From: a virus
Strand: one strand, 5' to 3'
DNA length: 64,000 bases
Virus record (IMG/VR): IMGVR_UViG_3300027518_000008
The position numbers and the translations under genes were made by a program. The notes below the pieces were generated by a model, which saw nothing but the letters and a program-made list of their open reading frames with translations, was not told the origin of the DNA and ran no database searches. Shown one piece after another: positions 1-64,000 of this stretch (position 1 is the stretch's first letter; each line of letters begins with the position of its first letter).

Positions 1-918
1 AGCCAGCCTGCGCTGCAATTCTTTGCCGAGCTTGCCAATACTATCGGGACACGATACGAGGGTGAGGACGACAAGTTTGAGCGAATCCTGCAATTGCTGC
101 AAAAACAGGCTACCGAGGCAAGTCTAGTAATTGGCCAATCAGCAGCCACGCTTGGGGTAGCCCCGGTTGGGATTACAAACACCATTGAAAAGATAATGGA
201 AAATCCCATTAAGTCCAAGATGCCAGAAAACCAGTACGCCTATGCTGAGATTCCCGGGTTTCGGATGTCTTTGCGTGGTTCGTATGAGGCTATTGCTGAA
301 GCCAGAGCCAAGGCGTCCTACTTTACTGGCAGGGGTATCCGTGAGACTAATGACTGGTATGAGCCGGTCTACCGTGAGTTTGATGAGTGGTCTTCTGTGG
401 CCAATGCCTTGCCAATGCAGGTCAAGACTAAGCGGTATAACGCCATCAATGAGGAAATGATTAAGCTCAAGTCTGGGTTTCCGCCTATCAGCAAGTCCAT
501 GAACGAGCCCGGTATTAAACTAAACGATATTCAGTTTGACCGTTATAAAGAACTCATTAACTACCCAGAGCGTTCAGCCTTTGCCAAGGAATACTTTGGC
601 ATTTTCCTGCCCAAGCCAATCTTGGAGCAGATGGTTTCGACCATAGCCGACAAGGAAACCTACGACTTTTCTTATGACCCCAATACAGGCGTCCGTAGAC
701 CAGCCACACCCGGAGACAGAGCACGTGCGCTCCAAAACGTCCGGGCAGTATATTCATCGTATGCCAAAGACCTGATGCTCTTGGAGTTTCCCGAGCTCAA
801 AACCTTGGTTGATGAGCGTAAGGCGTTCGAGGACGCATTTGGTAAAGCCCCGCAAAAGCTGCCATTAACACCCGATACGCTAGAGAAAATCAAGCAAGCA
901 CCTTATAATCCACGTTAG
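1..918 (+). CDS. C-terminal part of a large internal virion protein (5' truncated)
   Basis: Frame open from base 1 to stop at 918; lies directly before the tail fibre, the position of T7-type internal virion proteins. Confidence 0.5.
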   Translation, partial: SQPALQFFAELANTIGTRYEGEDDKFERILQLLQKQATEASLVIGQSAATLGVAPVGITNTIEKIMENPIKSKMPENQYAYAEIPGFRMSLRGSYEAIAEARAKASYFTGRGIRETNDWYEPVYREFDEWSSVANALPMQVKTKRYNAINEEMIKLKSGFPPISKSMNEPGIKLNDIQFDRYKELINYPERSAFAKEYFGIFLPKPILEQMVSTIADKETYDFSYDPNTGVRRPATPGDRARALQNVRAVYSSYAKDLMLLEFPELKTLVDERKAFEDAFGKAPQKLPLTPDTLEKIKQAPYNPR

Positions 919-931
919 GAAGGAATAAGTC

Positions 932-2656
932 ATGTCTGTCCCAATTTCAAATGTTACCCGCCGGGTAGTGCTCGCCGCCTCTGGCACGGGGCCATATTCT
1001 TTTACCTTTGAAATCCTTGCCGCTACCGACATTTCGGTATACAGGGACGATACCCTTCTTACCCTGACTACTGACTATACCGTAACGATTAACACCAACG
1101 GTACTGGTTATGTAACCCTGACGGCTACACCTACCGGCGCTACCCAGATTGCCATTGTTGGCGACCGGGCAATCCAGCGTACCTCAGACTTCACAACTGG
1201 TGGCGACTTGTTCGCTACAACCCTGAACGATGAGCTAGACAGCCTTACCATCTTCGCCCAGCAAAATGCTGAGGCCGTAGACCGGGCTCTAAAAGCGCCT
1301 CAGACTGACCCAACAAACATCAGTATGACCCTGCCACGGGCGACCTCACGGGCAGGCAAGGTGCTGTCATTTGACTCCAACGGCAACCCTGCTGCGGTGG
1401 ACTACATCGGAACTAACCGTGGTAATTGGGCCTCTGGTACGGCTTACAACCAGCGTGACATTGCCAAGGATACGACCAACGATAACATCTATCAGGTTCT
1501 TACTCCGCACACATCTTCTGGTTCCCTGCCGCTTTCAAGCAATGCAGATATTGGCAAATGGGCATTACTGGTTGACGCAGCCGCAGCTAGCTCATCTGCC
1601 ACGGCCGCAGCTGCGAGCGCATCAGCAGCCTCAAGCTCTGCCTCTACCGCATCAACGCAGGCAACAAACGCAAGCAACTATGCGACTGCTGCCAGCACCT
1701 CGGCAAGCAATGCCTCGACTAGCGCATCTGCCGCCGCCGCAGACGCAGCTTCTGCTGCCTCGGCATTAGCTCAGACCTTGACTGCGTATGACAACTTCGA
1801 TGACCGCTACCTTGGGGCTAAGTCCTCTGATCCGTCCCTAGATAATGACGGCAATGCGCTGATAGCTGGGGCTCTGTACTTCAACACCGTCCTGCCGGGT
1901 ATGAAGGTCTACACCGGCTCGGCATGGGTGATTGCTTATGTGTCTGGTGGTGGGTTCTTATCAACGGCCAACAACCTGTCCGAACTGACGGCAACGGCTA
2001 GCACGGCCAGAACAAACATTGGCCTAGGTACTGGAGACAGCCCACAGTTTACAGCGGTCAACGTAGGCAACGCATCTGACACAACTGTCACCCGTGTTTC
2101 TGCTGGAGTGATTGCAGTCGAGGGCAGCAATGTCCTGATGGCATCTAACATTGGAACATCGGTTCAAGCCTATGATGCGCAACTGGCAGACATTGCTGGC
2201 CTAACCCCGACAGACAATGGAGTAGTCATTGGCAACGGTAGCAACTTTGTTGTTGAGTCTGGGGCCACGCTCAAGACTTCTCTTGGCCTGACAATTGGTA
2301 CTGACGTACAAGCCTATGACGCAGATACAGCCAAGACTGACGTAGCCCAAACATTTACAGCATCTCAACGTGGCACGGTTACGACTGACAATGACGGCTC
2401 CTTTGACCTGTCGGTGACAAACAACTTTGCTTGCACACCTACTGGTTCATTTACCCTGACATTTACCAATATGACCGCAGGACAGAGTGGATTCATTCTG
2501 CTGGTCAACGGTAGCAACTACACCGTGTCAGCTCACGCCAATACCAAGGTGGTGTCTGGATCGCTAACCACAATATCTGCAACCGGGACGTATTTGCTGT
2601 CGTACTGGACTAACGGTACGAATACCTATGTAGTCAACTCAGGAGCACTAGCTTGA
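932..2656 (+). CDS. Tail fibre protein, T7 gp17-type N-terminal anchor
   Basis: N-term YSFTFEILAATDISVY...TDYTV and DELDSLTIFAQQ typical of T7-like fibre anchors; Ala/Ser-rich linker; C-terminal domain shared with 38168-38929. Confidence 0.8.
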   Translation: MSVPISNVTRRVVLAASGTGPYSFTFEILAATDISVYRDDTLLTLTTDYTVTINTNGTGYVTLTATPTGATQIAIVGDRAIQRTSDFTTGGDLFATTLNDELDSLTIFAQQNAEAVDRALKAPQTDPTNISMTLPRATSRAGKVLSFDSNGNPAAVDYIGTNRGNWASGTAYNQRDIAKDTTNDNIYQVLTPHTSSGSLPLSSNADIGKWALLVDAAAASSSATAAAASASAASSSASTASTQATNASNYATAASTSASNASTSASAAAADAASAASALAQTLTAYDNFDDRYLGAKSSDPSLDNDGNALIAGALYFNTVLPGMKVYTGSAWVIAYVSGGGFLSTANNLSELTATASTARTNIGLGTGDSPQFTAVNVGNASDTTVTRVSAGVIAVEGSNVLMASNIGTSVQAYDAQLADIAGLTPTDNGVVIGNGSNFVVESGATLKTSLGLTIGTDVQAYDADTAKTDVAQTFTASQRGTVTTDNDGSFDLSVTNNFACTPTGSFTLTFTNMTAGQSGFILLVNGSNYTVSAHANTKVVSGSLTTISATGTYLLSYWTNGTNTYVVNSGALA

Positions 2657-5076
2657 GCGTCTTACCAGTAGGATTTGGTTCTGCGCTTGGCGGCTATCAG
2701 ATAGAGCGCAGTCTGCGGTTTAACTCTGCGGATAGTGCAAGATTAACTCGAACATTTGGAACGCCCACAAATCAAGAAAAATGGACTATGTCTATGTGGG
2801 TTAAAAGAAGTGGTTTGGGGATTAACACGGGGTTATTTGGCGCAGGAATCAGCGATTCAAATTTGGAAGTTTGGTTTGATACCAACAATAAATTATGTTT
2901 TAACGCCGCAACAAGCCCAGATAACAGGACAAAAATTACAACTCAGGTGTTTAGAGATTGTTCAGCTTGGTATCATTTAATTTGGGCATACGATACAAGC
3001 CTTCCATCTGATTCAAATAATAGCCCAACTGCTTTAAAAATTTATGTTAATAATTCTCTTATTACATCATTTTCCACTTTTGAATCTATTTCTTCTTATA
3101 CATTAGTTCCATTTAATTCAAATGGTGCTGTTGTAAATATCGGCAATCAAACTATAAGCAACTATTATTTCAGCGGCTATATGGCCGAGATTTATTTCAT
3201 TGACGGTCAAGCCCTAATACCATCCTCATTCGGCGAAACTGATTCTGCCACAGGTGTATGGAAGCCCAAGGCTTACTCTGGCACATACGGTACTAACGGC
3301 TTTTACCTCAACTTCTCAGACAACTCTGGCACGACATCCACAACGCTAGGCAAGGACAGTTCAGGCAATAGTAACAACTGGACACCTAACAACTTCTCGG
3401 TGACTGCGGGTGTTAACAATGACTCGCTAGTAGATTCACCTACGGCATACGGTACAGACACAGGCGTTGGTGGTGAGGTGCGTGGGAATTACTGTACTTG
3501 GAACCCTCTGGACAAACAAACAAGCGTCACCATAGCAAACGGGAACCTTGACGCAACCTATACTGGAACCACAGATGTCTATGGGTGTTTTTCCACTTTC
3601 TCAGTATCAAGTGGAAAATGGTATTGCGAGTTTACGGCAACTGGGCTTGGGGGTTCTGCTTATCCGCAGATTGGTATACGAAGAAGTAACAACTATGTTG
3701 CACAATATATTACAGAAACTTATGTAGACATAAAAGCTGGAACTTCTAATAATCGTGGTTCTGCTGGCCCAACATTTACGGCATTTATTGATAGTGATGT
3801 TTTGGGTATTGCGTTCAATGCTGATACTGGAGAGATATTCTTTTCCAAAAATGGTACTTGGTTAAATAGTGGAAACCCAGCCGCAGGAACGGGAGAATTC
3901 TTTTCTGGCTTAACTGATGGCCCATTTAAGTTTGGTATTGGTATGTACTCAAGCAGGACTGCCTTTGCCAACTTCGGTCAACGTGCCTTTGCCTACACAG
4001 CCCCCTCTGGCTTTAAGGCATTGTGTACAACTAATCTGCCTACGCCGACCATCGGTGCTACTAGCACTACACAGGCGAATGATTACTTTAATGCGGTAAC
4101 TTATACAGGTAATGGAACTAGCCTTAGCGTAACTGGTGTTGGCTTCCAGCCTGATTTAATCTGGATTAAAGACAGAAGCAATGCAAGGGCGCACGTTTTA
4201 CAAAATGCTATTGCTGGCTTTTCCCAATATCTACAATCTAATGCTACAGATGCAGAGACAACAGCATCTTCTGGCGTAACTGCGGTTGGGTCTGATGGAT
4301 TTACGGTTGGAACTCAGTTGGCATGGAATAGTAATACTGAAACCTATGTCGCATGGAACTGGAACGCTGGCGGCTCAACTGTAACCAACACTAGCGGCAC
4401 AATATCGGCACAGGTCAGGGCGAATACAACTAGCGGGTTCTCGATTGTTACTTATACGGGTAACGGAACAAACGGTGCAACTGTTGGTCATGGTCTTGGC
4501 ATTGCTCCATCTTTAATTTTTATCAAAAACCGTGGTGCAGTAGCATCTTGGCTTGTTTATAGCTCAAGCATTGGTGCGTCTAACTTTTTAGTTTTAAATA
4601 CCACAGATGCTTCTGCCGCTTCTGCGCTTCCTTTTAATAATACAGCGCCAACTTCGTCTGTATTTTCTTTGGGAACTTCTGGTGGTACAAATACAAATGG
4701 GGGAACTTTTGTAGCCTACTGCTTCGCACCAGTAGCGGGGTATAGCGCTTTTGGAAGTTACACGGGCAATGCAGCCGCTGACGGCCCATTTATCTACACG
4801 GGCTTTAGACCTAGGTTTGTTATTAGAAAATGCTCTAGCGCAACAAGCAACTGGTTTATAAATGATGCAGCAAGAAACCCTTCTAATGTTGTTTTATTAA
4901 GATTGAATGCTGACCTTTCTGATGCAGAAAGTTCTGGTGCTAATTCTGATATTGATTTTCTATCTAACGGATTCAAAATTAGAGCAACATCTACTGCGGG
5001 TGTAAATCAATCTGGACAAACACACATATATATGGCTTTTGCCGAGACTCCCGCAAAATTTTCGCTTGCCCGTTAG
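2653..5076 (+). CDS. ConA/LamG- and SPRY-like lectin-domain tail protein, copy 1
   Basis: SLRFNS...WTMSMWVKRS, WYHLIW, YFSGYMAEIYFIDG (LamG-like); GKWYCEF...GIAFNADTGEIFF (SPRY-like); overlaps fibre stop. Confidence 0.75.
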   Translation: MSVLPVGFGSALGGYQIERSLRFNSADSARLTRTFGTPTNQEKWTMSMWVKRSGLGINTGLFGAGISDSNLEVWFDTNNKLCFNAATSPDNRTKITTQVFRDCSAWYHLIWAYDTSLPSDSNNSPTALKIYVNNSLITSFSTFESISSYTLVPFNSNGAVVNIGNQTISNYYFSGYMAEIYFIDGQALIPSSFGETDSATGVWKPKAYSGTYGTNGFYLNFSDNSGTTSTTLGKDSSGNSNNWTPNNFSVTAGVNNDSLVDSPTAYGTDTGVGGEVRGNYCTWNPLDKQTSVTIANGNLDATYTGTTDVYGCFSTFSVSSGKWYCEFTATGLGGSAYPQIGIRRSNNYVAQYITETYVDIKAGTSNNRGSAGPTFTAFIDSDVLGIAFNADTGEIFFSKNGTWLNSGNPAAGTGEFFSGLTDGPFKFGIGMYSSRTAFANFGQRAFAYTAPSGFKALCTTNLPTPTIGATSTTQANDYFNAVTYTGNGTSLSVTGVGFQPDLIWIKDRSNARAHVLQNAIAGFSQYLQSNATDAETTASSGVTAVGSDGFTVGTQLAWNSNTETYVAWNWNAGGSTVTNTSGTISAQVRANTTSGFSIVTYTGNGTNGATVGHGLGIAPSLIFIKNRGAVASWLVYSSSIGASNFLVLNTTDASAASALPFNNTAPTSSVFSLGTSGGTNTNGGTFVAYCFAPVAGYSAFGSYTGNAAADGPFIYTGFRPRFVIRKCSSATSNWFINDAARNPSNVVLLRLNADLSDAESSGANSDIDFLSNGFKIRATSTAGVNQSGQTHIYMAFAETPAKFSLAR
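2689..3290 (+). repeat. 602-bp direct repeat, copy 1
   Basis: Starts GGCGGCTATCAG, ends CTGGCACATACGG; same text at 38962-39563 (offset 36273); two reading frames translate identically. Confidence 0.9.
3988..4097 (+). repeat. 110-bp direct repeat, copy 1
   Basis: TTTGCCTACACAGCC...TTTAATGCGGT also at 40279-40388. Confidence 0.85.
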
Positions 5077-5085
5077 GTAAACAAA

Positions 5086-5607
5086 ATGCCACAAGGAAGA
5101 TTCCATCAAGACCAAAGCGGGACAAAGATAAATATGCTAACTCTTTTGTTTCGAACCAATGAGCAATCTAAAAACGGAAGTTATAAATATATGACCCGTT
5201 GCGATTGCGGAACAGAAAAGATTGTTGCTTACAATCAAATGACCCGTGGTAGCACTAAGTCTTGTGGTTGCTTGCAATTCAGAAAAGGCGAAGATAGTCC
5301 GAACTTCAAACACGGTTTAGCGTTGAAATCGCACCCAGAATACAAGCGTTATCAGCGTGAGTGTTTTGACCGTCACCGCTATAACCTTGAGCCTCAACAC
5401 AAAGCCGCATTACTAGACGCACAAAACGGTGGTTGTGCTATCTGCGGGTACAAATTTGAGCAGAAAATAGGCGATATGAAAGTTGACCACAACCATTCAA
5501 CGGGCGAGGTCAGAGGTTTATTATGCGATTTATGCAATCGAGGGCTTGGTATGTTTAGGGACAATCAAGACAATCTGACCAAAGCAATATCTTATTTAGC
5601 GAGGTAA
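5086..5607 (+). CDS. Free-standing endonuclease VII-type HNH (homing) endonuclease
   Basis: CAICG...VDHNHSTGEVRGLLCDLCNRGLG; N-terminal CDCG...SCGC. Confidence 0.85.
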   Translation: MPQGRFHQDQSGTKINMLTLLFRTNEQSKNGSYKYMTRCDCGTEKIVAYNQMTRGSTKSCGCLQFRKGEDSPNFKHGLALKSHPEYKRYQRECFDRHRYNLEPQHKAALLDAQNGGCAICGYKFEQKIGDMKVDHNHSTGEVRGLLCDLCNRGLGMFRDNQDNLTKAISYLAR

Positions 5608-5610
5608 CAA

Positions 5611-6132
5611 ATGTTTCAACTCAATGGCAACCCAATCTCAATAGATTCTGAAGTAACCATCAATGGTATCCGCTACCCACACCTGCGTGACCCTGCTCTG
5701 CGTGAGCAACTAGGTATCGTAGAGGTAGCAGACCCAGAGCAGTATGACCAGCGTTTCTATTGGTCTCCTACATTGCCTAAGCTGCTTGATGACCGTGAAG
5801 AAGTAGACGAAGACGGTAATCCCATGTATGTCAAAGTCTTGGGTGTGGTCAACGGAGAACCTGCAATGGTTGACTCCACAGAGCGTCTGGTGACCAAAGG
5901 ACTCAAGAGCCAATGGACTTCTCAGGTTAAGCAGACTGCTGGTTCTATGCTTGCCCAAACTGACTGGATGGTAGTCCGCAAGGCAGAGCGCAATGTAGAC
6001 ATCCCCGCAACGGTGGTCGCAAAGCGTGCGGCGATTGTGGCTGAGTGCGACAGGCTAGAGGCTGCGATTGCGGCTTGCACGACTGTCGAGGCTCTGATTG
6101 CGGTAGTTGGCAACCAAGGATGGCCTGCATAA
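5611..6132 (+). CDS. Tail-fibre-associated (assembly/chaperone-like) protein, copy 1
   Basis: LAQTDWMVVR motif; follows fibre genes; close paralog at 42006-42527. Confidence 0.55.
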   Translation: MFQLNGNPISIDSEVTINGIRYPHLRDPALREQLGIVEVADPEQYDQRFYWSPTLPKLLDDREEVDEDGNPMYVKVLGVVNGEPAMVDSTERLVTKGLKSQWTSQVKQTAGSMLAQTDWMVVRKAERNVDIPATVVAKRAAIVAECDRLEAAIAACTTVEALIAVVGNQGWPA

Positions 6133-6293
6133 TGGCTACAATCGTAGAGGTCAAAGGCCAACTTGACACCCACGAAGCCGTCTGTGCCGAACGCTATCTT
6201 GGGATAAACGCTAGACTAAAGCGCCTAGAGCAAATCCTGATTGGCTCTGCTGGATTCATAATCGCCCTACTGCTAAGCCTAGTCGTTAAATGA
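6132..6293 (+). CDS. Small coiled-coil protein with C-terminal membrane anchor (53 aa), copy 1
   Basis: THEAVCAERY...RLKRLE then hydrophobic tail; paralog at 42527-42688. Confidence 0.7.
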   Translation: MATIVEVKGQLDTHEAVCAERYLGINARLKRLEQILIGSAGFIIALLLSLVVK

Positions 6294-6760
6294 CCACCAT
6301 CGCTGCCAGAGCGTCTACGGGAGAAATTGCCGCAGATTCGATGGTCAGCGGTGATGACTCCTTCTACCTCGTAGAGAAGCTCCGTAAGGGACAAGAGAGC
6401 ATCTACGGGGGTTGCGGAGATTGGGATAAACTATTAAAGTTCTACAATTCGTTGGAGTCTGGGGCAGACCTAGACTCGGATACGGATGTGACCGTTCTCG
6501 AACTCAGAAGTGATGGCATTTGGATTTACGAGAGTACCATCATTCCTGCGAAGATAAAGAACGACTTTTGGGCAATTGGAACTGGGGCAAACTTTGCTAT
6601 CGCTGCCATGCACTTAGGCTTAACTCCGGCAGAAGCAGTAAAGCTGGCGTGTCTGTACGACACATCCTCCCACGAGCCAATTGACGTAATGTCTCTAAGC
6701 GGGAGGAAGCGTGGTAGCACTAAAAAAGGTATCGGACGAGGAACTAATAGCGGCGTTTAA
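6290..6760 (+). CDS. Ntn-hydrolase (proteasome beta/HslV-like) peptidase, copy 1
   Basis: M-T-T-I-A start, IAADS, conserved Lys (EKL), AIGTG. Confidence 0.7.
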   Translation: MTTIAARASTGEIAADSMVSGDDSFYLVEKLRKGQESIYGGCGDWDKLLKFYNSLESGADLDSDTDVTVLELRSDGIWIYESTIIPAKIKNDFWAIGTGANFAIAAMHLGLTPAEAVKLACLYDTSSHEPIDVMSLSGRKRGSTKKGIGRGTNSGV

Positions 6761-7649
6761 GACCTACGGGAGTCCACAGAAGGTCTCTCAGGTTCTAGGC
6801 ATAGACGTAGGAACGGTTTACCGAAGGCGGTCGGCACTAAAAGACGTATCCCTGCCCTCCTTTGCCGCAAGACAGCACAGCATCGCCAACACATACATCC
6901 CCGATAACCGTAGGGTTATCTCCCACACCGTAGATAACGGTCATGTCTTTATAGCCTCGGACTGCCACTACTGGCCTGGCGAGGAAACCGTAGCACACAA
7001 GGCGTTTGTTTCCCTGCTGACAGAATTTAAGCCCAAGACCATCATCCTAAACGGGGATGTGTTTGACGGGGCTAGAATCAGCCGCCACGCCGCCCTCATG
7101 GGTACTAACCCCCCTACCCCAAAGCAAGAGATAGAAGCCTGCCAAGACCGTCTACACGAGATTGCAAACGCTTCTAAGAACGCTACTAAGCTTTTCACCT
7201 ACGGTAACCATGACGTAAGGTTGTTTAATTACATTGCAACCCACGCCCCAGAGTTATCTGAGTTCAGCGACTTGTTTTCGTACTTTCCAGGTTGGCATAC
7301 GGGGTGGCGGGTGGACATAAACAACTCTGTTGTGGTCAAGCATCGGTGGCACAACGGGCAACACGCGACATATAACAACGCCCTGAAGTCTGGCAGAAGT
7401 ATCGTCACAGGACACCTGCATAAACTGATGGTTACCCCGTGGACGGACTACAATGGGCGCAGATACGGTGTAGACACAGGAACGCTTGCGGAGCCAGGTG
7501 GCGACCAATTTGTGTATGTAGAAGAAAACCCCGTGAACTGGTGTTCTGGGTTCTGCGTTCTGACATTTAAGAATGGTATGTTATTACCACCAGAGTTATG
7601 CGAAGTAATAAACGGCGTGGCTTACTTTCGAGGAGAGAAAGTGGGATAA
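6711..7649 (+). CDS. Calcineurin-like metallophosphoesterase with N-terminal HTH-like segment, copy 1
   Basis: SDCH, NGDVFD, GNHD, GHLH motifs. Confidence 0.85.
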   Translation: MVALKKVSDEELIAAFKTYGSPQKVSQVLGIDVGTVYRRRSALKDVSLPSFAARQHSIANTYIPDNRRVISHTVDNGHVFIASDCHYWPGEETVAHKAFVSLLTEFKPKTIILNGDVFDGARISRHAALMGTNPPTPKQEIEACQDRLHEIANASKNATKLFTYGNHDVRLFNYIATHAPELSEFSDLFSYFPGWHTGWRVDINNSVVVKHRWHNGQHATYNNALKSGRSIVTGHLHKLMVTPWTDYNGRRYGVDTGTLAEPGGDQFVYVEENPVNWCSGFCVLTFKNGMLLPPELCEVINGVAYFRGEKVG

Positions 7650-8099
7650 ATGAGTGATTTAGTAGCCTCGGCAAAGAGTGCCGCGCAGGGAATAAAAAGC
7701 GCGATAGCCGCAGGGAAAGAGATTGAAGCAGTAGTCAACGATATTCAAAAACTTGGGGTCGCAGAACTCCAAGCCAAGCAACAGTTCCAAAAAAAGCAAC
7801 GGGTAGTTAAGGGCGATACCACCATCCTCACAGCCTTTGCGGAGTGGCGCAGACTTAAAGAAATCAAGGAAGCCGAGGACGACTTATTCCAGCAGCTTGT
7901 TGAGCGTTACGGCAAGGACAAGGCTGAGTTTGAGTGGAAGGACATCCAAGCCATCAAAGAGCGCCAGATAAAGGAAGTCAAGGACGGGCGTGACGAGATG
8001 GGGCGTGACCTAAAGAAACTCCGAGAACTCAAGGTTATGTGCTTCATAGCCTCGCTAATCATAGTCACCACTTACTACATCTTCAAAGGACACCTGTAA
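7650..8099 (+). CDS. Coiled-coil protein with C-terminal TM segment, copy 1
   Basis: ORF; near-identical paralog at 44049-44498. Confidence 0.7.
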   Translation: MSDLVASAKSAAQGIKSAIAAGKEIEAVVNDIQKLGVAELQAKQQFQKKQRVVKGDTTILTAFAEWRRLKEIKEAEDDLFQQLVERYGKDKAEFEWKDIQAIKERQIKEVKDGRDEMGRDLKKLRELKVMCFIASLIIVTTYYIFKGHL

Positions 8100-8602
8100 T
8101 GCTATCCCTAATATCTTCCGCTATTGGCTTTTTTGCCTCTGGTCTACCTCAAGTACTAAATTTCTTCCAAGACAAGGCTGACAAGGCGCAAGAGTTGAAG
8201 TTAGCGCAGATGCAGACCGAGCGCGAGTTAGCCCTTGCAGAACGCGGTTTCCTAGCCCAACAAAGGGTCGAGGAGATTAGGACTGACCAGATTGCCCTTC
8301 AGACCGACGCAGACCGCCAGAACGCCGCTTTAGACCACGACAAGGCTATCATGGCTCGCGCCTCTAGTTGGGTCGTGAACTTGAACGGCATAGTTCGCCC
8401 TGCGGTCACCTTTATCTTTGTCTTAGAGTTGGTGCTAATTAACATGGGGCTGACTTACTTCTTGCTAAAGGGCGGTCTTGGAGACATGAGCGTGGAGCAG
8501 TTTATCGCCGCCACAGACGTAATCTTCTCCGAAGACGAGATGGCCCTGCTCTCTGGGATTATTGCTTTCTGGTTCGGGAGCCGCCAATGGGGTAAGAAGT
8601 GA
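8099..8602 (+). CDS. Putative holin (multi-TM), copy 1
   Basis: Hydrophobic segments, VRPAVT and FWFGSR motifs, directly before lysozyme; start moved to ATG overlapping previous stop. Confidence 0.65.
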   Translation: MLSLISSAIGFFASGLPQVLNFFQDKADKAQELKLAQMQTERELALAERGFLAQQRVEEIRTDQIALQTDADRQNAALDHDKAIMARASSWVVNLNGIVRPAVTFIFVLELVLINMGLTYFLLKGGLGDMSVEQFIAATDVIFSEDEMALLSGIIAFWFGSRQWGKK

Positions 8603-9078
8603 AAGTCAGCAAGGAAGCAATAGAGGGGATTAAGAAAGACGAGGGGGTAAGGACAAAACCTTACCGCTGCCCAGCCCTGCTGTGGACTGTTGGGGTTGGA
8701 CACGTTATCGACCAGAACCACATAAGGGTAAAGTTTGATGACCGCAAAAATCTACCAATTCCCGACGGATGGGACAGAGTTCTTAGCATGGCAGAAGTTG
8801 ATGCTATCTTGGCTCAGGACTTGGCTACATTCGAACGAGGTGTTCTGCGCCTCTGTCCAGGTGGACTTACTCAAGGCCGCTTTGACGCTCTGGTTTCCTT
8901 CTCCTTCAACGTCGGGCTTGGCAACCTCCAAAGGTCAACCATCCGCATGAAGCACAATCGTGGAGACTTTGAGGGCGCGGCAGAGTCCTTCATGGCGTGG
9001 ACTAAAGCGGGCGGGAAAGAACTGCCTGGCTTAGTTAAACGTCGGAAGCACGAACGCGCTCTCTATGAATCTGAGTAA
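8599..9078 (+). CDS. Endolysin, GH24 lysozyme, copy 1
   Basis: EG...YRCPA..WTVGVGH, FDALVSFSFNVG, GLVKRR..E. Confidence 0.92.
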   Translation: MKVSKEAIEGIKKDEGVRTKPYRCPALLWTVGVGHVIDQNHIRVKFDDRKNLPIPDGWDRVLSMAEVDAILAQDLATFERGVLRLCPGGLTQGRFDALVSFSFNVGLGNLQRSTIRMKHNRGDFEGAAESFMAWTKAGGKELPGLVKRRKHERALYESE

Positions 9079-9376
9079 TTCTTTCCTTTAGTTCCTCGGC
9101 TATTGTCAAATTGTGCTTGGCCTCAAACTGGTCAAGCCACTTCCTCCTCGCCTCCCTTGTTGGGAGCGTCAACACATACCTTGCCAGCCCTTCTATCTTC
9201 GCCTCATGTTCGCTCATCACGATTTGATAGAACTCCTCTTTGGTGGCGGTAAAGGTTCCTCTGTTAACCAGCCCTAGCAAATGTTTTATGCAACGCTTTT
9301 CTGGCGGTGGTGACGGCTCTGATTGCGTCAGATTTTCGAACAAATCTCCCAAGATAATACCTCTTATAGTTGGCAC
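9035..9376 (-). CDS. Hypothetical protein (true start uncertain, probably shorter)
   Basis: ORF converging on lysozyme; 5' part overlaps the HNH gene. Confidence 0.45.
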   Translation of the reverse strand: MPTIRGIILGDLFENLTQSEPSPPPEKRCIKHLLGLVNRGTFTATKEEFYQIVMSEHEAKIEGLARYVLTLPTREARRKWLDQFEAKHNLTIAEELKERITQIHRERVRASDV

Positions 9377-9725
9377 AAACGTGTGCCTCGTAAAACTTTT
9401 CCTTCCTCTTGTAGACCCCTTTCACATTAGACTTGGTTTTCTCCCGCAACTTGGAGTTCCACCTGTTTTCCATCTGCGTGGCAACTCTGAGATTGCTTAG
9501 TCTATTGTCGGCAAACTTGCAGTTCTTGTGGTCAACGGTCTCAGGCCACCACCCGTGGTGATAAGCCCAGATAATCCTGTGAGCAAAGTAAGGCTTTTTG
9601 AATATAGCAATTTTGCGATAACCGCGAGGGGTTATGTGTCCTGCGATTGTGTTGGCGTACCTAGCGTTCCACATGACATACGCGGAATACTTGGCGAAAG
9701 CCTCAATGGGTCGAGGCTTCCACAC
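9264..9725 (-). CDS. HNH homing endonuclease with AP2-like C-terminal domain
   Basis: AHRIIW...VDHKN...DNRLSNLR; KGVY...YLGRF. Confidence 0.85.
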   Translation of the reverse strand: MWKPRPIEAFAKYSAYVMWNARYANTIAGHITPRGYRKIAIFKKPYFAHRIIWAYHHGWWPETVDHKNCKFADNRLSNLRVATQMENRWNSKLREKTKSNVKGVYKRKEKFYEAHVCANYKRYYLGRFVRKSDAIRAVTTARKALHKTFARAG

Positions 9726-9772
9726 AAGTTCCCCTTTCCTGTAAACAAACAGGGCGCGTAGCTGTTGCTTGC

Positions 9773-10000
9773 TTAGAATGGAATGTCGTCCTCTAAGGCT
9801 TGTTGCTTTGGCTCTGCCTTGGGCTTGGGTAGTTCAACCTTGAGACTCATAAACTTCTGCCCAGACTTGCCTGTTTTAATCCATGCGGCTAGGTTGTACT
9901 CAGTCCCGTCTACGTTTAACTTGCCCTTGTAGGCAGGAGCCTTCTCGTTGTCCGACTCGTTCTTAAACAACACACCGCTATTGGTATTATCGTATTCCAT
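9773..10000 (-). CDS. Small ssDNA-binding-like protein
   Basis: GVLFKN...PAYKGK...AAW, acidic DDIPF tail; analogue at 53957-54256. Confidence 0.6.
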   Translation of the reverse strand: MEYDNTNSGVLFKNESDNEKAPAYKGKLNVDGTEYNLAAWIKTGKSGQKFMSLKVELPKPKAEPKQQALEDDIPF

Positions 10001-10008
10001 AACTTCTC

Positions 10009-10152
10009 CTATTTGGCTGCTATATAAAGACCAACATTGCCAAGGCTATAACCCAAGAAGGCTACGCCCAGACCCACCTTACCCTCTAGTAGCAACTGCA
10101 CCGCTACCACAAGGTATACAACACCGATTCCGGCTATTAACCACGCCGCCAC
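10009..10152 (-). CDS. Small two-TM membrane protein (47 aa)
   Basis: GTG start, MAAWLIAGIG...FLGY; homolog at 50623-50769. Confidence 0.65.
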   Translation of the reverse strand: MAAWLIAGIGVVYLVVAVQLLLEGKVGLGVAFLGYSLGNVGLYIAAK

Positions 10153-10250
10153 TCTGTCCACCCCGCTAGAACAATCACCCCCAGCATAAACAACACAAAC
10201 CACGCCGCGTCCTGCGCGTAGAGGTGTGCAGATATAAGTCCGTCTTTCAT
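10137..10250 (-). CDS. Small membrane peptide (37 aa)
   Basis: Hand translation MKDGLISAHLYAQDAAWFVLFMLGVIVLAGWTEWRRG; homolog at 50525-50638. Confidence 0.65.
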   Translation of the reverse strand: MKDGLISAHLYAQDAAWFVLFMLGVIVLAGWTEWRRG

Positions 10251-10396
10251 TCTTCGTCCTCCGTGTTCATTAGTAATTGATACTTAATCACCTCTAAAAC
10301 CCCCACCACCGAGGCTAGAGGTAGTGCCTCGTCAAACTTCTCCACAGCCCCCACAATCTCTTGGTAGAGGGCTTCTATCATCACCTGCTGACTCAA
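10247..10396 (-). CDS. Hypothetical protein (49 aa)
   Basis: Hand translation MSQQVMIEALYQEIVG...; start and stop overlap neighbours. Confidence 0.5.
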   Translation of the reverse strand: MSQQVMIEALYQEIVGAVEKFDEALPLASVVGVLEVIKYQLLMNTEDEE

Positions 10397-10587
10397 CCCC
10401 GCATCTCCTGGGCCAAAGTCTTAAATCCCCAATCCTCTGCCATCCTCGCGCACCGCAACATCTCCTCCTCGCGCACAATATCCGCAAACCTCTGCAACTG
10501 GGTACGAGAGTCCTCGTGGAAGTTGAACAATATCTCGCCCTCCTTCAAGAACAATCCCGCTTCTACCGCTAGGTCGTCAATCGTCAC
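10393..10587 (-). CDS. Hypothetical protein
   Basis: ORF in tightly coupled operon. Confidence 0.55.
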   Translation of the reverse strand: MTIDDLAVEAGLFLKEGEILFNFHEDSRTQLQRFADIVREEEMLRCARMAEDWGFKTLAQEMRG

Positions 10588-11182
10588 ACTCAGCCTCCAC
10601 TTCCTTTAGAAATAACTGCACCTTTTCTAACATCTCGTCCATGTCCTTTTGCTCCGGCTCAAACCGCACGATAAAGAGCATCTTGCTCACCGGAAGCCTA
10701 GAGTCGAAGCTTACAAAGTCGCACCACTTCCTACCCGTACAGGCTAGTTGGAGCATCATCTGGTTTTTATACTTTGTGGGAACCTTGCCCGCCTTCCTGT
10801 ATTGCAGGTGCGTAGCCGTGTTCGGATTCTTAATCTCTACTAGACCATCCTCCCCAACAAGCCCGTCAGGAGAGGCTCCTAGCCATTGTATTGTCGGGTG
10901 GGGTACGAAGCCTACTTGGTCTACGAAAACGCCCGTGTGAGCCTCGTATGCGGCTCTGGCGATGGGTTCCTGCTCGGTTCCGCGAATCATAGCCGCGTTG
11001 GGCGCAAAACCCGCCTGTGGGGTCTTGGTAAGTCTTTCGGCTACGAGCTGCCAGAGGTAGTTCTTGCGGGTCTCTGTGTCCTTACCCGCTAAAGCGTCGC
11101 TAACCCTGCTGGCCGTTACAAACCCCAACCTCGCTAGTAGCCATTCCTCTGTGCCCTGGACTATTTCTTTGTAATCGGTCAT
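10577..11182 (-). CDS. YqaJ/lambda-exonuclease family recombination exonuclease
   Basis: QGTEEWL..R.G.VTAS, GASPDG, EIKNP, Y..QM..Q. Confidence 0.92.
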   Translation of the reverse strand: MTDYKEIVQGTEEWLLARLGFVTASRVSDALAGKDTETRKNYLWQLVAERLTKTPQAGFAPNAAMIRGTEQEPIARAAYEAHTGVFVDQVGFVPHPTIQWLGASPDGLVGEDGLVEIKNPNTATHLQYRKAGKVPTKYKNQMMLQLACTGRKWCDFVSFDSRLPVSKMLFIVRFEPEQKDMDEMLEKVQLFLKEVEAECDD

Positions 11183-11519
11183 TGAGCCTCCTTTTGGCTA
11201 TGTGTAGTTCTGCCTCTAACTTATCCGTACTCATCCGCAACCTTTGGGCTACATTGTGGCTCAAGTTATACGGGTACTGGATATATCTTGCCTTCAAAAC
11301 CCTGCGCGATATATCAGGTAATTCCCTAACCGCGTCCTCCACCATCTGCCCGTCAATCATGTCGGGTTCTATTCTCGGTTCTTCTCCTTCAAAGACATCC
11401 TCGGACTCGTAGTTGCCCTCTGCGCTCGCACATTGGGTACGGTGTTCTGGGCCAACATGACCCCAAGCACAATAAAACGCCCAGTTCCGAAGACGGTCTT
11501 CGCTAATCATATTGTGCAT
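11100..11519 (-). CDS. Antiterminator Q-like / late transcription regulator
   Basis: RLRNWA N-term, V..AV..LP...R.VL..RY and C-terminal HTH-like segment. Confidence 0.5.
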   Translation of the reverse strand: MHNMISEDRLRNWAFYCAWGHVGPEHRTQCASAEGNYESEDVFEGEEPRIEPDMIDGQMVEDAVRELPDISRRVLKARYIQYPYNLSHNVAQRLRMSTDKLEAELHIAKRRLNDRLQRNSPGHRGMATSEVGVCNGQQG

Positions 11520-11995
11520 CCAGCGTGGTATTTCCTTTTTGCAACTAGATACGCTTGATGAGCCAAGTCTGGAGTTTCAAAATAACCTAATTTTTTAACT
11601 TTCCCCAAAATCCTAATTTGAGAAATCCATTTGCTAGATTTTTTATGTTTGGTTACTCCCAAAAACCCAGATGTATTTCTAGCTGTCGGTTTTCTTAAGT
11701 TTTCTAAATTTTGTCTCCTAGAAACAGACCTTAAGTTACACAGTCTATTGTCAGTTTTTATTCCATTTATGTGGTCAATATCTTCTGTGGGCCATTCTCC
11801 ATAAACATAAAACCAAACAAGCCTGTGCGCTCGATATGTTTTACCCAAAACCCTTATGTCAATGTACCCGTGCTTGCTGTTTACAGTTCCGGCATGAAGA
11901 TTTCTTTGGCGAACCTTCCTAACAAACAACCCCGTTTCTGGGTTGTAATCCATGAGTTTTATAAGTTCTGTTTGGTCTAATTTTTTTTGAACCAT
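11507..11995 (-). CDS. HNH homing endonuclease with AP2-like domain
   Basis: AHRLVW...IDHINGIKTDNRLCNLR; SGFLGV...LGYF. Confidence 0.88.
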   Translation of the reverse strand: MVQKKLDQTELIKLMDYNPETGLFVRKVRQRNLHAGTVNSKHGYIDIRVLGKTYRAHRLVWFYVYGEWPTEDIDHINGIKTDNRLCNLRSVSRRQNLENLRKPTARNTSGFLGVTKHKKSSKWISQIRILGKVKKLGYFETPDLAHQAYLVAKRKYHAGCTI

Positions 11996-12657
11996 AAGTC
12001 GTATAACTCCGGTCTGTTGGCTTTAATCCAAGGTTGGGCAGATTGTATAAGTTCTTTGGCATTAAATCCACACGTTTGAGAACCGACGTGGTGGACGTAA
12101 GCCCTGCTGATGGCGTGCTGAAAGCCCTTCTTCTGAATGTCTAAGCATTGCACATCGTCCGAGTACCAATTCAAGGGTGGGAAGTCCACCCATGCGTCCT
12201 TGTGAATGTAACTACAAATCGGGGCTATAACATCGGTAATGTTAATAAGATTCTCGGTCTCGTACCTGAACCACTCCATTTTTCCCTGACCAAGCCGAAT
12301 GTTCTGCAAACCTCGGGCATAATCAGACCTAGCGGATACCCATCCGAGGGGGATTCTTTTGTCTCGCAAAAACGTAACGTCCTCGCCAAGCAGCTTCCAG
12401 GTGCTAGGGTTAAACACAATATCGTCGTTACAGACCACCACCTCGTCAAACTCCTCAAACGCCCGCTTGACCACGGCGTTGTAAGCGTCACCAAAGTTAT
12501 CCGCGTCGTTGGGTAGGTTTATCGTCCTGTGGCGGGGGAGAATAATCTCGCTACCCTCTAGGAACACGGTCACGTCTTGCGGGACGTAGAAGGTTATGGA
12601 GGCCGCTAGGACAGGTAGGCAAGCCCCCTTAGTTGTTGCTATCGCTATTGCTTTCAT
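11977..12657 (-). CDS. Glycosyltransferase, GT-A fold-like
   Basis: FGDAYN...VVVCNDDIVF, WYSDD, VHHVGSQT. Confidence 0.65.
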   Translation of the reverse strand: MKAIAIATTKGACLPVLAASITFYVPQDVTVFLEGSEIILPRHRTINLPNDADNFGDAYNAVVKRAFEEFDEVVVCNDDIVFNPSTWKLLGEDVTFLRDKRIPLGWVSARSDYARGLQNIRLGQGKMEWFRYETENLINITDVIAPICSYIHKDAWVDFPPLNWYSDDVQCLDIQKKGFQHAISRAYVHHVGSQTCGFNAKELIQSAQPWIKANRPELYDLWFKKN

Positions 12658-12953
12658 TTATTCCCTACCGGTAAAGTTTTGCCCAAAAGACGGTACACAT
12701 CCTCTAATAATTCCTGCTCGGTAAATCCGTAGTGCTTTGGGAAGCCTTTGGTTCCGAGTCCGTGGATTCCTTCATCTCCACGATGATGTCGAGGGCAGAG
12801 GGGGATGACGAAATAATTACTCGGTCTACCCCACCCTTGTCCACTCCGAATATGGTGTAACTCAGCAGGCGTGCCCTCATGGCCCAATCTGCGACAGACA
12901 GCGCATCCCAATTCTGCAACCGCAGACATATGCTTCTTTTCATCTTTGGTCAT
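12654..12953 (-). CDS. Ref-like (recombination enhancement) HNH-fold protein
   Basis: LGCAVC...ELHH...IPLCPRHHRG...GIH; start at ATG overlapping the methyltransferase stop. Confidence 0.7.
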   Translation of the reverse strand: MTKDEKKHMSAVAELGCAVCRRLGHEGTPAELHHIRSGQGWGRPSNYFVIPLCPRHHRGDEGIHGLGTKGFPKHYGFTEQELLEDVYRLLGKTLPVGNK

Positions 12954-14359
12954 ATCCTCTCTACCGCCTGAATTCTTTCCCCAATCCACCGCATCACGGG
13001 AACCGCCATGCTATTGCCCAATGCCTTGTACCTTGGCCCATCAGGGCAGTTCTCACGGATGTTGGTGTAGTTGTCAGGGAACCCTTGTAGACGTTCGCAC
13101 TCTACTGGTGTCAGGCGGCGAACTGCCATCTTTTGCATGACAGCCATAACACCATCTGCATTTCCACCAGTTCTAATAGTTGGAGACAAATTTTTTGTTG
13201 CATCCCTACCATTATCAATTCTTGAAAAAGCAATCGGTTGCGCCACTCCATGTATGTCTGCTTTGGTTAGCGTATACATAACACCATCATCTGATGCGCC
13301 AACTCCTTGCGGGCCACCAGAATCCCTTCCAATTAGGTTTCCTTGAATAGCAACAACCGCAGACCCGCAAGCATTTTCTTTGGCTAGGGTATGACAAGGG
13401 TCTCCTACTTTGCGACTTAACTGATGGTTTTCTTTAGAAGTCACTTGTTTTAAGTCGTATGGAATAACCTGAACTAGATTTCCCTCTCTCCCCTCTGCAT
13501 TGCAACTAAGAGTTGTAGCAACTTCTGATGGCTTTATCCGACTATCTTGGTTGTGCCACTCATAGGTTAATGAAGCAGGAACAAACATTGGAGCTCCCTC
13601 ATTTATGTGTTGGTTTTCTAAACCAAGTTTTGAGCCAAAGTTTGCATTTAATGTTGAGCAGATTTCTGCCGGCCAGGTTACAAAGGTTTCGCTTCCTCCG
13701 GCTAAGACTCCTCCGCTTGCTTTGAGGGTTCCTCCAATTTTGTCTGGGCGATATTGAGCAAGGCTACTTTCAGCGTATGCGGTAATTCCTTTTCCCTTTT
13801 CTCTGCTCGGCGCAGGATTCCCGCACAAGCTGTCGCGCTCAAAAAGTACCGCTGCGGCATTTCTCCAGTTTCCAAGACATCCGACAACAAACACACGTCT
13901 GCGTCGCTGGGCCACTCCGAAGTACTGAGCGTCAAGAACTCTGTAGGCGAACCCATACCCGAGTTCTGCCAACATTCCAAGGAAGGTTCCAAAGTCCCTT
14001 CCTCCGTTGCTCGACAAGACACCGGGGACATTCTCCCAAACCAACCACTTGGGCTTAAATCGTTTAGCAATTGCACCGTAGGTAAGCATGAGGTTGCCAC
14101 GCGGGTCATCCAATCCTTTTCGCAGACCTGCAACTGAGAATGATTGGCAAGGTGTTCCTCCGACCAAAAGTTCAACTGACTCAAGATTCCACTCCTCAAA
14201 TTTAGTCATATCCCCCACATTGGGAACAGATGGGTAATGATGTTTTAAAACTTGGCCAGGAAACTTTTCAATTTCCGAAAATGCCACAGGCTCCCAACCC
14301 ATGTGATGCCAAGCAACCGTTGCGGCTTCGATGCCAGAACAAACAGATAGGTATCTCAT
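12950..14359 (-). CDS. DNA (cytosine-5) methyltransferase
   Basis: LSVCSGIEAA (I), GGTPCQSFS (IV), ENVPG (VI), QRRRRVFVVG (VIII), RRLTPVECERLQGFP (IX), GNSMAV (X). Confidence 0.93.
   Translation of the reverse strand: MRYLSVCSGIEAATVAWHHMGWEPVAFSEIEKFPGQVLKHHYPSVPNVGDMTKFEEWNLESVELLVGGTPCQSFSVAGLRKGLDDPRGNLMLTYGAIAKRFKPKWLVWENVPGVLSSNGGRDFGTFLGMLAELGYGFAYRVLDAQYFGVAQRRRRVFVVGCLGNWRNAAAVLFERDSLCGNPAPSREKGKGITAYAESSLAQYRPDKIGGTLKASGGVLAGGSETFVTWPAEICSTLNANFGSKLGLENQHINEGAPMFVPASLTYEWHNQDSRIKPSEVATTLSCNAEGREGNLVQVIPYDLKQVTSKENHQLSRKVGDPCHTLAKENACGSAVVAIQGNLIGRDSGGPQGVGASDDGVMYTLTKADIHGVAQPIAFSRIDNGRDATKNLSPTIRTGGNADGVMAVMQKMAVRRLTPVECERLQGFPDNYTNIRENCPDGPRYKALGNSMAVPVMRWIGERIQAVERI
13702..14199 (-). 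CDS. Out-of-frame nested ORF, M.EcoHK31I beta-polypeptide-like
   Basis: WQNSGM...SEWPS...LSDVLET...YFLS..AC.GILRRA, recalled as the nested beta-subunit pattern; same strand, alternative frame; start uncertain. Confidence 0.65.
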   Translation of the reverse strand: MRSGILSQLNFWSEEHLANHSQLQVCEKDWMTRVATSCLPTVQLLNDLSPSGWFGRMSPVSCRATEEGTLEPSLECWQNSGMGSPTEFLTLSTSEWPSDADVCLLSDVLETGEMPQRYFLSATACAGILRRAEKREKELPHTLKVALLNIAQTKLEEPSKQAEES

Positions 14360-14463
14360 TGTTCGTTTTTGATTCGTAACCAAACCAAGACTTCTTCCCA
14401 GCTCAACGGGGTTTCCAAAAAGTCAGGTTCCCGTAGTCCAAACAACGAATAATCTATCTTCAT
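14356..14463 (-). CDS. Hypothetical protein (35 aa)
   Basis: Hand translation; overlaps ninB stop and methyltransferase start. Confidence 0.45.
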   Translation of the reverse strand: MKIDYSLFGLREPDFLETPLSWEEVLVWLRIKNEQ

Positions 14464-14831
14464 TTAAGCCCCCTCGTATTTTCACTAAATGTTACATCGT
14501 GTTCCAAAGCCCATTTCACCACCTTCTCTACATACTCCGAGAACAAGGCTTGGTTTAACTCGCTCGTACTCGGTTCTAGCATTTTTATGCTTCCGTCTGG
14601 CAACTCAATCATCCGTTCAGGTAGGAACAAGGCGCGTAGGTATTCGTGCCAGATACTAGGCTCGTAGGCTTTACCTGGCACAACCTGCTCGGATATATCA
14701 CCCAAGACCGCCCAGTAGTATCTGTTGCTATCCAAACTGCGTTTAGGAGGACGGACTTCTAGGATATGCCCATCAGGTGCGTTATCCACCATCTCACGGG
14801 CTAGGTTCCTGTTGTGTGGTGAGAGAATCAC
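14460..14831 (-). CDS. ninB: NinB family protein
   Basis: RSLDSNRYYWA...I, WHEYL..LF, STSEL...FSEY.E. Confidence 0.8.
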   Translation of the reverse strand: MILSPHNRNLAREMVDNAPDGHILEVRPPKRSLDSNRYYWAVLGDISEQVVPGKAYEPSIWHEYLRALFLPERMIELPDGSIKMLEPSTSELNQALFSEYVEKVVKWALEHDVTFSENTRGLK

Positions 14832-15217
14832 GCAGACTTGAGCGCGGCTCTCATTACCGCAACCTTAAAGTGTTGCCACGACTCGAACTGGCTAGGGTCT
14901 AATCCTAGTTCCTTGCCCTTGACTTCTATGCCTGTGGCGGTTTCGTGCCAAGGCTTTTCGTTAACTACGTTTGGCAACTTCACTTCCAGCTCATCTTCCC
15001 AACGCTCTCCGCGAAGCCAGGTGGCTGGATACGGGATAAAAGCCCCGCCAGACTTCATCCAACTCTCGGTCTTGCAGTTAGCGGTTATGGCAGTTAACAA
15101 ATTTGTTAATTCAGGCCGTATATCTTTTGTCTGCGCCCACGCTTTTCTAGCGTCTGCCTTGGCTACTTTCTTAGGGTAAGCAGCCCAAAACTTATCGAAG
15201 TCATCCATGTTTACCAC
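14828..15217 (-). CDS. Replication-initiator C-terminal-like protein
   Basis: FDKFWAAYPKKVAKADARKAW...PYPATWLRGERWEDE. Confidence 0.6.
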   Translation of the reverse strand: MVNMDDFDKFWAAYPKKVAKADARKAWAQTKDIRPELTNLLTAITANCKTESWMKSGGAFIPYPATWLRGERWEDELEVKLPNVVNEKPWHETATGIEVKGKELGLDPSQFESWQHFKVAVMRAALKSA

Positions 15218-15253
15218 CTCCTCGTGGCGTATTGTAATCGGTTATGTAACATT

Positions 15254-15628
15254 CTATCCTAGGTACTTACCCCTATAAATATCTACCGCCTCGCGCAGAG
15301 TAATTTCTGGGATTTCTGTTAGCCAACTGCAATTCTCGCGGACTTGTGTAACCGTGGTCAACCCCATGTCTATATCCCCAGACGACTCATGCGAGGTCAG
15401 GAGAATCAAGCAATGTTTATGCGGGGGGTCGTTTATTGCATCGCAGACCCGTTCTAGGGCTAGAAGCTGTCCGCGAGGGATGGGCGAGTTTTTGTACTTA
15501 GTCTCGACAATGATAAACAGGCGGTTAGAGAACTCTAGCAGGGCATCTACATCTGTCGGGGATATTGCACCCCACCTTAACCCTGAGAAGTTCTTTAGCT
15601 GACTACCGTACTCTCTATTCCTATACAT
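15254..15628 (-). CDS. Possible PD-(D/E)XK-fold protein
   Basis: TDVD...IIVETK. Confidence 0.45.
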   Translation of the reverse strand: MYRNREYGSQLKNFSGLRWGAISPTDVDALLEFSNRLFIIVETKYKNSPIPRGQLLALERVCDAINDPPHKHCLILLTSHESSGDIDMGLTTVTQVRENCSWLTEIPEITLREAVDIYRGKYLG

Positions 15629-15850
15629 AATCCTCCCTTACTATGTATATATCTGCACTTTTGGTGGACGGACTTAGCCTTAGCCTATCCGTCCTTTACC
15701 TGCACTTTCGGAGCCACAGGACTCGTTAGCCTTTTCGCGTTCTGGTGCTAACTTCGCCGCCAGGTTAGGGTATTCCAACGCTGCCCACAGTACCCCTATC
15801 GCCATCTAGCCCTGCCGTCTTTCGCCGACGACTAGGTAGCGGTCAGCGCC

Positions 15851-16010
15851 AAAGAAAAACCCCAAGAACTTAGCGGGTGTGACCCTGGCATGGGCAACTT
15901 CGGAATCAGGCGAGATAACCCAATTTTTGAAATTACGCACACCCGCTAAATACTCGGGGTTTGCATCTCATTCCGGTGTTGCCGCACCGACACCGCTAAG
16001 ATACCACAGA
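15851..16010 (-). promoter_or_regulatory. Promoter plus structured leader/attenuator
   Basis: Extended -10 TGGTATCTT; small hairpin 15974-15995; long hairpin 15859-15960 followed by a T-rich tract on the minus strand. Confidence 0.6.
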
Positions 16011-16011
16011 T

Positions 16012-16320
16012 TTAGTTAAGTTCAACCAATTTTATTGTCCAACCCGCTTTTAATTTCCCCCACCCGTGGACATGGACTTTCCACCCAGACCGAACCAACT
16101 CTGGGAAGTACTCGTTTTCCGCGATTTTCTTGACCCTAGCCGAGACATTGCCCCTGCTGGTGGTCTGCACTCCTATGGTCTCCCCGTTGCCCACCGCCAA
16201 GATGTCTATACAGTTCCACAGGTCTATCCGCTTGCGGGAGTAGGGACACCACCTCTCCACAATCCAGCACCGGTAACCTTGGTCGCGTAGGTACTTGAGG
16301 CTTCTTTGGGTAGGGGACAT
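16012..16320 (-). CDS. PD-(D/E)XK nuclease-like protein
   Basis: DLWNCIDILAV...GVQTTS. Confidence 0.55.
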   Translation of the reverse strand: MSPTQRSLKYLRDQGYRCWIVERWCPYSRKRIDLWNCIDILAVGNGETIGVQTTSRGNVSARVKKIAENEYFPELVRSGWKVHVHGWGKLKAGWTIKLVELN

Positions 16321-16441
16321 TCTTACATTCTACTGTATAACCATACATTAGGGTTAGTCCCTAGTATATTTCTTACACAACCCCTAAAAGTGGTGTAAGA
16401 TTCTGTTCATGGCATCCCGCCATATACGCCGAGGAGGGCAT
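16321..16441. promoter_or_regulatory. Divergent control region of phage B
   Basis: Gene polarity switches here; inverted repeat TCTTACAC-N14-GTGTAAGA; extra TCTTACA at 16321. Confidence 0.6.
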
Positions 16442-16555
16442 ATGAAATACGACGAAGATTGGTACTACACACCCCCAGAGTTCGAGTCCGAGGAGGACGA
16501 GGAAGAGGATTCTTACTGGGAAGAACGGGCATGGGAGGCAAGCCAATATGACTGA
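16442..16555 (+). CDS. Highly acidic 37-aa peptide
   Basis: GAGGAGGG RBS; hand translation MKYDEDWYYTPPEFESEEDEEEDSYWEERAWEASQYD. Confidence 0.7.
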   Translation: MKYDEDWYYTPPEFESEEDEEEDSYWEERAWEASQYD

Positions 16556-16769
16556 TGCAGAACACCACCAGCAAGAGTTGGAGCAACAGGAGCAAGAGGA
16601 CTCAATCTGGGAACGCGCAAGACTGATGGCTAAGAACCACGGCAAGATGATTGGGTGCGCTCAGACCATACGGGACTCTAGCGGTGACGAGGACTATGTA
16701 AGAATTGCAGTAAAATACTTACTAGAAGCTTTGAAGGAACACGAAGATATTATGAGGAGATACGGATGA
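16548..16769 (+). CDS. Hypothetical protein
   Basis: Coupled ORF. Confidence 0.6.
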   Translation: MTDAEHHQQELEQQEQEDSIWERARLMAKNHGKMIGCAQTIRDSSGDEDYVRIAVKYLLEALKEHEDIMRRYG

Positions 16770-17317
16770 ACTCAGTAGATTTACTAAAGATTAACGTCAA
16801 CGACCACACGGAGAAGAAGGGCAACCTTACATACCTGTCGTGGGCATGGGCTTGGCAAGAGGCAATCAAGGCAGACCCGCAAGCAGAGTGGACTGTCAAG
16901 ATGTTCGGCGAAACGTACGATAAACCGTACGTTAGCATCGGGGACACCAAGATGGTGTTCGTAGACGTAACCATGTTCGGCAAGACCCTGACCTGCCAAC
17001 TGCCCGTCCTTGACCACAAGAACAAGGCTATCCCTAACCCAGACGCTTTTCAGGTCAACACGGCAATCATGCGTTGCCTGGCAAAGGGGATTGCAATGCA
17101 TGGCCTAGGCTTATACATCTACGCAGGTGAGGACTTACCGGAAGATGGCTCAAAACCTGAGCCAGCAGAATTCGTCAAACTAATCGAGGAGAGTAAAAAT
17201 GTCGCAGATTTACAATCAAATTGGAAAGCAGCGTACAGCGCGTCTCAATCAGATGCGGGGTTTATCGCAGCTATCACGGTTGCCAAGGACAGAAGAAAAG
17301 CAGAACTGGCTGCTTGA
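16766..17317 (+). CDS. sak: Sak-type (Rad52-like, DUF1071) ssDNA annealing protein
   Basis: LTYLSWAWAW, LPVLD..NKAI, RCLAK.IA.HGLGLYIYAGEDLP. Confidence 0.85.
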   Translation: MNSVDLLKINVNDHTEKKGNLTYLSWAWAWQEAIKADPQAEWTVKMFGETYDKPYVSIGDTKMVFVDVTMFGKTLTCQLPVLDHKNKAIPNPDAFQVNTAIMRCLAKGIAMHGLGLYIYAGEDLPEDGSKPEPAEFVKLIEESKNVADLQSNWKAAYSASQSDAGFIAAITVAKDRRKAELAA

Positions 17318-17371
17318 CACCCTAGCCTTTGTAGCGTGTTGCGTTACAGGCTACACGGTACTGGTGATGCT

Positions 17372-17575
17372 ATGAACCAAGAGCAAATCAACAGCCTTTC
17401 TGACAAGCGGCGGGTCTTAGACTTGTCGCCCCAAAGACCGTGGCAGGAGTTAGACATCCTAGAACTCAAGTCGATTGCGGAGTCTTGCAATCTCTGGGGT
17501 TCGGATGTTTACAGCGACGTAGAGGAACTAGCGGCTGAGATTAACAAACGACTGAAAAGGAAGAACCATGTATGA
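17372..17575 (+). CDS. Hypothetical protein
   Basis: ORF, start moved to ATG. Confidence 0.5.
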   Translation: MNQEQINSLSDKRRVLDLSPQRPWQELDILELKSIAESCNLWGSDVYSDVEELAAEINKRLKRKNHV

Positions 17576-17735
17576 GAGTGAACACGCGGTTAAGATTATT
17601 AGTCTGGGCAATCGCCTCCAGCATGAGATGGCTAACTCGTATGCTCCCGACAGAGACACCATCACGACGCTATGTCAGGAAATTGAGAACTCAGCACACG
17701 AAATCTACAAGTGGGCGCGAGGGATAGATGAGTAG
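17568..17735 (+). CDS. Hypothetical protein (55 aa)
   Basis: Hand translation MYESEHAVKIISLG...; overlaps both neighbours. Confidence 0.55.
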   Translation: MYESEHAVKIISLGNRLQHEMANSYAPDRDTITTLCQEIENSAHEIYKWARGIDE

Positions 17736-17806
17736 GTTTACCTACATTCCCGCAGACAAAACAGACTTAAGAGAGTCCATGAAAAGATATAGAAAGATGG
17801 TAGAAG

Positions 17807-18016
17807 ATGAAAATCGAAGATTACATTCTGGCGAGCGTGAAGCCAGTTCACCCAACCCACCTGGCAGAGAGATTTTCGGTCAGCAAAAGCAAGGCTTACA
17901 ACGCTTGCGTGTCGTTACTACTGGAGGGCAAAGTTGAAGAAGTCAGAGTCGGTGCGCGAACCTTTTATAGGGTTCGTAGAGATGAACCTAAAGATGGACA
18001 ACGTGCTGAAGACTAA
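17807..18016 (+). CDS. Small winged-HTH-like protein
   Basis: LAERFSVSKSKAY...L...GKVEEVRVG..TFY. Confidence 0.5.
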   Translation: MKIEDYILASVKPVHPTHLAERFSVSKSKAYNACVSLLLEGKVEEVRVGARTFYRVRRDEPKDGQRAED

Positions 18017-18188
18017 GTTTTGCTTCTCATGCCAACGGGACAGGAACAAGGAAAACGGAAGTTACATAATTAGAAAGGGAAACAAACAATGGAAATGTAT
18101 GGACTGTCAACAGAAACGCTGGTTCTCTACGCAACCATCGCCCTCGCAATCGCCGGTTACAGGACGAGATAATGAAAAACACGACTAG
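17982..18188 (+). CDS. Small zinc-finger protein
   Basis: CFSC...WKCMDC; homolog at 48726-48914. Confidence 0.55.
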   Translation: MNLKMDNVLKTKFCFSCQRDRNKENGSYIIRKGNKQWKCMDCQQKRWFSTQPSPSQSPVTGRDNEKHD

Positions 18189-18390
18189 AATCTACGAGGT
18201 AATCTTCAACTCGAAGGAACCCGTAACCCTGAACGCAATCAAGACGGCGTTGGACATGAAGCCAGGTATCTGTTCCGGCTCCCTTGCAAGCCTTCTCAAG
18301 TCTGGGCAGATAGAACGGGTGCAACTAACCGCAGAAAAAGGGCGAAAAAATATCTGGGGATATGTTGCAAAAAGTCAACAAAAAGAGTAG
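18172..18390 (+). CDS. Small winged-HTH-like protein
   Basis: L..I...L.MKPG..SGSL..L...GQIER. Confidence 0.5.
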   Translation: MKNTTRIYEVIFNSKEPVTLNAIKTALDMKPGICSGSLASLLKSGQIERVQLTAEKGRKNIWGYVAKSQQKE

Positions 18391-18442
18391 CATTGTCGGT
18401 GGAGTAGTGCGCCTCCTCCTCAGCCTACTCCTTCAAGCCCTC

Positions 18443-18476
18443 AAACCCCCTCAGTCAAAAGCTGGGGGGGTTTTCT
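18443..18476 (+). terminator. Rho-independent terminator
   Basis: AAACCCCCTCAG-TCAAAAG-CTGGGGGGGTTTTCTT hairpin plus T tract. Confidence 0.65.
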
Positions 18477-18491
18477 TATAAGGTGATAACC

Positions 18492-18566
18492 ATGTACGGA
18501 AAAAAGCCAATGAAGCCCGCCAAGCCCGCTAAAAAAGCACCTGGCAAGTACGCTCCCAAGAAATGA
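18492..18566 (+). CDS. Lys/Pro-rich 24-aa peptide
   Basis: AGGTGA RBS; MYGKKPMKPAKPAKKAPGKYAPKK. Confidence 0.55.
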   Translation: MYGKKPMKPAKPAKKAPGKYAPKK

Positions 18567-18898
18567 AGGGGCCGACAATAATGATTGGGCTACTTGGGAA
18601 GCCAAGGGAGTCCAAGGAGATGGAAGGCGGTCTGCTAGACGAAAGCGGCGAGTGTCCGCTTGCGACGCAGGACGAGACCATCAACAAGGGCAACAAGCAA
18701 AAAGCCATCCTGACCGCCAGATACGGCCCTAGCGAGGGCGAAGAAAAGTGCGGGAACTGCGAGTACGGCATGAAGTTAAAGGGCTGTGGACTCGGCAAGG
18801 ACGAAGTTTTCTGCGACGTTTATCAATTTAAGTGCTCCAAGGAAAACGTCTGCGACGCTTGGGAAAGCATGGAAGAAGACGAAGAAGAATCGGATTAA
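18563..18898 (+). CDS. Cys-rich acidic protein, HiPIP-like motif
   Basis: KCGNCEY...FCDVY...VCDAW. Confidence 0.5.
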   Translation: MKGPTIMIGLLGKPRESKEMEGGLLDESGECPLATQDETINKGNKQKAILTARYGPSEGEEKCGNCEYGMKLKGCGLGKDEVFCDVYQFKCSKENVCDAWESMEEDEEESD

Positions 18899-18930
18899 CG
18901 ACTTCTTTAACTGCCCAACAGGAGATTAAA

Positions 18931-19089
18931 ATGCCCTTTCGCTCGAAGCAGCAAGCCAAACTAATGTTTGCCGCAGCCGCGTCCCCAAAGGTCGCCAAGG
19001 CTACGGGTGTCCCCCAGAAGGTAGCCAAGAAGATGGTCAAGGAAGGGCAGTCTAGCCTGAAGAAACTACCGAAAAGGGTAAAGAAATGA
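18931..19089 (+). CDS. Small basic protein
   Basis: GGAG RBS; MPFRSKQQAKLMFAAA...KKLPKRVKK. Confidence 0.65.
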   Translation: MPFRSKQQAKLMFAAAASPKVAKATGVPQKVAKKMVKEGQSSLKKLPKRVKK

Positions 19090-19244
19090 AAGAAGTCTAC
19101 GAGAAGGCTAGACCCAAGAAGTTAGGCAAGCCCAAGGCTCTCAGCCCCAACCAGAAGGCTGCCGCCAAGCGGTTCGCCAAGTCCACGGGTACTAAATACC
19201 CCTCCCTGCTCGCCAATATGCGCGGGGCGCAAGCCAAGAAATGA
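19086..19244 (+). CDS. Small basic protein (52 aa)
   Basis: Hand translation MKEVYEKARPKKLGKPK...YPSLLANM; ATGA overlaps. Confidence 0.6.
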   Translation: MKEVYEKARPKKLGKPKALSPNQKAAAKRFAKSTGTKYPSLLANMRGAQAKK

Positions 19245-19579
19245 AGATAAAGGACGCTGCCAAGCGGTTCGAAGCCTATGACAGAGCAACTACGAAGAAA
19301 ATGGCCGAACATAATCGGTCTGGTGGAGATGTTCGCGCACCTGTTAGGTCGCTCAAAGGAGCCTCAACGGGCGACAAGTACGACCGCGCCAAGTTCATCT
19401 ACCGCAAAGCAGCCCAAGCTCTCAGCGCAGGTCACCCTCTTAAAGACGAAAAAGGCAGAGCCACGCCAGCCGCGCTCCAGTTCAAACGCTGGGCAGCCAA
19501 AGTCCCGCAAAACCAAGCCGACCTCCAAGACCTCAAAGCGCTCGGCACAAGGCTAAAAGAGAGATATAAGCCTAAGTGA
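19241..19579 (+). CDS. Basic protein
   Basis: KDEKGRAT...WA motif shared with 58083-58355. Confidence 0.6.
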   Translation: MKIKDAAKRFEAYDRATTKKMAEHNRSGGDVRAPVRSLKGASTGDKYDRAKFIYRKAAQALSAGHPLKDEKGRATPAALQFKRWAAKVPQNQADLQDLKALGTRLKERYKPK

Positions 19580-20097
19580 AACTCAACCTTGGCTCAGGCA
19601 AGGATTGGCGCAAGGACTGCATAAACGCTGACATCCAACCGGAGAAGAAACCCGATTGGGTGCTAGACATTACACAAGTCCCGTGGGGCGAGGTGATAGA
19701 CACCCGTCTAGGGAGGTTCCCCGTAGAAAAGGGAATGTTTACCGAGATTATCGCCAACGATGTCTTGGAACACATCCCAGACCTAGTATCCGCGATGACT
19801 AACTGCCGAGACCTGCTAAAGCGGGGAGGCGAGATGCACATCCATGTGCCTTATGACCTAAGTCTAGGGGCATGGCAAGACCCGACTCATGTGCGGGCGT
19901 TCAACGAAAACTCATTCTTATATTACACAGATTGGCATTGGTATCTAAACTGGGAGGAGAAGTTCACCTGCACGCAGATGGGGTTTGAACTCTCAGACCT
20001 AGGACACGAATTGAGGGAGGAAAAGATTCCCTTAGAGAGAATTATCCGCACCCCTCGTGCCGTAGATGCCCTGCAAGTCATACTCAAGAAGGATTGA
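19576..20097 (+). CDS. Class I SAM-dependent methyltransferase (type 11-like)
   Basis: LNLGSG, NDVLEHI, DPTHVRAF. Confidence 0.8.
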   Translation: MKLNLGSGKDWRKDCINADIQPEKKPDWVLDITQVPWGEVIDTRLGRFPVEKGMFTEIIANDVLEHIPDLVSAMTNCRDLLKRGGEMHIHVPYDLSLGAWQDPTHVRAFNENSFLYYTDWHWYLNWEEKFTCTQMGFELSDLGHELREEKIPLERIIRTPRAVDALQVILKKD

Positions 20098-20098
20098 T

Positions 20099-20167
20099 AT
20101 GTTACATACCCTGTGGTCAGACATAAAATTATTAGCCAAGCGTATTCTTGCAAAGCTAGGACTGTAA
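20099..20167 (+). CDS. 22-aa amphipathic peptide
   Basis: AAGGA RBS; MLHTLWSDIKLLAKRILAKLGL; fills the gap exactly. Confidence 0.35.
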   Translation: MLHTLWSDIKLLAKRILAKLGL

Positions 20168-21934
20168 GTGGCATACCCGTATGATGGGATGTTCTATCCC
20201 ACCCTCCCCGAGGACACGCAGGACTTTCCGGCGGTCTTATCCGGCGTAGGCAGAAGCCTCAGAGAGATAGGGCGCTCGACCCAATACCTGCCGTATGACG
20301 TTCTTGGCGCACCCGTAGACATAGCCACACTTGTTGCTCGCCCGTTTGGGTATCAGACCCAGACCCCGGTAGGCGGTAGTGATTGGCTCATAGACTTAGC
20401 AAGACAGTATGGGATTGCTGACAAACCCACGGGGTCGGGAACAGAGACTCTTACCCGCCTAGCGGTAGGTGTGCCTAGTCCCGTAGCTGTACCTCGCGCC
20501 ATTGGTGCGTTTGCACAGGGATTAGAGCGTGCAAGCGACATCACCACAGAACAGGCTAACAGGGCGGCAGACGCTCTAGTACGGGCAGTAACAGGCAACC
20601 CACAGGCAACGGCTCCACAGGTCTTACAAGAGACCGCTATGCCGTTTATGCAAGCCGTAGCACCAAAAGCACCAAGCCTATTAGAGTCCGCGCCACGAGA
20701 GTCATTTGTCCCTGGCGTTGAAGCAGGAAAAGAATTGATTGTGCATCACAACATTACGCCAGAGAAGTTGGCGAAAGTTGAAAAGATTGGCGGTATGCCG
20801 GTTCCGTCAATTGCCATTTCAAACGTAGAAAACCCTTTAAGTGGGTTTGGTGAGATTTCGCTTATTGGCAATCCGTCAATGGCTAACCCATCGGCAAAAA
20901 ATCCGGTATTTGGTTTTGATGCTTATACGGCTCGCGCCCCAAGAGTTGATTACAAAATTGACGACAAGTCTGCCAAAAAATTAGAAGACGTTTTTGCAGA
21001 TGTCAAAGAAAATTTAAGCGACTACGACGCAAAAACTAGCGTTTATAGGCTTGTTGACAACTGGGGAGACAGAGAATACTCAGAAATTATGAAGGTAAAA
21101 TTCCTCAAAGAAAAAGGAATGTTGCCAAACAAAGAGGATTTTAACGAAAAGTATAAGTATTCCCAGGCAATACAAGACAGCGTCTACAACGCAAAATCAG
21201 AGTACGCAGATTGGTTAAACGACTTTGACAAAAAACTACCCGGATTAGGGGTAAACGTCGAGGAGCGCATATTTAAGGGTTACACGGATGCAGGAAACCG
21301 TAGGTACGCCGCTGTAACCTTAGAAAACCTAGTAAAAGAAATGAAGGGTGGCGCTGGGTCAGAAAATTTCAATTACGGAATTGGCAACCTTCGTGCTGTT
21401 GCCAGCCCAAAGTTTAGAAAATTAGACGATATTAAAACCTCAAGGGATAAAATTGTTCCGTCAGAGGAATTCAAAAAAGTCAAAGAAGAAATCAATGATG
21501 CTTATGATGCTTTGACACACAGAATTTATAAGTTAAGCGATAAAGAAGGTTATGGTTATAGTCCAACAGATGTTTTATATGACATTGGGCAGGCAAGAAA
21601 CGTCAATTTATTGGACAGATTCAAGTCTGGCGCAGATGACCAGTTAAAGGCAGACATTGGGATTTTCATTAAAAAACTGCAACAACTACCAACCGAATAC
21701 TTTGAAATTAAGCCTCAACGTGCGGTTAGCGTTTCTGAGTTTGAGGGCGCTATTGTTCCGGCTAACGCTCCTAAAAGGTCTATCGAATACCTAAGAAGTC
21801 AGGGCATAAACGACATTTATTTTTACGAAACCCCAGAAGAACGCAAGGCGCTGTTTAAGAAGTTTGGGAACCAAATGTTCGGCGCTGCTCCCGCTTTACC
21901 CGCACTAGGACTACTAGGCAGCGAAGAAGAATAG
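20168..21934 (+). CDS. 588-aa modular protein, polyvalent-protein-like domain
   Basis: GAPVD...GGSDW leader, HHNIT...GGMPVPSIAI and YFEIKPQRAV core, GLLGSEEE end. Confidence 0.7.
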   Translation: MAYPYDGMFYPTLPEDTQDFPAVLSGVGRSLREIGRSTQYLPYDVLGAPVDIATLVARPFGYQTQTPVGGSDWLIDLARQYGIADKPTGSGTETLTRLAVGVPSPVAVPRAIGAFAQGLERASDITTEQANRAADALVRAVTGNPQATAPQVLQETAMPFMQAVAPKAPSLLESAPRESFVPGVEAGKELIVHHNITPEKLAKVEKIGGMPVPSIAISNVENPLSGFGEISLIGNPSMANPSAKNPVFGFDAYTARAPRVDYKIDDKSAKKLEDVFADVKENLSDYDAKTSVYRLVDNWGDREYSEIMKVKFLKEKGMLPNKEDFNEKYKYSQAIQDSVYNAKSEYADWLNDFDKKLPGLGVNVEERIFKGYTDAGNRRYAAVTLENLVKEMKGGAGSENFNYGIGNLRAVASPKFRKLDDIKTSRDKIVPSEEFKKVKEEINDAYDALTHRIYKLSDKEGYGYSPTDVLYDIGQARNVNLLDRFKSGADDQLKADIGIFIKKLQQLPTEYFEIKPQRAVSVSEFEGAIVPANAPKRSIEYLRSQGINDIYFYETPEERKALFKKFGNQMFGAAPALPALGLLGSEEE

Positions 21935-21981
21935 TTGTATAATTACCACAGTTATACCGAACAACCACCAAGGATTCGGAC

Positions 21982-22284
21982 ATGGAAATCAGTAAAGTAG
22001 GGGAAATTACAGAACGCAAGCTCCCGCCTAACGCTGGCAAGGGAAGGCCACCAGGAACGCCTAATAAGTCCACAGCGGCGGTCAGAGAGGCCATTGCTAG
22101 GATGGCAGAGGACAACGCAGAGAACTTCGCTGAGTGGCTCACAAAGGTCGCCAAGGAGAGTCCTGAAAAGGCGTGCGACATCTACCTAAAGGCGATTGAG
22201 TACCACATCCCCAAACTAGCGAGAACAGAAGTAACAGGCGCAGAGAACGGCCCGCTGACCATTAAGGTGGTCACGGGAATATGA
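21982..22284 (+). CDS. terS: Terminase small subunit (putative)
   Basis: GRPPGTPNK N-term, EVTGAENGPL C-term, overlaps terL. Confidence 0.65.
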   Translation: MEISKVGEITERKLPPNAGKGRPPGTPNKSTAAVREAIARMAEDNAENFAEWLTKVAKESPEKACDIYLKAIEYHIPKLARTEVTGAENGPLTIKVVTGI

Positions 22285-23552
22285 CCGAAGCGGTAATTGA
22301 GACCGGATACAAGCCAAGGGCAGAGCAAAGACAGATTCACGATGCCGTGGAGAGTCACCGCTTTGTTGTGGTTGTGGCTCACCGCCGGATGGGAAAGACT
22401 GTGGCTGCGCTTAACCAACTCATCCACGCCTCCTTGCAATGCGACAAGCCAGACCCAAGATTTGCCTACATTGCTCCGACTTACGGACAGGCCAAGCGGG
22501 TTGCGTGGGACTACTTATGCAACTTCACGAGACCGCTCAAAGCCGAGGCAAACATCTCGGAGTTGCGTGTAGACTTCTACGGCAGGAGAATACAGTTATA
22601 TGGCTCAGACAACCCCGATTCTTTGCGAGGCCAATACTTCGACGGCGTTATTCTGGACGAGATTGGTGACCAGAACCCAAAGATATGGAACGAGATTATT
22701 CGCCCTGCTCTCACGGATAGGCATACAGACCAGCAACCTACTTGGGCGCTATTTCTAGGAACGCCAAAGGGTGCAAACCACTTTAAAGATTTTAGAGACC
22801 GGGCAGAGAAAGAGCCAGAGTGGAAGTTACTGGAGTTCAGGGCTTCGCAGACGAACATACTTGCAAAAGAGGAACTGCTCGCTGCTAAGAAAGAAATGGG
22901 TGATGATAAGTATGCCCAAGAGTTCGAGTGTTCCTTTGACAGTCCGGTTGAGGGCGCGTATTACGCTGCTACGCTTAACGGCTTGCCAGCGGAGAGATTC
23001 AAGGAATTTGCGCGGGATGATTTATGCAAGACTTATACCGCATGGGACTTGGGCGTTGGTGATTCGACGGCTATCTGGGTCTGCCAAATTGCGGGGCAAG
23101 AGCGTAGGCTACTTGATTTCGTGGAGAACCACGGAGTCGGCTTAGATTGGTATGTGAACTGGATACGCAACAATGAATACACAAATGCCGAGCATATTCT
23201 TCCCCATGATGTCGAGGTACGCGAGTTGGGGACAGGAAAGAGCCGAAAGGAAGCCCTGCAAAACCTCGGACTCAACATTACCGTCTGCCCCCGAATGTCA
23301 GTCGATGATGGGATACAAGCCGTTAGAAGGTTTCTACCTAATTGCTACTTCCATCCACGAGTTAAACAAGGCACAGATGCACTACGCAACTACCGCCGAG
23401 AGTACGATGAGAAGCGCAATGTTTTCTACGACAAGCCCCTGCATGATTGGTCAAGCCACGCTTCGGATGCCTTTAGGTATCTCGCTGTGGGCTTAAATAC
23501 GACCTCGACTTGGGCTAAACCGCTTAACGTGAACACGAAATGGATTGTCTAA
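22281..23552 (+). CDS. terL: Terminase large subunit
   Basis: HRRMGKT, LRGQYFDGVILDE, GTPKG, HDWSSHASDAFRY. Confidence 0.93.
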   Translation: MTEAVIETGYKPRAEQRQIHDAVESHRFVVVVAHRRMGKTVAALNQLIHASLQCDKPDPRFAYIAPTYGQAKRVAWDYLCNFTRPLKAEANISELRVDFYGRRIQLYGSDNPDSLRGQYFDGVILDEIGDQNPKIWNEIIRPALTDRHTDQQPTWALFLGTPKGANHFKDFRDRAEKEPEWKLLEFRASQTNILAKEELLAAKKEMGDDKYAQEFECSFDSPVEGAYYAATLNGLPAERFKEFARDDLCKTYTAWDLGVGDSTAIWVCQIAGQERRLLDFVENHGVGLDWYVNWIRNNEYTNAEHILPHDVEVRELGTGKSRKEALQNLGLNITVCPRMSVDDGIQAVRRFLPNCYFHPRVKQGTDALRNYRREYDEKRNVFYDKPLHDWSSHASDAFRYLAVGLNTTSTWAKPLNVNTKWIV

Positions 23553-25619
23553 ATGCAAGAATTTGACCTACAAGCCATCATAGAGAACGAGATAGACAAC
23601 GCTCTCGGCTATATCAATACCGAGACCGTAGAGGAACGCCGCGACTCGCTCATGGCGTACAACCGCGAACCCTACGGTAACGAGGTAGAGGGACGCTCCA
23701 CCATCGTTACAGGCGAGGTAGCAGAGGCCGTAGATGGTGCATTGCCACAACTCCTGCGTGTATTTACACAGTCCGACGACGTTGTACGGTTCGAGCCAAA
23801 GGCTCCCGGCGACGAGGAGAAGGCTAAGCAAGCCACCGAGTATTGCAACTGGGTGTTGATGAACGACAACCCAGGCTTTGAGGTATTCCAGACTTGGTTC
23901 AAGGACGCGCTCCTGCAAAAGAACGGCGTAATCAAGGTCTGGTGGAACGACGAGACCTCGGTTGACAAAGAGAAGTATCAGAACCTCTCCGAGGAAGAAC
24001 TGACCATGTTGCTCTCTGACGGGCAGATGGAAGTGGTCAAGCAAAAGCAGACTCAGATTGGGGAAGTCCCGATGCCTGTTGACCCGATGGCGGTTCAGCA
24101 AGCGATGGCTCAAGGTCTGCCCCCACCGGCTCCCATGATGCAGCCCGTGTTCGCCTACGATGTCACGGTCAAGAAGATAGACAAGAAGGGTTCGGTCAAG
24201 GTCGAGAACGTACCGCCCGAGGAGTTCCTAATCTCCAAGAAGGCCCGCCGGATAGCAGATGCCCCGTTTGTGGCTCACCGTAGGCTCACGACCCGCTCTG
24301 AGTTAATCAGCATGGGGTTCGATGCAGACGAGATTGACGCTCTGCCAGCCTATGACGACCTGACGTTCACCCCTGAGAGGGTTGCAAGATTCCCTAACGG
24401 CGAGCAACCAGACGACCCTAGCCTTGATACCAGCATGGACGAGATTGAGACGTTCGAGTGCTATATCAGGACGGACTACGACGAGGACGGTATTGCCGAA
24501 CTCCGCAGGGTGTTCTACGCTGGCGGCACAATCCTAGAGAACGAGGAAGCAGACTTCATCCCGTTCTGCTCCGTCTGCCCAATCCCCATGCCCCACAAGT
24601 TCTTCGGGCATAGCCTTGCAGACAGGGTTGTGGACATCCAGAAGATTAAGACTACGATTACCCGTCAGATGTTGGATAACCTGTATCTTTCTAACAACGC
24701 TCGTATGGCGGTGGTAGATGGTCAGGTCAACCTAGACGATATGCTCACGGTCACACCTGGCGGCATAGTTCGGGTCAAGAACAACGCAGCTATCACTCCC
24801 CTCGCCGTCCCCTTGGTCGCCGGTCAAGCCTTCCCAATGCTTGCCTACATGGACGAGGTACAGCAGAAGCGCACAGGCGTTACAAACGCTTCTCAGGGCT
24901 TAGACCCCAACATCCTGCAAAACGCTACCGCTACCGCCGTGGCTATGGTTCAGAACGCAGGTGCGGCAAAGGTAGAGTTGATTGCTCGGATATTTGCCGA
25001 AACAGGGGTAAAAGACCTGTTCAAGCACATCCTGCACTTGGTCTGCAAGTATCAGGACAAGGAAAGAATTGTGCGGATGCGTGGCAAGTTTGTGTCCATC
25101 GACCCCCGCGAGTGGAGCAACGAGTACGACCTGACGGTAAACGTTGGTCTCGGCACAGGAAACAGAGAGCAACAGATGGCGATGGTAGCCGCAATCCTGC
25201 AAAAGCAAGAGCAGATTCTAACTACCGCAGGAATCAATAACCCGTTCGTCTCGCCCGCCCAATACCGCAATACTCTTGGTCGCTTCATCGAGTCCGCAGG
25301 GTTTAAGGACACCAACGAGTTCTTCCGCGAGATTACGCCTGAGATGGAGCAGCAGATGATGGCTCCACAACAGCCTCAAGGAAACCCTGCTCTTGACGCG
25401 GCAATTGCTCAAGCTCAAGCCCAGATTCAGATTGACCAAGCAAAAGCCCAAAACGATATTCAGTTGGCTCGGGAGAAGGCTCAAGCACAGATTCAGTTAG
25501 AGCGCGAAAAAGCAATTGCTAACTTACAGCTTAAGACCGCAGAGTTCCAAGCGGAAGCCCAACTAAAAGCGGCTAAAGTTGGGGCAGAAATTACTGGAAA
25601 CGTGGAGATACCAGGATGA
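23553..25619 (+). CDS. Portal protein, P22-like
   Basis: Follows terL; 688 aa with Q/A-rich C-terminal barrel. Confidence 0.88.
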   Translation: MQEFDLQAIIENEIDNALGYINTETVEERRDSLMAYNREPYGNEVEGRSTIVTGEVAEAVDGALPQLLRVFTQSDDVVRFEPKAPGDEEKAKQATEYCNWVLMNDNPGFEVFQTWFKDALLQKNGVIKVWWNDETSVDKEKYQNLSEEELTMLLSDGQMEVVKQKQTQIGEVPMPVDPMAVQQAMAQGLPPPAPMMQPVFAYDVTVKKIDKKGSVKVENVPPEEFLISKKARRIADAPFVAHRRLTTRSELISMGFDADEIDALPAYDDLTFTPERVARFPNGEQPDDPSLDTSMDEIETFECYIRTDYDEDGIAELRRVFYAGGTILENEEADFIPFCSVCPIPMPHKFFGHSLADRVVDIQKIKTTITRQMLDNLYLSNNARMAVVDGQVNLDDMLTVTPGGIVRVKNNAAITPLAVPLVAGQAFPMLAYMDEVQQKRTGVTNASQGLDPNILQNATATAVAMVQNAGAAKVELIARIFAETGVKDLFKHILHLVCKYQDKERIVRMRGKFVSIDPREWSNEYDLTVNVGLGTGNREQQMAMVAAILQKQEQILTTAGINNPFVSPAQYRNTLGRFIESAGFKDTNEFFREITPEMEQQMMAPQQPQGNPALDAAIAQAQAQIQIDQAKAQNDIQLAREKAQAQIQLEREKAIANLQLKTAEFQAEAQLKAAKVGAEITGNVEIPG

Positions 25620-25987
25620 GTGGAAGCAATAGTTCAACCGTAACGTCTGGCGGCTCTGTTACGCCATACGGGGGGATAACCCCAATTGGGCAATTATTTC
25701 AAGAAGCCTTTACCAAAATCAGGATTGCTGAAAACCCACGGATGTGGGACTTAAACCCGCAGGTTAATTATGTTGCACCGCCCACAACACAAGACCTTTT
25801 CCCATATATCGTCCAAGGGCTACAACAGGCTCGACTAAACCAGTTTGCTGGGCAACTTCCTAACTACTCGTTTGGGGCGGCAAGGTTTGTACCAACTGGA
25901 GCAAACCAGTTCCTAGTTGGGCAAATACCGCAATTAAACTATTCTTTGCCACAGGCCAGCGCAACACAAAGTCAAGCGACTAAATGA
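25616..25987 (+). CDS. Gln/Pro-rich hypothetical protein
   Basis: ORF with ATGA overlap of portal stop. Confidence 0.55.
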   Translation: MSGSNSSTVTSGGSVTPYGGITPIGQLFQEAFTKIRIAENPRMWDLNPQVNYVAPPTTQDLFPYIVQGLQQARLNQFAGQLPNYSFGAARFVPTGANQFLVGQIPQLNYSLPQASATQSQATK

Positions 25988-26217
25988 ACGAAACAGAACG
26001 GGCAATAGCCCTCCTGAACGACGAGTTCTTTATGGGTGTTGTAGAAAAGCAACGCCTGATGTATATTTCCAACATATTAGATAGTTCTGACGAGGACGTA
26101 GATGTTCGTGAACGCGAGCGTCTAAAACTCAAGGGGCTAGAAGAATTTATTGCGTCACTCCGGTCTATCTCTGCCAACAAGGAGATAGACAAGAAACGCA
26201 AATTTATGGTTTTTTAA
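25984..26217 (+). CDS. Small head-module protein
   Basis: ERA..LLNDEFF...RE pattern before scaffold. Confidence 0.6.
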   Translation: MNETERAIALLNDEFFMGVVEKQRLMYISNILDSSDEDVDVRERERLKLKGLEEFIASLRSISANKEIDKKRKFMVF

Positions 26218-26235
26218 CCACAGTAGGAGTTCCAA

Positions 26236-27183
26236 ATGGAAGACACCAACCCGCAAGGGAGTGCAAAAACAGTAGACGATGCAGCAGCTCAAATCTTTGG
26301 GATGCTTGAACCAGAGCAGCCGGAAGGCCAAGCCGAGGCACAAGCCGAAGAAGTGACCGAGGAGTACGAGGCGCAAGCCGAGGAATCTGAGGATGAGCCA
26401 AGCGAGGAAGTCCAAGAAGAAGTCCAAGAACCACAAAGGTTTCGGGTCAAAGTTGACAACGAAGAACTGGAAGTGGACTTAGACGAACTGATTAAGGGCT
26501 ATTCACGCACATCTGACTACACTAAAAAGACGCAGAATCTAGCCGAGCAGCGCAAGGCAGTCGAATCCGAGCGCACGAAGATAGAGGAAGCCGCCAAACT
26601 TCGGGACACTTACGCCCAGCGGTTGCAAGTCATCGAGCAGATGTTGACACAACCAACGGAAGACCTGACCGCCCTAAAAGATAACGACCCCGTGGGGTAC
26701 GCAATCAAGGTGGCAGAGAATATGGAACGAGAAAAGCAACTCGCCGCTGTCCGCGCCGAACGCGAATCCGTCCAAGCCAAGCAGGTCGCAGAGAATCAAG
26801 AGCGACTGAAAGCCCATATCGCACAGGAAGCCGAGCGTCTACGTTCTGCCATCCCTGACTTTAGCGACGAGGTAAAAGGCGAGGTTATCCGCAAGGAGAT
26901 ACGGGATTACGCAAAATCGGTAGGCTGGTCAGACCAAGAGTTGTCGCAGGTGTACGACCACCGCGCCGTCTTAACTCTGTACCGGGCGATGCAATTCGAG
27001 AAATTGCAGAAGTCAAAACCTGCTGTCCAGAAACGGGTAGCAGAGGCTCCCAAGTCATTAGCACCTGGGGTCGGCTCTCAGCGCCTTGATAAGGACGGAG
27101 AGATGGTCAAGAAATTGACCAAGCAACTTAAACAAACTGGTCGCCCGCGAGACGCGGCGGCCTTATTCGAACGATTCCTCTAA
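26236..27183 (+). CDS. Capsid scaffolding protein
   Basis: Acidic N-term, VKVDNEE.EV.LDEL..GY...DYTKKTQ, coiled coil, position before capsid. Confidence 0.82.
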   Translation: MEDTNPQGSAKTVDDAAAQIFGMLEPEQPEGQAEAQAEEVTEEYEAQAEESEDEPSEEVQEEVQEPQRFRVKVDNEELEVDLDELIKGYSRTSDYTKKTQNLAEQRKAVESERTKIEEAAKLRDTYAQRLQVIEQMLTQPTEDLTALKDNDPVGYAIKVAENMEREKQLAAVRAERESVQAKQVAENQERLKAHIAQEAERLRSAIPDFSDEVKGEVIRKEIRDYAKSVGWSDQELSQVYDHRAVLTLYRAMQFEKLQKSKPAVQKRVAEAPKSLAPGVGSQRLDKDGEMVKKLTKQLKQTGRPRDAAALFERFL

Positions 27184-27195
27184 GGAGATTAGAAA

Positions 27196-28149
27196 ATGTC
27201 AGTCCCATCAAATACCTACCTGCGCTACACCTCGATTGGTGTACGCGAGGACTTAGCAAATGTTATTTACTCAATCAGCCCCACCGACACGCCCATCATG
27301 TCGTCCATTGGCAAGTCCAAGGCTACCCAGACCAACCACGAGTGGCAGACTGATGCTCTCGCCGCCGCAACCACGGCTAACGCCCTGATTGAAGGTGACG
27401 ACGCAGCAGCCGCTTCGCTCTCGCCCACGACCCGTGTTGGCAACTTCACGCAAATCGTTGGTAAGACCGTTCAGGTTTCTGGCACTTTGGAAGCAGTAGA
27501 CAAGGCCGGTCGTAAGTCTGAGAAGGCTTACCAGTTGGCTAAAGCCGCTTCCGAAATCAAGCGCGACATTGAGACCATCATTACGGCTAACCAAGCCAAG
27601 ACCAACGGTACGGCTACTTCTGGCGCTCGTAAGTTAGGTTCGCTCCTTTCTTACATCACCAGCAACGTATCCAAGGGTTCGGCTGGTACAAATCCAACTG
27701 GCGACGGTTCGGACATCCGTTCCGACACCACGACCCGCACGTTCCTTGAGTCCATGCTCAAGACCGTGGCACAGGAAATCTTTGAAGAAGGCGGCACACC
27801 CAAGATTTTGGTTGTTCCTCCAGGCTTGAAGGCAACTGTGTCTGGCTTTACTGGTGTTGCAGAGCAGCGTTATGTGACCGGCGCAGAGCCAACGACTATC
27901 GTTGCCGCAGCAGGTGCTTACCTCTCGGACTTCGGTCTCATCAGCATCGTTCCTGACCGCTTCATGCGTTCTACGGATGCCCTGATGCTTGACCCCGAGT
28001 ACGCAGCCCTTGCTTATCTCCGTCCTTTCCAAACGAATGACCTGGCAAAGACCGGCGACTCTGACAAGACTCAGATTCTTGCCGAACTGACCCTCGAAGT
28101 TCGTAACGAGAAAGCACACGGCGGTATCTTTGACATCAAAGCAGCGTAA
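27196..28149 (+). CDS. Major capsid protein
   Basis: REDL...I..ISPTDTP...HEWQTD, N.TQI, EL.LEVRNEKAHG. Confidence 0.88.
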   Translation: MSVPSNTYLRYTSIGVREDLANVIYSISPTDTPIMSSIGKSKATQTNHEWQTDALAAATTANALIEGDDAAAASLSPTTRVGNFTQIVGKTVQVSGTLEAVDKAGRKSEKAYQLAKAASEIKRDIETIITANQAKTNGTATSGARKLGSLLSYITSNVSKGSAGTNPTGDGSDIRSDTTTRTFLESMLKTVAQEIFEEGGTPKILVVPPGLKATVSGFTGVAEQRYVTGAEPTTIVAAAGAYLSDFGLISIVPDRFMRSTDALMLDPEYAALAYLRPFQTNDLAKTGDSDKTQILAELTLEVRNEKAHGGIFDIKAA

Positions 28150-28162
28150 CTTGTGATAGAAT

Positions 28163-28192
28163 CGGCGGTGGGGTATTCCCACCGTCGGTTTT
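28163..28192 (+). terminator. Hairpin/terminator after capsid gene
   Basis: CGGCGGTGGG-GTATT-CCCACCGTCG followed by TTTT; preceded by TGATAGAAT (-10-like). Confidence 0.6.
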
Positions 28193-28204
28193 ATGGGATT
28201 AGAG

Positions 28205-28522
28205 ATGCGAAAACTGGCTGAAGAACAGACGATAGAGGGAAAGCGTACTTGGTTTGCGGACGGAGATGGCGGGCTTGTCATCAGGGACGAACAAAACGTC
28301 GCACCAATCCTAGAGGCCAACAAGGCTTCTTATAACCAGATAGACGAACGCGCACGTTGGGGTGATGGTGCGCGGGTAGCGGAGATTCCCAATTCGGTCA
28401 TTGCAGACCTGAATGTGAAGGGAATTATGAGGGGGTTCGCGGTGGTAGACCAGAAACGAATGAAAGCCTTTCTGAACGACCCGGAGAACCGTTTTTTACG
28501 GACGAGACCGGGGAGAATTTAG
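28205..28522 (+). CDS. Conserved head-associated hypothetical protein
   Basis: QNVAPILEANK, VAEIP, FLNDPENRFLRT. Confidence 0.6.
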   Translation: MRKLAEEQTIEGKRTWFADGDGGLVIRDEQNVAPILEANKASYNQIDERARWGDGARVAEIPNSVIADLNVKGIMRGFAVVDQKRMKAFLNDPENRFLRTRPGRI

Positions 28523-29262
28523 TGGGCAAGGTTCACGACAAGATTAAAGCAAAGCAGCAAAAAACACCGTGGGAAGATAAGAAAGTCGCCATTTGTATCC
28601 CTTCTCGTGGAGAGATGGAGATAGGAACGGCGTTTGACTTGGCGGTGATGTGTGCCTACGACGCACGCAACCGTAGCGGACACCAAGCGGTGTACACGGT
28701 AGCGGGAACCCTGATATTTGACCAACGAGAGAAGCTGGCAGCCGAAGCCATAAAAGAGGGCGCGGACTACATTCTGTGGATTGACGCAGATATGCGGTTT
28801 CCGAAGAACACGATAGAAATACTGCTCGCGCACGACAAGCCCATCGTTGGGGTGAACGCTACAACGAGAACCTCGCCGGTAAGACCTACGGCAAAGAACC
28901 TAGAAATAGACTTTGAGAAGAAAGAGAATCATTGGATTCCAATCGTCTCTAAAGACAAGACCCACCTAGAGTGTGTGACCGCTATTGGTTGCGGGGTGAT
29001 GATGGTCAAGCGGGAGGTGTTTGAGAACACGCCGAGACCTTGGTTCTGGTTTGAGAAGATACCTGGCGACAAGTTGCTAGGCGAGGATGTGTACTTCTGC
29101 ATCAAGGCAAAGGACGCAGGATTCGATACTTATTTAGACCACAACCTGTCCAACGCAATTGGGCACGTTGGGTCTTACACTTATTCATGGAACGACTACA
29201 ATGGCCCTAGCGACTTTCAGCGACCTCCAGACATCGGTAGCCAACTACCTAGGACGGAGTGA
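28522..29262 (+). CDS. Glycosyltransferase, GT-A/GT2-like
   Basis: ICIP, WIDADM (DxD), GCGVMMVKREVF, GEDVYFC. Confidence 0.75.
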   Translation: MGKVHDKIKAKQQKTPWEDKKVAICIPSRGEMEIGTAFDLAVMCAYDARNRSGHQAVYTVAGTLIFDQREKLAAEAIKEGADYILWIDADMRFPKNTIEILLAHDKPIVGVNATTRTSPVRPTAKNLEIDFEKKENHWIPIVSKDKTHLECVTAIGCGVMMVKREVFENTPRPWFWFEKIPGDKLLGEDVYFCIKAKDAGFDTYLDHNLSNAIGHVGSYTYSWNDYNGPSDFQRPPDIGSQLPRTE

Positions 29263-29821
29263 CCTTACCAGCCAGATTCCTGACTTTATCTCCCTAGCGG
29301 AGTTGCGCCTATCCCGCGACATTCGTACCCGCAGGATGCTCAAGACCTCTACGGCTACCATGACCGTAGGCGACCCAACGGTAGGACTGCCAAGCGACTT
29401 TCTGTCCATCCGCGATGTGTTTATCCAAGGCTTGCCGAGAACGGTAGTGACCTACCTATCCCCAAGTGCTTTCTCTAGCAACTCCCGCGCAGACCAACAA
29501 GGTCTGCCTGTGTTCTACACCATGCGTGGCAACGAGTTAGAGTTCGCGCCAAAGCCTGACAGCGCCTACGTCTTGCAGATGCTTTACTACTACAAGCCAG
29601 CAGAGTTGTCGTCAGGCAATACTAGCAACGAGTTCTTGGCTAACTACCCAGACGCGCTTCTCTATGCTTCTTTAGTAGAGGCAGAGCCGTACCTTATGAA
29701 CGACCAACGCACGCTTACATGGGCAAATCTGTACAACCAAGCAATTGCACGAATCAACACCTCCGACGAGGAGAGTGAGTTTTCTGGTGTTCCCTTAGTT
29801 ATGACCGTTACAACGAGGTAA
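29201..29821 (+). CDS. Head-tail adaptor / tail tubular protein
   Basis: L.R.DLT..IPDFI.LAE, YPDALLYASL.EA. Confidence 0.7.
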   Translation: MALATFSDLQTSVANYLGRSDLTSQIPDFISLAELRLSRDIRTRRMLKTSTATMTVGDPTVGLPSDFLSIRDVFIQGLPRTVVTYLSPSAFSSNSRADQQGLPVFYTMRGNELEFAPKPDSAYVLQMLYYYKPAELSSGNTSNEFLANYPDALLYASLVEAEPYLMNDQRTLTWANLYNQAIARINTSDEESEFSGVPLVMTVTTR

Positions 29822-29825
29822 TAAA

Positions 29826-30212
29826 ATGGCAGAATTTAGCAACTACTTAGAGAACAAAGTCCTAGACCATGTTCTCCGCAACACTTCTTACACCTCACCT
29901 ACGACGGTGTACGTTGGACTATACACATCTGACCCAACGGACGCTGGTTCGGGTACGGAAGTCTCTGGTGGCTCCTATGCTCGCCAAGTCCTGTCCGTGA
30001 CCACGGCTTCGGGTGGAATCGTTACCTCTAGCGCAGACGTTACCTTCCCGCAATGTACGGCTTCGTGGGGTTCCGTGGGCTACATCGGGATTCTGGACGC
30101 AGTTACTAGCGGCAACCTGCTCATGCACACAGCCTTGACGACTGCTAAGACAATCGACACGGGTGACATTCTCAAGATTACTTCTGGCAACCTGACCGTT
30201 ACGCTGGACTAA
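29826..30212 (+). CDS. Virion/tail protein
   Basis: SNYLENKVLDH, GTEVSGGSYARQ, FP..T..WG. Confidence 0.6.
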   Translation: MAEFSNYLENKVLDHVLRNTSYTSPTTVYVGLYTSDPTDAGSGTEVSGGSYARQVLSVTTASGGIVTSSADVTFPQCTASWGSVGYIGILDAVTSGNLLMHTALTTAKTIDTGDILKITSGNLTVTLD

Positions 30213-31184
30213 ATGGCATTACTGACCCTTGAAGAACTAGACCGCTTCGGGAGTCTGGACGATTTACCGTTCACGCTAGACGCGAACTGGATGGATTGCG
30301 GGATTCAAGGCCCGTTTACGCTAGAAGAACTAGATTACTTCAGCACTAGCATTGACGCACTAGCGTTTAGCCTAGATAGCCCCATCTGGACTTCGCCTGA
30401 CACGGAAATCTGCTTGGTCTACCAGCCCCAAGTCATTACTGGCGTGGGTACGGTCAACGGAATACCTCAGTTCTCCAAGACCGCGCAGGCAATTATTACC
30501 GCCAACGGTCAGGTGGTAGTTGCAGGGGTGCGTGAGCGTACTGTTAACGGTGCGATTGATAGTGCTGGTGCGGTATCCGCAGACGGAACGGCAACCAGAA
30601 CTGCCGCCGGTGCGATTTCAGGCGTGGCAAGTGTGGTGTCAGACGCTACACGGACAAGAACCGTTGTCGGAGACATAGCCTCCGCAGGGTTTGTGAACGC
30701 CTCTGCTAACACCGTTGTAAGCCCCTCTGCGACGATTACTGCGGCGGGAAGTGCCATGGCACTAGCCACGAGATTGCGTACGGTTGTAGGCGATATTACG
30801 GCCTCTGGGACGGCTTCTGCGGACGCAGTAAGGCTCAGAATAGTAGACGGTGCGATTACGGCAGAGGGATTCCTAACCGCAAACGCTGGATTTGAGTTTG
30901 ATGTCCACGCGGATGTCGTGGCTACCGGCACATTAGATGTGCTAGCAGGAATTCTTTACACAGTTTCAGGGCAGGTGGCGAGCAACGCACAGCTTACTTG
31001 CACGCTTTACAAGTTTGGCGAGGAATGGGTTTTAGTCCCAGACCAGCCAAATACATGGTCTGCCGCTAGTGTTCAAAGCGACACATGGACACAGGCATCG
31101 ACCAGTTCGGACACATGGACACCAATACCCGCACAAAGCGACGTTTGGACACAACAATCTTCGGGAAGTAACACATGGCAATAA
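30213..31184 (+). CDS. Repeat-containing tail protein
   Basis: TLEELD repeats, RxRTVxGxI repeats, 10-aa Trp repeats. Confidence 0.6.
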   Translation: MALLTLEELDRFGSLDDLPFTLDANWMDCGIQGPFTLEELDYFSTSIDALAFSLDSPIWTSPDTEICLVYQPQVITGVGTVNGIPQFSKTAQAIITANGQVVVAGVRERTVNGAIDSAGAVSADGTATRTAAGAISGVASVVSDATRTRTVVGDIASAGFVNASANTVVSPSATITAAGSAMALATRLRTVVGDITASGTASADAVRLRIVDGAITAEGFLTANAGFEFDVHADVVATGTLDVLAGILYTVSGQVASNAQLTCTLYKFGEEWVLVPDQPNTWSAASVQSDTWTQASTSSDTWTPIPAQSDVWTQQSSGSNTWQ

Positions 31185-32602
31185 CAAGAGTTACCTTTGG
31201 AGAGTGGCTACCTGACCAACCAGGGGTTATCGGTGCGCTGACCACGGCTAAGAACTGTTTTCCAAAGGCGGTGGGCTATGGCCCGTTTCCACAGGAAGTG
31301 GATTATTCTGAGGACGCGCCACAGGCTCTTACTGCTGCGGCTGCCGCTAAAGACTCAAATAGCATCACCACAATTTACGCGGCTGGTACGACTAGGCTTT
31401 TTAAGTTGGACACTTCAGACTTCTCGTGGGACGACATTTCTGCGACCACATACTCTGGGACAAGCGGGTGGAAGTTTACGCAGTTCGGGAACTCCCTGAT
31501 TGCGGCTAACGAGTCCAATACCATGCAGTACATAGACGTTATGTCGGGGACTACCTTTGCAAACCTAGCGGTAGACGCTCCAAAGGCTAAGTTTGTGACC
31601 GTGGTGCGGGACTTTGTGGTATCTGGCTACCAATCGGCAAACAAAAACCGAGTTCAATGGTCTGGAATTAACAACGAAGCAACATGGGCGACATCAGCGG
31701 TTACCCAAGCAGACTTCCAAGACCTACCTGACGGTGGGTTTGTACAGGGCATAACTGGCGGTGAGTTTGGAATAGTCTTGTTAGAACGCAGTATCGTGCG
31801 GATGTCCTACGTTGGAACCCCGCTTATATTCCAGTTTGACAACATTGCTAGGAACCGTGGGTGCTTTGAGCCAAACTCGGTCATCCAATGGCAGGGGATT
31901 ACCTACTTCTTGGGCGACGACGGATTCTACGCTTGCGACGGGCAGAACCTAAAGAACATAGGCGCGGAGAAGGTCAATCGGTACTTCTTTAACACGCTAA
32001 AAGAGTCGGATTTGGGGAACATGAGTGCCGCCATTGACCCCATTAACAACTTGGTGGTCTGGGGCTACCCAAGCGTGGATACTGACTATCGCGCCCTGAT
32101 TTACCATATTGCTACTGGCAGGTGGTCTTACGCTGATTCCTCTGCAACCCGCGTTGCGCCGGTTTCTACCCCATCTATTGCATTAGAGGGGCTAGACGCT
32201 TTCTCGGCGAGCATAGACGCGCTTGGCATTTCTTTGGATAGCCGTACTTGGCTTGGCGGGAAGTTGCTTTTGTTGGGGCTTAAAGGGTCAAAGTTAATTA
32301 CCTTTACCGGCGCTCCCAAGACTGCGACAATCGAGACTTCTGACATTGAAACAGACTCAAATCAGTCAATGATTACGATGGTCAAGCCGATAGTAGACAA
32401 CGGGACGGGTAGTGCTTCTGTGGCTTCTAGGCTACAACTGAACCAGACCGTGTCATTCCCTACGGTTTCCGCAGCCAACAGCGAGAACCGCATAGGAACT
32501 AGGTCTTACGGCAGATACCACAGGGTAAAACTCCAGCCTTCTGGAGATTGGACGACAGCTATCGGCATGGATGTAGAGATTCAACAAGCAGGGACTAGAT
32601 AA
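31175..32602 (+). CDS. Tail stabilisation protein (P22 gp10-like position)
   Basis: FGEWLPDQP N-term, beta-propeller-like composition, RYHR near C-term. Confidence 0.65.
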   Translation: MAITRVTFGEWLPDQPGVIGALTTAKNCFPKAVGYGPFPQEVDYSEDAPQALTAAAAAKDSNSITTIYAAGTTRLFKLDTSDFSWDDISATTYSGTSGWKFTQFGNSLIAANESNTMQYIDVMSGTTFANLAVDAPKAKFVTVVRDFVVSGYQSANKNRVQWSGINNEATWATSAVTQADFQDLPDGGFVQGITGGEFGIVLLERSIVRMSYVGTPLIFQFDNIARNRGCFEPNSVIQWQGITYFLGDDGFYACDGQNLKNIGAEKVNRYFFNTLKESDLGNMSAAIDPINNLVVWGYPSVDTDYRALIYHIATGRWSYADSSATRVAPVSTPSIALEGLDAFSASIDALGISLDSRTWLGGKLLLLGLKGSKLITFTGAPKTATIETSDIETDSNQSMITMVKPIVDNGTGSASVASRLQLNQTVSFPTVSAANSENRIGTRSYGRYHRVKLQPSGDWTTAIGMDVEIQQAGTR

Positions 32603-33396
32603 TGTTTCGTGTTCTACCGTACCAAGGTGGAGACCCACGGCAGATTTCCGAGGTGGTCAACAACCTGATGAACGGCAAGTCCAATAATACTGGGACGATT
32701 ACGCTTGCCACGGGCAATGCAACCACGACCACCCTGTACGACGAGCGTATTTCCGTAGATACAAAAATTGTCCTGATTCCGTTCTCAAACGCGGCAGAAG
32801 CGGACTCTGCGCCCTACGGTGCGTTTCAGGACACGACAGACCAGAACGCGACCACAACCTCGAACGAGTACATCATCAGTTGTGATACGACTGATTACAG
32901 CAACGGGGTAGTTTTAGAGAACACCAACAAGTTCCGTGTGCGTAATTACGGGATTTATAACATTCAATTTAGCATCCAGTTTGCCAACGCGGATGTGCAG
33001 ATTCAAGACGTAGATGTGTGGTTTAAGAAGGGTAGCGGAAGCGGGGCTGCTTCCAACATTGCGGGAAGTAACAGCAAGTTCTCAGTCCCAGAGAGCCACG
33101 GCGGTACAGACGGACACTTGATTGCGGCGCTTAACTTTTTCTTAGAATTACAGGCAGACGACTACGTTCAGATTGCTTGGTCATCAACCGACACAGACTG
33201 CGGAATCGAGCATCTACCAACGCAGACAAGCCCAACAAGACCGTCAACCCCGTCTGTAATCGTTACTGTGAACTACATTGCTCCGGCGGCGTACTCAAAC
33301 ATTTACGTCTCTGCCCAACAGCAGGGACAGGCAACCATAAGCCACTATGCCAACTCTACGGCAGACAAGACTTATGCTTATATACTTGTAGGATGA
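32602..33396 (+). CDS. Tail protein with C1q/TNF-like beta-sandwich insert
   Basis: PYGAF...GIYNIQFSIQ...L.ADDYVQI.. Confidence 0.5.
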   Translation: MFRVLPYQGGDPRQISEVVNNLMNGKSNNTGTITLATGNATTTTLYDERISVDTKIVLIPFSNAAEADSAPYGAFQDTTDQNATTTSNEYIISCDTTDYSNGVVLENTNKFRVRNYGIYNIQFSIQFANADVQIQDVDVWFKKGSGSGAASNIAGSNSKFSVPESHGGTDGHLIAALNFFLELQADDYVQIAWSSTDTDCGIEHLPTQTSPTRPSTPSVIVTVNYIAPAAYSNIYVSAQQQGQATISHYANSTADKTYAYILVG

Positions 33397-33788
33397 TTAC
33401 AAGAAGATTTATACAACCGCAGGAAATAAGGTCTTGGTGGGATTTTGTAAGACCTGGGTTAGACGTTATTCGCGTCAAGTCCCCAGAGTATTGGATAAGC
33501 GAAGATGTTTATGCTGAGTGTTATTTTGGCAAGGCAATGTTGTGGGTCTTCTTAGAAGATAACCGCCCATTTGGGTTTGTTGTGTTGCAACCAAAGCCAG
33601 AAACACTACACATCTGGTGTGCATGGACACAAGAGGCAAGATTTACAGACACCTGCTTTGAGCAGGTAAAAGAGATAGCAAAGATTGGAAACGCTAAACG
33701 AGTGACCTTTGATTCTTGGCGAAAAGGCTGGGAAAAAAGGGCAAGGCAGTTGAACTTTAAGCCCCGTAGTTGGGTAATGGAGATTTAA
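33393..33788 (+). CDS. GNAT-fold-like virion assembly protein
   Basis: GFVVL...LHIWCAW...S.RKGW; start moved to ATG overlapping previous stop. Confidence 0.55.
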   Translation: MITRRFIQPQEIRSWWDFVRPGLDVIRVKSPEYWISEDVYAECYFGKAMLWVFLEDNRPFGFVVLQPKPETLHIWCAWTQEARFTDTCFEQVKEIAKIGNAKRVTFDSWRKGWEKRARQLNFKPRSWVMEI

Positions 33789-33789
33789 T

Positions 33790-34629
33790 ATGAGTATGGG
33801 TGGCAATAGTGGCGGGCAAAATACAGTAACCCGCACAGAATTAGACCCAGCAGTTCGTCCTTATGTTGAGTACGGATTGTCTGAGGCGCAGAAGTTATAC
33901 CAAACTCCTGGCCCATCATACTTTCCTGGGCAAACTTATGTGAGCCCGTCTGGAACCACGCAGTTGGGTCTACAAGCCGCGCAAAACCGCGCTCTTGTGG
34001 GCAATCCATTAGTCCCTGCTGCACAGGCACAGACGCTTGCAAATATACAGGGTGGGTATTTGGGTGGAAGCCCGTTCTTTCAGGGGGCGTTTCAACCAGC
34101 CGCCCAAGCAGCCCAACAGTCTTTCTACGACACGATGGGTAACATTGCTTCTACTGCTTCTCGTGCAGGGCGGTATGGCTCACCAGCCATGCAAAACCTT
34201 GAGAATCGCGCCTTAGGGCAGTTCTCTCAGGCTCTAACAAACACGGCAGGACAGTTGGCTTACCAGAACTACGAGGCTGAACGCGCCCGCCAGATGGCTG
34301 CAACGGGAGCCGCCCCAACAATGGCTCAAGCCGACTATCAAGACATTCAGCAGTTGTTAAATGTCGGTCAGGCTCAAGAGGGTTATCAGGAAATGGCATT
34401 GCAGGATGCTGTTAACCGCTTTAACTTCCAACAAAACCTACCTGCCGCCAAGTTGCAGCAGTACCTTTCTGCCGCTTACGGTTCTCCGCAAGGCGGGATT
34501 AGCACACAGCCGGTCTACCGCAACACAGGGGCCAATGTCCTTGGCGGCGCAATTGGCGGTTACGCTTTGTCAGGCGGTAATCCTTATGCTACGGCAGGGG
34601 GCGCAGCCCTCGGAGGGTTGTTAGGATGA
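33790..34629 (+). CDS. DNA ejection/pilot protein
   Basis: GGG start, Gln/Ala/Gly-rich, ends ALGGLLG. Confidence 0.65.
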   Translation: MSMGGNSGGQNTVTRTELDPAVRPYVEYGLSEAQKLYQTPGPSYFPGQTYVSPSGTTQLGLQAAQNRALVGNPLVPAAQAQTLANIQGGYLGGSPFFQGAFQPAAQAAQQSFYDTMGNIASTASRAGRYGSPAMQNLENRALGQFSQALTNTAGQLAYQNYEAERARQMAATGAAPTMAQADYQDIQQLLNVGQAQEGYQEMALQDAVNRFNFQQNLPAAKLQQYLSAAYGSPQGGISTQPVYRNTGANVLGGAIGGYALSGGNPYATAGGAALGGLLG

Positions 34630-35234
34630 GCGGGCCAGAACTTCTTGCCGCAGAAACGGTAGCCGCGACTGCAACGGCAGCAGAAACCGCAGCGGCAGCA
34701 GAGGCAATCAGCGCCGCCATTGCCGCAGCAGAAGCAGAGGCAGCAATACTTGCCGCAGAAGCAGCCGCAGCAGAAGGAGCAACGGCAGCAAGCGCAGAGT
34801 TGTTTGGTGGTGGCGCTCTTGACCCACTACAAGCTGCAATAAGCGCAGCAGAACAAGAAGCCGCCGCAATCAACATGGCTCAGGCTTATACAGGTCAAGG
34901 GTTAGCAGACCCCTTTGAGAAGTTTTTGCAATACGGGGTTGACGCAGATGCGCCTGGAGCGGCTATGCGGTCTCTACAATCTGGGTTTGCCAACGACCCG
35001 TTAAACACGCTAAAGAGCCTTCCGCAATACTTGGGTATGCCAGCAGGAGGCCCGTCTGCTATACAAACAATGTACGGTGCAAACATTGCCAAACAAATGC
35101 TTGGTGGCTCTGGCAGGCCGCAATCTACAACGTCTACAACGCAAATTAGACCCGGACAGCAAGTAAATATGTCGCAACCCATGTCTTTGCTTGCGCCGCA
35201 AATTCGCCGCCGACGGGGAATTTCTTTACTCTGA
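34626..35234 (+). CDS. Ala/Glu-rich ejection-module protein
   Basis: Low-complexity AEAAAA N-half; coupled between ejection genes. Confidence 0.55.
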   Translation: MSGPELLAAETVAATATAAETAAAAEAISAAIAAAEAEAAILAAEAAAAEGATAASAELFGGGALDPLQAAISAAEQEAAAINMAQAYTGQGLADPFEKFLQYGVDADAPGAAMRSLQSGFANDPLNTLKSLPQYLGMPAGGPSAIQTMYGANIAKQMLGGSGRPQSTTSTTQIRPGQQVNMSQPMSLLAPQIRRRRGISLL

Positions 35235-35241
35235 GGATACT

Positions 35242-36495
35242 ATGCTGAACATTACCAATCCGTATGCGGGACTTTTGAGTTCCGAAGAAGAAAAGAAACT
35301 TGGGCAACAAGCGCAAACAATGGGCTTGCTTAACCTCGCCTCCGCTTTGTTCTCCGCTGGTGCGCCATCTCCTGTTCGGCAGGGACTTGGTACTGCTTTT
35401 GCACAAGGTTTGCCAGCATATATGCAAGGCGTGCAAGGAACGTACGAGCAGGGAATAAACGCCATGCTTACGCGTGAAAAGATTCAGGAAATGCAGAGAA
35501 AGCGCAACGAAGAAGAACAAATTCGCAAACTTGCACCACAGTTATTTCAAACAACCCGCGCACCAGCCCAAACAATTTATGACGTAGAGGGTGAGACAAC
35601 TATTCCCGGAGCTGTTACAGGTGTTCGGGTAAACCGTGAACTTTTGCCCGCGCTTGGCGCTCTTGGCCCAGCCGGTATGCAATACGCAACACAGATTTCG
35701 GAATTTTCAAAGTCACTTCAACCCAAAACTAGCGTTCAAAGCATATTTAACGACAAAGGGCAAGAAGTTAAGGTTCGATACAACGAAGAAACCGGCGAGT
35801 ATTCCCCAATTGGGGGCGCAAAAGCTGAATCGTTAGTTCAAATTGACCTCGGTAATATGGTTGAATTAAGAACTCCGACGGGCGCTGTTGTTGGAAGAAT
35901 AGCAAAAGGCGCAGCACCAAAAGGCCCGTCTTTCTCTTTCAACGAATCAACTGGGTTGGTAATTGACCAGAATACTGGAGCCGTTTCACAACCAAGAGAC
36001 ACACAAGGAAACTTGGTTGATATTAGCCAATTTAGAAAACCGTCGGAATCTCAAGAGAAACAAGTTATTGGCGTACAAAATACTAGAAACGCCATTGGCG
36101 AGTTTAGAAATGAATTGTCTAACTTTACACGTTTAGACACTCTCAAGCCAACAGAACGCGCTCGCATTGAAACAAAGTATCGGAATATGCTAATGCAAGC
36201 CAAAGAAGCCTACAATTTGGGTGTTTTAAACGGCCCAGACTTGGCAATTTTAGAACAAATTATTTATAACCCAACATCAATGAAGGGCGTTGTTGTAGGG
36301 AAAGAAGCTATTGACGCTCAAGCCTCTGAACTTGACAGAATTATGGGGAATATAAAATCCACAGTTCAAGCAAGAGGGGGCGCGGTTCCGCAAACCACAA
36401 GTGTAATTTCTAAAACAGCACCTCCTGGCGTTCGTCAAGAACTGTGGGACATTATGTCACCGGAGAGTAAAAAATTATGGTCAACCCAGAAATGA
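35242..36495 (+). CDS. DNA ejection/transfer protein
   Basis: GAGG RBS; YAGLLSSEEE N-term; YNLGVLNGPD. Confidence 0.6.
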   Translation: MLNITNPYAGLLSSEEEKKLGQQAQTMGLLNLASALFSAGAPSPVRQGLGTAFAQGLPAYMQGVQGTYEQGINAMLTREKIQEMQRKRNEEEQIRKLAPQLFQTTRAPAQTIYDVEGETTIPGAVTGVRVNRELLPALGALGPAGMQYATQISEFSKSLQPKTSVQSIFNDKGQEVKVRYNEETGEYSPIGGAKAESLVQIDLGNMVELRTPTGAVVGRIAKGAAPKGPSFSFNESTGLVIDQNTGAVSQPRDTQGNLVDISQFRKPSESQEKQVIGVQNTRNAIGEFRNELSNFTRLDTLKPTERARIETKYRNMLMQAKEAYNLGVLNGPDLAILEQIIYNPTSMKGVVVGKEAIDAQASELDRIMGNIKSTVQARGGAVPQTTSVISKTAPPGVRQELWDIMSPESKKLWSTQK

Positions 36496-38153
36496 ATTTA
36501 GAGCAACAACGTGCGCTTGCGCTTGCTGAGGCCGAATTAAAACTTCGTCAACAGTCACAACCGAAGCAAGAAACAAGTTTTGGTCAGGATGTTATGCGAG
36601 GCTTTCGAGACCCAATTGATGCAGCCGCGCAACTTTTACCACGGTTTTTGGAAGTTGTTACATCTGCTGGCGGGACTTTGCCAAACGAAGTATCTGATTG
36701 GTTTGCCAAAGAATCTAATCGGGTAGATGCGCTAAACAAATCTGTTGAACAACAGTATCGTGCAGCCGGTGGAGAAGATATTAGCGCCGGTCGGTTTATT
36801 GGAAACATTGTTAGTCCAGCAAGCATTGTTCCTGCCGCTCGCGCTGGTCAGTTAGTAAGTAGCGGATTGCAGGTTGGTCGGCAAGCTGTTCGTGGCGCAG
36901 GGTTTGGCCCAACGGCTACTGCGGCAACAGTTGGAGCTGTTGGCGGCGCATTAACGCCAGTATCTGATACGGAAAAATTTGCCGAGTCTAAACTTTTGCA
37001 AACAGGATTAGGCGCGGCTCTTGGCCCAGTAGCAGAAAAGGTAGTTGGTGTTGTGTCCCCAAGAATTACCGAAAGCGCCCAAAAACTTCGTGAAGCGGGA
37101 ATTTCAAACCTTACGCCAGGTCAGGCGTTTGGTGGGATTACACAAAAAATAGAACAGGCCGCAGAAAGCGTTCCGTTAGTTGGCGATGTTATTGCTGGCG
37201 CAAGAATGAGGAACATTGAAGAATTTAGTAGAACCGCAATTAACCAATCCTTAAAAAATATTGACGCAGAGTTGCCAAGAGGTTTGTCTGGTAACGCGGC
37301 AATTAAGTTTGCAGAAGACAAGATTGGGAAGGCGTACAATCAAATTGTTCCAAAGTTATCAGTATCATCGGACACAGTATTAACTTATGCCGGAGAGTCA
37401 CCCGTAACGCTAATCAACAATATTGACAATATTGTGGCTGGCGCTTCTGCAAATCTTGATGACAAAGCAGCGTCGCAACTATCTAAGATTATTGAAAGCA
37501 ACTTAACCAATAAATTTAAAAACAATGTTCTTTCTGGCAAGGACTTAAAAACGGCAGAAAGCGCATTAGGAAACTTTGCCGTTCGGTTTAAAAAAGCGCA
37601 AGACCCAAACCAAAATTTAATGGGCGACGCATTGTTTGATGTGCAACTTACTTTGCGTCAAGCAGTAGAAGAAGCCAATCCAGATTACAAGGGGCAGTTG
37701 CAAAAAATTAACGCTGCGTTTGCAGACTTTATTCGAGTTCAACGCGCCGCAGCTTCAACAGGAGCAAAAGAAGGGGTATTTACACCGGCACAATTAAGTG
37801 CCGCCGCCAAAGCCACGGACATTTCTAAACGTAAAGGTGCGTTTGCACGCGGTGAGGCAAGGATGCAGGATATTGCACAAGCCGGAGAACAAGTTTTAGG
37901 TTCTAAATTGCCCGATTCTGGAACACCGTATCGACTAGGTGTTGGGGCTGCCGGATTGGGCGCGTTGGGCGGTATTGACCCGTTGGCTGCCGCTTTAGGC
38001 GCTGGAACGATGGCTGCATATACACAACCTGGGATTCGTGCTTTGTCTGCGTTGTTATATGAGAGGCCAGAAGTTCTTCGTAGAATCGGAGAACCACTTC
38101 GTCGCACCGCACCATTTGTAACACCAGGATTGCTCGGCCCATTTCAAGAATAA
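36492..38153 (+). CDS. DNA ejection/transfer protein
   Basis: Gly/Ala-rich helices, LPDSGT, ends PGLLGPFQE. Confidence 0.65.
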   Translation: MNLEQQRALALAEAELKLRQQSQPKQETSFGQDVMRGFRDPIDAAAQLLPRFLEVVTSAGGTLPNEVSDWFAKESNRVDALNKSVEQQYRAAGGEDISAGRFIGNIVSPASIVPAARAGQLVSSGLQVGRQAVRGAGFGPTATAATVGAVGGALTPVSDTEKFAESKLLQTGLGAALGPVAEKVVGVVSPRITESAQKLREAGISNLTPGQAFGGITQKIEQAAESVPLVGDVIAGARMRNIEEFSRTAINQSLKNIDAELPRGLSGNAAIKFAEDKIGKAYNQIVPKLSVSSDTVLTYAGESPVTLINNIDNIVAGASANLDDKAASQLSKIIESNLTNKFKNNVLSGKDLKTAESALGNFAVRFKKAQDPNQNLMGDALFDVQLTLRQAVEEANPDYKGQLQKINAAFADFIRVQRAAASTGAKEGVFTPAQLSAAAKATDISKRKGAFARGEARMQDIAQAGEQVLGSKLPDSGTPYRLGVGAAGLGALGGIDPLAAALGAGTMAAYTQPGIRALSALLYERPEVLRRIGEPLRRTAPFVTPGLLGPFQE

Positions 38154-38167
38154 TCAGGAGTAATTAA

Positions 38168-38929
38168 ATGCCTAAAACCAAGATTTCAGAATACTCAACG
38201 ACCAACTCCTCTAACACAGACATAGAAAGCATTAATATCGACGAGGGCTGTGCGCCCTCTGGGATAAACAATGCTATCCGTGAGCTGATGGTTCACCTAA
38301 AGGAGTTCCAGACAGGCTCATCTGGTGACCCTCTGACGGTCGCTGGCGGGATGTTCATATCTGGGGGTGGGTCGGCTAACACCTTGACCGTGACGGGGAT
38401 TCTGACGGCTTCTGGGGGCACGATTCTGTCCTCTACGAACACCTTGTCCGGCTCCAACATCATTTCTGGCAATATCAACTCGTCGGGAACCACAAATACG
38501 TTCTCTGGCGGCAACATCCTGTCGGGTATGAATACGATTTCCGGGTCTGCGATTATCTCTGGGAACATCAACTCTAGCGGGACAAACACCTTCTCGGGGA
38601 CGCAGGTTATCTCTGGTGGGTCTACCTTCTCAGGCGCAGCCAAGGGAACCCTGGTAACGGACAACGACGGCAGCTTTGACATGACCGCAGGAAACAACTT
38701 CACCTGTACGCCTACGGGAACGATTACGCTTACATTTACTAACATAACTAGCGGACAATCGGGTAACATTCTGCTAGTAAATGGTAGCAATTACACGGTA
38801 TCTGCCCACGCCAACACGAAGGTTGGAACTGGCGTGCTTACGGCACTATCGGCTACTGGGACGTACTGGGTAAGTTACTTCTCTAACGGAACCAATGTTT
38901 ACATATCTGCGACAGGCGCGTTAGCATGA
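38168..38929 (+). CDS. Short tail fibre/adaptor protein
   Basis: I.INI.EGCAPSGINNAIRE N-term, 6-aa NTxSG repeats, C-terminal domain shared with 932-2656. Confidence 0.72.
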   Translation: MPKTKISEYSTTNSSNTDIESINIDEGCAPSGINNAIRELMVHLKEFQTGSSGDPLTVAGGMFISGGGSANTLTVTGILTASGGTILSSTNTLSGSNIISGNINSSGTTNTFSGGNILSGMNTISGSAIISGNINSSGTNTFSGTQVISGGSTFSGAAKGTLVTDNDGSFDMTAGNNFTCTPTGTITLTFTNITSGQSGNILLVNGSNYTVSAHANTKVGTGVLTALSATGTYWVSYFSNGTNVYISATGALA

Positions 38930-41364
38930 GCATAATTCAAGGCAATGCACATACCTCTGCGGGCGGCTATCAGATAGAGCGCAGTCTGCGGTTTAACTCT
39001 GCGGATAGTGCAAGATTAACTCGAACATTTGGAACGCCCACAAATCAAGAAAAATGGACTATGTCTATGTGGGTTAAAAGAAGTGGTTTGGGGATTAACA
39101 CGGGGTTATTTGGCGCAGGAATCAGCGATTCAAATTTGGAAGTTTGGTTTGATACCAACAATAAATTATGTTTTAACGCCGCAACAAGCCCAGATAACAG
39201 GACAAAAATTACAACTCAGGTGTTTAGAGATTGTTCAGCTTGGTATCATTTAATTTGGGCATACGATACAAGCCTTCCATCTGATTCAAATAATAGCCCA
39301 ACTGCTTTAAAAATTTATGTTAATAATTCTCTTATTACATCATTTTCCACTTTTGAATCTATTTCTTCTTATACATTAGTTCCATTTAATTCAAATGGTG
39401 CTGTTGTAAATATCGGCAATCAAACTATAAGCAACTATTATTTCAGCGGCTATATGGCCGAGATTTATTTCATTGACGGTCAAGCCCTAATACCATCCTC
39501 ATTCGGCGAAACTGATTCTGCCACAGGTGTATGGAAGCCCAAGGCTTACTCTGGCACATACGGCACTAACGGGTTCTACCTAAAGTTTGCAGACAACTCT
39601 GGCACGACCAGCACAACGCTAGGCAAGGACAGCTCAAGCAACGGTAACAACTGGACACCTAATAACTTCTCGGTGACCGCTGGTGCTGGCAATGACTCCT
39701 TAGTAGATTCACCTACGCCATACGGCACAGACACAGGTGTTGGTGGTGAGGTGCGTGGGAATTATGGAACATGGAACCCACTAGCAAAAGGAAGTAATAC
39801 AACCCTTTCAAATGGAAACCTAAATGTTTTAGGAAGCACTAATAGCACAGGAAACAACAACTTTTCAACTTTTATACCATCAAGCGAAAAATGGTATTTT
39901 GAAGTAAGTCCTGCTAATACATATTCATATTCATATGTTGGTGTAAGTTTAGATGGTAACTTGTCAACATCTAGTAATTTTGTTGGTGCTACGGCAAGTA
40001 GCGTAGGAATTGAACTTGGGACAGGGGCTGTTTGGAGAAACAATTCAAATCAAGGCACTGGTGGAACAGGGGTTAGTGCTGGAGAAACTTTGATGGTTGC
40101 GTTTGAACCGTCAAGCGGAAAAGTGTGGGCGGGTAGAAACGGTACTTGGTATAACTCAGGAAACCCTGCGGCTGGAACAGGACAAGTAGCAACTATTCCT
40201 ACTGTTGGGGCTATCGGGCCAGCCGTTTCTCCATATTCTAGTAGCGGTACGCTTTCTTTCAACTTTGGTCAACGTGCATTTGCCTACACAGCCCCCTCTG
40301 GCTTTAAGGCATTGTGTACAACTAATCTGCCTACGCCGACCATCGGTGCTACTAGCACTACACAGGCGAATGATTACTTTAATGCGGTGTTGTGGACTGG
40401 CAATGACACAGACAGAAGTATTACTGGTGTTGGGTTCCAACCTGACTTTACTTGGCTAAAAGTACGGAACACAACAGGTAACAATGTTTTATTTGACTCT
40501 GTTCGTGGTGCGCTAAAAGAACTTTATTCAAATACAACAGGGGCAGAATCAACAGAAACAAACGGATTAGATTACTGGGAGTCTGATGGCTTCCACATTA
40601 AAGCTTCTAGGTGGAACGCTTCACCAAACACCTATGTTGCATGGAACTGGAACGCTGGCGGCTCTAACGCTACCAACACCTCTGGCACTATAACCAGCAC
40701 AGTCAGGGCGAATACGACTAGCGGGTTCTCGATTGCAACCTACACTGGCAACGGCTCTGGTGGCGCTACGGTGGGTCACGGGCTTGGAGTAAGTCCGGCG
40801 ATGATTTTTATTAAGTCCAGAAGCAACTCAACAAACTGGATGGTTTGGCATCAAAATCTAACCGCCAACTACGCTTTTGAAGGACTAAATACAACCGGAG
40901 CAGAAGTCAACGGGGGTTCGCCTTCTAAATATGTTCGTTCAGTTTCTTCAACTCTTGTGACAATTGGTAACGACATATCTGTAAACCAAAGTGCTTCTTA
41001 TACTTATGTTATGTACTGCTTCGCCGCAGTAGCGGGGTATAGCGCCTTTGGAAGTTACACAGGTAATGGTTCTACGGATGGGGTGTTTGTGTACACGGGC
41101 TTTCGCCCTAGGTATGTGATGACCAAACGTACTGACTCAACAAGCAATTGGGTTATACAAGACACGGCAAGAGACACATACAATGCAACAAATAATGCTT
41201 TGTTTGCAAACTTAAGTCTGGCAGATAACACAGGCCCGTGGTTTGACATACTTTCAAATGGATTCAAAGTAAGAAATAACGGAAGCGACACAAACGCAAG
41301 TAGTGGAACCTACATTTATATGGCCTTTGCCGAGGTGCCCATGAAATATAGTTTGGGACGCTGA
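38926..41364 (+). CDS. ConA/LamG- and SPRY-like lectin-domain tail protein, copy 2
   Basis: First ~200 aa identical to copy 1; diverged SPRY-like and distal blocks. Confidence 0.75.
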   Translation: MSIIQGNAHTSAGGYQIERSLRFNSADSARLTRTFGTPTNQEKWTMSMWVKRSGLGINTGLFGAGISDSNLEVWFDTNNKLCFNAATSPDNRTKITTQVFRDCSAWYHLIWAYDTSLPSDSNNSPTALKIYVNNSLITSFSTFESISSYTLVPFNSNGAVVNIGNQTISNYYFSGYMAEIYFIDGQALIPSSFGETDSATGVWKPKAYSGTYGTNGFYLKFADNSGTTSTTLGKDSSSNGNNWTPNNFSVTAGAGNDSLVDSPTPYGTDTGVGGEVRGNYGTWNPLAKGSNTTLSNGNLNVLGSTNSTGNNNFSTFIPSSEKWYFEVSPANTYSYSYVGVSLDGNLSTSSNFVGATASSVGIELGTGAVWRNNSNQGTGGTGVSAGETLMVAFEPSSGKVWAGRNGTWYNSGNPAAGTGQVATIPTVGAIGPAVSPYSSSGTLSFNFGQRAFAYTAPSGFKALCTTNLPTPTIGATSTTQANDYFNAVLWTGNDTDRSITGVGFQPDFTWLKVRNTTGNNVLFDSVRGALKELYSNTTGAESTETNGLDYWESDGFHIKASRWNASPNTYVAWNWNAGGSNATNTSGTITSTVRANTTSGFSIATYTGNGSGGATVGHGLGVSPAMIFIKSRSNSTNWMVWHQNLTANYAFEGLNTTGAEVNGGSPSKYVRSVSSTLVTIGNDISVNQSASYTYVMYCFAAVAGYSAFGSYTGNGSTDGVFVYTGFRPRYVMTKRTDSTSNWVIQDTARDTYNATNNALFANLSLADNTGPWFDILSNGFKVRNNGSDTNASSGTYIYMAFAEVPMKYSLGR
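38962..39563 (+). repeat. 602-bp direct repeat, copy 2
   Basis: Matches 2689-3290. Confidence 0.9.
40279..40388 (+). repeat. 110-bp direct repeat, copy 2
   Basis: Matches 3988-4097. Confidence 0.85.
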
Positions 41365-41996
41365 TGAGCGAAAGGGCTGAAATGATAGGCAAACAGTTTG
41401 GCAGACTAACACCAGTAGAGGTGATAGGAACCAAAAGGATTCACCTTGTCTATCGGTGTGTGTGCGAGTGTGGAAATGAAGTTGAAGTTTTAGGCAATTC
41501 ACTTAGGTCAGGCAACACTAAGTCTTGCGGATGTATTCGTAGACCAAATCTTGTAGGAATGGAAAATGACCACGGCGTTGTTGTATCAAAGGTTCGTAAT
41601 CAGATGTGGGAAATATCTTGTAAACATTGCGGAGAAACCCATGTTCAAAACCAGCGTGAGATAAGGCGCAATTCACATCCAATGTCTTGCTCGGCGTACA
41701 AACCGCCAAACAAAATGTTTGAAGATAAAAGAGACGGAAGTGTTCGTAGGCAATATGGAATTACGCTTGCCCAATATGATGAAATGTGTGCCGACCAAAA
41801 TGGTAAGTGCGCTATTTGCGGGAACTCTGATGAGGTTGAGGGAAGAAGACTCGCCATTGACCATTGCCACGACAGCGGGAAAGTTCGTGGATTACTGTGT
41901 GGCAAATGTAATCGTGGTCTTGGTTTGTTTTATGACAACCAAGAACTACTTGGAAATGCAATATCTTATTTAACAAAGTACAGTTTAGCCCGATAG
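41364..41996 (+). CDS. Free-standing endonuclease VII-type HNH (homing) endonuclease
   Basis: GKQFGRLT...CVCECG...SCGC; CAICG...AIDHCHDSGKVRGLLCGKCNRGLG. Confidence 0.87.
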   Translation: MSERAEMIGKQFGRLTPVEVIGTKRIHLVYRCVCECGNEVEVLGNSLRSGNTKSCGCIRRPNLVGMENDHGVVVSKVRNQMWEISCKHCGETHVQNQREIRRNSHPMSCSAYKPPNKMFEDKRDGSVRRQYGITLAQYDEMCADQNGKCAICGNSDEVEGRRLAIDHCHDSGKVRGLLCGKCNRGLGLFYDNQELLGNAISYLTKYSLAR

Positions 41997-42005
41997 GAGT
42001 AACAA

Positions 42006-42527
42006 ATGTTTCAACTCAATGGCAACCCAATCTCAATAGATTCTGAAGTAACAGTTAACGGTATCCGCTACCCACACCTGCGTGACCCTGCCCTGCGTGA
42101 GCAGTTAGGCGTGACTGAGGTAGCAGACGCACCTGACTATGACCAAAGATTCTGGTGGGGCGTAGGCAATCCTAAGCTCTTAAATGACCGTGAAGAAGTA
42201 GACCAAGATGGTAACCCCATGTATGTCAAAGTCTTGGGCGTGGTTGATGGTCAACCTGCGATGGTGGACTCAGCAGAGCGTCTGGTAACTAAGGGACTCA
42301 AGAGCCAATGGATTGCACAGGTTAAGCAGACTGCTGGCTCTATGCTTGCCCAGACCGATTGGTATGTATGGCGTAAGTTTGAGAGGAACATCGATGTGCC
42401 TGCTGCAGTGGCTACAAAGAGAGCCGCTATCGTTGCTGAGTGCGACAGGCTAGAGTCGGCGATTGCGGCTTGCACGACTGTCGAGGCTTTGATTGCGGTA
42501 GTTGGCAACCAAGGATGGCCTGCATAA
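42006..42527 (+). CDS. Tail-fibre-associated protein, copy 2
   Basis: Paralog of 5611-6132. Confidence 0.55.
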   Translation: MFQLNGNPISIDSEVTVNGIRYPHLRDPALREQLGVTEVADAPDYDQRFWWGVGNPKLLNDREEVDQDGNPMYVKVLGVVDGQPAMVDSAERLVTKGLKSQWIAQVKQTAGSMLAQTDWYVWRKFERNIDVPAAVATKRAAIVAECDRLESAIAACTTVEALIAVVGNQGWPA

Positions 42528-42688
42528 TGGCTACAATCGTAGAGGTCAAAGGCCAACTTGACACCCACGAAGCCGTTTGTGCTGAACGCTATCTTGGGAT
42601 AAACGCAAGACTGAAACGCCTAGAGCAAATCCTGATTGGCTCTGCTGGGTTCATAATTGTTTTACTGCTAAGCCTAGTGCTTAAGTGA
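42527..42688 (+). CDS. Small coiled-coil membrane-anchored protein, copy 2
   Basis: Paralog of 6132-6293. Confidence 0.7.
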   Translation: MATIVEVKGQLDTHEAVCAERYLGINARLKRLEQILIGSAGFIIVLLLSLVLK

Positions 42689-43128
42689 CCACAGTAGCTG
42701 CAAAATTTTCTACGGGAGAAATCGCCGCAGATAGTATGGTTAGCGGCGACGATTCTTTCTACCTAGTTGAGAAGCTACGACGTGGCAAGGATTGCGTCTA
42801 TGGTGCTTGCGGCGACTGGGATAAGATTCTAAAGTTTTATCAGGCAATGGAATCAGGTGGTGATTTAGATTCTGATATTGACGTGACCGTTCTTGAGCTC
42901 AGACATGATGGCATTTATATTTACGAAAGTACCATCATACCTGCCAGAATTAAGAACGACTTTTGGGCCATAGGTACTGGTGCTAACTTTGCAATAGCGG
43001 CAATGCATATGGGGGCATCTCCCCGTGAGGCGGTCGCTATTTCTTGTATGTATGACACAAGTTCCCATGAGCCCATCGACGAAGTTAAACTTACGGGGAA
43101 AAGTCGTGGCGCTAAAAAAAGTATCTGA
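42685..43128 (+). CDS. Ntn-hydrolase (proteasome beta/HslV-like) peptidase, copy 2
   Basis: M-T-T-V-A, IAADS, AIGTG. Confidence 0.7.
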   Translation: MTTVAAKFSTGEIAADSMVSGDDSFYLVEKLRRGKDCVYGACGDWDKILKFYQAMESGGDLDSDIDVTVLELRHDGIYIYESTIIPARIKNDFWAIGTGANFAIAAMHMGASPREAVAISCMYDTSSHEPIDEVKLTGKSRGAKKSI

Positions 43129-44047
43129 CGAAGAAATCATTAGTTCGATGAAAAGGTTTGGCAGTACGAAGATTGCTGCCGAGCACGTTGGTCTGTCTGT
43201 CCGGGCTCTAGCCCAACGCAAGGCCAAGATTCAAATGCAGTATGGCATCTCTCTACCAGCGTACTTAGCACCACAAGATAGCCAACGCAATACATTCATA
43301 CCAGAGAACCGCAGGGTTATAGAACACAAGGTAGACAATGGCCATGTATTCATCGCCAGCGATTGCCATTACTGGCCAGAAGAATCAACCGTAGCCCACA
43401 AAGCATTTGTCAAATTGCTGACTGAGTTTAAGCCTAAGACTATTGTGCTTAATGGTGATGTCTTTGATGGGGCTAGGATTAGCCGCCATGCCGCTTTGAT
43501 GAAGACTAACCCGCCAACACCAAAGCAGGAAATCGAAGCCTGCCAAGACCGGCTGCATGAGATTGCTAACGCATCTAAGAACGCTACTAAACTGTGGACG
43601 TATGGCAACCATGACGTGCGCCTCTTTAACTACATCGCCCAGAACGCACCGGAACTATCAGAGTTTAGCGATTTGTTTGCATACTTCCCGGGATGGCATA
43701 CCGGATGGCGTATAGACATTAACGACTCTGTTGTTATCAAGCATCGCTATCATAACGGCGTGCATAGTACGTGGAACAATGCCTTGAAATCTGGGCGCAG
43801 TATTATCACCGGGCATCTACATCAGCTCAAAACGACCCCCTTTTCAGATTACGATGGCCGTCGCTGGGGGGTAGACGCCGGGACGCTGGCCGAACCATAC
43901 GGGGATCAGTTTACCTACACCGAGATGAACCCAGTCAATTGGTGCTCTGGGTTTGTAGTGCTCACATTTGAGAACGGCAAGTTGCTTCCGCCAGAGTTGT
44001 GCGAAGTGCTTGATGGCGTTGCCTACTTCAGGGGCCAAAGGGTTTGA
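43106..44047 (+). CDS. Calcineurin-like metallophosphoesterase, copy 2
   Basis: SDCH, NGDVFD, GNHD, GHLH; GTG start matches copy 1. Confidence 0.85.
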   Translation: MALKKVSDEEIISSMKRFGSTKIAAEHVGLSVRALAQRKAKIQMQYGISLPAYLAPQDSQRNTFIPENRRVIEHKVDNGHVFIASDCHYWPEESTVAHKAFVKLLTEFKPKTIVLNGDVFDGARISRHAALMKTNPPTPKQEIEACQDRLHEIANASKNATKLWTYGNHDVRLFNYIAQNAPELSEFSDLFAYFPGWHTGWRIDINDSVVIKHRYHNGVHSTWNNALKSGRSIITGHLHQLKTTPFSDYDGRRWGVDAGTLAEPYGDQFTYTEMNPVNWCSGFVVLTFENGKLLPPELCEVLDGVAYFRGQRV

Positions 44048-44048
44048 C

Positions 44049-44498
44049 ATGAGTGACTTAGTATCATCGGCTAAGGGCGCAGCGCAGAGCATCAAGAGTG
44101 CAATTGCTGCTGGCAAAGAGATTGAGTCGGTTGTTACTGACATTCAGAAGCTGGGCGTTGCCGAGCTTCAGGCTAAGCAACAGTTTCAAAAGAAGCAGCG
44201 TGTAGTCAAAGGTGATACCACAATCCTTACAGCCTTTGCGGAGTGGCGCAGATTGAAAGAGATTAAGGAAGCAGAGGACGACCTGTTCCAGCAGCTTGTC
44301 GAACGTTACGGCAAGGACAAAGCAGAGTACGAGTGGAAAGATATTCAGGCAATCAAAGAACGGCAGATGAAAGAAGTCAAGGATGGCCGTGACGAGATGG
44401 GCCGTGACCTAAAGAAGCTGCGAGAGCTCAAGGTCATGTGCTTCATAGCTTCCCTAATTATTGTTACAACTTATTACATTTTCAAAGGACACCTGTAA
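44049..44498 (+). CDS. Coiled-coil protein with C-terminal TM, copy 2
   Basis: Paralog of 7650-8099. Confidence 0.7.
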   Translation: MSDLVSSAKGAAQSIKSAIAAGKEIESVVTDIQKLGVAELQAKQQFQKKQRVVKGDTTILTAFAEWRRLKEIKEAEDDLFQQLVERYGKDKAEYEWKDIQAIKERQMKEVKDGRDEMGRDLKKLRELKVMCFIASLIIVTTYYIFKGHL

Positions 44499-45001
44499 TG
44501 CTATCTCTTATCTCTACCCTCGGCGGCTTACTTATCTCCGGCCTGCCTCGTGTCTTAGATTTTTTCCAAGATAAATCTGACAAAGAGCAAGAGTTAAAGC
44601 TAGCCCAGATTCAGACTGAGCGTGAGCTGGCCTTGGCAGAGCGTGGCTTTATTGCACAGCAAAAGGTAGAGGAAATCCGGACTGACCAGATTGCCATGCA
44701 GACTGAGGCACAGATGCAAAACGCAGCTCTCGACCATGACAAGAAGGTAATGGAGCGTGCGTCTACTTGGGTGGTCAACTACGTTGGCACGGTACGACCG
44801 ACCGTGACCTATATCTTTGTGCTTGAGCTGGTGGCAATCAACGCATGGCTGGCTTGGAACATCTTTACCATGCCGCACCTAGTGGCTTCGGTAGGCGACG
44901 TTGAGAAGGTGGCCGAGCTTATCTTCTCAAGCGACGAGATGGCCATGCTGGGCGGCATCATTGGATTCTGGTTCGGCTCTAGGGGCTGGGCTAAGAAGTG
45001 A
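44498..45001 (+). CDS. Putative holin, copy 2
   Basis: Paralog of 8099-8602. Confidence 0.65.
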   Translation: MLSLISTLGGLLISGLPRVLDFFQDKSDKEQELKLAQIQTERELALAERGFIAQQKVEEIRTDQIAMQTEAQMQNAALDHDKKVMERASTWVVNYVGTVRPTVTYIFVLELVAINAWLAWNIFTMPHLVASVGDVEKVAELIFSSDEMAMLGGIIGFWFGSRGWAKK

Positions 45002-45474
45002 AGGTGAGTAAGGATGCAATCGAAAAAATCAAAAAAGACGAGGGAGTACGACTTCGTCCATACCGCTGTCCTGCTTTACTGTGGACTGTTGGTGTTGGTC
45101 ATGTTATCGATCCTAATCACATAAGGGTAAAGCTAGATGAACGCAAAGGACTTAGTATCCCTGATGGGTGGGATAGAGTTTTGTCAATGGCTGAAGTCGA
45201 TGACATACTTGCAAAAGACCTCGCTACGTTTGAGCGAGGCGTACTTAGACTTTGTCCAGAAGGACTTACCCAAGGCCGCTTCGATGCTCTGGTGTCCTTC
45301 AGCTTCAACGTCGGACTAGGTAATCTACAACGTTCTACTATCCGCATGAAGCATAACCGTGGTGACTTTGATGGCGCAGCCGAGGGCTTCATGGCATGGA
45401 CAAAAGCCGGGGGCAAAGAGCTCCCCGGCCTTGTCAAACGCCGCAAGCATGAACGGGATTTATACCTGAGCTGA
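44998..45474 (+). CDS. Endolysin, GH24 lysozyme, copy 2
   Basis: Same motifs as copy 1. Confidence 0.92.
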   Translation: MKVSKDAIEKIKKDEGVRLRPYRCPALLWTVGVGHVIDPNHIRVKLDERKGLSIPDGWDRVLSMAEVDDILAKDLATFERGVLRLCPEGLTQGRFDALVSFSFNVGLGNLQRSTIRMKHNRGDFDGAAEGFMAWTKAGGKELPGLVKRRKHERDLYLS

Positions 45475-46338
45475 TTCCCGCAGCGGTGCTAACCACTTGG
45501 CTACCTTGGTATTGAGAACCATTCTCATCTCTAAGGTTAGCTGTTCAATAACCTCAAGGTTGCATTGCTTTAGTTGGTCAATGCTATCCAGTCGTTTCTG
45601 AACCGGCGCCTTGCCTGCCTTGGCAATCTTCTCAATCATTCCCACGTAGGCTGACTCCCATGCGTCGTAGGTAGGATGGTCTGCCGCCTCTCCGTTGGGT
45701 AGGGTTAGTGTATATACAGTTCCTACTGGTATCTCGACTGCCTCGGCTACCTCATCCTTCTTGGCTTGCTGGACTGCGCTGGCCACGACGTTACTGATTG
45801 CGCTGCCGAACGCACCGGGTGGCTTTGGCAGTTCATCTAGCGGGTTGTTGACCTTGCGTGCCTCGGAGATTGTCTCAACCTCTGTCTCGTCTAGCATACC
45901 CAAGCCGACGTGAGCCAGCACCGAACGGCGGATAGCCTTGGTCGTACACTTGAGTACGGCGTTGGCCAGATGGTCGCCCTTCAACCCGCCAATGTTGACT
46001 GCGCCTTGGTTCTCGGACACCCTGCCATCGGAACCCGTTACCCTGCAAGACACAATGTAGATGTCGCCAACATTCTCACGGTGGGTTATCTGCGTTGATA
46101 GCTTATGCACGCTAGACAATTGCTGCGTCGCACTAGCGTTGGCATACAGGACTTGCTTGCCATTCAGGGTCAGTAAGTCGAATGGCTTGGCAGCCGGGTC
46201 AAGCCCTACCTGCTGGCAGCGATACAGGTAGTAGTCCTTCTTTTGCATGGGGCTCAAGCCAGACAAGTCGCCCTTGAGAACGATTGATTCTTGGATAGCA
46301 GGGTCTAGCACCTGCGGCTGTACGGTTACGTTGCTCAT
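45460..46338 (-). CDS. RecT/Red-beta-like ssDNA annealing protein
   Basis: C...GLDP..KPF..L.LNGK..LY; K..TKAIRR..L...GLG.LDE.E; adjacent to exonuclease. Confidence 0.7.
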   Translation of the reverse strand: MSNVTVQPQVLDPAIQESIVLKGDLSGLSPMQKKDYYLYRCQQVGLDPAAKPFDLLTLNGKQVLYANASATQQLSSVHKLSTQITHRENVGDIYIVSCRVTGSDGRVSENQGAVNIGGLKGDHLANAVLKCTTKAIRRSVLAHVGLGMLDETEVETISEARKVNNPLDELPKPPGAFGSAISNVVASAVQQAKKDEVAEAVEIPVGTVYTLTLPNGEAADHPTYDAWESAYVGMIEKIAKAGKAPVQKRLDSIDQLKQCNLEVIEQLTLEMRMVLNTKVAKWLAPLRESAQV

Positions 46339-46340
46339 AG

Positions 46341-47303
46341 TTATTCCTTTACTGAGACAGAAGATTGACGGATAGAGTAGGCATCACGTGCCGGGATAAC
46401 CCTTTGCTCTTGGGCTTTGTAGTGGCGCATTGGCCACGACACCTTATACGAACCAGCCACGGCTTTTGATTTACCCTGCATGAGAGCCATCAGTTTTGTC
46501 TGACGGTTCTCAATGATTTCCTCTTTTTCCTTGATAATTTTTTTGGCTTCTACAACCTCGGCAGCCCAAGTCACCGCCTCGTTTTGCAGCACGACTGGCT
46601 CATCCCCATCGTCTGCTACTGGCCAGCACTTAGCTGCATCGTCGGTGTGCTGTGGCTCATACCAAAGGATTTCGTTGGTCTTTTTCCAATGGTCAACCCG
46701 ACGCTGGAAGTCATGGCATAGATGCTCAATGAACAGTAGGCTTTCTTGGTGCGGCTCAAACAAGAATAGCCGCATGGCAATCCCTTGATAGAGTACCGCT
46801 ACACACCCCCACTTGGCATCAAGGATAGACATCTGGCCTTGGAGCTGTAACGGCCCACGATACAGGGGCAGCGTATCTTCTGGGCTACAACCAGCTACCT
46901 TGGCTTCCATTACCCCGACGCCATCGAGCTTGATCTCCCCCTTGCCTGACACCACAAAGATACCGTTGGCTGGGTCATGCTTGATAAAGTGACCCGTACC
47001 CATTGCGTTACCATCTAGGCTACCGCATAGCTGCCAAGAGGAATGGAAGTATGGCTTGGGGTGGTCTAGGTTTAACTTCTCTATGCCCAGCCGCAGCGCA
47101 GCTTCCCGTAGCACTATCTGCTCAAGCCGGTTCCCCCAGTCGGCAGCCTCGGACTCAAATGGCTCCGGCTCTACCAACTGCAAGGCGTCGATGGTCTTGC
47201 GTAGCTCGTCGTTTGGCGTTGAATACCTAGACCTACCCGCAACGGCAGCCAGTCTGCTGCACGACAGCATAGTATCAGGCGTTACCTTCCCGTATCCCTT
47301 CAT
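46341..47303 (-). CDS. YqaJ-like exonuclease
   Basis: SRYSTP, WGNRLE, GSLDG, MEAK, LQ.QM. Confidence 0.8.
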   Translation of the reverse strand: MKGYGKVTPDTMLSCSRLAAVAGRSRYSTPNDELRKTIDALQLVEPEPFESEAADWGNRLEQIVLREAALRLGIEKLNLDHPKPYFHSSWQLCGSLDGNAMGTGHFIKHDPANGIFVVSGKGEIKLDGVGVMEAKVAGCSPEDTLPLYRGPLQLQGQMSILDAKWGCVAVLYQGIAMRLFLFEPHQESLLFIEHLCHDFQRRVDHWKKTNEILWYEPQHTDDAAKCWPVADDGDEPVVLQNEAVTWAAEVVEAKKIIKEKEEIIENRQTKLMALMQGKSKAVAGSYKVSWPMRHYKAQEQRVIPARDAYSIRQSSVSVKE

Positions 47304-47410
47304 TTCTTTTCCCCTTTCTGTGATGGTGGAACCCATCCGTGTTGTTTGAATGTACGTACAACGTCTGTACGCTCAACTAGAACGTACGGTTTACCAGTCA
47401 ACAGGCTCAT
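47300..47410 (-). CDS. Hypothetical protein (36 aa)
   Basis: Hand translation MSLLTGKPYVLVERTDVVRTFKQHGWVPPSQKGEKK; ATGA overlap. Confidence 0.5.
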   Translation of the reverse strand: MSLLTGKPYVLVERTDVVRTFKQHGWVPPSQKGEKK

Positions 47411-47426
47411 CTGCTGAGCCACGTTG

Positions 47427-48110
47427 CTAGGCGGCTTGCTTTTGACTAGCTTCAGGTTTGTCATTTCTTACCCTTTTTAATAAACGTGAGACTTGCATAT
47501 CCGACCAGTTCTTACACCCCCGGGGCGTCAGAATCCCCCTTGCTTCTAGCCCACGACCTACGCCGTTGAGCGACTTGATGCCCTGTGCCTCAAGGTCTTT
47601 GACTACGACGCCAATCTTCTTGGCGTAGTCAGAAGCCCTACGAGCTAACGTCTGCCTGCCCTTGCCTGCCGAATCTGCCAGACGTGGGTTGCCAAGTTTT
47701 ACCCCTCGGGCCTTGGCTGCGGCTAACGCCTCCTTTGTTCTGATTGAAATTTTTTCCCGTTCTTCTTGGGCAATGACTGCCCGTATGTTGTACTCAAGGG
47801 TGCTGTGGTTTTGCATATCGGCAATGATTATTTTGATGCCCATCTTGCGAACCCGTAGCAAGAACTCTGCGTCCCTTGATAGCCGGTCTAGCTTGGCCAC
47901 GGCAAGCGGTAGCTTGTGGCGCTGAGCGTAGTTGATTGCTTGGGCCAGCTCTGGGCGCTCATCGTCTGCGCCAGACTCAACCTCAACGAATGAGTACAGT
48001 ACCATCGTATCTGGGATATTCTTGATGGCTTGCATCTGCGCCTCTAGCCCTAGTCCGCTGCGGCCTTGGCGCTCTGTGGATACACGGTAATACGCAACTA
48101 TCTTCTGCAT
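47427..48110 (-). CDS. Small serine recombinase (resolvase/invertase family)
   Basis: AYYRVST..Q, SG...RPEL, KLDRLSR; C-terminal HTH-like segment. Confidence 0.92.
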   Translation of the reverse strand: MQKIVAYYRVSTERQGRSGLGLEAQMQAIKNIPDTMVLYSFVEVESGADDERPELAQAINYAQRHKLPLAVAKLDRLSRDAEFLLRVRKMGIKIIIADMQNHSTLEYNIRAVIAQEEREKISIRTKEALAAAKARGVKLGNPRLADSAGKGRQTLARRASDYAKKIGVVVKDLEAQGIKSLNGVGRGLEARGILTPRGCKNWSDMQVSRLLKRVRNDKPEASQKQAA

Positions 48111-48221
48111 GACTTAATCTCCTGAAACGGTAGTTAAGATTTATCGAGAGCTCAATGTACCACAACTGTATTGCTCAATGCAATCTCGATGATATAATGG
48201 ATTACCCTTATAGGAGATGGT

Positions 48222-48413
48222 ATGCAACCGCTGCGAAAGTACAACACATTCATAGTCCGGCTTCGACCGTACACCCGAGAGCTGCTAGACCGGGCCGCCG
48301 AAGACCAACGCCGCAGTCGGGCCAGCCTTGTAGATGAGGCCATCATAGCCTTCTTACAGCCCCGCTATTCGGATGTTACAACCCGGCTGGACAAACTGCT
48401 GGGGCCGAAGTGA
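48222..48413 (+). CDS. Ribbon-helix-helix (Arc-like) regulator
   Basis: FIVRL...ELLDRAAE..RRSRASLVDEAI; divergent from recombinase. Confidence 0.7.
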   Translation: MQPLRKYNTFIVRLRPYTRELLDRAAEDQRRSRASLVDEAIIAFLQPRYSDVTTRLDKLLGPK

Positions 48414-48799
48414 AAGGCCGTGGAAGGCGTCAAAAGGGCGCCCGTGGGGAGAACGAACTAGCCCAGCTACTAACTGACCAGCTTGGCTTTGTGGTCAAGC
48501 GCAAGCTAGGGCAGGCCCGGGATGGTGGGGATGACATACAGGTAGGCAAGTATAAGATTGAAGTTAAGAGACATGAGCGCCTATCGGTGATGGACTGGGT
48601 GCGTCAGGTAGAGGCAACCTGCGGGTTAGGGGAAGTACCTATTGTGGTATTCCGCCAGAACGGTCAACCTTGGCGTGCGGTTGTACCGCTAGATACTTTG
48701 GTGTTTGCAATTAGGGAATCAATAGATGTCAATAACGAACAAAAATCTCAAGAGCATGACTCAGGTAGTGGAGTCGATAACGGGCAAGCGGTGGTGTAG
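48410..48799 (+). CDS. Holliday junction resolvase-like PD-(D/E)XK nuclease
   Basis: KG..GE.E, GGDDI, IEVKR. Confidence 0.75.
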   Translation: MKGRGRRQKGARGENELAQLLTDQLGFVVKRKLGQARDGGDDIQVGKYKIEVKRHERLSVMDWVRQVEATCGLGEVPIVVFRQNGQPWRAVVPLDTLVFAIRESIDVNNEQKSQEHDSGSGVDNGQAVV

Positions 48800-48914
48800 C
48801 AATTGTCAGCACAGCCAAGTGGCGAAGGGGGGTGTATGGAAGGTGACAAACAACAACCAGAGGCAAAGGTGGATATGCCAGTTGTGTGTAACAAAAAAAC
48901 AAGGCATTGTGTAG
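48726..48914 (+). CDS. Small zinc-finger protein
   Basis: WCSNC...WICQLC. Confidence 0.55.
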   Translation: MSITNKNLKSMTQVVESITGKRWCSNCQHSQVAKGGVWKVTNNNQRQRWICQLCVTKKQGIV

Positions 48915-48989
48915 AGTGTTACCACAGCTCTGGGCCTTACACGTTTTTGTGGTGCGGGTTTTACGACAAGCCAACATCGGGTAAGACTT

Positions 48990-49334
48990 GTGATTCATTC
49001 CAACGATATGCAATCAAACTCCCCAAGTGGGAATAAGGAGAATAGAGATGAAAGACTGGTCTGTTTTGCGTGCAATCAAATCCATACTGGGGCTAGACTC
49101 ATCACCACGGAAGATGGCCGAACCCTTGGCAATTATTCCGCAGAGTATTTCCTCTACGGCGAAGCCTGTTGGGTCTTCAAAAAGAAGAAGACCAAGAACA
49201 CTAGGCGCCAGTACCTCGAGCAAATCAGGGAAATCCGTGGGCAAGAAGCCTACCTCAAGCTCCACGAAGAAATGATGCGGATATGGACTGCTCGAAATGC
49301 GAAGCTCCAACAGAAGCAGGAATCACAAAAGTAA
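48990..49334 (+). CDS. Hypothetical protein
   Basis: CFAC..IH; start uncertain. Confidence 0.5.
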   Translation: MIHSNDMQSNSPSGNKENRDERLVCFACNQIHTGARLITTEDGRTLGNYSAEYFLYGEACWVFKKKKTKNTRRQYLEQIREIRGQEAYLKLHEEMMRIWTARNAKLQQKQESQK

Positions 49335-49427
49335 TCAAAACTACCCCGCTACTTGTCTCGACCTATCGGATATGCACTAAGTGCGGGTTTACATTTTGGG
49401 CTTACGAATTAAAAGAAGGGGAAGACG

Positions 49428-49643
49428 ATGAAGGCAAAGCTGATATTCAACCTACCAGATGACCAGTATGAGTACGATTGTGCGGTGCAGGGGGTGAAGT
49501 TTAAGCACGCACTTGAGGCGCTATCTAGTGCCTTTAGGAATGAGATGAAGTACACCGGAACCCATGATGCAGAGCACTTCATGGATATATTCTGGGAGAC
49601 TCTGAACGACCACGACGTAAGGTTACACCATGACAGACCGTGA
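49428..49643 (+). CDS. Hypothetical protein
   Basis: GGGGAAG RBS; MKAKLIFNLPDD. Confidence 0.6.
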   Translation: MKAKLIFNLPDDQYEYDCAVQGVKFKHALEALSSAFRNEMKYTGTHDAEHFMDIFWETLNDHDVRLHHDRP

Positions 49644-49875
49644 ACTAATAGAACAATGGCTTAGACCGGGAGCGATTATTCCTGTCAACAACAATGCCAT
49701 TCGTGTCCTTTTAGAAGCCCTGCGTGACCGACTAGCGCAGCCTGAATGGGTTGGGCTGACGGATGATGAAATCTATGACTATGCAGACAAGTTTCTTTAT
49801 CAGCATGGCAGTAATTTTGGAATCAAGTCATTTGGTAAAGCCATAGAAGCCAAACTAAAGGAGAAGAACACATGA
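49630..49875 (+). CDS. Hypothetical protein
   Basis: WVGLTDDEI motif typical of phage accessory ORFs. Confidence 0.55.
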   Translation: MTDRELIEQWLRPGAIIPVNNNAIRVLLEALRDRLAQPEWVGLTDDEIYDYADKFLYQHGSNFGIKSFGKAIEAKLKEKNT

Positions 49876-50528
49876 TTGACATTGTGGTTGGCTTTGACCA
49901 GCGGGAAGCGGTGGCCTACCATACGTTTTGCCAGTCGGTGATCGACAATTGCAGCGAACCGGTGCGATTCACCCCGTTGGTGGCCAATAATGTAGAACGG
50001 AAAGGAGGGTCAAATGACTTCATCTATTCAAGGTTTCTCGTACCGCATCTCATGGGCTACCGTGGTTGGGCCATCTTCGCAGACGGGGACATGGTCTGCC
50101 GTGAAGATATTGCCCGACTCTGGGAAATGCGTGACGATAGATACGCAGTCCAAGTCGTCCAACACGACTACCAGACCAAGCACCCCCGCAAGTATCTTGG
50201 AAATAAGAACGAGAATTACCCCAGAAAAAACTGGTCAAGCCTGATTCTTTGGAACTGCGCCCATATTGCTAACCGCTGCTTGGACAAGCAGACCATTGAT
50301 GCGGTAGAGGGTTCGTTCCTGCATCGGTTTGGCTGGCTTAACGAGTCTGAGATTGGCGAGTTGCCGCTTACTTGGAACTGGCTGGCAATGGAGTACCCGG
50401 GCAATGACAACGCCCAGATTGTGCATTACACCATTGGCACACCTTGCTTTGGAGCATATCAAAATTGCGATATGTCTGAGTATTGGTGGCTGTCTTACAA
50501 ACGAATGAATCAGGGGGTGGACGATTGA
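49872..50528 (+). CDS. Glycosyltransferase, GT8-like
   Basis: FADGDM (DxD), YPRKNWSS..LWN, WNWL, HYT.G.P. Confidence 0.78.
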   Translation: MIDIVVGFDQREAVAYHTFCQSVIDNCSEPVRFTPLVANNVERKGGSNDFIYSRFLVPHLMGYRGWAIFADGDMVCREDIARLWEMRDDRYAVQVVQHDYQTKHPRKYLGNKNENYPRKNWSSLILWNCAHIANRCLDKQTIDAVEGSFLHRFGWLNESEIGELPLTWNWLAMEYPGNDNAQIVHYTIGTPCFGAYQNCDMSEYWWLSYKRMNQGVDD

Positions 50529-50638
50529 ATAATGGAATGATAGCGGCTCATCTGTACGCACAAAGCGCAGCGTGGTTCTTACTATGTATGCTTGGCGTTA
50601 TTATCATTGCGGGGTGGCTCGAATGGCGTCGTGGCTGA
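50525..50638 (+). CDS. Small membrane peptide (37 aa)
   Basis: Hand translation MNNGMIAAHLYAQSAAWFLLCMLGVIIIAGWLEWRRG; homolog of 10137-10250. Confidence 0.65.
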   Translation: MNNGMIAAHLYAQSAAWFLLCMLGVIIIAGWLEWRRG

Positions 50639-50769
50639 TAGGAATCATAGGAATTATCTATATTGTGGTGGCCATTGACCTTTACCGTTCGGGAAAGTCG
50701 TATCTTGCGCTGATGTTCTTGGGCTACGCTGTGGCTCAGGTGGGCATATGGCTGGAATCTGGCAAGTGA
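50623..50769 (+). CDS. Small two-TM membrane protein
   Basis: MASWLIGIIG...FLGY; homolog of 10009-10152. Confidence 0.65.
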   Translation: MASWLIGIIGIIYIVVAIDLYRSGKSYLALMFLGYAVAQVGIWLESGK

Positions 50770-51188
50770 GCTACAAGCAGTTTGACCAGCAGCTCCACGA
50801 CGAGAACGATCCGCCAGCACGTAAGGCTGTATCTGACTTCATAACCCGGGCGTGGGGGCTTGGCGCTGAGGAAGGCGGCAAGTACGACGTGGACTTATTC
50901 GTGTTGGACAGCACGAAGATGTACAAGGGTGCGGTTGAGATTGAGCGTAGGCACAACTGGGTGGATAAGTTCCCATTCAAGACCGTACACGTACCTCATC
51001 GCAAGGCTAAGTTTTTTGGGTTCTTTCCCACGATACTCTTTGTGCTGCGTAGCGACATGAAGCAGGGTATGTGGGCACATGGCAGCGTGATTGTGGAATC
51101 CCCTGTCGTGAGGGTGGATAACAAATATGTTAATGATGAGCCCTTCTTTGACGTACCGCTAAGCAGATGGACTCGGGTAAATCTCTAA
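50766..51188 (+). CDS. Possible PD-(D/E)XK-fold protein
   Basis: DVDL...VEIERR..W. Confidence 0.5.
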   Translation: MSYKQFDQQLHDENDPPARKAVSDFITRAWGLGAEEGGKYDVDLFVLDSTKMYKGAVEIERRHNWVDKFPFKTVHVPHRKAKFFGFFPTILFVLRSDMKQGMWAHGSVIVESPVVRVDNKYVNDEPFFDVPLSRWTRVNL

Positions 51189-51475
51189 AAACTGGGATTT
51201 GAAAACCAATTTGGATTTTGCGGCTAGCGGTGCAGGCCCATAGCGACCCGTGAGATCCCCGTGTAAGTGCTTACTTACCCAACCGGCGAACGAATGAAGC
51301 GAACCCGCCGAGCAAGCCGAGCAAGAATAAGCACGCCCAAGCCGGAACGATTAGAACGGCGATAGCGGCCTTGTAAAGTATCGGGTAAGGGGTAGATATA
51401 CCCTTTTTAGTTGTCGTCATGTGGGCCATTCTATGCGGTTTTCTTTGTGTGTGCGCTTACTAACCTAATCAACTC

Positions 51476-51504
51476 AAAAAAACCCCGAGGGATTAGCTCG
51501 GGGC
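51476..51504 (-). terminator. Rho-independent terminator of leftward small-ORF operon
   Basis: CCCCGAG-CTAATCC-CTCGGGG then T7 on the minus strand. Confidence 0.75.
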
Positions 51505-51517
51505 TTATTTCAGGGGA

Positions 51518-51688
51518 CTAGGCGACAACCCATATATCGGCGGCCTTAACTATCCAATTCACGACGGGATTCCCCACGGGCTTAATTGTGAATGATTCCA
51601 GCTCGGGATTCTCCGCCCAATTGTGATTGAGTATCTCGCACAATGTCGGCGGCCAAGTTGGATCATCTAGCAAGTAACAGTAACTCAT
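51518..51688 (-). CDS. Hypothetical protein (56 aa)
   Basis: AAGGGG RBS; hand translation MSYCYLLDDPTW... Confidence 0.55.
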   Translation of the reverse strand: MSYCYLLDDPTWPPTLCEILNHNWAENPELESFTIKPVGNPVVNWIVKAADIWVVA

Positions 51689-51697
51689 ATTTTCCCC

Positions 51698-51901
51698 TTA
51701 TTCCTCAGTTATTCCGGCGCACCTGATTGCCATTCCCGAAAGAAAATCGGGAGCCGAGTCTTGCCCAATCTCGTAGGCAATTGGAGAGCCGTCTATTGTC
51801 AGGGCGGCGTATTTTTCAATCCTGCCTGAATCTACGCCATGTCCCAGCGTTTCGTCTAGGTCTTCCAGCGATTCACATTCGACATAAAGTAAAACTCTCA
51901 T
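51698..51901 (-). CDS. Hypothetical acidic protein
   Basis: AAGGGG RBS; ORF track. Confidence 0.6.
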   Translation of the reverse strand: MRVLLYVECESLEDLDETLGHGVDSGRIEKYAALTIDGSPIAYEIGQDSAPDFLSGMAIRCAGITEE

Positions 51902-51912
51902 TATTTAACCCC

Positions 51913-52062
51913 TTAAATGATGATTATTTTATCGAGCATTTTGGAGCCGAAACGCTGGGCTATTTTGTTTTCCAATGCCTTGCTCAATGCCGCTTTTCTT
52001 TCTTGTGGCGTTTGTTTTGGTTGTTCTTGTTTTGGCTGTTGTTTCTTTGTTTCCTGATTCAT
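51913..52062 (-). CDS. Hypothetical protein (49 aa)
   Basis: AAGGGG RBS before MNQETKK. Confidence 0.5.
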   Translation of the reverse strand: MNQETKKQQPKQEQPKQTPQERKAALSKALENKIAQRFGSKMLDKIIII

Positions 52063-52145
52063 AGTAAAACCCCTTTTATAGTTGGAATGACGGGAAACCC
52101 CCGCCCCGTTATCCCCTGCAAGCAAGGGATAAAAGGCCGGAGATT

Positions 52146-52379
52146 TTAAGCTCTTTCCTCTTGTTCGATATGGCTAGCAATTTCGTTCCAATTTACATAG
52201 GACAAAAACGCCAGCGCATAATCTAATGCAATTCCCTCGGCTTGTTCCTCAACTACTGACTCGACATAATCCCTACATTCTTGAGCCGTTTTATAGTATT
52301 CGCTGGCTCCGTCGTCGAAAAATTCAAGGTTAACCCGCCAAGTAGCGTAGTTAGTCCAACCGTTGCAAGTTTTATCCAT
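52146..52379 (-). CDS. Early-type hypothetical protein
   Basis: NGWTNYATWRVNL; VNW.EIA; AAGGGG RBS. Confidence 0.7.
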   Translation of the reverse strand: MDKTCNGWTNYATWRVNLEFFDDGASEYYKTAQECRDYVESVVEEQAEGIALDYALAFLSYVNWNEIASHIEQEERA

Positions 52380-52389
52380 TTTTAACCCC

Positions 52390-52464
52390 TTATTTGATTG
52401 ACCATGGCCGCATGATGAGAACGACGGCGGCTAACCCAGCGAGTAGAGCGAGAATATCTAGCAT
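52390..52464 (-). CDS. 24-aa hydrophobic peptide
   Basis: AAGGGG RBS; MLDILALLAGLAAVVLIMRPWSIK. Confidence 0.5.
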   Translation of the reverse strand: MLDILALLAGLAAVVLIMRPWSIK

Positions 52465-52563
52465 AGTGAACCCCTTTATAGTGATTAGGAATCCGTAAGA
52501 TACATAACAATCGTAAAGGGTTCAACTTGATACACCTAGGGAAAACCCGTATCTTGACTAGAT

Positions 52564-53247
52564 ATGTCGGGATTTAATCTACCCAAGAAGCCCAAGTTAA
52601 AGCTCAGGGAACCGCCGCCGCCCAGCCGGTTCGCCGTGGTTCCGTCGAGAGCTATCGGGGATGAGAGACTGACTAATCGACAATTCAGGGTTCTAGCGGC
52701 CTTGTCGAGCTTTGCGAACCGTGGGGGATTCTTATGGGCGGGACAGCAAGCTATCGGCGCAAAGCTGGGGATAACTAAGCAAGCGGCCAGCTTGCATATT
52801 AAGAAGCTCAGGGAAAAGGGATATGTCGAGCGAGTATCGGGCGGGATATGGGGACAGCGAGGCGATACGAACCGAATCATATATGACCAAGCGATAACGG
52901 CAAGCGAGGCGCTGGCGCTCGCTAGCTCGGATGACATCCCGCCAGCTATTGAACATAAGAGGAACCTAGATATGGCAAGAGGAAAGAGGAAAGCTATCGA
53001 TAAAAGCAAGCCGATAGAGGAAACGAATCAAGAGAAAACGGTTGATATAACTACACGGGAACCGTTTGAGGCGTACTCTCAGGAGATGGGGGTAGAGCTG
53101 CGCAAGAGCGAGGCCGACCTACTCGGCGACCAGCTCATCGCCTCGATTGATTGGGCGACCCATGCCGATACATTCTCTGCGTTCGTGCGAACCCTGCGCC
53201 CGTCGAGCTACACAAAGGCCGTGAGGGCTTATCTACAAGCCCTATAG
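52564..53247 (+). CDS. HTH replication-initiator-like protein
   Basis: FAVVP..AI.D..LT...RVL..L; W.GQ..I...LG.TKQ..S.HI..L...GY. Confidence 0.7.
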   Translation: MSGFNLPKKPKLKLREPPPPSRFAVVPSRAIGDERLTNRQFRVLAALSSFANRGGFLWAGQQAIGAKLGITKQAASLHIKKLREKGYVERVSGGIWGQRGDTNRIIYDQAITASEALALASSDDIPPAIEHKRNLDMARGKRKAIDKSKPIEETNQEKTVDITTREPFEAYSQEMGVELRKSEADLLGDQLIASIDWATHADTFSAFVRTLRPSSYTKAVRAYLQAL

Positions 53248-53399
53248 GGGCCGTGCTATACAAGGGCAACCGAGCGTTAGCGAGTGGGGGGGTGTACTTT
53301 ATATGTCGCCACGGGGGGAACCCACCCCTTGCCCCCCGCCCATGCGTCATACTGCGTGGGGGCTACACACAAATTTTTGCTGAGATTTTCCTACTAGCG

Positions 53400-53630
53400 G
53401 TATAACCATCTGACGATAGAACACCTCACCCGTGTAGAAACAGGTAGAAAGCCTTATGGCTTGTGGGTTCTCGTTTATCTAGGCTACTGTTACGTTCAAG
53501 CGTCTGGCCCCGATTCTCTAGCGTTCCGGCATCCACCTGCGTCGAGAAAGAAGTACCACCTGATTAGCCACGTTTATCCGGGTCTGTCACCCACAACATT
53601 CCCGAGGGCTGGGTTAATGGCCCCGTGAAA
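53400..53630 (-). ncRNA. Candidate structured ncRNA
   Basis: ORF-free; duplicated GGGGCCA...GATAAACG units; 8-bp long-range complement; strand inferred. Confidence 0.35.
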
Positions 53631-53655
53631 ACAGATTAAACCTTTTCTACCCTAC

Positions 53656-53683
53656 TTGCAAGTCTATTTCATGGTGATATACT
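53656..53683 (+). promoter_or_regulatory. Sigma70-type promoter for packaging/head operon
   Basis: TTGCAA-N16-TATACT with TG extension. Confidence 0.5.
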
Positions 53684-53690
53684 TTTAACC

Positions 53691-53776
53691 GTTGGCTCTC
53701 ACCGGGAAAGTAGCCCAATAGATTCTAGGACAGTACCTAGAATCAATCCTAGGAATTGGGGTGCTTGGGAGCCAAC
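53691..53776 (+). promoter_or_regulatory. Nested hairpin leader
   Basis: GTTGGCTC/GAGCCAAC, CCCAAT/ATTGGG, GATTCTAGG/CCTAGAATC. Confidence 0.6.
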
Positions 53777-53794
53777 ACCTTAAACGGGGGGAAA

Positions 53795-53953
53795 ATGACA
53801 GTAGAGGATTTGTTGCATGGCTTTGTGTTACAGCTACTCAGACGTGGGTTTACCACGGAACAAGTAGCCGAGGCTCTAGCCTCACAGAAGGTGAAGATGA
53901 TGCAGGCTGACGAGTACCTGCAAGCTGTTAAAGAATCAAAACTACAACCATAA
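53795..53953 (+). CDS. Hypothetical protein
   Basis: GGGGGG RBS before ATG. Confidence 0.55.
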   Translation: MTVEDLLHGFVLQLLRRGFTTEQVAEALASQKVKMMQADEYLQAVKESKLQP

Positions 53954-53956
53954 GGG

Positions 53957-54256
53957 GTGAACATGGATAAGTACGTACCTAAGCCGGGTTATGGCTCGGT
54001 GTTTAAGAACGACAAAAAGACGGAAGACTGGCACGGAGATTTTAAGGGCAAGGTCGTGCTGCCAGACGGTAACGAGCACTACGTAGACATCTACAACGCT
54101 AATACCAAGGATGGCCAGCCATACTTCAAGATGAAGATTGGCAAGCCCGTGGCGAACAAAGCTGGGGAATACTCAGCCGCACACAAGCCATTTCCTGCCA
54201 AACAAAAAGCACAACCATCCGGGTTTGACGACGTAGACTCAGACGTACCGTTCTAA
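53957..54256 (+). CDS. Small ssDNA-binding-like protein
   Basis: GSVFKN...DFKGK; DSDVPF tail. Confidence 0.6.
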   Translation: MNMDKYVPKPGYGSVFKNDKKTEDWHGDFKGKVVLPDGNEHYVDIYNANTKDGQPYFKMKIGKPVANKAGEYSAAHKPFPAKQKAQPSGFDDVDSDVPF

Positions 54257-54726
54257 TGACCGCCGCCAAAGGGCAGACACAAATGCCCAACCTCAAGAAC
54301 TGGGGTGGGGTACGTTCCGTACAAAAAAGGCTTACTCGCTCCAATACCCTGTACGCCAACCAGGAAGCTATTGCCTACTCGCTTTTGTCAATGGCCAACA
54401 CCAAGATTACGGACATCATGGAATGGGACGAAGCTGGCAACGTACGGGTAAAGGCTTCGTCTAAGATACCCGAGCACGCCCTAAACGCCATTAAAAAGGT
54501 TTCGGTTAAAACCGATAAGGATGGCAACTCGGTATTGGATATTGAGCTCTACGACAAGGTGGGCGTGCTGCGATTACTGGCCAAAGCTGCCGGGATGCTA
54601 GAGCCAGAACAATCCGAGTCTGACAGGCCAAGCGTTATTGGCATTAACGTTAAGGCCCCAGACATGATAGACGTAACTGAGGAACCAATTGAGCAACCAG
54701 AAAGAGCGCAGCCAGAAGGCGCTTAA
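54256..54726 (+). CDS. terS: Terminase small subunit
   Basis: IELYDK...L..LAK..GM; precedes terL. Confidence 0.7.
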   Translation: MTAAKGQTQMPNLKNWGGVRSVQKRLTRSNTLYANQEAIAYSLLSMANTKITDIMEWDEAGNVRVKASSKIPEHALNAIKKVSVKTDKDGNSVLDIELYDKVGVLRLLAKAAGMLEPEQSESDRPSVIGINVKAPDMIDVTEEPIEQPERAQPEGA

Positions 54727-56251
54727 CGGAGCTGGGCTAGACCTAGACTTCTCTACCAGCCCAGTCGTCTACAACTTCCTGCAAAGCAATGCTTTTGTAC
54801 GTGGATTGATGGGGCCGGTTGGCTCTGGCAAGAGCTATGCGTGCGCTGCTGAGATAATGTTGCGTGCCGTTAGGCAAAAGCCTTCCCCTATCGATGGCAT
54901 CCGATATAGCCGTTGGGTTATTGTACGAAACTCTTACCCAGAACTCAAAACGACCACAATCAAGACGTGGCAAGACTTATTCCCAGAGAACACCTTTGGG
55001 CCAATGCTCTATACTCCACCGATTACCCACCATATCCGCTTGCCTTCCCGGGGCGATGCGGCGGGTATTGACTGCGAAGTTATATTTCTAGCACTTGACC
55101 AACCCAAAGACGTGCGAAAGTTGTTGTCCTTAGAGCTTACCGGCGCTTGGGTCAACGAGGCCCGAGAGCTGCCAAAAGCAGTTATCGATGGCCTCACCCA
55201 CCGGGTCGGTCGATACCCAACAAAAAGGGATGGTGGCGCTAGCTGGCACGGTATCTGGATGGATACAAACCCAATGGACGATGACCATTGGTGGCATAGG
55301 CTATCCGAGAAAGAAAAGATGACCGGAGCGTACGCTTGGAAGTTTTATAAGCAACCCGGCGGTGTAGTCGAAGTAGACCCTAAAGACCTACCAGATAACC
55401 CAGAAGCCAATGACCATTTGTTTTCTGCCGGACGCTGGTGGAAGCTAAACACCAAAGCCGAAAACGTACGTAACCTACCGGCTGGCTACTACCAACAGAT
55501 GCTATTAGGTAAGAACCTAGACTGGATTCGGTGTTACGCCGAGGGCAAGTACACCTACGTTCAAGAGGGTAGACCAGTCTGGCCAGAGTACGATGACCTA
55601 CTAATGACATCTGACTTGGAGCACGACCCAACCATTCCAATCCAAGTAGGGCTAGACTTTGGTTTGACGCCTGCTGCCGTTATCGGACAACGTACGCAAA
55701 GTGGTACGTGGCACGTACTCCATGAGATTGTCACCTTTGATATGGGGCTTGAGCGATTTGGTCAGCAGCTATTGGCTGAGCTCAATGCCCGTTATCCAAA
55801 AGCCGAAGTGATGGTCTGGGGCGACCCGGCTGGTATGGCTAGGGACGCCATATATGAAGTAACCGCCTTTGACTATCTGAGAACCTTGGGGCTTCGTGCT
55901 CAGCCTACGCCAAGTAACGACTTCAAGGTTAGACGAGAAGCGTCTGCCGCCCCGATGCAGCGGCTTGTAGCTGGCAAGCCCGGGCTGCTAGTCAATAGGA
56001 ACTGTAAGCTACTTCGGAAGTCTTTGGCTGGTGGCTACCACTTTAAGCGGATAGCCGTTGGAGCAGGACAAGAAAGATTCAGAGATACGCCAAACAAGAA
56101 CGAACACTCTCACGTTGGCGACGCCTTTGGCTACCTACTGCTTGGTGGCGGGGAGCACAAAAGGATGACCAAATCAAACTCTGGCCAGTCACGTACATTT
56201 ACCGCACAAACCGTAGTCAATACAGAATTCGATGTCTTTGGACATTCTTAG
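54689..56251 (+). CDS. terL: Terminase large subunit
   Basis: GPVGSGKS, SLELTGAWVNEA, DTNP, GLDFG, HSHVGDA. Confidence 0.93.
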   Translation: MSNQKERSQKALNGAGLDLDFSTSPVVYNFLQSNAFVRGLMGPVGSGKSYACAAEIMLRAVRQKPSPIDGIRYSRWVIVRNSYPELKTTTIKTWQDLFPENTFGPMLYTPPITHHIRLPSRGDAAGIDCEVIFLALDQPKDVRKLLSLELTGAWVNEARELPKAVIDGLTHRVGRYPTKRDGGASWHGIWMDTNPMDDDHWWHRLSEKEKMTGAYAWKFYKQPGGVVEVDPKDLPDNPEANDHLFSAGRWWKLNTKAENVRNLPAGYYQQMLLGKNLDWIRCYAEGKYTYVQEGRPVWPEYDDLLMTSDLEHDPTIPIQVGLDFGLTPAAVIGQRTQSGTWHVLHEIVTFDMGLERFGQQLLAELNARYPKAEVMVWGDPAGMARDAIYEVTAFDYLRTLGLRAQPTPSNDFKVRREASAAPMQRLVAGKPGLLVNRNCKLLRKSLAGGYHFKRIAVGAGQERFRDTPNKNEHSHVGDAFGYLLLGGGEHKRMTKSNSGQSRTFTAQTVVNTEFDVFGHS

Positions 56252-56732
56252 CCTAAACTCGGAAATAAAGAACAGAAACGGGATTTTGCTGATGCCATAC
56301 TCCCCGCTTCATGCGATGGAGATTCAGGTATCCAACCCAGAGGTTCTAGGTTCAGGCCAATCCGCCGCCGAGCACATGAACTGCCAAGCAGCACTTGGGC
56401 CAGCCATAACAGCGGTGGTCAATAATTCACCACTAGCCGTGTTTGGGTTTATACACTATTGGAGTGGCATGGCTGAGTTTTGGTCTATGTTCGATGACAG
56501 GATGCGACGCTATCCAAAGTCAATGACTCACATAGCACGACAGTTTCTGTATATCGCTGAGAGATCAGAAGTATTGCACCGGTTACAAATCACAGTAAAA
56601 TCTGATGACATTAGGGCGTATCGGTGGGCTAAAGCGTTAGGTTTTGAGGAAGAAGGTCTAATGCGGAAGTTTTTGCCGGACGGTTCGGATTCATACATGA
56701 TGGCAAGGATTAGAGATGAGTGGACTATTTAA
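56232..56732 (+). CDS. GNAT-fold-like virion assembly protein
   Basis: A.FG...W.G.AE.W, A.RWAKALGF..EG.M. Confidence 0.6.
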   Translation: MSLDILSLNSEIKNRNGILLMPYSPLHAMEIQVSNPEVLGSGQSAAEHMNCQAALGPAITAVVNNSPLAVFGFIHYWSGMAEFWSMFDDRMRRYPKSMTHIARQFLYIAERSEVLHRLQITVKSDDIRAYRWAKALGFEEEGLMRKFLPDGSDSYMMARIRDEWTI

Positions 56733-56961
56733 AAAGCCAGATACCAGCGGAGCTGAACGCCAGCTTGAGGAAACCCGCAAGCAGACCGCAATGGAGCGTC
56801 AGCGAGCTGAGGAAGAAAAGCGAGACATGATGGAAACCGAAGCCGCACGTCGCAGGTCACGGATGCGTGGCGGTTCACGTATGTTGCTATCAGAGGCACG
56901 TGTTGCCCCTGAGACTGGTATTCAAACATTGGGCGCATCAAGCGCAGAAAGGACTGCTTAA
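56716..56961 (+). CDS. Small charged virion-module protein
   Basis: ARRRSRMRGGSRMLLSE. Confidence 0.6.
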   Translation: MSGLFKKPDTSGAERQLEETRKQTAMERQRAEEEKRDMMETEAARRRSRMRGGSRMLLSEARVAPETGIQTLGASSAERTA

Positions 56962-56963
56962 TT

Positions 56964-57185
56964 ATGGGCGCAATAACCAGACTTATTCAAAAACCCGAGG
57001 TAAAAGAAAAATTTGCCGAAGTAAAAGCACAAACAGAAATAAAACCAGTTGCCTCTGTTGTTAATGAAGAACGTGCTGCTCGTCGCCGTGCTCGCCGTGG
57101 CGGTAGAGCCTTGTTATCCGAGGCAAGATTGTCACCTGAGTCTGGAATGGCCGGTCAAACATTAGGCTCAGGCCCATCAGTCTAA
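56964..57185 (+). CDS. Small basic virion-module protein
   Basis: ARRRARRGGRALLSEAR, similar to preceding ORF. Confidence 0.6.
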   Translation: MGAITRLIQKPEVKEKFAEVKAQTEIKPVASVVNEERAARRRARRGGRALLSEARLSPESGMAGQTLGSGPSV

Positions 57186-57194
57186 GGAGCGACC

Positions 57195-57353
57195 ATGCCA
57201 GATAAAGACAAGATGCAAAAGAAAGTTGCAATGGTTATGCGTGAATACTCCAAAGGCAAGTTGAAGTCTGGCTCTGGCCAAAAGGTCAAAAGCGAGCAAC
57301 AGGCTAAAGCTATTGCCATGAGCGAAGGCCGAAAGGCAGCGGGGTACAAATGA
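57195..57353 (+). CDS. Small basic protein (52 aa)
   Basis: AAGGAG RBS; KV..VM.EY..GKLKSGSG.KV....QA.AIAMSE. Confidence 0.7.
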   Translation: MPDKDKMQKKVAMVMREYSKGKLKSGSGQKVKSEQQAKAIAMSEGRKAAGYK

Positions 57354-57502
57354 AACCGGGACTCTACGCTAACATCCACAAAAAGCGTGAGCGCATAGCT
57401 GAAGGCTCCGGCGAGAAGATGCGTAAACCCGGCTCTCCCGGAGCACCTACCGATGCAGCATTTAAGAAAGCGGCTAAAACCGCAATGAAGAATAAGAAGT
57501 AA
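57350..57502 (+). CDS. Small basic protein (50 aa)
   Basis: MKPGLYANIHKKRERI...GAPT..AFK. Confidence 0.7.
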   Translation: MKPGLYANIHKKRERIAEGSGEKMRKPGSPGAPTDAAFKKAAKTAMKNKK

Positions 57503-58083
57503 TGGCAACTCAGTACGTCAACAGGGAGTCGATGAACACGAAGTCACGTCATGTGACTCCGACGTACATGGACAAAGACGAAGGCCAAAGAGTAGTTGGT
57601 TCGTCCGACCCGTTGCCTACGGTAGACGTAAACCATCTCCGTCTACACGAGGGGCGTGCATATTACGTGTATAAGCTATACCCGTACTCGGCAGGTCTTG
57701 GGGCTGGGTCTAGCATCAACATTGCAATTGCTTGGCCAGCCGGGATATTTCCTCATGCCGTGTTCTCTTACGAAAGCCCGGGAGAAGCTGAGTTCTTTAT
57801 GTACGAGTCGCCCACAACTAGCGGCGGTACGGCCATGACGATTTACCGTCGTAACCGAAACCTAGTCACAACAAGCTCTGGTGCGGCTGTACTAGACCCA
57901 ACGGTTAGCAATACTGGAACCGAGATATATGCAGAGTTTGTCCCAGCTGGGAACAAAGGTGGCGGTCAGCTTGGCTTTACGTTTGAGTATGTGCTCAAGC
58001 CTTTGACGACTTACTTGTTCAGATTTACTAACGTCAACTCTCAGGCTCATCCAGCCAATATGCGAATTGAGTGGTACGAATAA
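57502..58083 (+). CDS. Hypothetical beta-rich protein, possibly virion
   Basis: 193-aa coupled ORF in head operon. Confidence 0.6.
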   Translation: MATQYVNRESMNTKSRHVTPTYMDKDEGQRVVGSSDPLPTVDVNHLRLHEGRAYYVYKLYPYSAGLGAGSSINIAIAWPAGIFPHAVFSYESPGEAEFFMYESPTTSGGTAMTIYRRNRNLVTTSSGAAVLDPTVSNTGTEIYAEFVPAGNKGGGQLGFTFEYVLKPLTTYLFRFTNVNSQAHPANMRIEWYE

Positions 58084-58355
58084 TGGTACAGAAAAAATAT
58101 CAAAATCCAGAAGGCGGTCTTAACGAGGCCGGAAGAAAACACTTTGAGCGCAAAGAAGGCGGCAACCTACAATCACCCGTAAAGTCTGGCACAAACCCAA
58201 GGCGGGTTAGCTTTGCCGCAAGATTTGGCGGTATGGCTGGGCCACTTACGGATAGCAAGGGTAGACCGACTAGGCTCAAGCTAGCCCTAAAAGCATGGGG
58301 CTTTGGAAGCAAAGAAGCTGCACGCAATTTTGCGATGCGTCACAAAAAGGATTGA
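58083..58355 (+). CDS. Basic protein
   Basis: GGLN..GR...SF.ARF.GM...KGRPTRL.LAL..WG. Confidence 0.7.
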   Translation: MVQKKYQNPEGGLNEAGRKHFERKEGGNLQSPVKSGTNPRRVSFAARFGGMAGPLTDSKGRPTRLKLALKAWGFGSKEAARNFAMRHKKD

Positions 58356-58357
58356 AC

Positions 58358-59908
58358 ATGGCACGACTAAAGGCTGAGGAAGTATTAAAACGACACGACG
58401 TTGCGCTTCGTAAGAAGGATGACTTTAGAAGTCTTTATGAAGATGCCTATGAGTTTGCCCTGCCACAGCGTAACCTGTACGACGGATACTGGGAAGGCAA
58501 GGTAGGCGGCGCTAAAAAGATGGGCCGTGTGTTTGATTCCACGGCTATCAGCTCGACCCAGCGTTTTGCCAACCGCCTTCAGTCTGGCATTTTCCCGCCG
58601 CAGCGTAAGTGGTGCAAGCTAGAGCCGGGGCCGGACATTCCTGACGAGCGCCGTGCAGAAGCCCAGTCTGCGCTGGATGTCTACAACGAGAAGATGTTTG
58701 CCGTACTCAAGCAATCCAACTTCGACATTGCTATTGGCGAGTTCCTGCTAGATCTATCTGTTGGCACAGCCGTTATGATGGTTCAGCCGGGAGATGACGT
58801 AGCCCCGGTAAACTTTGTTCCCGTTCCGCAATACCTTGTAGCTTTTGAGGAAGGCGCCAATGGTCAGGTAGACAATGTGTACCGGCGCATGAGAATTAAG
58901 GCCGAGTCCATTGTGAACCAATGGAAAGATGCGGTCATACCAGAGAACAGCCAGCTTGCACGCTTGGTTCAGGATAAGCCTACTGAAGAAGTTGAGTTTA
59001 TTGAGGCAACGATTATCGACGTTAAGCGTGGCGACTTTGGGTATTATGTTATCCACAAGGAGTCCAAGCAGGAGATTGTCTATCGTAAGATTAAGACTAG
59101 CCCTTGGATTGTGGCCAGATACATGAAGGTGGCCGGTGAGATATATGGACGTGGCCCGTTACTAACTGCCCTGCCAGACATCAAGACGCTCAACAAAACC
59201 AAAGAGCTGCTTCTTAAAAACGCATCTCTAGCCATTGCCGGTGTCTATACCGCAGCCGATGACGGCGTTCTCAACCCCAATACCATTCGTATTGTTCCGG
59301 GTGCGATTATCCCGGTTGCACGTAACGGTGGGCCGCAGGGTGAGTCATTAAAAGCTCTGCCACGGTCGGGAGACTTCAACGTAAGCCAGCTCGTTATCAA
59401 CGACTTGGTACAGAACATCAAGCGAATCCTGCTAGACGAGTCTTTGCCGCCAGATAACATGAGCGCACGGTCGGCCACCGAGATTGTGGAGCGCATGAAG
59501 GAATTGGCCCAGAACCTAGGCTCCGCCTTTGGACGCCTGATTAACGAGACAATGGTTCCCGTAGTATCCAAAATCTTACAGGTTATGGATGAGCGTGGAA
59601 TCATTGACCTGCCGTTACGGGTCAACGGGCTTGAAGTCCGTGTCGCAGCAGTATCGCCGTTGGCTATGGCTCAGAATATGGAAGAAGTAGACTCTGCTCT
59701 CAAGTTCTTCCAGATTGCAAGCCAAGCTGGGCCAGAAGGCCAAGTCGCAGTCAAGGTGGGGGAGATGCTCGACCTTGTTGCCGACAAGCTGGGAGTGCCA
59801 GCCGTTATGCGTGCATCACCAGCAGAGCGTGCCGACAAGATGGAGCAAGCAATGGCTATGGCTCAGCAAGTAGCCCAAGCCCAAGCGCAAGCCGAAATAC
59901 CAGAATAA
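58358..59908 (+). CDS. Head-to-tail connector (T7-type portal)
   Basis: FDSTA, YGRGP...LPDIKTLN, SATEI.ER..E...LG..FGRL..E. Confidence 0.92.
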   Translation: MARLKAEEVLKRHDVALRKKDDFRSLYEDAYEFALPQRNLYDGYWEGKVGGAKKMGRVFDSTAISSTQRFANRLQSGIFPPQRKWCKLEPGPDIPDERRAEAQSALDVYNEKMFAVLKQSNFDIAIGEFLLDLSVGTAVMMVQPGDDVAPVNFVPVPQYLVAFEEGANGQVDNVYRRMRIKAESIVNQWKDAVIPENSQLARLVQDKPTEEVEFIEATIIDVKRGDFGYYVIHKESKQEIVYRKIKTSPWIVARYMKVAGEIYGRGPLLTALPDIKTLNKTKELLLKNASLAIAGVYTAADDGVLNPNTIRIVPGAIIPVARNGGPQGESLKALPRSGDFNVSQLVINDLVQNIKRILLDESLPPDNMSARSATEIVERMKELAQNLGSAFGRLINETMVPVVSKILQVMDERGIIDLPLRVNGLEVRVAAVSPLAMAQNMEEVDSALKFFQIASQAGPEGQVAVKVGEMLDLVADKLGVPAVMRASPAERADKMEQAMAMAQQVAQAQAQAEIPE

Positions 59909-59919
59909 AGGGGTAATCA

Positions 59920-60177
59920 TTGAGTTGGGAAGAACTTGAGGCAATACCGACCGACATAAGAGATGTCGCTCAGAAATCTGAAGACTTGGACAAGCTGTGC
60001 CTACGAGTCTTTGGCTCCGAAGATGGCCAAGAACTGATGGCGTGGCTTAGGCTCACGCTACTAGAGCAACCCGTCGCCGTGCCGGGAAGCGACCCGTCCT
60101 ATGGGTTCTACCGAGAGGGACAGAACAGCGTAGTAAGGGACATTGAAGCACGGATTAAAAGAGCGAGGAAACTTTGA
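59920..60177 (+). CDS. Small head-module protein
   Basis: F.S.DG..LM..L...EGQ.SVV..I..RI. Confidence 0.7.
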   Translation: MSWEELEAIPTDIRDVAQKSEDLDKLCLRVFGSEDGQELMAWLRLTLLEQPVAVPGSDPSYGFYREGQNSVVRDIEARIKRARKL

Positions 60178-60965
60178 TGGAAACCCAAGAAACCCAACCC
60201 AGCGGCGGGGGAACCCAAGAAGCTGGCCTATTGGATTCGGCGGTAGTAACCGATAACCAAGAAAGCCAGAGCCAAGATACAACTAAGACTACCATTCAGC
60301 ACCTAGAGCCCAAGGAAGACGACGGGCCGCTAGAGCGTCCGGACTGGTGGCCAGAGAACTTCTGGAAAAAAGACGACTCGGCGCCAGACCTAGAGGGGAT
60401 TGCTAAGTCATGGATGGACTTACGCAAGCAAATTAGCCAAGGCAAGCACAAGGCTCCTGAAGACGGCAAGTACGATATGACCGCTTTCGCCCAGACTCCA
60501 GACGATGACCCTGTTCGTGGTCACGTGTCTAACTGGGCTAAAGAGTTTGGGGTTAGCCAAGCTGCCCTAGATGCTTTAGTTGGCCCCATTGTTGCAATGC
60601 AAGGTGAGCAGCAAGAGCAAGTCACCATGAGCATTGAGCAAGAGCGCAAGGCTTTAGGCCCGAACGCCGATGCAATCATCAAGGGCATGGGCGAGTGGGG
60701 AGCAAGCCTAGTCCGCAAGGGGGTTCTAAGCAAGGACGACTTTGAGGAATTTAAGTACATGGGCGGTACGGCCAATGGCATCCGTGTGCTGTCCAAGTTG
60801 CGGGAAGCATTTGAAGGTACTAGAATACCTACACAATCAATCCCATCCGAGGGTGCTCCAAGCAAGGATGAGCTCTATCAGATGGTGGCTGACCCGAAAT
60901 ACAAGACAGACGTTGCTTATCGCCAAAAGGTAGAACGGATGTTTTCGCAGGCTTTCTCTGAGTAA
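60174..60965 (+). CDS. Capsid scaffolding protein
   Basis: RPDWWPE.FW, KAPEDGKY, DPKY..D.AY. Confidence 0.78.
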   Translation: MMETQETQPSGGGTQEAGLLDSAVVTDNQESQSQDTTKTTIQHLEPKEDDGPLERPDWWPENFWKKDDSAPDLEGIAKSWMDLRKQISQGKHKAPEDGKYDMTAFAQTPDDDPVRGHVSNWAKEFGVSQAALDALVGPIVAMQGEQQEQVTMSIEQERKALGPNADAIIKGMGEWGASLVRKGVLSKDDFEEFKYMGGTANGIRVLSKLREAFEGTRIPTQSIPSEGAPSKDELYQMVADPKYKTDVAYRQKVERMFSQAFSE

Positions 60966-60995
60966 CCCCCTCTCCAACCTTCAAGCGGAGACTTG

Positions 60996-61027
60996 CCCCC
61001 GGCTCAAAAGGCTGGGGGTTTTTTTTT
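60996..61027 (+). terminator. Rho-independent terminator
   Basis: CCCCCGGC-TCAAAAG-GCTGGGGG followed by T9. Confidence 0.75.
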
Positions 61028-61204
61028 GCATAAACCTATTGCATTGCCAAAATTAGTGTTGTAAAAATGCACCATAGGCCAATCCTTTGCGACCCTATCC
61101 GCTGTGGATACAGACGACCGGCTCCCGTAAGGGGCAAGCATACGGCCCAAATCACCGGCTAACCGAAGCGACGAAAACTTTTTTTAACTTTCAAGGAGAT
61201 ACAA

Positions 61205-62047
61205 ATGTCCGTTTCATTATCGAACGCCTTTGTAACGCTCTTTGATGCTGAAGTTAAACAGGCTTATCAGGGCGTAGCCCAATTGGTAGGTGCGGTTCGT
61301 CAGCGTCGGGGTGTTGAAGGCTCTACTGTTAAGTTTCCCAAAGTCGGTAAGGGTGTGGCTACATCACGTATTCCCCAGTCCGATGTTACCCCTTTGAACG
61401 TATCGTTCTCAAACGTAACCTGCACGCTCCAAGACTGGAACGCCGCAGAGTACAGCGACATTTTCTCGCAGCAAAAAGTCAACTTCGACGAGCGTAATGA
61501 GCTTGTTCAGGTTGTTGCCAACGCTATTGGCCGTCGTCAAGACCAGCTTATTCTGGACGCACTTTCAGGTTCGAGCACAAGCCTTGTCGTGACCGAAGAC
61601 GAAGGTGGTACAGATACCGGCCTGAACGTAGCCAAGCTGCGTGCTGCTAAGAAACTGTTGGACAAAAACAACGTTCCAATGGACAACCGCCACATCATCA
61701 TCCACGCAAACAGCTTGGCAAGCATTTTGTCTGAGACTGCCGTAACTTCGGCTGATTTCAACACCGTGCGTGCTTTGGTTTCTGGTGAGCTCAACACGTT
61801 CTTAGGCTTTACCTTCCACACCATTGGTGATCGTTCGGAAGGCGGTCTGCCCGTTGCTTCGTCCGAGCGCAAACTGTGGGCTTTCCACCGTGACGCTATC
61901 GGCTACGGCGAAGGCATTGCACCACGCACCGAAATCAATTACATTCCTGAGAAGACTAGCTGGCTGGTAAACGCAGTATTCTCGGCAGGTGCAATTGCTA
62001 TTGATGCCGAAGGTATTGTCGAAGTCCAAACAACTGATTCAGTCTAA
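61205..62047 (+). CDS. Major capsid protein
   Basis: F..LF..EVKQAYQ, A.GR..DQ.I, FLGF.F, RTEINY.PEKTSWLV. Confidence 0.88.
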   Translation: MSVSLSNAFVTLFDAEVKQAYQGVAQLVGAVRQRRGVEGSTVKFPKVGKGVATSRIPQSDVTPLNVSFSNVTCTLQDWNAAEYSDIFSQQKVNFDERNELVQVVANAIGRRQDQLILDALSGSSTSLVVTEDEGGTDTGLNVAKLRAAKKLLDKNNVPMDNRHIIIHANSLASILSETAVTSADFNTVRALVSGELNTFLGFTFHTIGDRSEGGLPVASSERKLWAFHRDAIGYGEGIAPRTEINYIPEKTSWLVNAVFSAGAIAIDAEGIVEVQTTDSV

Positions 62048-62058
62048 GGAGAACGACA

Positions 62059-62337
62059 ATGGCATATAACAAAGACGGTTTGAACTTAGTAAGCGGTTCC
62101 AAGGCTGGCAACTCGCCGCAGGTTTGGACGTATCAATCTGCTGATGCAATTGGCGATATTGACGGCGCAGGGTATTTTGACTCTGCCGCATCAATCCTGA
62201 AAGTTGGCGACCTTATGTATGTCTACTCTGGCGTGGGCGGCTCTACCGCTTTCGGCTTTGTAGTGGTCAATGCTAACAGCGGAACGGTTGTTGACGTTAC
62301 CAACGTAACTGCTATCGGCACTATCGACAGCGACTAA
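62059..62337 (+). CDS. Small capsid-associated (decoration-like) protein
   Basis: AAGGAG RBS; YQSADA...GYF..A...L.VGD. Confidence 0.55.
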   Translation: MAYNKDGLNLVSGSKAGNSPQVWTYQSADAIGDIDGAGYFDSAASILKVGDLMYVYSGVGGSTAFGFVVVNANSGTVVDVTNVTAIGTIDSD

Positions 62338-62943
62338 TTGCCTGTCGAGTACGCAGTAAAGCATAGGGGTTGTGCCATTATATGTGGCGCAGCCCCTTCT
62401 CTTTTTGAAGACCTAGAAGCCGCACGCAAGCTGCGGCCAGAGGCTACCATCCTAGGCGTTAAGTATGCGGCTGCAATCGTGCCAGAGATTGAGCATATAT
62501 GGACTCAGCACGGTGAGATGACCCTGAAAATTAGGGCGTCTGTGGATAGGCCAATCAAGATACACGCCAGACCCAAAATCTTACAAACAGCCAAGGGAAC
62601 GGTATGGCACATTCCTTACGCTAGAGAAGCGTTTGACGCCATCGATTACGTGTGGCCCGGGCTATCCTTTGCCGTGGGCTCTAGTGGCGTGGCTGGGGCT
62701 ATGTGGGCTAGGCACGGCATGGGGTTTGAGGAAGTCATAATGGCTGGCATAACCCTGTCTGGCGACGACCAGAAATACGCCCAAGGGTATCCAAACGGAT
62801 ACAGCCAGCACGCAGGCTACGCTAGGGCAGACCAGATAGATAACTGGTTTCGGGTGCTCAAGCGACATCAAGAGGAAGGGCTAACTATGGGAATCTACTC
62901 AATGTCCGGAAGAACCAAGGATTTGCTAGGAGCCCCAGAATGA
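62338..62943 (+). CDS. DUF115/MptE-like or glycosyltransferase-associated protein
   Basis: IICG.APSL, SSG..G...A..MGF.EVI.AG..L; family assignment tentative. Confidence 0.5.
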   Translation: MPVEYAVKHRGCAIICGAAPSLFEDLEAARKLRPEATILGVKYAAAIVPEIEHIWTQHGEMTLKIRASVDRPIKIHARPKILQTAKGTVWHIPYAREAFDAIDYVWPGLSFAVGSSGVAGAMWARHGMGFEEVIMAGITLSGDDQKYAQGYPNGYSQHAGYARADQIDNWFRVLKRHQEEGLTMGIYSMSGRTKDLLGAPE

Positions 62944-63581
62944 TTACGGTTGCTTGCGTTCTAAAGTCTGGCGGCAGATACAAGCCGGATGACGTGGCAA
63001 AGCTGAGTCGGAATGTAGCTCAAAAAATAAGCCTGCCCCATAACTTTGTATGCCTTTCTGACATTCCAGTACCGTGCGAGCGTATTGCTTTGCAACATGA
63101 CTGGTCTGGGTGGTGGTCAAAGATTGAGCTATTTAGACCGGGAGTGCTACCGCCCAATACCATCTACCTTGACCTTGATACCGTTGTACTGGATGATTTT
63201 TTGGACATTGCCGAGTGCGGGTACGATTTTGCGATGATGCAAAACCTCAATCGTCCACACATGGTTTCGTCAGCCCTTATGTGGTTCTATCACAAAGCTC
63301 CCGTTGAAGTCTATAAAAGATTTGTGGTAAACCCAGATTATTGGGTAAAATATCACCAAGATAACAAGGACGGCCCATATTTGGGCGATCAGGCGTTTAT
63401 CTGGGATGCGTTAGATAGAAACGTGCCGGTATTAGAAACCAAGAAATACGGAGTCTATTCATACCGCCTACACGTAAAAGACCGAGGCAAACCGCCTGAC
63501 GGGTGTAGGATTGTTGCTTTTGGTGGGCAATATAAACCAAACAACGTTGACGCCGAGTGGCTACGTGCCATTCGAGGATAG
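62940..63581 (+). CDS. Glycosyltransferase, GT-A-like
   Basis: CVLKSGG.Y, GWWSKIELF, YLDLDTV, SS.LMW, GDQ.FI. Confidence 0.72.
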   Translation: MITVACVLKSGGRYKPDDVAKLSRNVAQKISLPHNFVCLSDIPVPCERIALQHDWSGWWSKIELFRPGVLPPNTIYLDLDTVVLDDFLDIAECGYDFAMMQNLNRPHMVSSALMWFYHKAPVEVYKRFVVNPDYWVKYHQDNKDGPYLGDQAFIWDALDRNVPVLETKKYGVYSYRLHVKDRGKPPDGCRIVAFGGQYKPNNVDAEWLRAIRG

Positions 63582-63589
63582 GATAGATT

Positions 63590-64000
63590 ATGGCTGCCGG
63601 TGATTCTGCTCTCTCAATATGTTCTGACGCCTTGCAAATGTTAGGCGCCAAGCCAATCTCGTCCTTTACAGAAGGAACGGATGAGGCAAACGTTGCCGAC
63701 TCCCTGTACCAAGATATCAAAAAGCAAGCCCTTTTGGTCTATCCTTGGTCGTTTGTGTATAAAAAGATTGCATTAGCCAGACTGCTAGTAGGGCCAACGA
63801 CTGAGTACACCTACGCCTATCAGTTACCCGGCGACCGTATTGGCCCACCACGTTCTGTAACCGTTAGCGCAACACCCGGGTCGGGAACCATCCGTAACTA
63901 CCGGATATTTGGCGACCAACTTCTAACTAACGAAACCAGCATTTACATAGACTATCCTTATGACGTACAAGAGTACGAGATGCCGGTGTATTTTGTCCAG
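63590..64000 (+). CDS. Tail tubular protein A (T7 gp11-like), 3' truncated
   Basis: ICSDAL..LG..PISSF.EGTD.A...LY...YPWSF...Y.YAYQLP. Confidence 0.8.
   Translation, partial: MAAGDSALSICSDALQMLGAKPISSFTEGTDEANVADSLYQDIKKQALLVYPWSFVYKKIALARLLVGPTTEYTYAYQLPGDRIGPPRSVTVSATPGSGTIRNYRIFGDQLLTNETSIYIDYPYDVQEYEMPVYFVQ

Follow-up and report, generated by a model that had tools for sequence, protein, structure and literature searches.

A selected gene overprinted on a phage C5 cytosine methyltransferase and its predicted association with the enzyme

Introduction

Why does the gene for a phage C5 cytosine DNA methyltransferase (MTase) contain a second long open reading frame (ORF), out of frame on the same strand, and what might the product of that frame contribute to the enzyme? 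The locus that raises this question lies in a 64,000-nucleotide stretch of viral DNA (IMG/VR record IMGVR_UViG_3300027518_000008), which is referred to here, at its full length, as the window. A preliminary description made from the sequence alone proposed that the nested ORF makes the MTase dual-coded and possibly multispecific, that it resembles the beta polypeptide of M.EcoHK31I, which supplies motif IX as a second subunit, and that the MTase may license the retention of CGCG sites in the surrounding DNA. Literature searches found no published description of the nested gene, and a megablast search against phages found no close phage relative of window positions 16000-40000 or 40001-64000.

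Results

The main frame encodes a single MTase chain with the following features.

12950..14359, minus strand: C5 cytosine DNA methyltransferase gene, main frame, 469 aa plus stop (ORF list, Pfam, TIGR00675 and alignment to M.HhaI)
14137..14154, minus strand: main-frame motif IV (TPCQSFS, with the catalytic Cys), from a motif scan at 14152; dual-coded with nested residues ~11-16 by frame comparison
13145..13744, minus strand: variable (target-recognition) region, residues 206-405, with several T-L-type modules, a GC content of 43.5% and segments that match differing homologs at differing positions
12971..13129, minus strand: main-frame motifs IX and X, residues 411-463, from the phmmer alignment to M.HhaI 269-318

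The MTase ORF as listed spans 12950..14383 on the minus strand, and translation from the ATG at 14359 gives the 469-residue product. This matches Pfam PF00145 (3e-58, over residues 1-164) and TIGR00675 (5.9e-57; 193.8 bits against a cut-off of 100.65), as expected of a member of these families, and carries motifs I, IV (PCQ), VI (ENV) and VIII (QRRR) in order. Alignment to M.HhaI with phmmer covers segments 12-176 and 269-318, and motifs IX and X sit downstream of the variable region; the main frame does have its own motif IX, as had been observed at the outset, and motif X as well. Five T-L/T-I-type cores occur in the ~240 residues between motifs VIII and IX, and segments of this stretch match various homologs at shifted positions. 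The variable region was likewise correctly described as AT-richer (GC of 43.5% against 49.8% and 54.2%) and modular relative to homologs, and judging from its length and modularity it is plausible that the MTase of the window is multispecific.

The nested frame contributes further features on the same strand.

13702..14184, minus strand: nested +1-frame gene, which from the likely TTG runs to 160 aa plus stop (aligned start codons and ORF list)
14192..14197, minus strand: Shine-Dalgarno-like motif (GAGGAG) with a spacing of 7 nt to the downstream TTG at 14184, read from the sequence
14164..14178, minus strand: sliding-clamp-binding-like motif QLNFW, nested residues 3-7, from the family consensus; it lies in a contact-free tail in the model
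13750..13932, minus strand: nested conserved core, residues ~85-145 (TEFLTL..SEWP..LSDVLETG..RYFLS..GILRRAEKR..LP), from family alignments, four-fold divergence and AF2 pLDDT

A 165-codon ORF had been reported at 13702-14199 in another frame of the same strand, inside the MTase; these coordinates are confirmed for the 165-aa product, and the offset of 160 nt (3x53+1) places the ORF in the +1 frame. An in-frame TTG at 14199 precedes that at 14184, and the latter is the likely start, which gives a protein of 160 aa. In every one of 62 full-length homologs a start codon (43 ATG and 19 TTG) lies at the aligned position or no more than one codon away, and in 50 of the 62 there is a Shine-Dalgarno-like motif, mostly AAGGAG. 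The nested gene as a whole overlaps MTase motifs IV-VIII, and its conserved core coincides with motifs VII-VIII and the linker that follows them.

Selection acts on the nested ORF, a genuine protein-coding gene overprinted on the MTase. The +1 frame is intact in each of 71 unique relatives, which were chosen through main-frame peptide patterns and include the coliphage P1-type dmt gene, and the +2 frame contains 2-13 stops; in all of 24 ordinary C5 MTases the +1 frame of the equivalent span is closed, with 1-14 stops in each. The hypothesis that the open frame is a by-product of main-frame conservation was tested through within-region codon shuffles, four-fold-site profiles and synonymous recoding nulls. 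Divergence at main-frame four-fold sites is saturated outside the overlap (0.65-0.72 at residues 1-60 and 211-469) and ranges from 0.08 to 0.47 inside it, with values of 0.08-0.31 across the nested conserved core and the lowest, 0.084-0.096, at main residues 151-165 and 181-195; the dip stops at the end of the nested ORF. Similarity of the +1 peptide to that of the window lies above the synonymous-recoded nulls in CobraSix (z=10.2), Omega (10.2), RCS47 (14.2) and an Opitutaceae genome (7.5). The preliminary proposal of a dual-coded second gene, which had been staked on conservation of the ORF among homologs, is therefore upheld by an ORF kept in all 71 relatives, by constrained four-fold sites in the overlap and by z values of 7.5-14. 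Gene callers chose the nested frame in 3503 clusters at 50% identity, which is the size of the nested family, and in 1505 clusters at 90% identity. The protein is confined to one MTase subfamily, found in phages of Actinobacteria, Proteobacteria, Verrucomicrobiota and others, and none of the loci seen has the nested gene without its MTase.

The complex of the MTase with the nested protein is a predicted model, built from alignments made for this analysis, with ipSAE values of 0.74, 0.78 and 0.73 against 0.00 for the best control. In calibration, 58 of 80 solved complexes attained this ipSAE mark, as did 2 of 110 mismatched pairs. The runs share at least 76% of contacts, and the pLDDT of the nested partner is at least 63. 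Since a profile search of the PDB returned no sequence relative of the nested protein (the only match, at E 0.5, being a chance one), recall of a solved complex is unlikely. In the model, the nested protein touches the MTase at motifs VII-VIII and IX and at the last recognition module, and its residues 1-24 are without contact. The monomer model (AF2) is confident only at residues 20-43 and 110-150 (pLDDT of 84-97 for 110-150), and this restriction to two stretches fits a protein that folds on a partner. In natural split variants, the nested protein is fused in frame to the TRD and motifs IX and X, beside a truncated chain with motifs I-VIII; several samples, with 19 contigs in all, contain variant P0134, and P0190 occurs on 2 contigs. 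Such split or fused variants could be decaying genes. Modelling and the natural fusions support a predicted binding of the nested protein to the MTase, which would yield a two-chain enzyme from one stretch of DNA, and the MTases of this widespread phage family probably function as two proteins encoded in this manner. The suggested second subunit of the M.EcoHK31I kind thus survives in part: a second polypeptide is plausible (ipSAE of 0.74 versus 0.00, and the TRD-IX-X fusions), but it is not a donor of motif IX.

Searches for a known family or fold gave little by which to classify the nested protein. Pfam and NCBIfam searches with the protein of the window returned no match, and neither this protein nor the family profile has significant similarity to Pfam PF00145, Dcm or 28 canonical MTases; with the threshold relaxed to E 10, no more than 2 of 104 family members gave a PF00145 match, and these are probably frame-fused sequences. 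Comparison of the nested monomer model with 48,161 chains was uninformative on fold (best Z of 4.8, a helical hairpin only), as was the model of the natural fusion P0190, which is poorly folded (pLDDT of 62; best structural match at Z 2.4). By eye, the C-terminal half of the nested protein aligns with the post-VIII stretch of E. coli Dcm (F-x-F-P ... L-x-D-I-L-E ... Y-x-L-S). Profile comparison for a post-VIII segment in the nested protein was not significant (a Dcm match on motif IX at a probability of 0.26%, and E 0.15 with the 28 canonical MTases), and weak hmmsearch matches fall 28-54 residues past motif VIII in 5 of 16 cases; that the nested protein carries this canonical segment is a lead only. 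The idea that the main chain lacks a piece by length was considered and rejected, the VIII-to-IX distance in the family being at least 88, with a median of 218 (100 and 121, respectively, in canonical enzymes).

The N-terminal consensus of the nested family is M-x-Q-[LS]-[TM]-F-[FLWS]-x-E-E, and an N-terminal Q-x-x-phi-phi motif is present in 147 of 185 family members versus 6 of 635 background windows. QLNFW in the window corresponds to QLDLF in Omega, despite differing main-frame residues beneath. The motif is short, and P1-like RCS47 (MQLTTNGL) and CobraSix (MQSTQS) fit it poorly. As judged from these peptides, the tail would most likely serve in docking the complex to the sliding clamp of the host.

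The MTase gene lies within a larger block of distinct composition.

7364..38917, no strand: CGCG- and CCWGG-bearing block ('phage B' composition) that contains the MTase, from site positions and counts

The earlier observation that phage B keeps CGCG and phage A is without it agrees with the counts, which are 103 sites in 7364-38917 and 0 in 1-7363 and 38918-64000; the boundaries of the CGCG-bearing block differ from those of the prophage units. It is plausible that the MTase licenses CGCG retention, a role that would fit the site counts. Both CGCG and CCWGG are purged from neighboring related phage DNA, and the MTase, with or without its partner, may protect these two sites.

Discussion

The explanation that we favor, and hold to be probably correct as a whole, is that of a selected nested gene with its own start, whose product would bind the MTase where several of its elements meet and dock on the clamp. 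The gene occupies the +1 frame across motifs IV-VIII of the phage C5 MTase and would be translated from its own Shine-Dalgarno sequence and the TTG at 14184 into ~160 residues that would be largely unfolded alone. Residues ~25-145 are predicted to wrap the MTase at the junction of the catalytic domain, the last recognition module and motifs IX/X, contacting within the catalytic domain the strand of motif VII as well as motif VIII and its following linker, and the two proteins would form a two-chain complex from one stretch of DNA. The free N-terminal Q-L-x-F-phi peptide could then dock this complex on the host sliding clamp, such that fresh phage DNA would be methylated quickly. Clamp docking, together with any requirement of the partner for activity, is what we infer from sequence features. 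The broader proposition, that a large subfamily of phage C5 MTases including P1-type dmt consists of obligate two-chain enzymes in which the overprinted chain completes the enzyme at the hinge between its catalytic and recognition domains and tethers it to the clamp, is possible, and we advance it tentatively.

Somewhat unlikely, in our estimation, is that the nested protein is real and selected with a function unrelated to MTase activity, for example in anti-defense or as a replication factor, the DNA being shared for compactness. Overprinted phage genes often differ in function from the gene that hosts them, no family, fold or motif links the nested protein to methylation chemistry, and the clamp-like peptide at its N-terminus could act independently at the replisome. 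Against this stand its strict tie to one MTase subfamily across diverse phages, the nested gene never being alone in the loci seen, the strong complex model with controls at zero, and the recurrent natural in-frame fusions to the TRD-IX-X half. Programmed frameshifting into the +1 frame, which would produce a nested-TRD-IX-X isoform or a truncated catalytic chain, is very improbable. The start codon and Shine-Dalgarno sequence at the nested N-terminus are conserved, as is the N-terminal peptide itself, and a stop closes the nested frame in all unsplit members. The junctions of the nested-TRD-IX-X fusions do lie in a purine-rich stretch (RRA-KKKK in P0190), and in the window the end of the overlap carries GAGAAAAGGGAAAAGG, with AEKREKE as its nested-frame reading; the fusion junctions, however, vary by lineage, as expected of independent indels and not of one slippery site.

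We give a little less credence still to the reading, drawn from the preliminary description, that the nested ORF is the equivalent of M.EcoHK31I beta, giving motif IX to an incomplete alpha. The general layout of a second polypeptide inside an MTase gene, in another frame, is shared (PMC2836561), and against E. coli Dcm the top local match in hhalign does lie on Dcm motif IX, though not significantly (probability 0.26%). The reading is contradicted on its defining point, as the main chain carries motifs IX and X. The nested protein is without significant PF00145 or Dcm similarity: any PF00145 match at E up to 10 is limited to 2 of 104 members, none being significant for the protein of the window or the profile. 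Moreover, the nested gene (~160 aa) overlaps motifs IV-VIII, and its best match among the 28 canonical MTases is the element after motif VIII (E 0.15, not significant). Finally, the chance that the open +1 frame is a by-product of strong main-frame conservation or of recent segment recombination, with no second gene, is negligible and effectively refuted by the four-fold profile, the comparison with canonical MTases (0 of 24 with an open +1 frame over the equivalent span) and the recoding nulls (exceeded by z 7.5-14 in hosts of very different GC content), for although the overlap spans the most conserved MTase motifs, which constrains two bases in three, motif I and motifs IX/X show the same degree of protein conservation with four-fold sites that are saturated, and the nested start codon and Shine-Dalgarno sequence are conserved.

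If the nested protein of our favored explanation does act as a functional subunit, two-gene units would lie behind thousands of annotated "orphan" cytosine methyltransferases of phages and prophages, and the second gene is almost never annotated or, where called, is labelled "hypothetical" or "DNA methyltransferase" (phrog_16143). Past expression clones of enzymes from this family presumably carried the nested ORF; with the ORF presumably inside every clone, published activity data cannot separate the two chains, and structure-function work, specificity engineering and the use of such MTases as tools may need a second look. The overlap would rank among the longest and most deeply conserved same-strand overlaps in bacterial viruses, and its position on nearly invariant motifs makes it a strong test case for two proteins optimized on one sequence. 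The clamp-like tail, in turn, is a possible route to replication-coupled protective methylation in phage growth.

Among known systems, M.EcoHK31I (E. coli HK31, YGGCCR) combines an alpha chain that is without motif IX with a beta chain that supplies it, the latter being encoded wholly in another frame of alpha, associating with the large chain and needed for activity (PMC2836561). The locus described here is alike in that the second polypeptide is encoded inside the MTase gene throughout, out of frame on the same strand, and in the association of the chains, which in our case is predicted by the model. It differs in that the main chain has motifs IX and X, the nested protein is without a recognizable MTase motif, the nested gene overlies motifs IV-VIII, and the nested family is vast (3503 clusters) and phage-borne, with a clamp-like peptide at the N-terminus. 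M.AquI is a naturally split C5 methyltransferase with motifs I-VIII on alpha and IX-X on beta. Mycobacteriophage Omega (gp127/gp128) has an MTase broken between motif VIII and the recognition region, as do variants L125 and L127, and the enzyme tolerates a break at this position in M.AquI and Omega alike; the main chain of the window, in contrast, is unbroken and has a separate protein of 160 aa as the extra chain, and the second chain of the split variants begins with a nested-type protein as its N-terminal domain. A long modular variable region between motifs VIII and IX is shared with the multispecific C5 methyltransferases of the Bacillus phages SPR, phi3T and rho11s, which to our knowledge are single chains with no nested gene reported.

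The ShiLan element presents an HNH endonuclease that is out of frame and hidden within an insertion carried by a DNA methylase of an actinophage (PMC11855218). Both cases involve an alternative-frame ORF concealed in a phage methylase gene, but that of ShiLan is a homing nuclease in a mobile insertion, whereas the overlap in the window is ancient, occupies the conserved catalytic core and encodes a predicted partner of the enzyme. Eukaryotic DNMT1 is bound to PCNA, and if the two-chain, clamp-tethered reading is true, the complex proposed here would be a bacterial-virus counterpart of DNMT1-PCNA in replication-coupled methylation. The clamp motif of Hda, QLSLPL, sits in a flexible N-terminal loop (PMC5397184). 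The likeness to Hda and DNMT1-PCNA consists in a Q-L-x-L/F-F-type peptide in a flexible terminus and in the idea of methylation coupled to the replication clamp; the difference is that the putative clamp motif here is carried by the accessory nested chain and not by the methyltransferase itself.

A nested gene in the +1 frame of the methyltransferase gene

The C5 cytosine methyltransferase gene of the window encloses a second reading frame whose conservation cannot be ascribed to that of the enzyme. The relevant features are as follows.

12950-14359, minus strand: C5 cytosine methyltransferase gene, 469 aa from ATG (Pfam PF00145, 3e-58; TIGR00675, 5.9e-57)
13702-14199, minus strand: nested ORF, on the same strand as the methyltransferase gene and wholly inside it
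13702-14184, minus strand: nested gene as placed here, 160 aa from the TTG at 14184
14197-14192, minus strand: SD-like GAGGAG, 7 nt upstream of the TTG at 14184
14460-14831: NinB, near the methyltransferase gene
12654-12989: RecA-dependent-nuclease-like/DUF968-like gene, next downstream of the methyltransferase gene
11507-11995: HNH/AP2 (HNH_3 + AP2) homing-endonuclease-like gene, two genes downstream

The genomic setting is a nin-like early region. The 3'-terminal 40 nt of the methyltransferase gene (12950-12989) also belong, in another frame, to the downstream gene, and in one relative (L090) a NUMOD4/HNH gene lies immediately 3' of the methyltransferase. Using phmmer, residues 1-167 of the main chain align with M.HhaI 12-176 (motifs I-VIII) and residues 411-463 with M.HhaI 269-318 (motifs IX-X), leaving between them a long, modular variable region of ~240 residues; the main frame thus has its own motif IX, as the preliminary description had noted.

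The nested ORF is offset by 160 nt from the main frame and so occupies the +1 frame. Relatives were gathered by main-frame peptide patterns only, yielding 71 unique sequences, a choice that could not favour the nested frame. Across a 145-codon span, +1 stops are absent in 67 of the 71; two others (L066 and L070) have an intact nested ORF merely ending a few codons sooner, and the last two are the distant CobraSix and an Opitutaceae genome, where the nested ORF persists from a start further downstream. Conservation among homologs, on which the preliminary description had made its reading depend, is therefore borne out. The +2 frame of the relatives holds 2-13 stops, and of 24 ordinary C5 methyltransferases drawn from 201 genomes none has an open +1 frame across the corresponding stretch (1-14 stops each). 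Divergence at four-fold degenerate third positions of the main frame, computed among 62 full-length relatives, is saturated (0.65-0.72) at residues 1-60 and 211-469, including motifs I, IX and X, which are equally conserved as main-frame protein, and drops to 0.08-0.47 at residues 61-210, with minima of 0.096 (residues 151-165) and 0.084 (residues 181-195). The edges of this dip are the edges of the nested ORF. When distant homologs were recoded with random synonymous codons from their own usage, nested-peptide similarity exceeded this null with z = 10.2 for CobraSix, 10.2 for mycobacteriophage Omega, 14.2 for the dmt gene of P1-like RCS47 and 7.5 for Opitutaceae. Together, the open-frame counts, the four-fold profile and the recoded nulls rule out the nested frame as a by-product of main-frame conservation. 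Using tblastn, the nested peptide matched 146 phage records, and in all three whose annotation was inspected the match overlapped a C5 methyltransferase gene and was in the +1 frame of that gene.

The start was placed at 14184 because of the spacing of the GAGGAG and the conservation of both signals: a start codon lies at most one codon from the aligned TTG position in every one of the 62 full-length homologs (43 ATG, 19 TTG), and 50 of the 62 have an SD-like motif, mainly AAGGAG. The TTG at 14199 overlaps the SD-like sequence itself and appears the less likely start. Gene callers often favour the nested frame over that of the methyltransferase: such calls make up 1505 clusters at 90% identity and 3503 representatives at 50% identity, with 1347 of the latter scoring below 1e-10. 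At L004 and L005 neither frame is interrupted, but the caller's output was the nested ORF and a C-terminal methylase fragment. The family appears in the ESM Atlas as "hypothetical protein" clusters, mostly viral, and no model for it was found in NCBIfam or Pfam. A small related PHROGs family, phrog_16143 (139 positions; E 6.3e-06 to the nested protein), is named "DNA methyltransferase" and probably represents alternative-frame gene calls named by location.

The nested protein and its predicted complex with the enzyme

The family consensus opens with a brief N-terminal peptide, M-x-Q-[LS]-[TM]-F-x-x-E-E, followed by a pair of helices (residues 20-43). Its middle, rich in Gly, Ser and Pro and poorly ordered, includes NSGMG and SEWP, and the C-terminal part, LSD-x-LETG, RYFLS and GILRRAEKRGK-x-LP, is highly conserved and has two confident helices. 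Alone, the nested protein gives a mediocre AlphaFold model (pLDDT 69, pTM 0.37), confident only at residues 20-43 and 110-150, and neither a sequence match nor a fold match was found in the PDB. One relative (L090:2311-3597) has a ~50-codon insertion between motifs III and IV, which in the +1 frame resembles a methyltransferase recognition module, and its nested ORF is lengthened upstream to 208 aa.

A single complex prediction of the nested protein with the methyltransferase, made with own alignments for both chains, gave ipSAE values of 0.74, 0.78 and 0.73 versus 0.00 for the best of three controls; 58 of 80 solved complexes and 2 of 110 mismatched pairs attain this mark. At least 76% of contacts are common to the runs, and the partner has a pLDDT of at least 63. 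Recall of a known complex is unlikely because no related complex has been solved. The modelled interface is large, with ~270 contacts, and involves nested residues 25-145 and, on the methyltransferase, residues 112-186 (motif VI to the post-VIII linker), 334-377 (the final recognition module), 409-424 (motif IX) and 440-469 (the helix of motif X). Among the modelled pairs, the tightest join nested SGM (74-77) and EWP (90-92) to the motif VII strand (138-147), which looks as though the catalytic sheet were extended along its edge. The model is support for, not proof of, binding of the nested protein to the methyltransferase.

Nested residues 1-24 make no contacts in the model. The N-terminus reads MSQLNFW in the window and MNQLTFF, MQMSMF or MQLSIF in relatives, and the Omega ORF starts MTFDQLDLF. 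This contains QLDLF, the textbook bacterial clamp-binding pentapeptide. The motif stands in either of two registers with respect to the EE that follows it, is kept in Omega though the underlying main-frame residues differ, and is present at the N-terminus of 147 of 185 family members versus 6 of 635 background windows, observations that point to selection acting on the motif itself; it fits poorly in RCS47 and CobraSix. The peptide is a candidate clamp-binding motif; in Hda the clamp motif lies in a flexible loop at the N-terminus (PMC5397184).

Natural variants give an independent hint of the same association. Six of the best 150 representatives are fusions in which nested residues 1 to ~130 are followed, in frame, by the main-frame target-recognition region (TRD) and motifs IX-X. 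In their contigs the main frame stops shortly past motif VIII, so that the locus codes for two overlapping chains, one with motifs I-VIII and one, in the +1 frame, with the nested protein, TRD and motifs IX-X, as in two examples.

L125, ORFs 1218-1793 and 1390-2304: I-VIII chain and +1-frame nested-TRD-IX-X chain
L127, ORFs 2323-3114 and 2501-3529: the same two chains, recurring on 19 contigs

The fusion junctions are not the same from one lineage to the next, a sign of independent indels, and one fusion (P0134) occurs in identical form on 19 contigs of several samples and hence is not a one-off assembly error. These variants could be decaying genes. If they are functional, the nested C-terminus must be near the start of the recognition region, and the nested protein would be part of the enzyme. 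Omega (L002, 1167-2471) is split differently, gp127 comprising motifs I-VIII with the nested ORF inside and gp128 the rest.

Recognition sites in the window

The segments 2384-9056 and 38657-45455 are 73-88% identical, indicating that the window holds related prophage units ~36.3 kb apart; it contains the end of one, one whole and the start of another. All 103 CGCG sites of the window lie in 7364-38917, with ~76 expected but none present in the remainder, which upholds the contrast drawn earlier between a CGCG-bearing part and a "phage A" part. The latter was said to have no methyltransferase, and a motif scan detected the 12950-14359 gene as the window's sole methyltransferase motif. Of the CCWGG sites, 36 lie in this block and 3 beyond it. 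No GATC occurs in 2560-43903 and few occur in the rest of the window, and GGWCC is missing altogether; the contig of the closest relative of the methyltransferase gene has the same signature. From this distribution it is reasonable to propose that the methyltransferase would protect CGCG, perhaps also CCWGG, and its long modular variable region would allow several specificities. Different past hosts could account equally well for the two blocks. Homologous right-end segments of the prophage units differ in CGCG content, and this suggests mosaic recombination between CGCG-free and CGCG-tolerant phage lineages.

The edges of the CGCG/CCWGG block do not coincide with the prophage unit boundaries, and its right edge (38917) falls together with the start of an 812-aa tail gene at 38926. 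Among its 103 CGCG, the 6-bp palindromes ACGCGT, TCGCGA, CCGCGG and GCGCGC number 1, 0, 0 and 0, about a quarter of sites being expected. Palindromic hexamers are strongly depleted both outside the block (194 observed versus 504 expected; 24 of 64 with zero count) and inside it (119 versus 488; 33 of 64), while AGCT, GGCC, CCSGG and YGGCCR are depleted only inside.

Comparison with known systems

A comparison of the nested family with methyltransferase profiles found no significant match. By eye, its C-terminal half is like the segment after motif VIII of canonical enzymes, and the best local profile alignment among 28 canonical enzymes falls on that segment at a non-significant score, a resemblance that we regard as a lead only. 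Within the limits of the literature accessible, no paper describing the nested gene was found. In M.EcoHK31I, the beta chain is encoded wholly in another frame of alpha; alpha provides motifs I-VIII, motif X and the recognition domain, beta provides motif IX, and both are needed (PMC2836561). The preliminary description likened the nested ORF to this beta chain, and the likeness extends to a second, other-frame ORF inside the methyltransferase gene but not to the role of motif IX donor. The window therefore has in common with M.EcoHK31I the coding device and, probably, a two-chain enzyme, but not the division of labour, as its main chain has its own motif IX. Encoding a second chain of a C5 methyltransferase in an alternative frame is an arrangement already known from one example; the nested-gene family reported here is far more widespread than that example and divides the labour differently.
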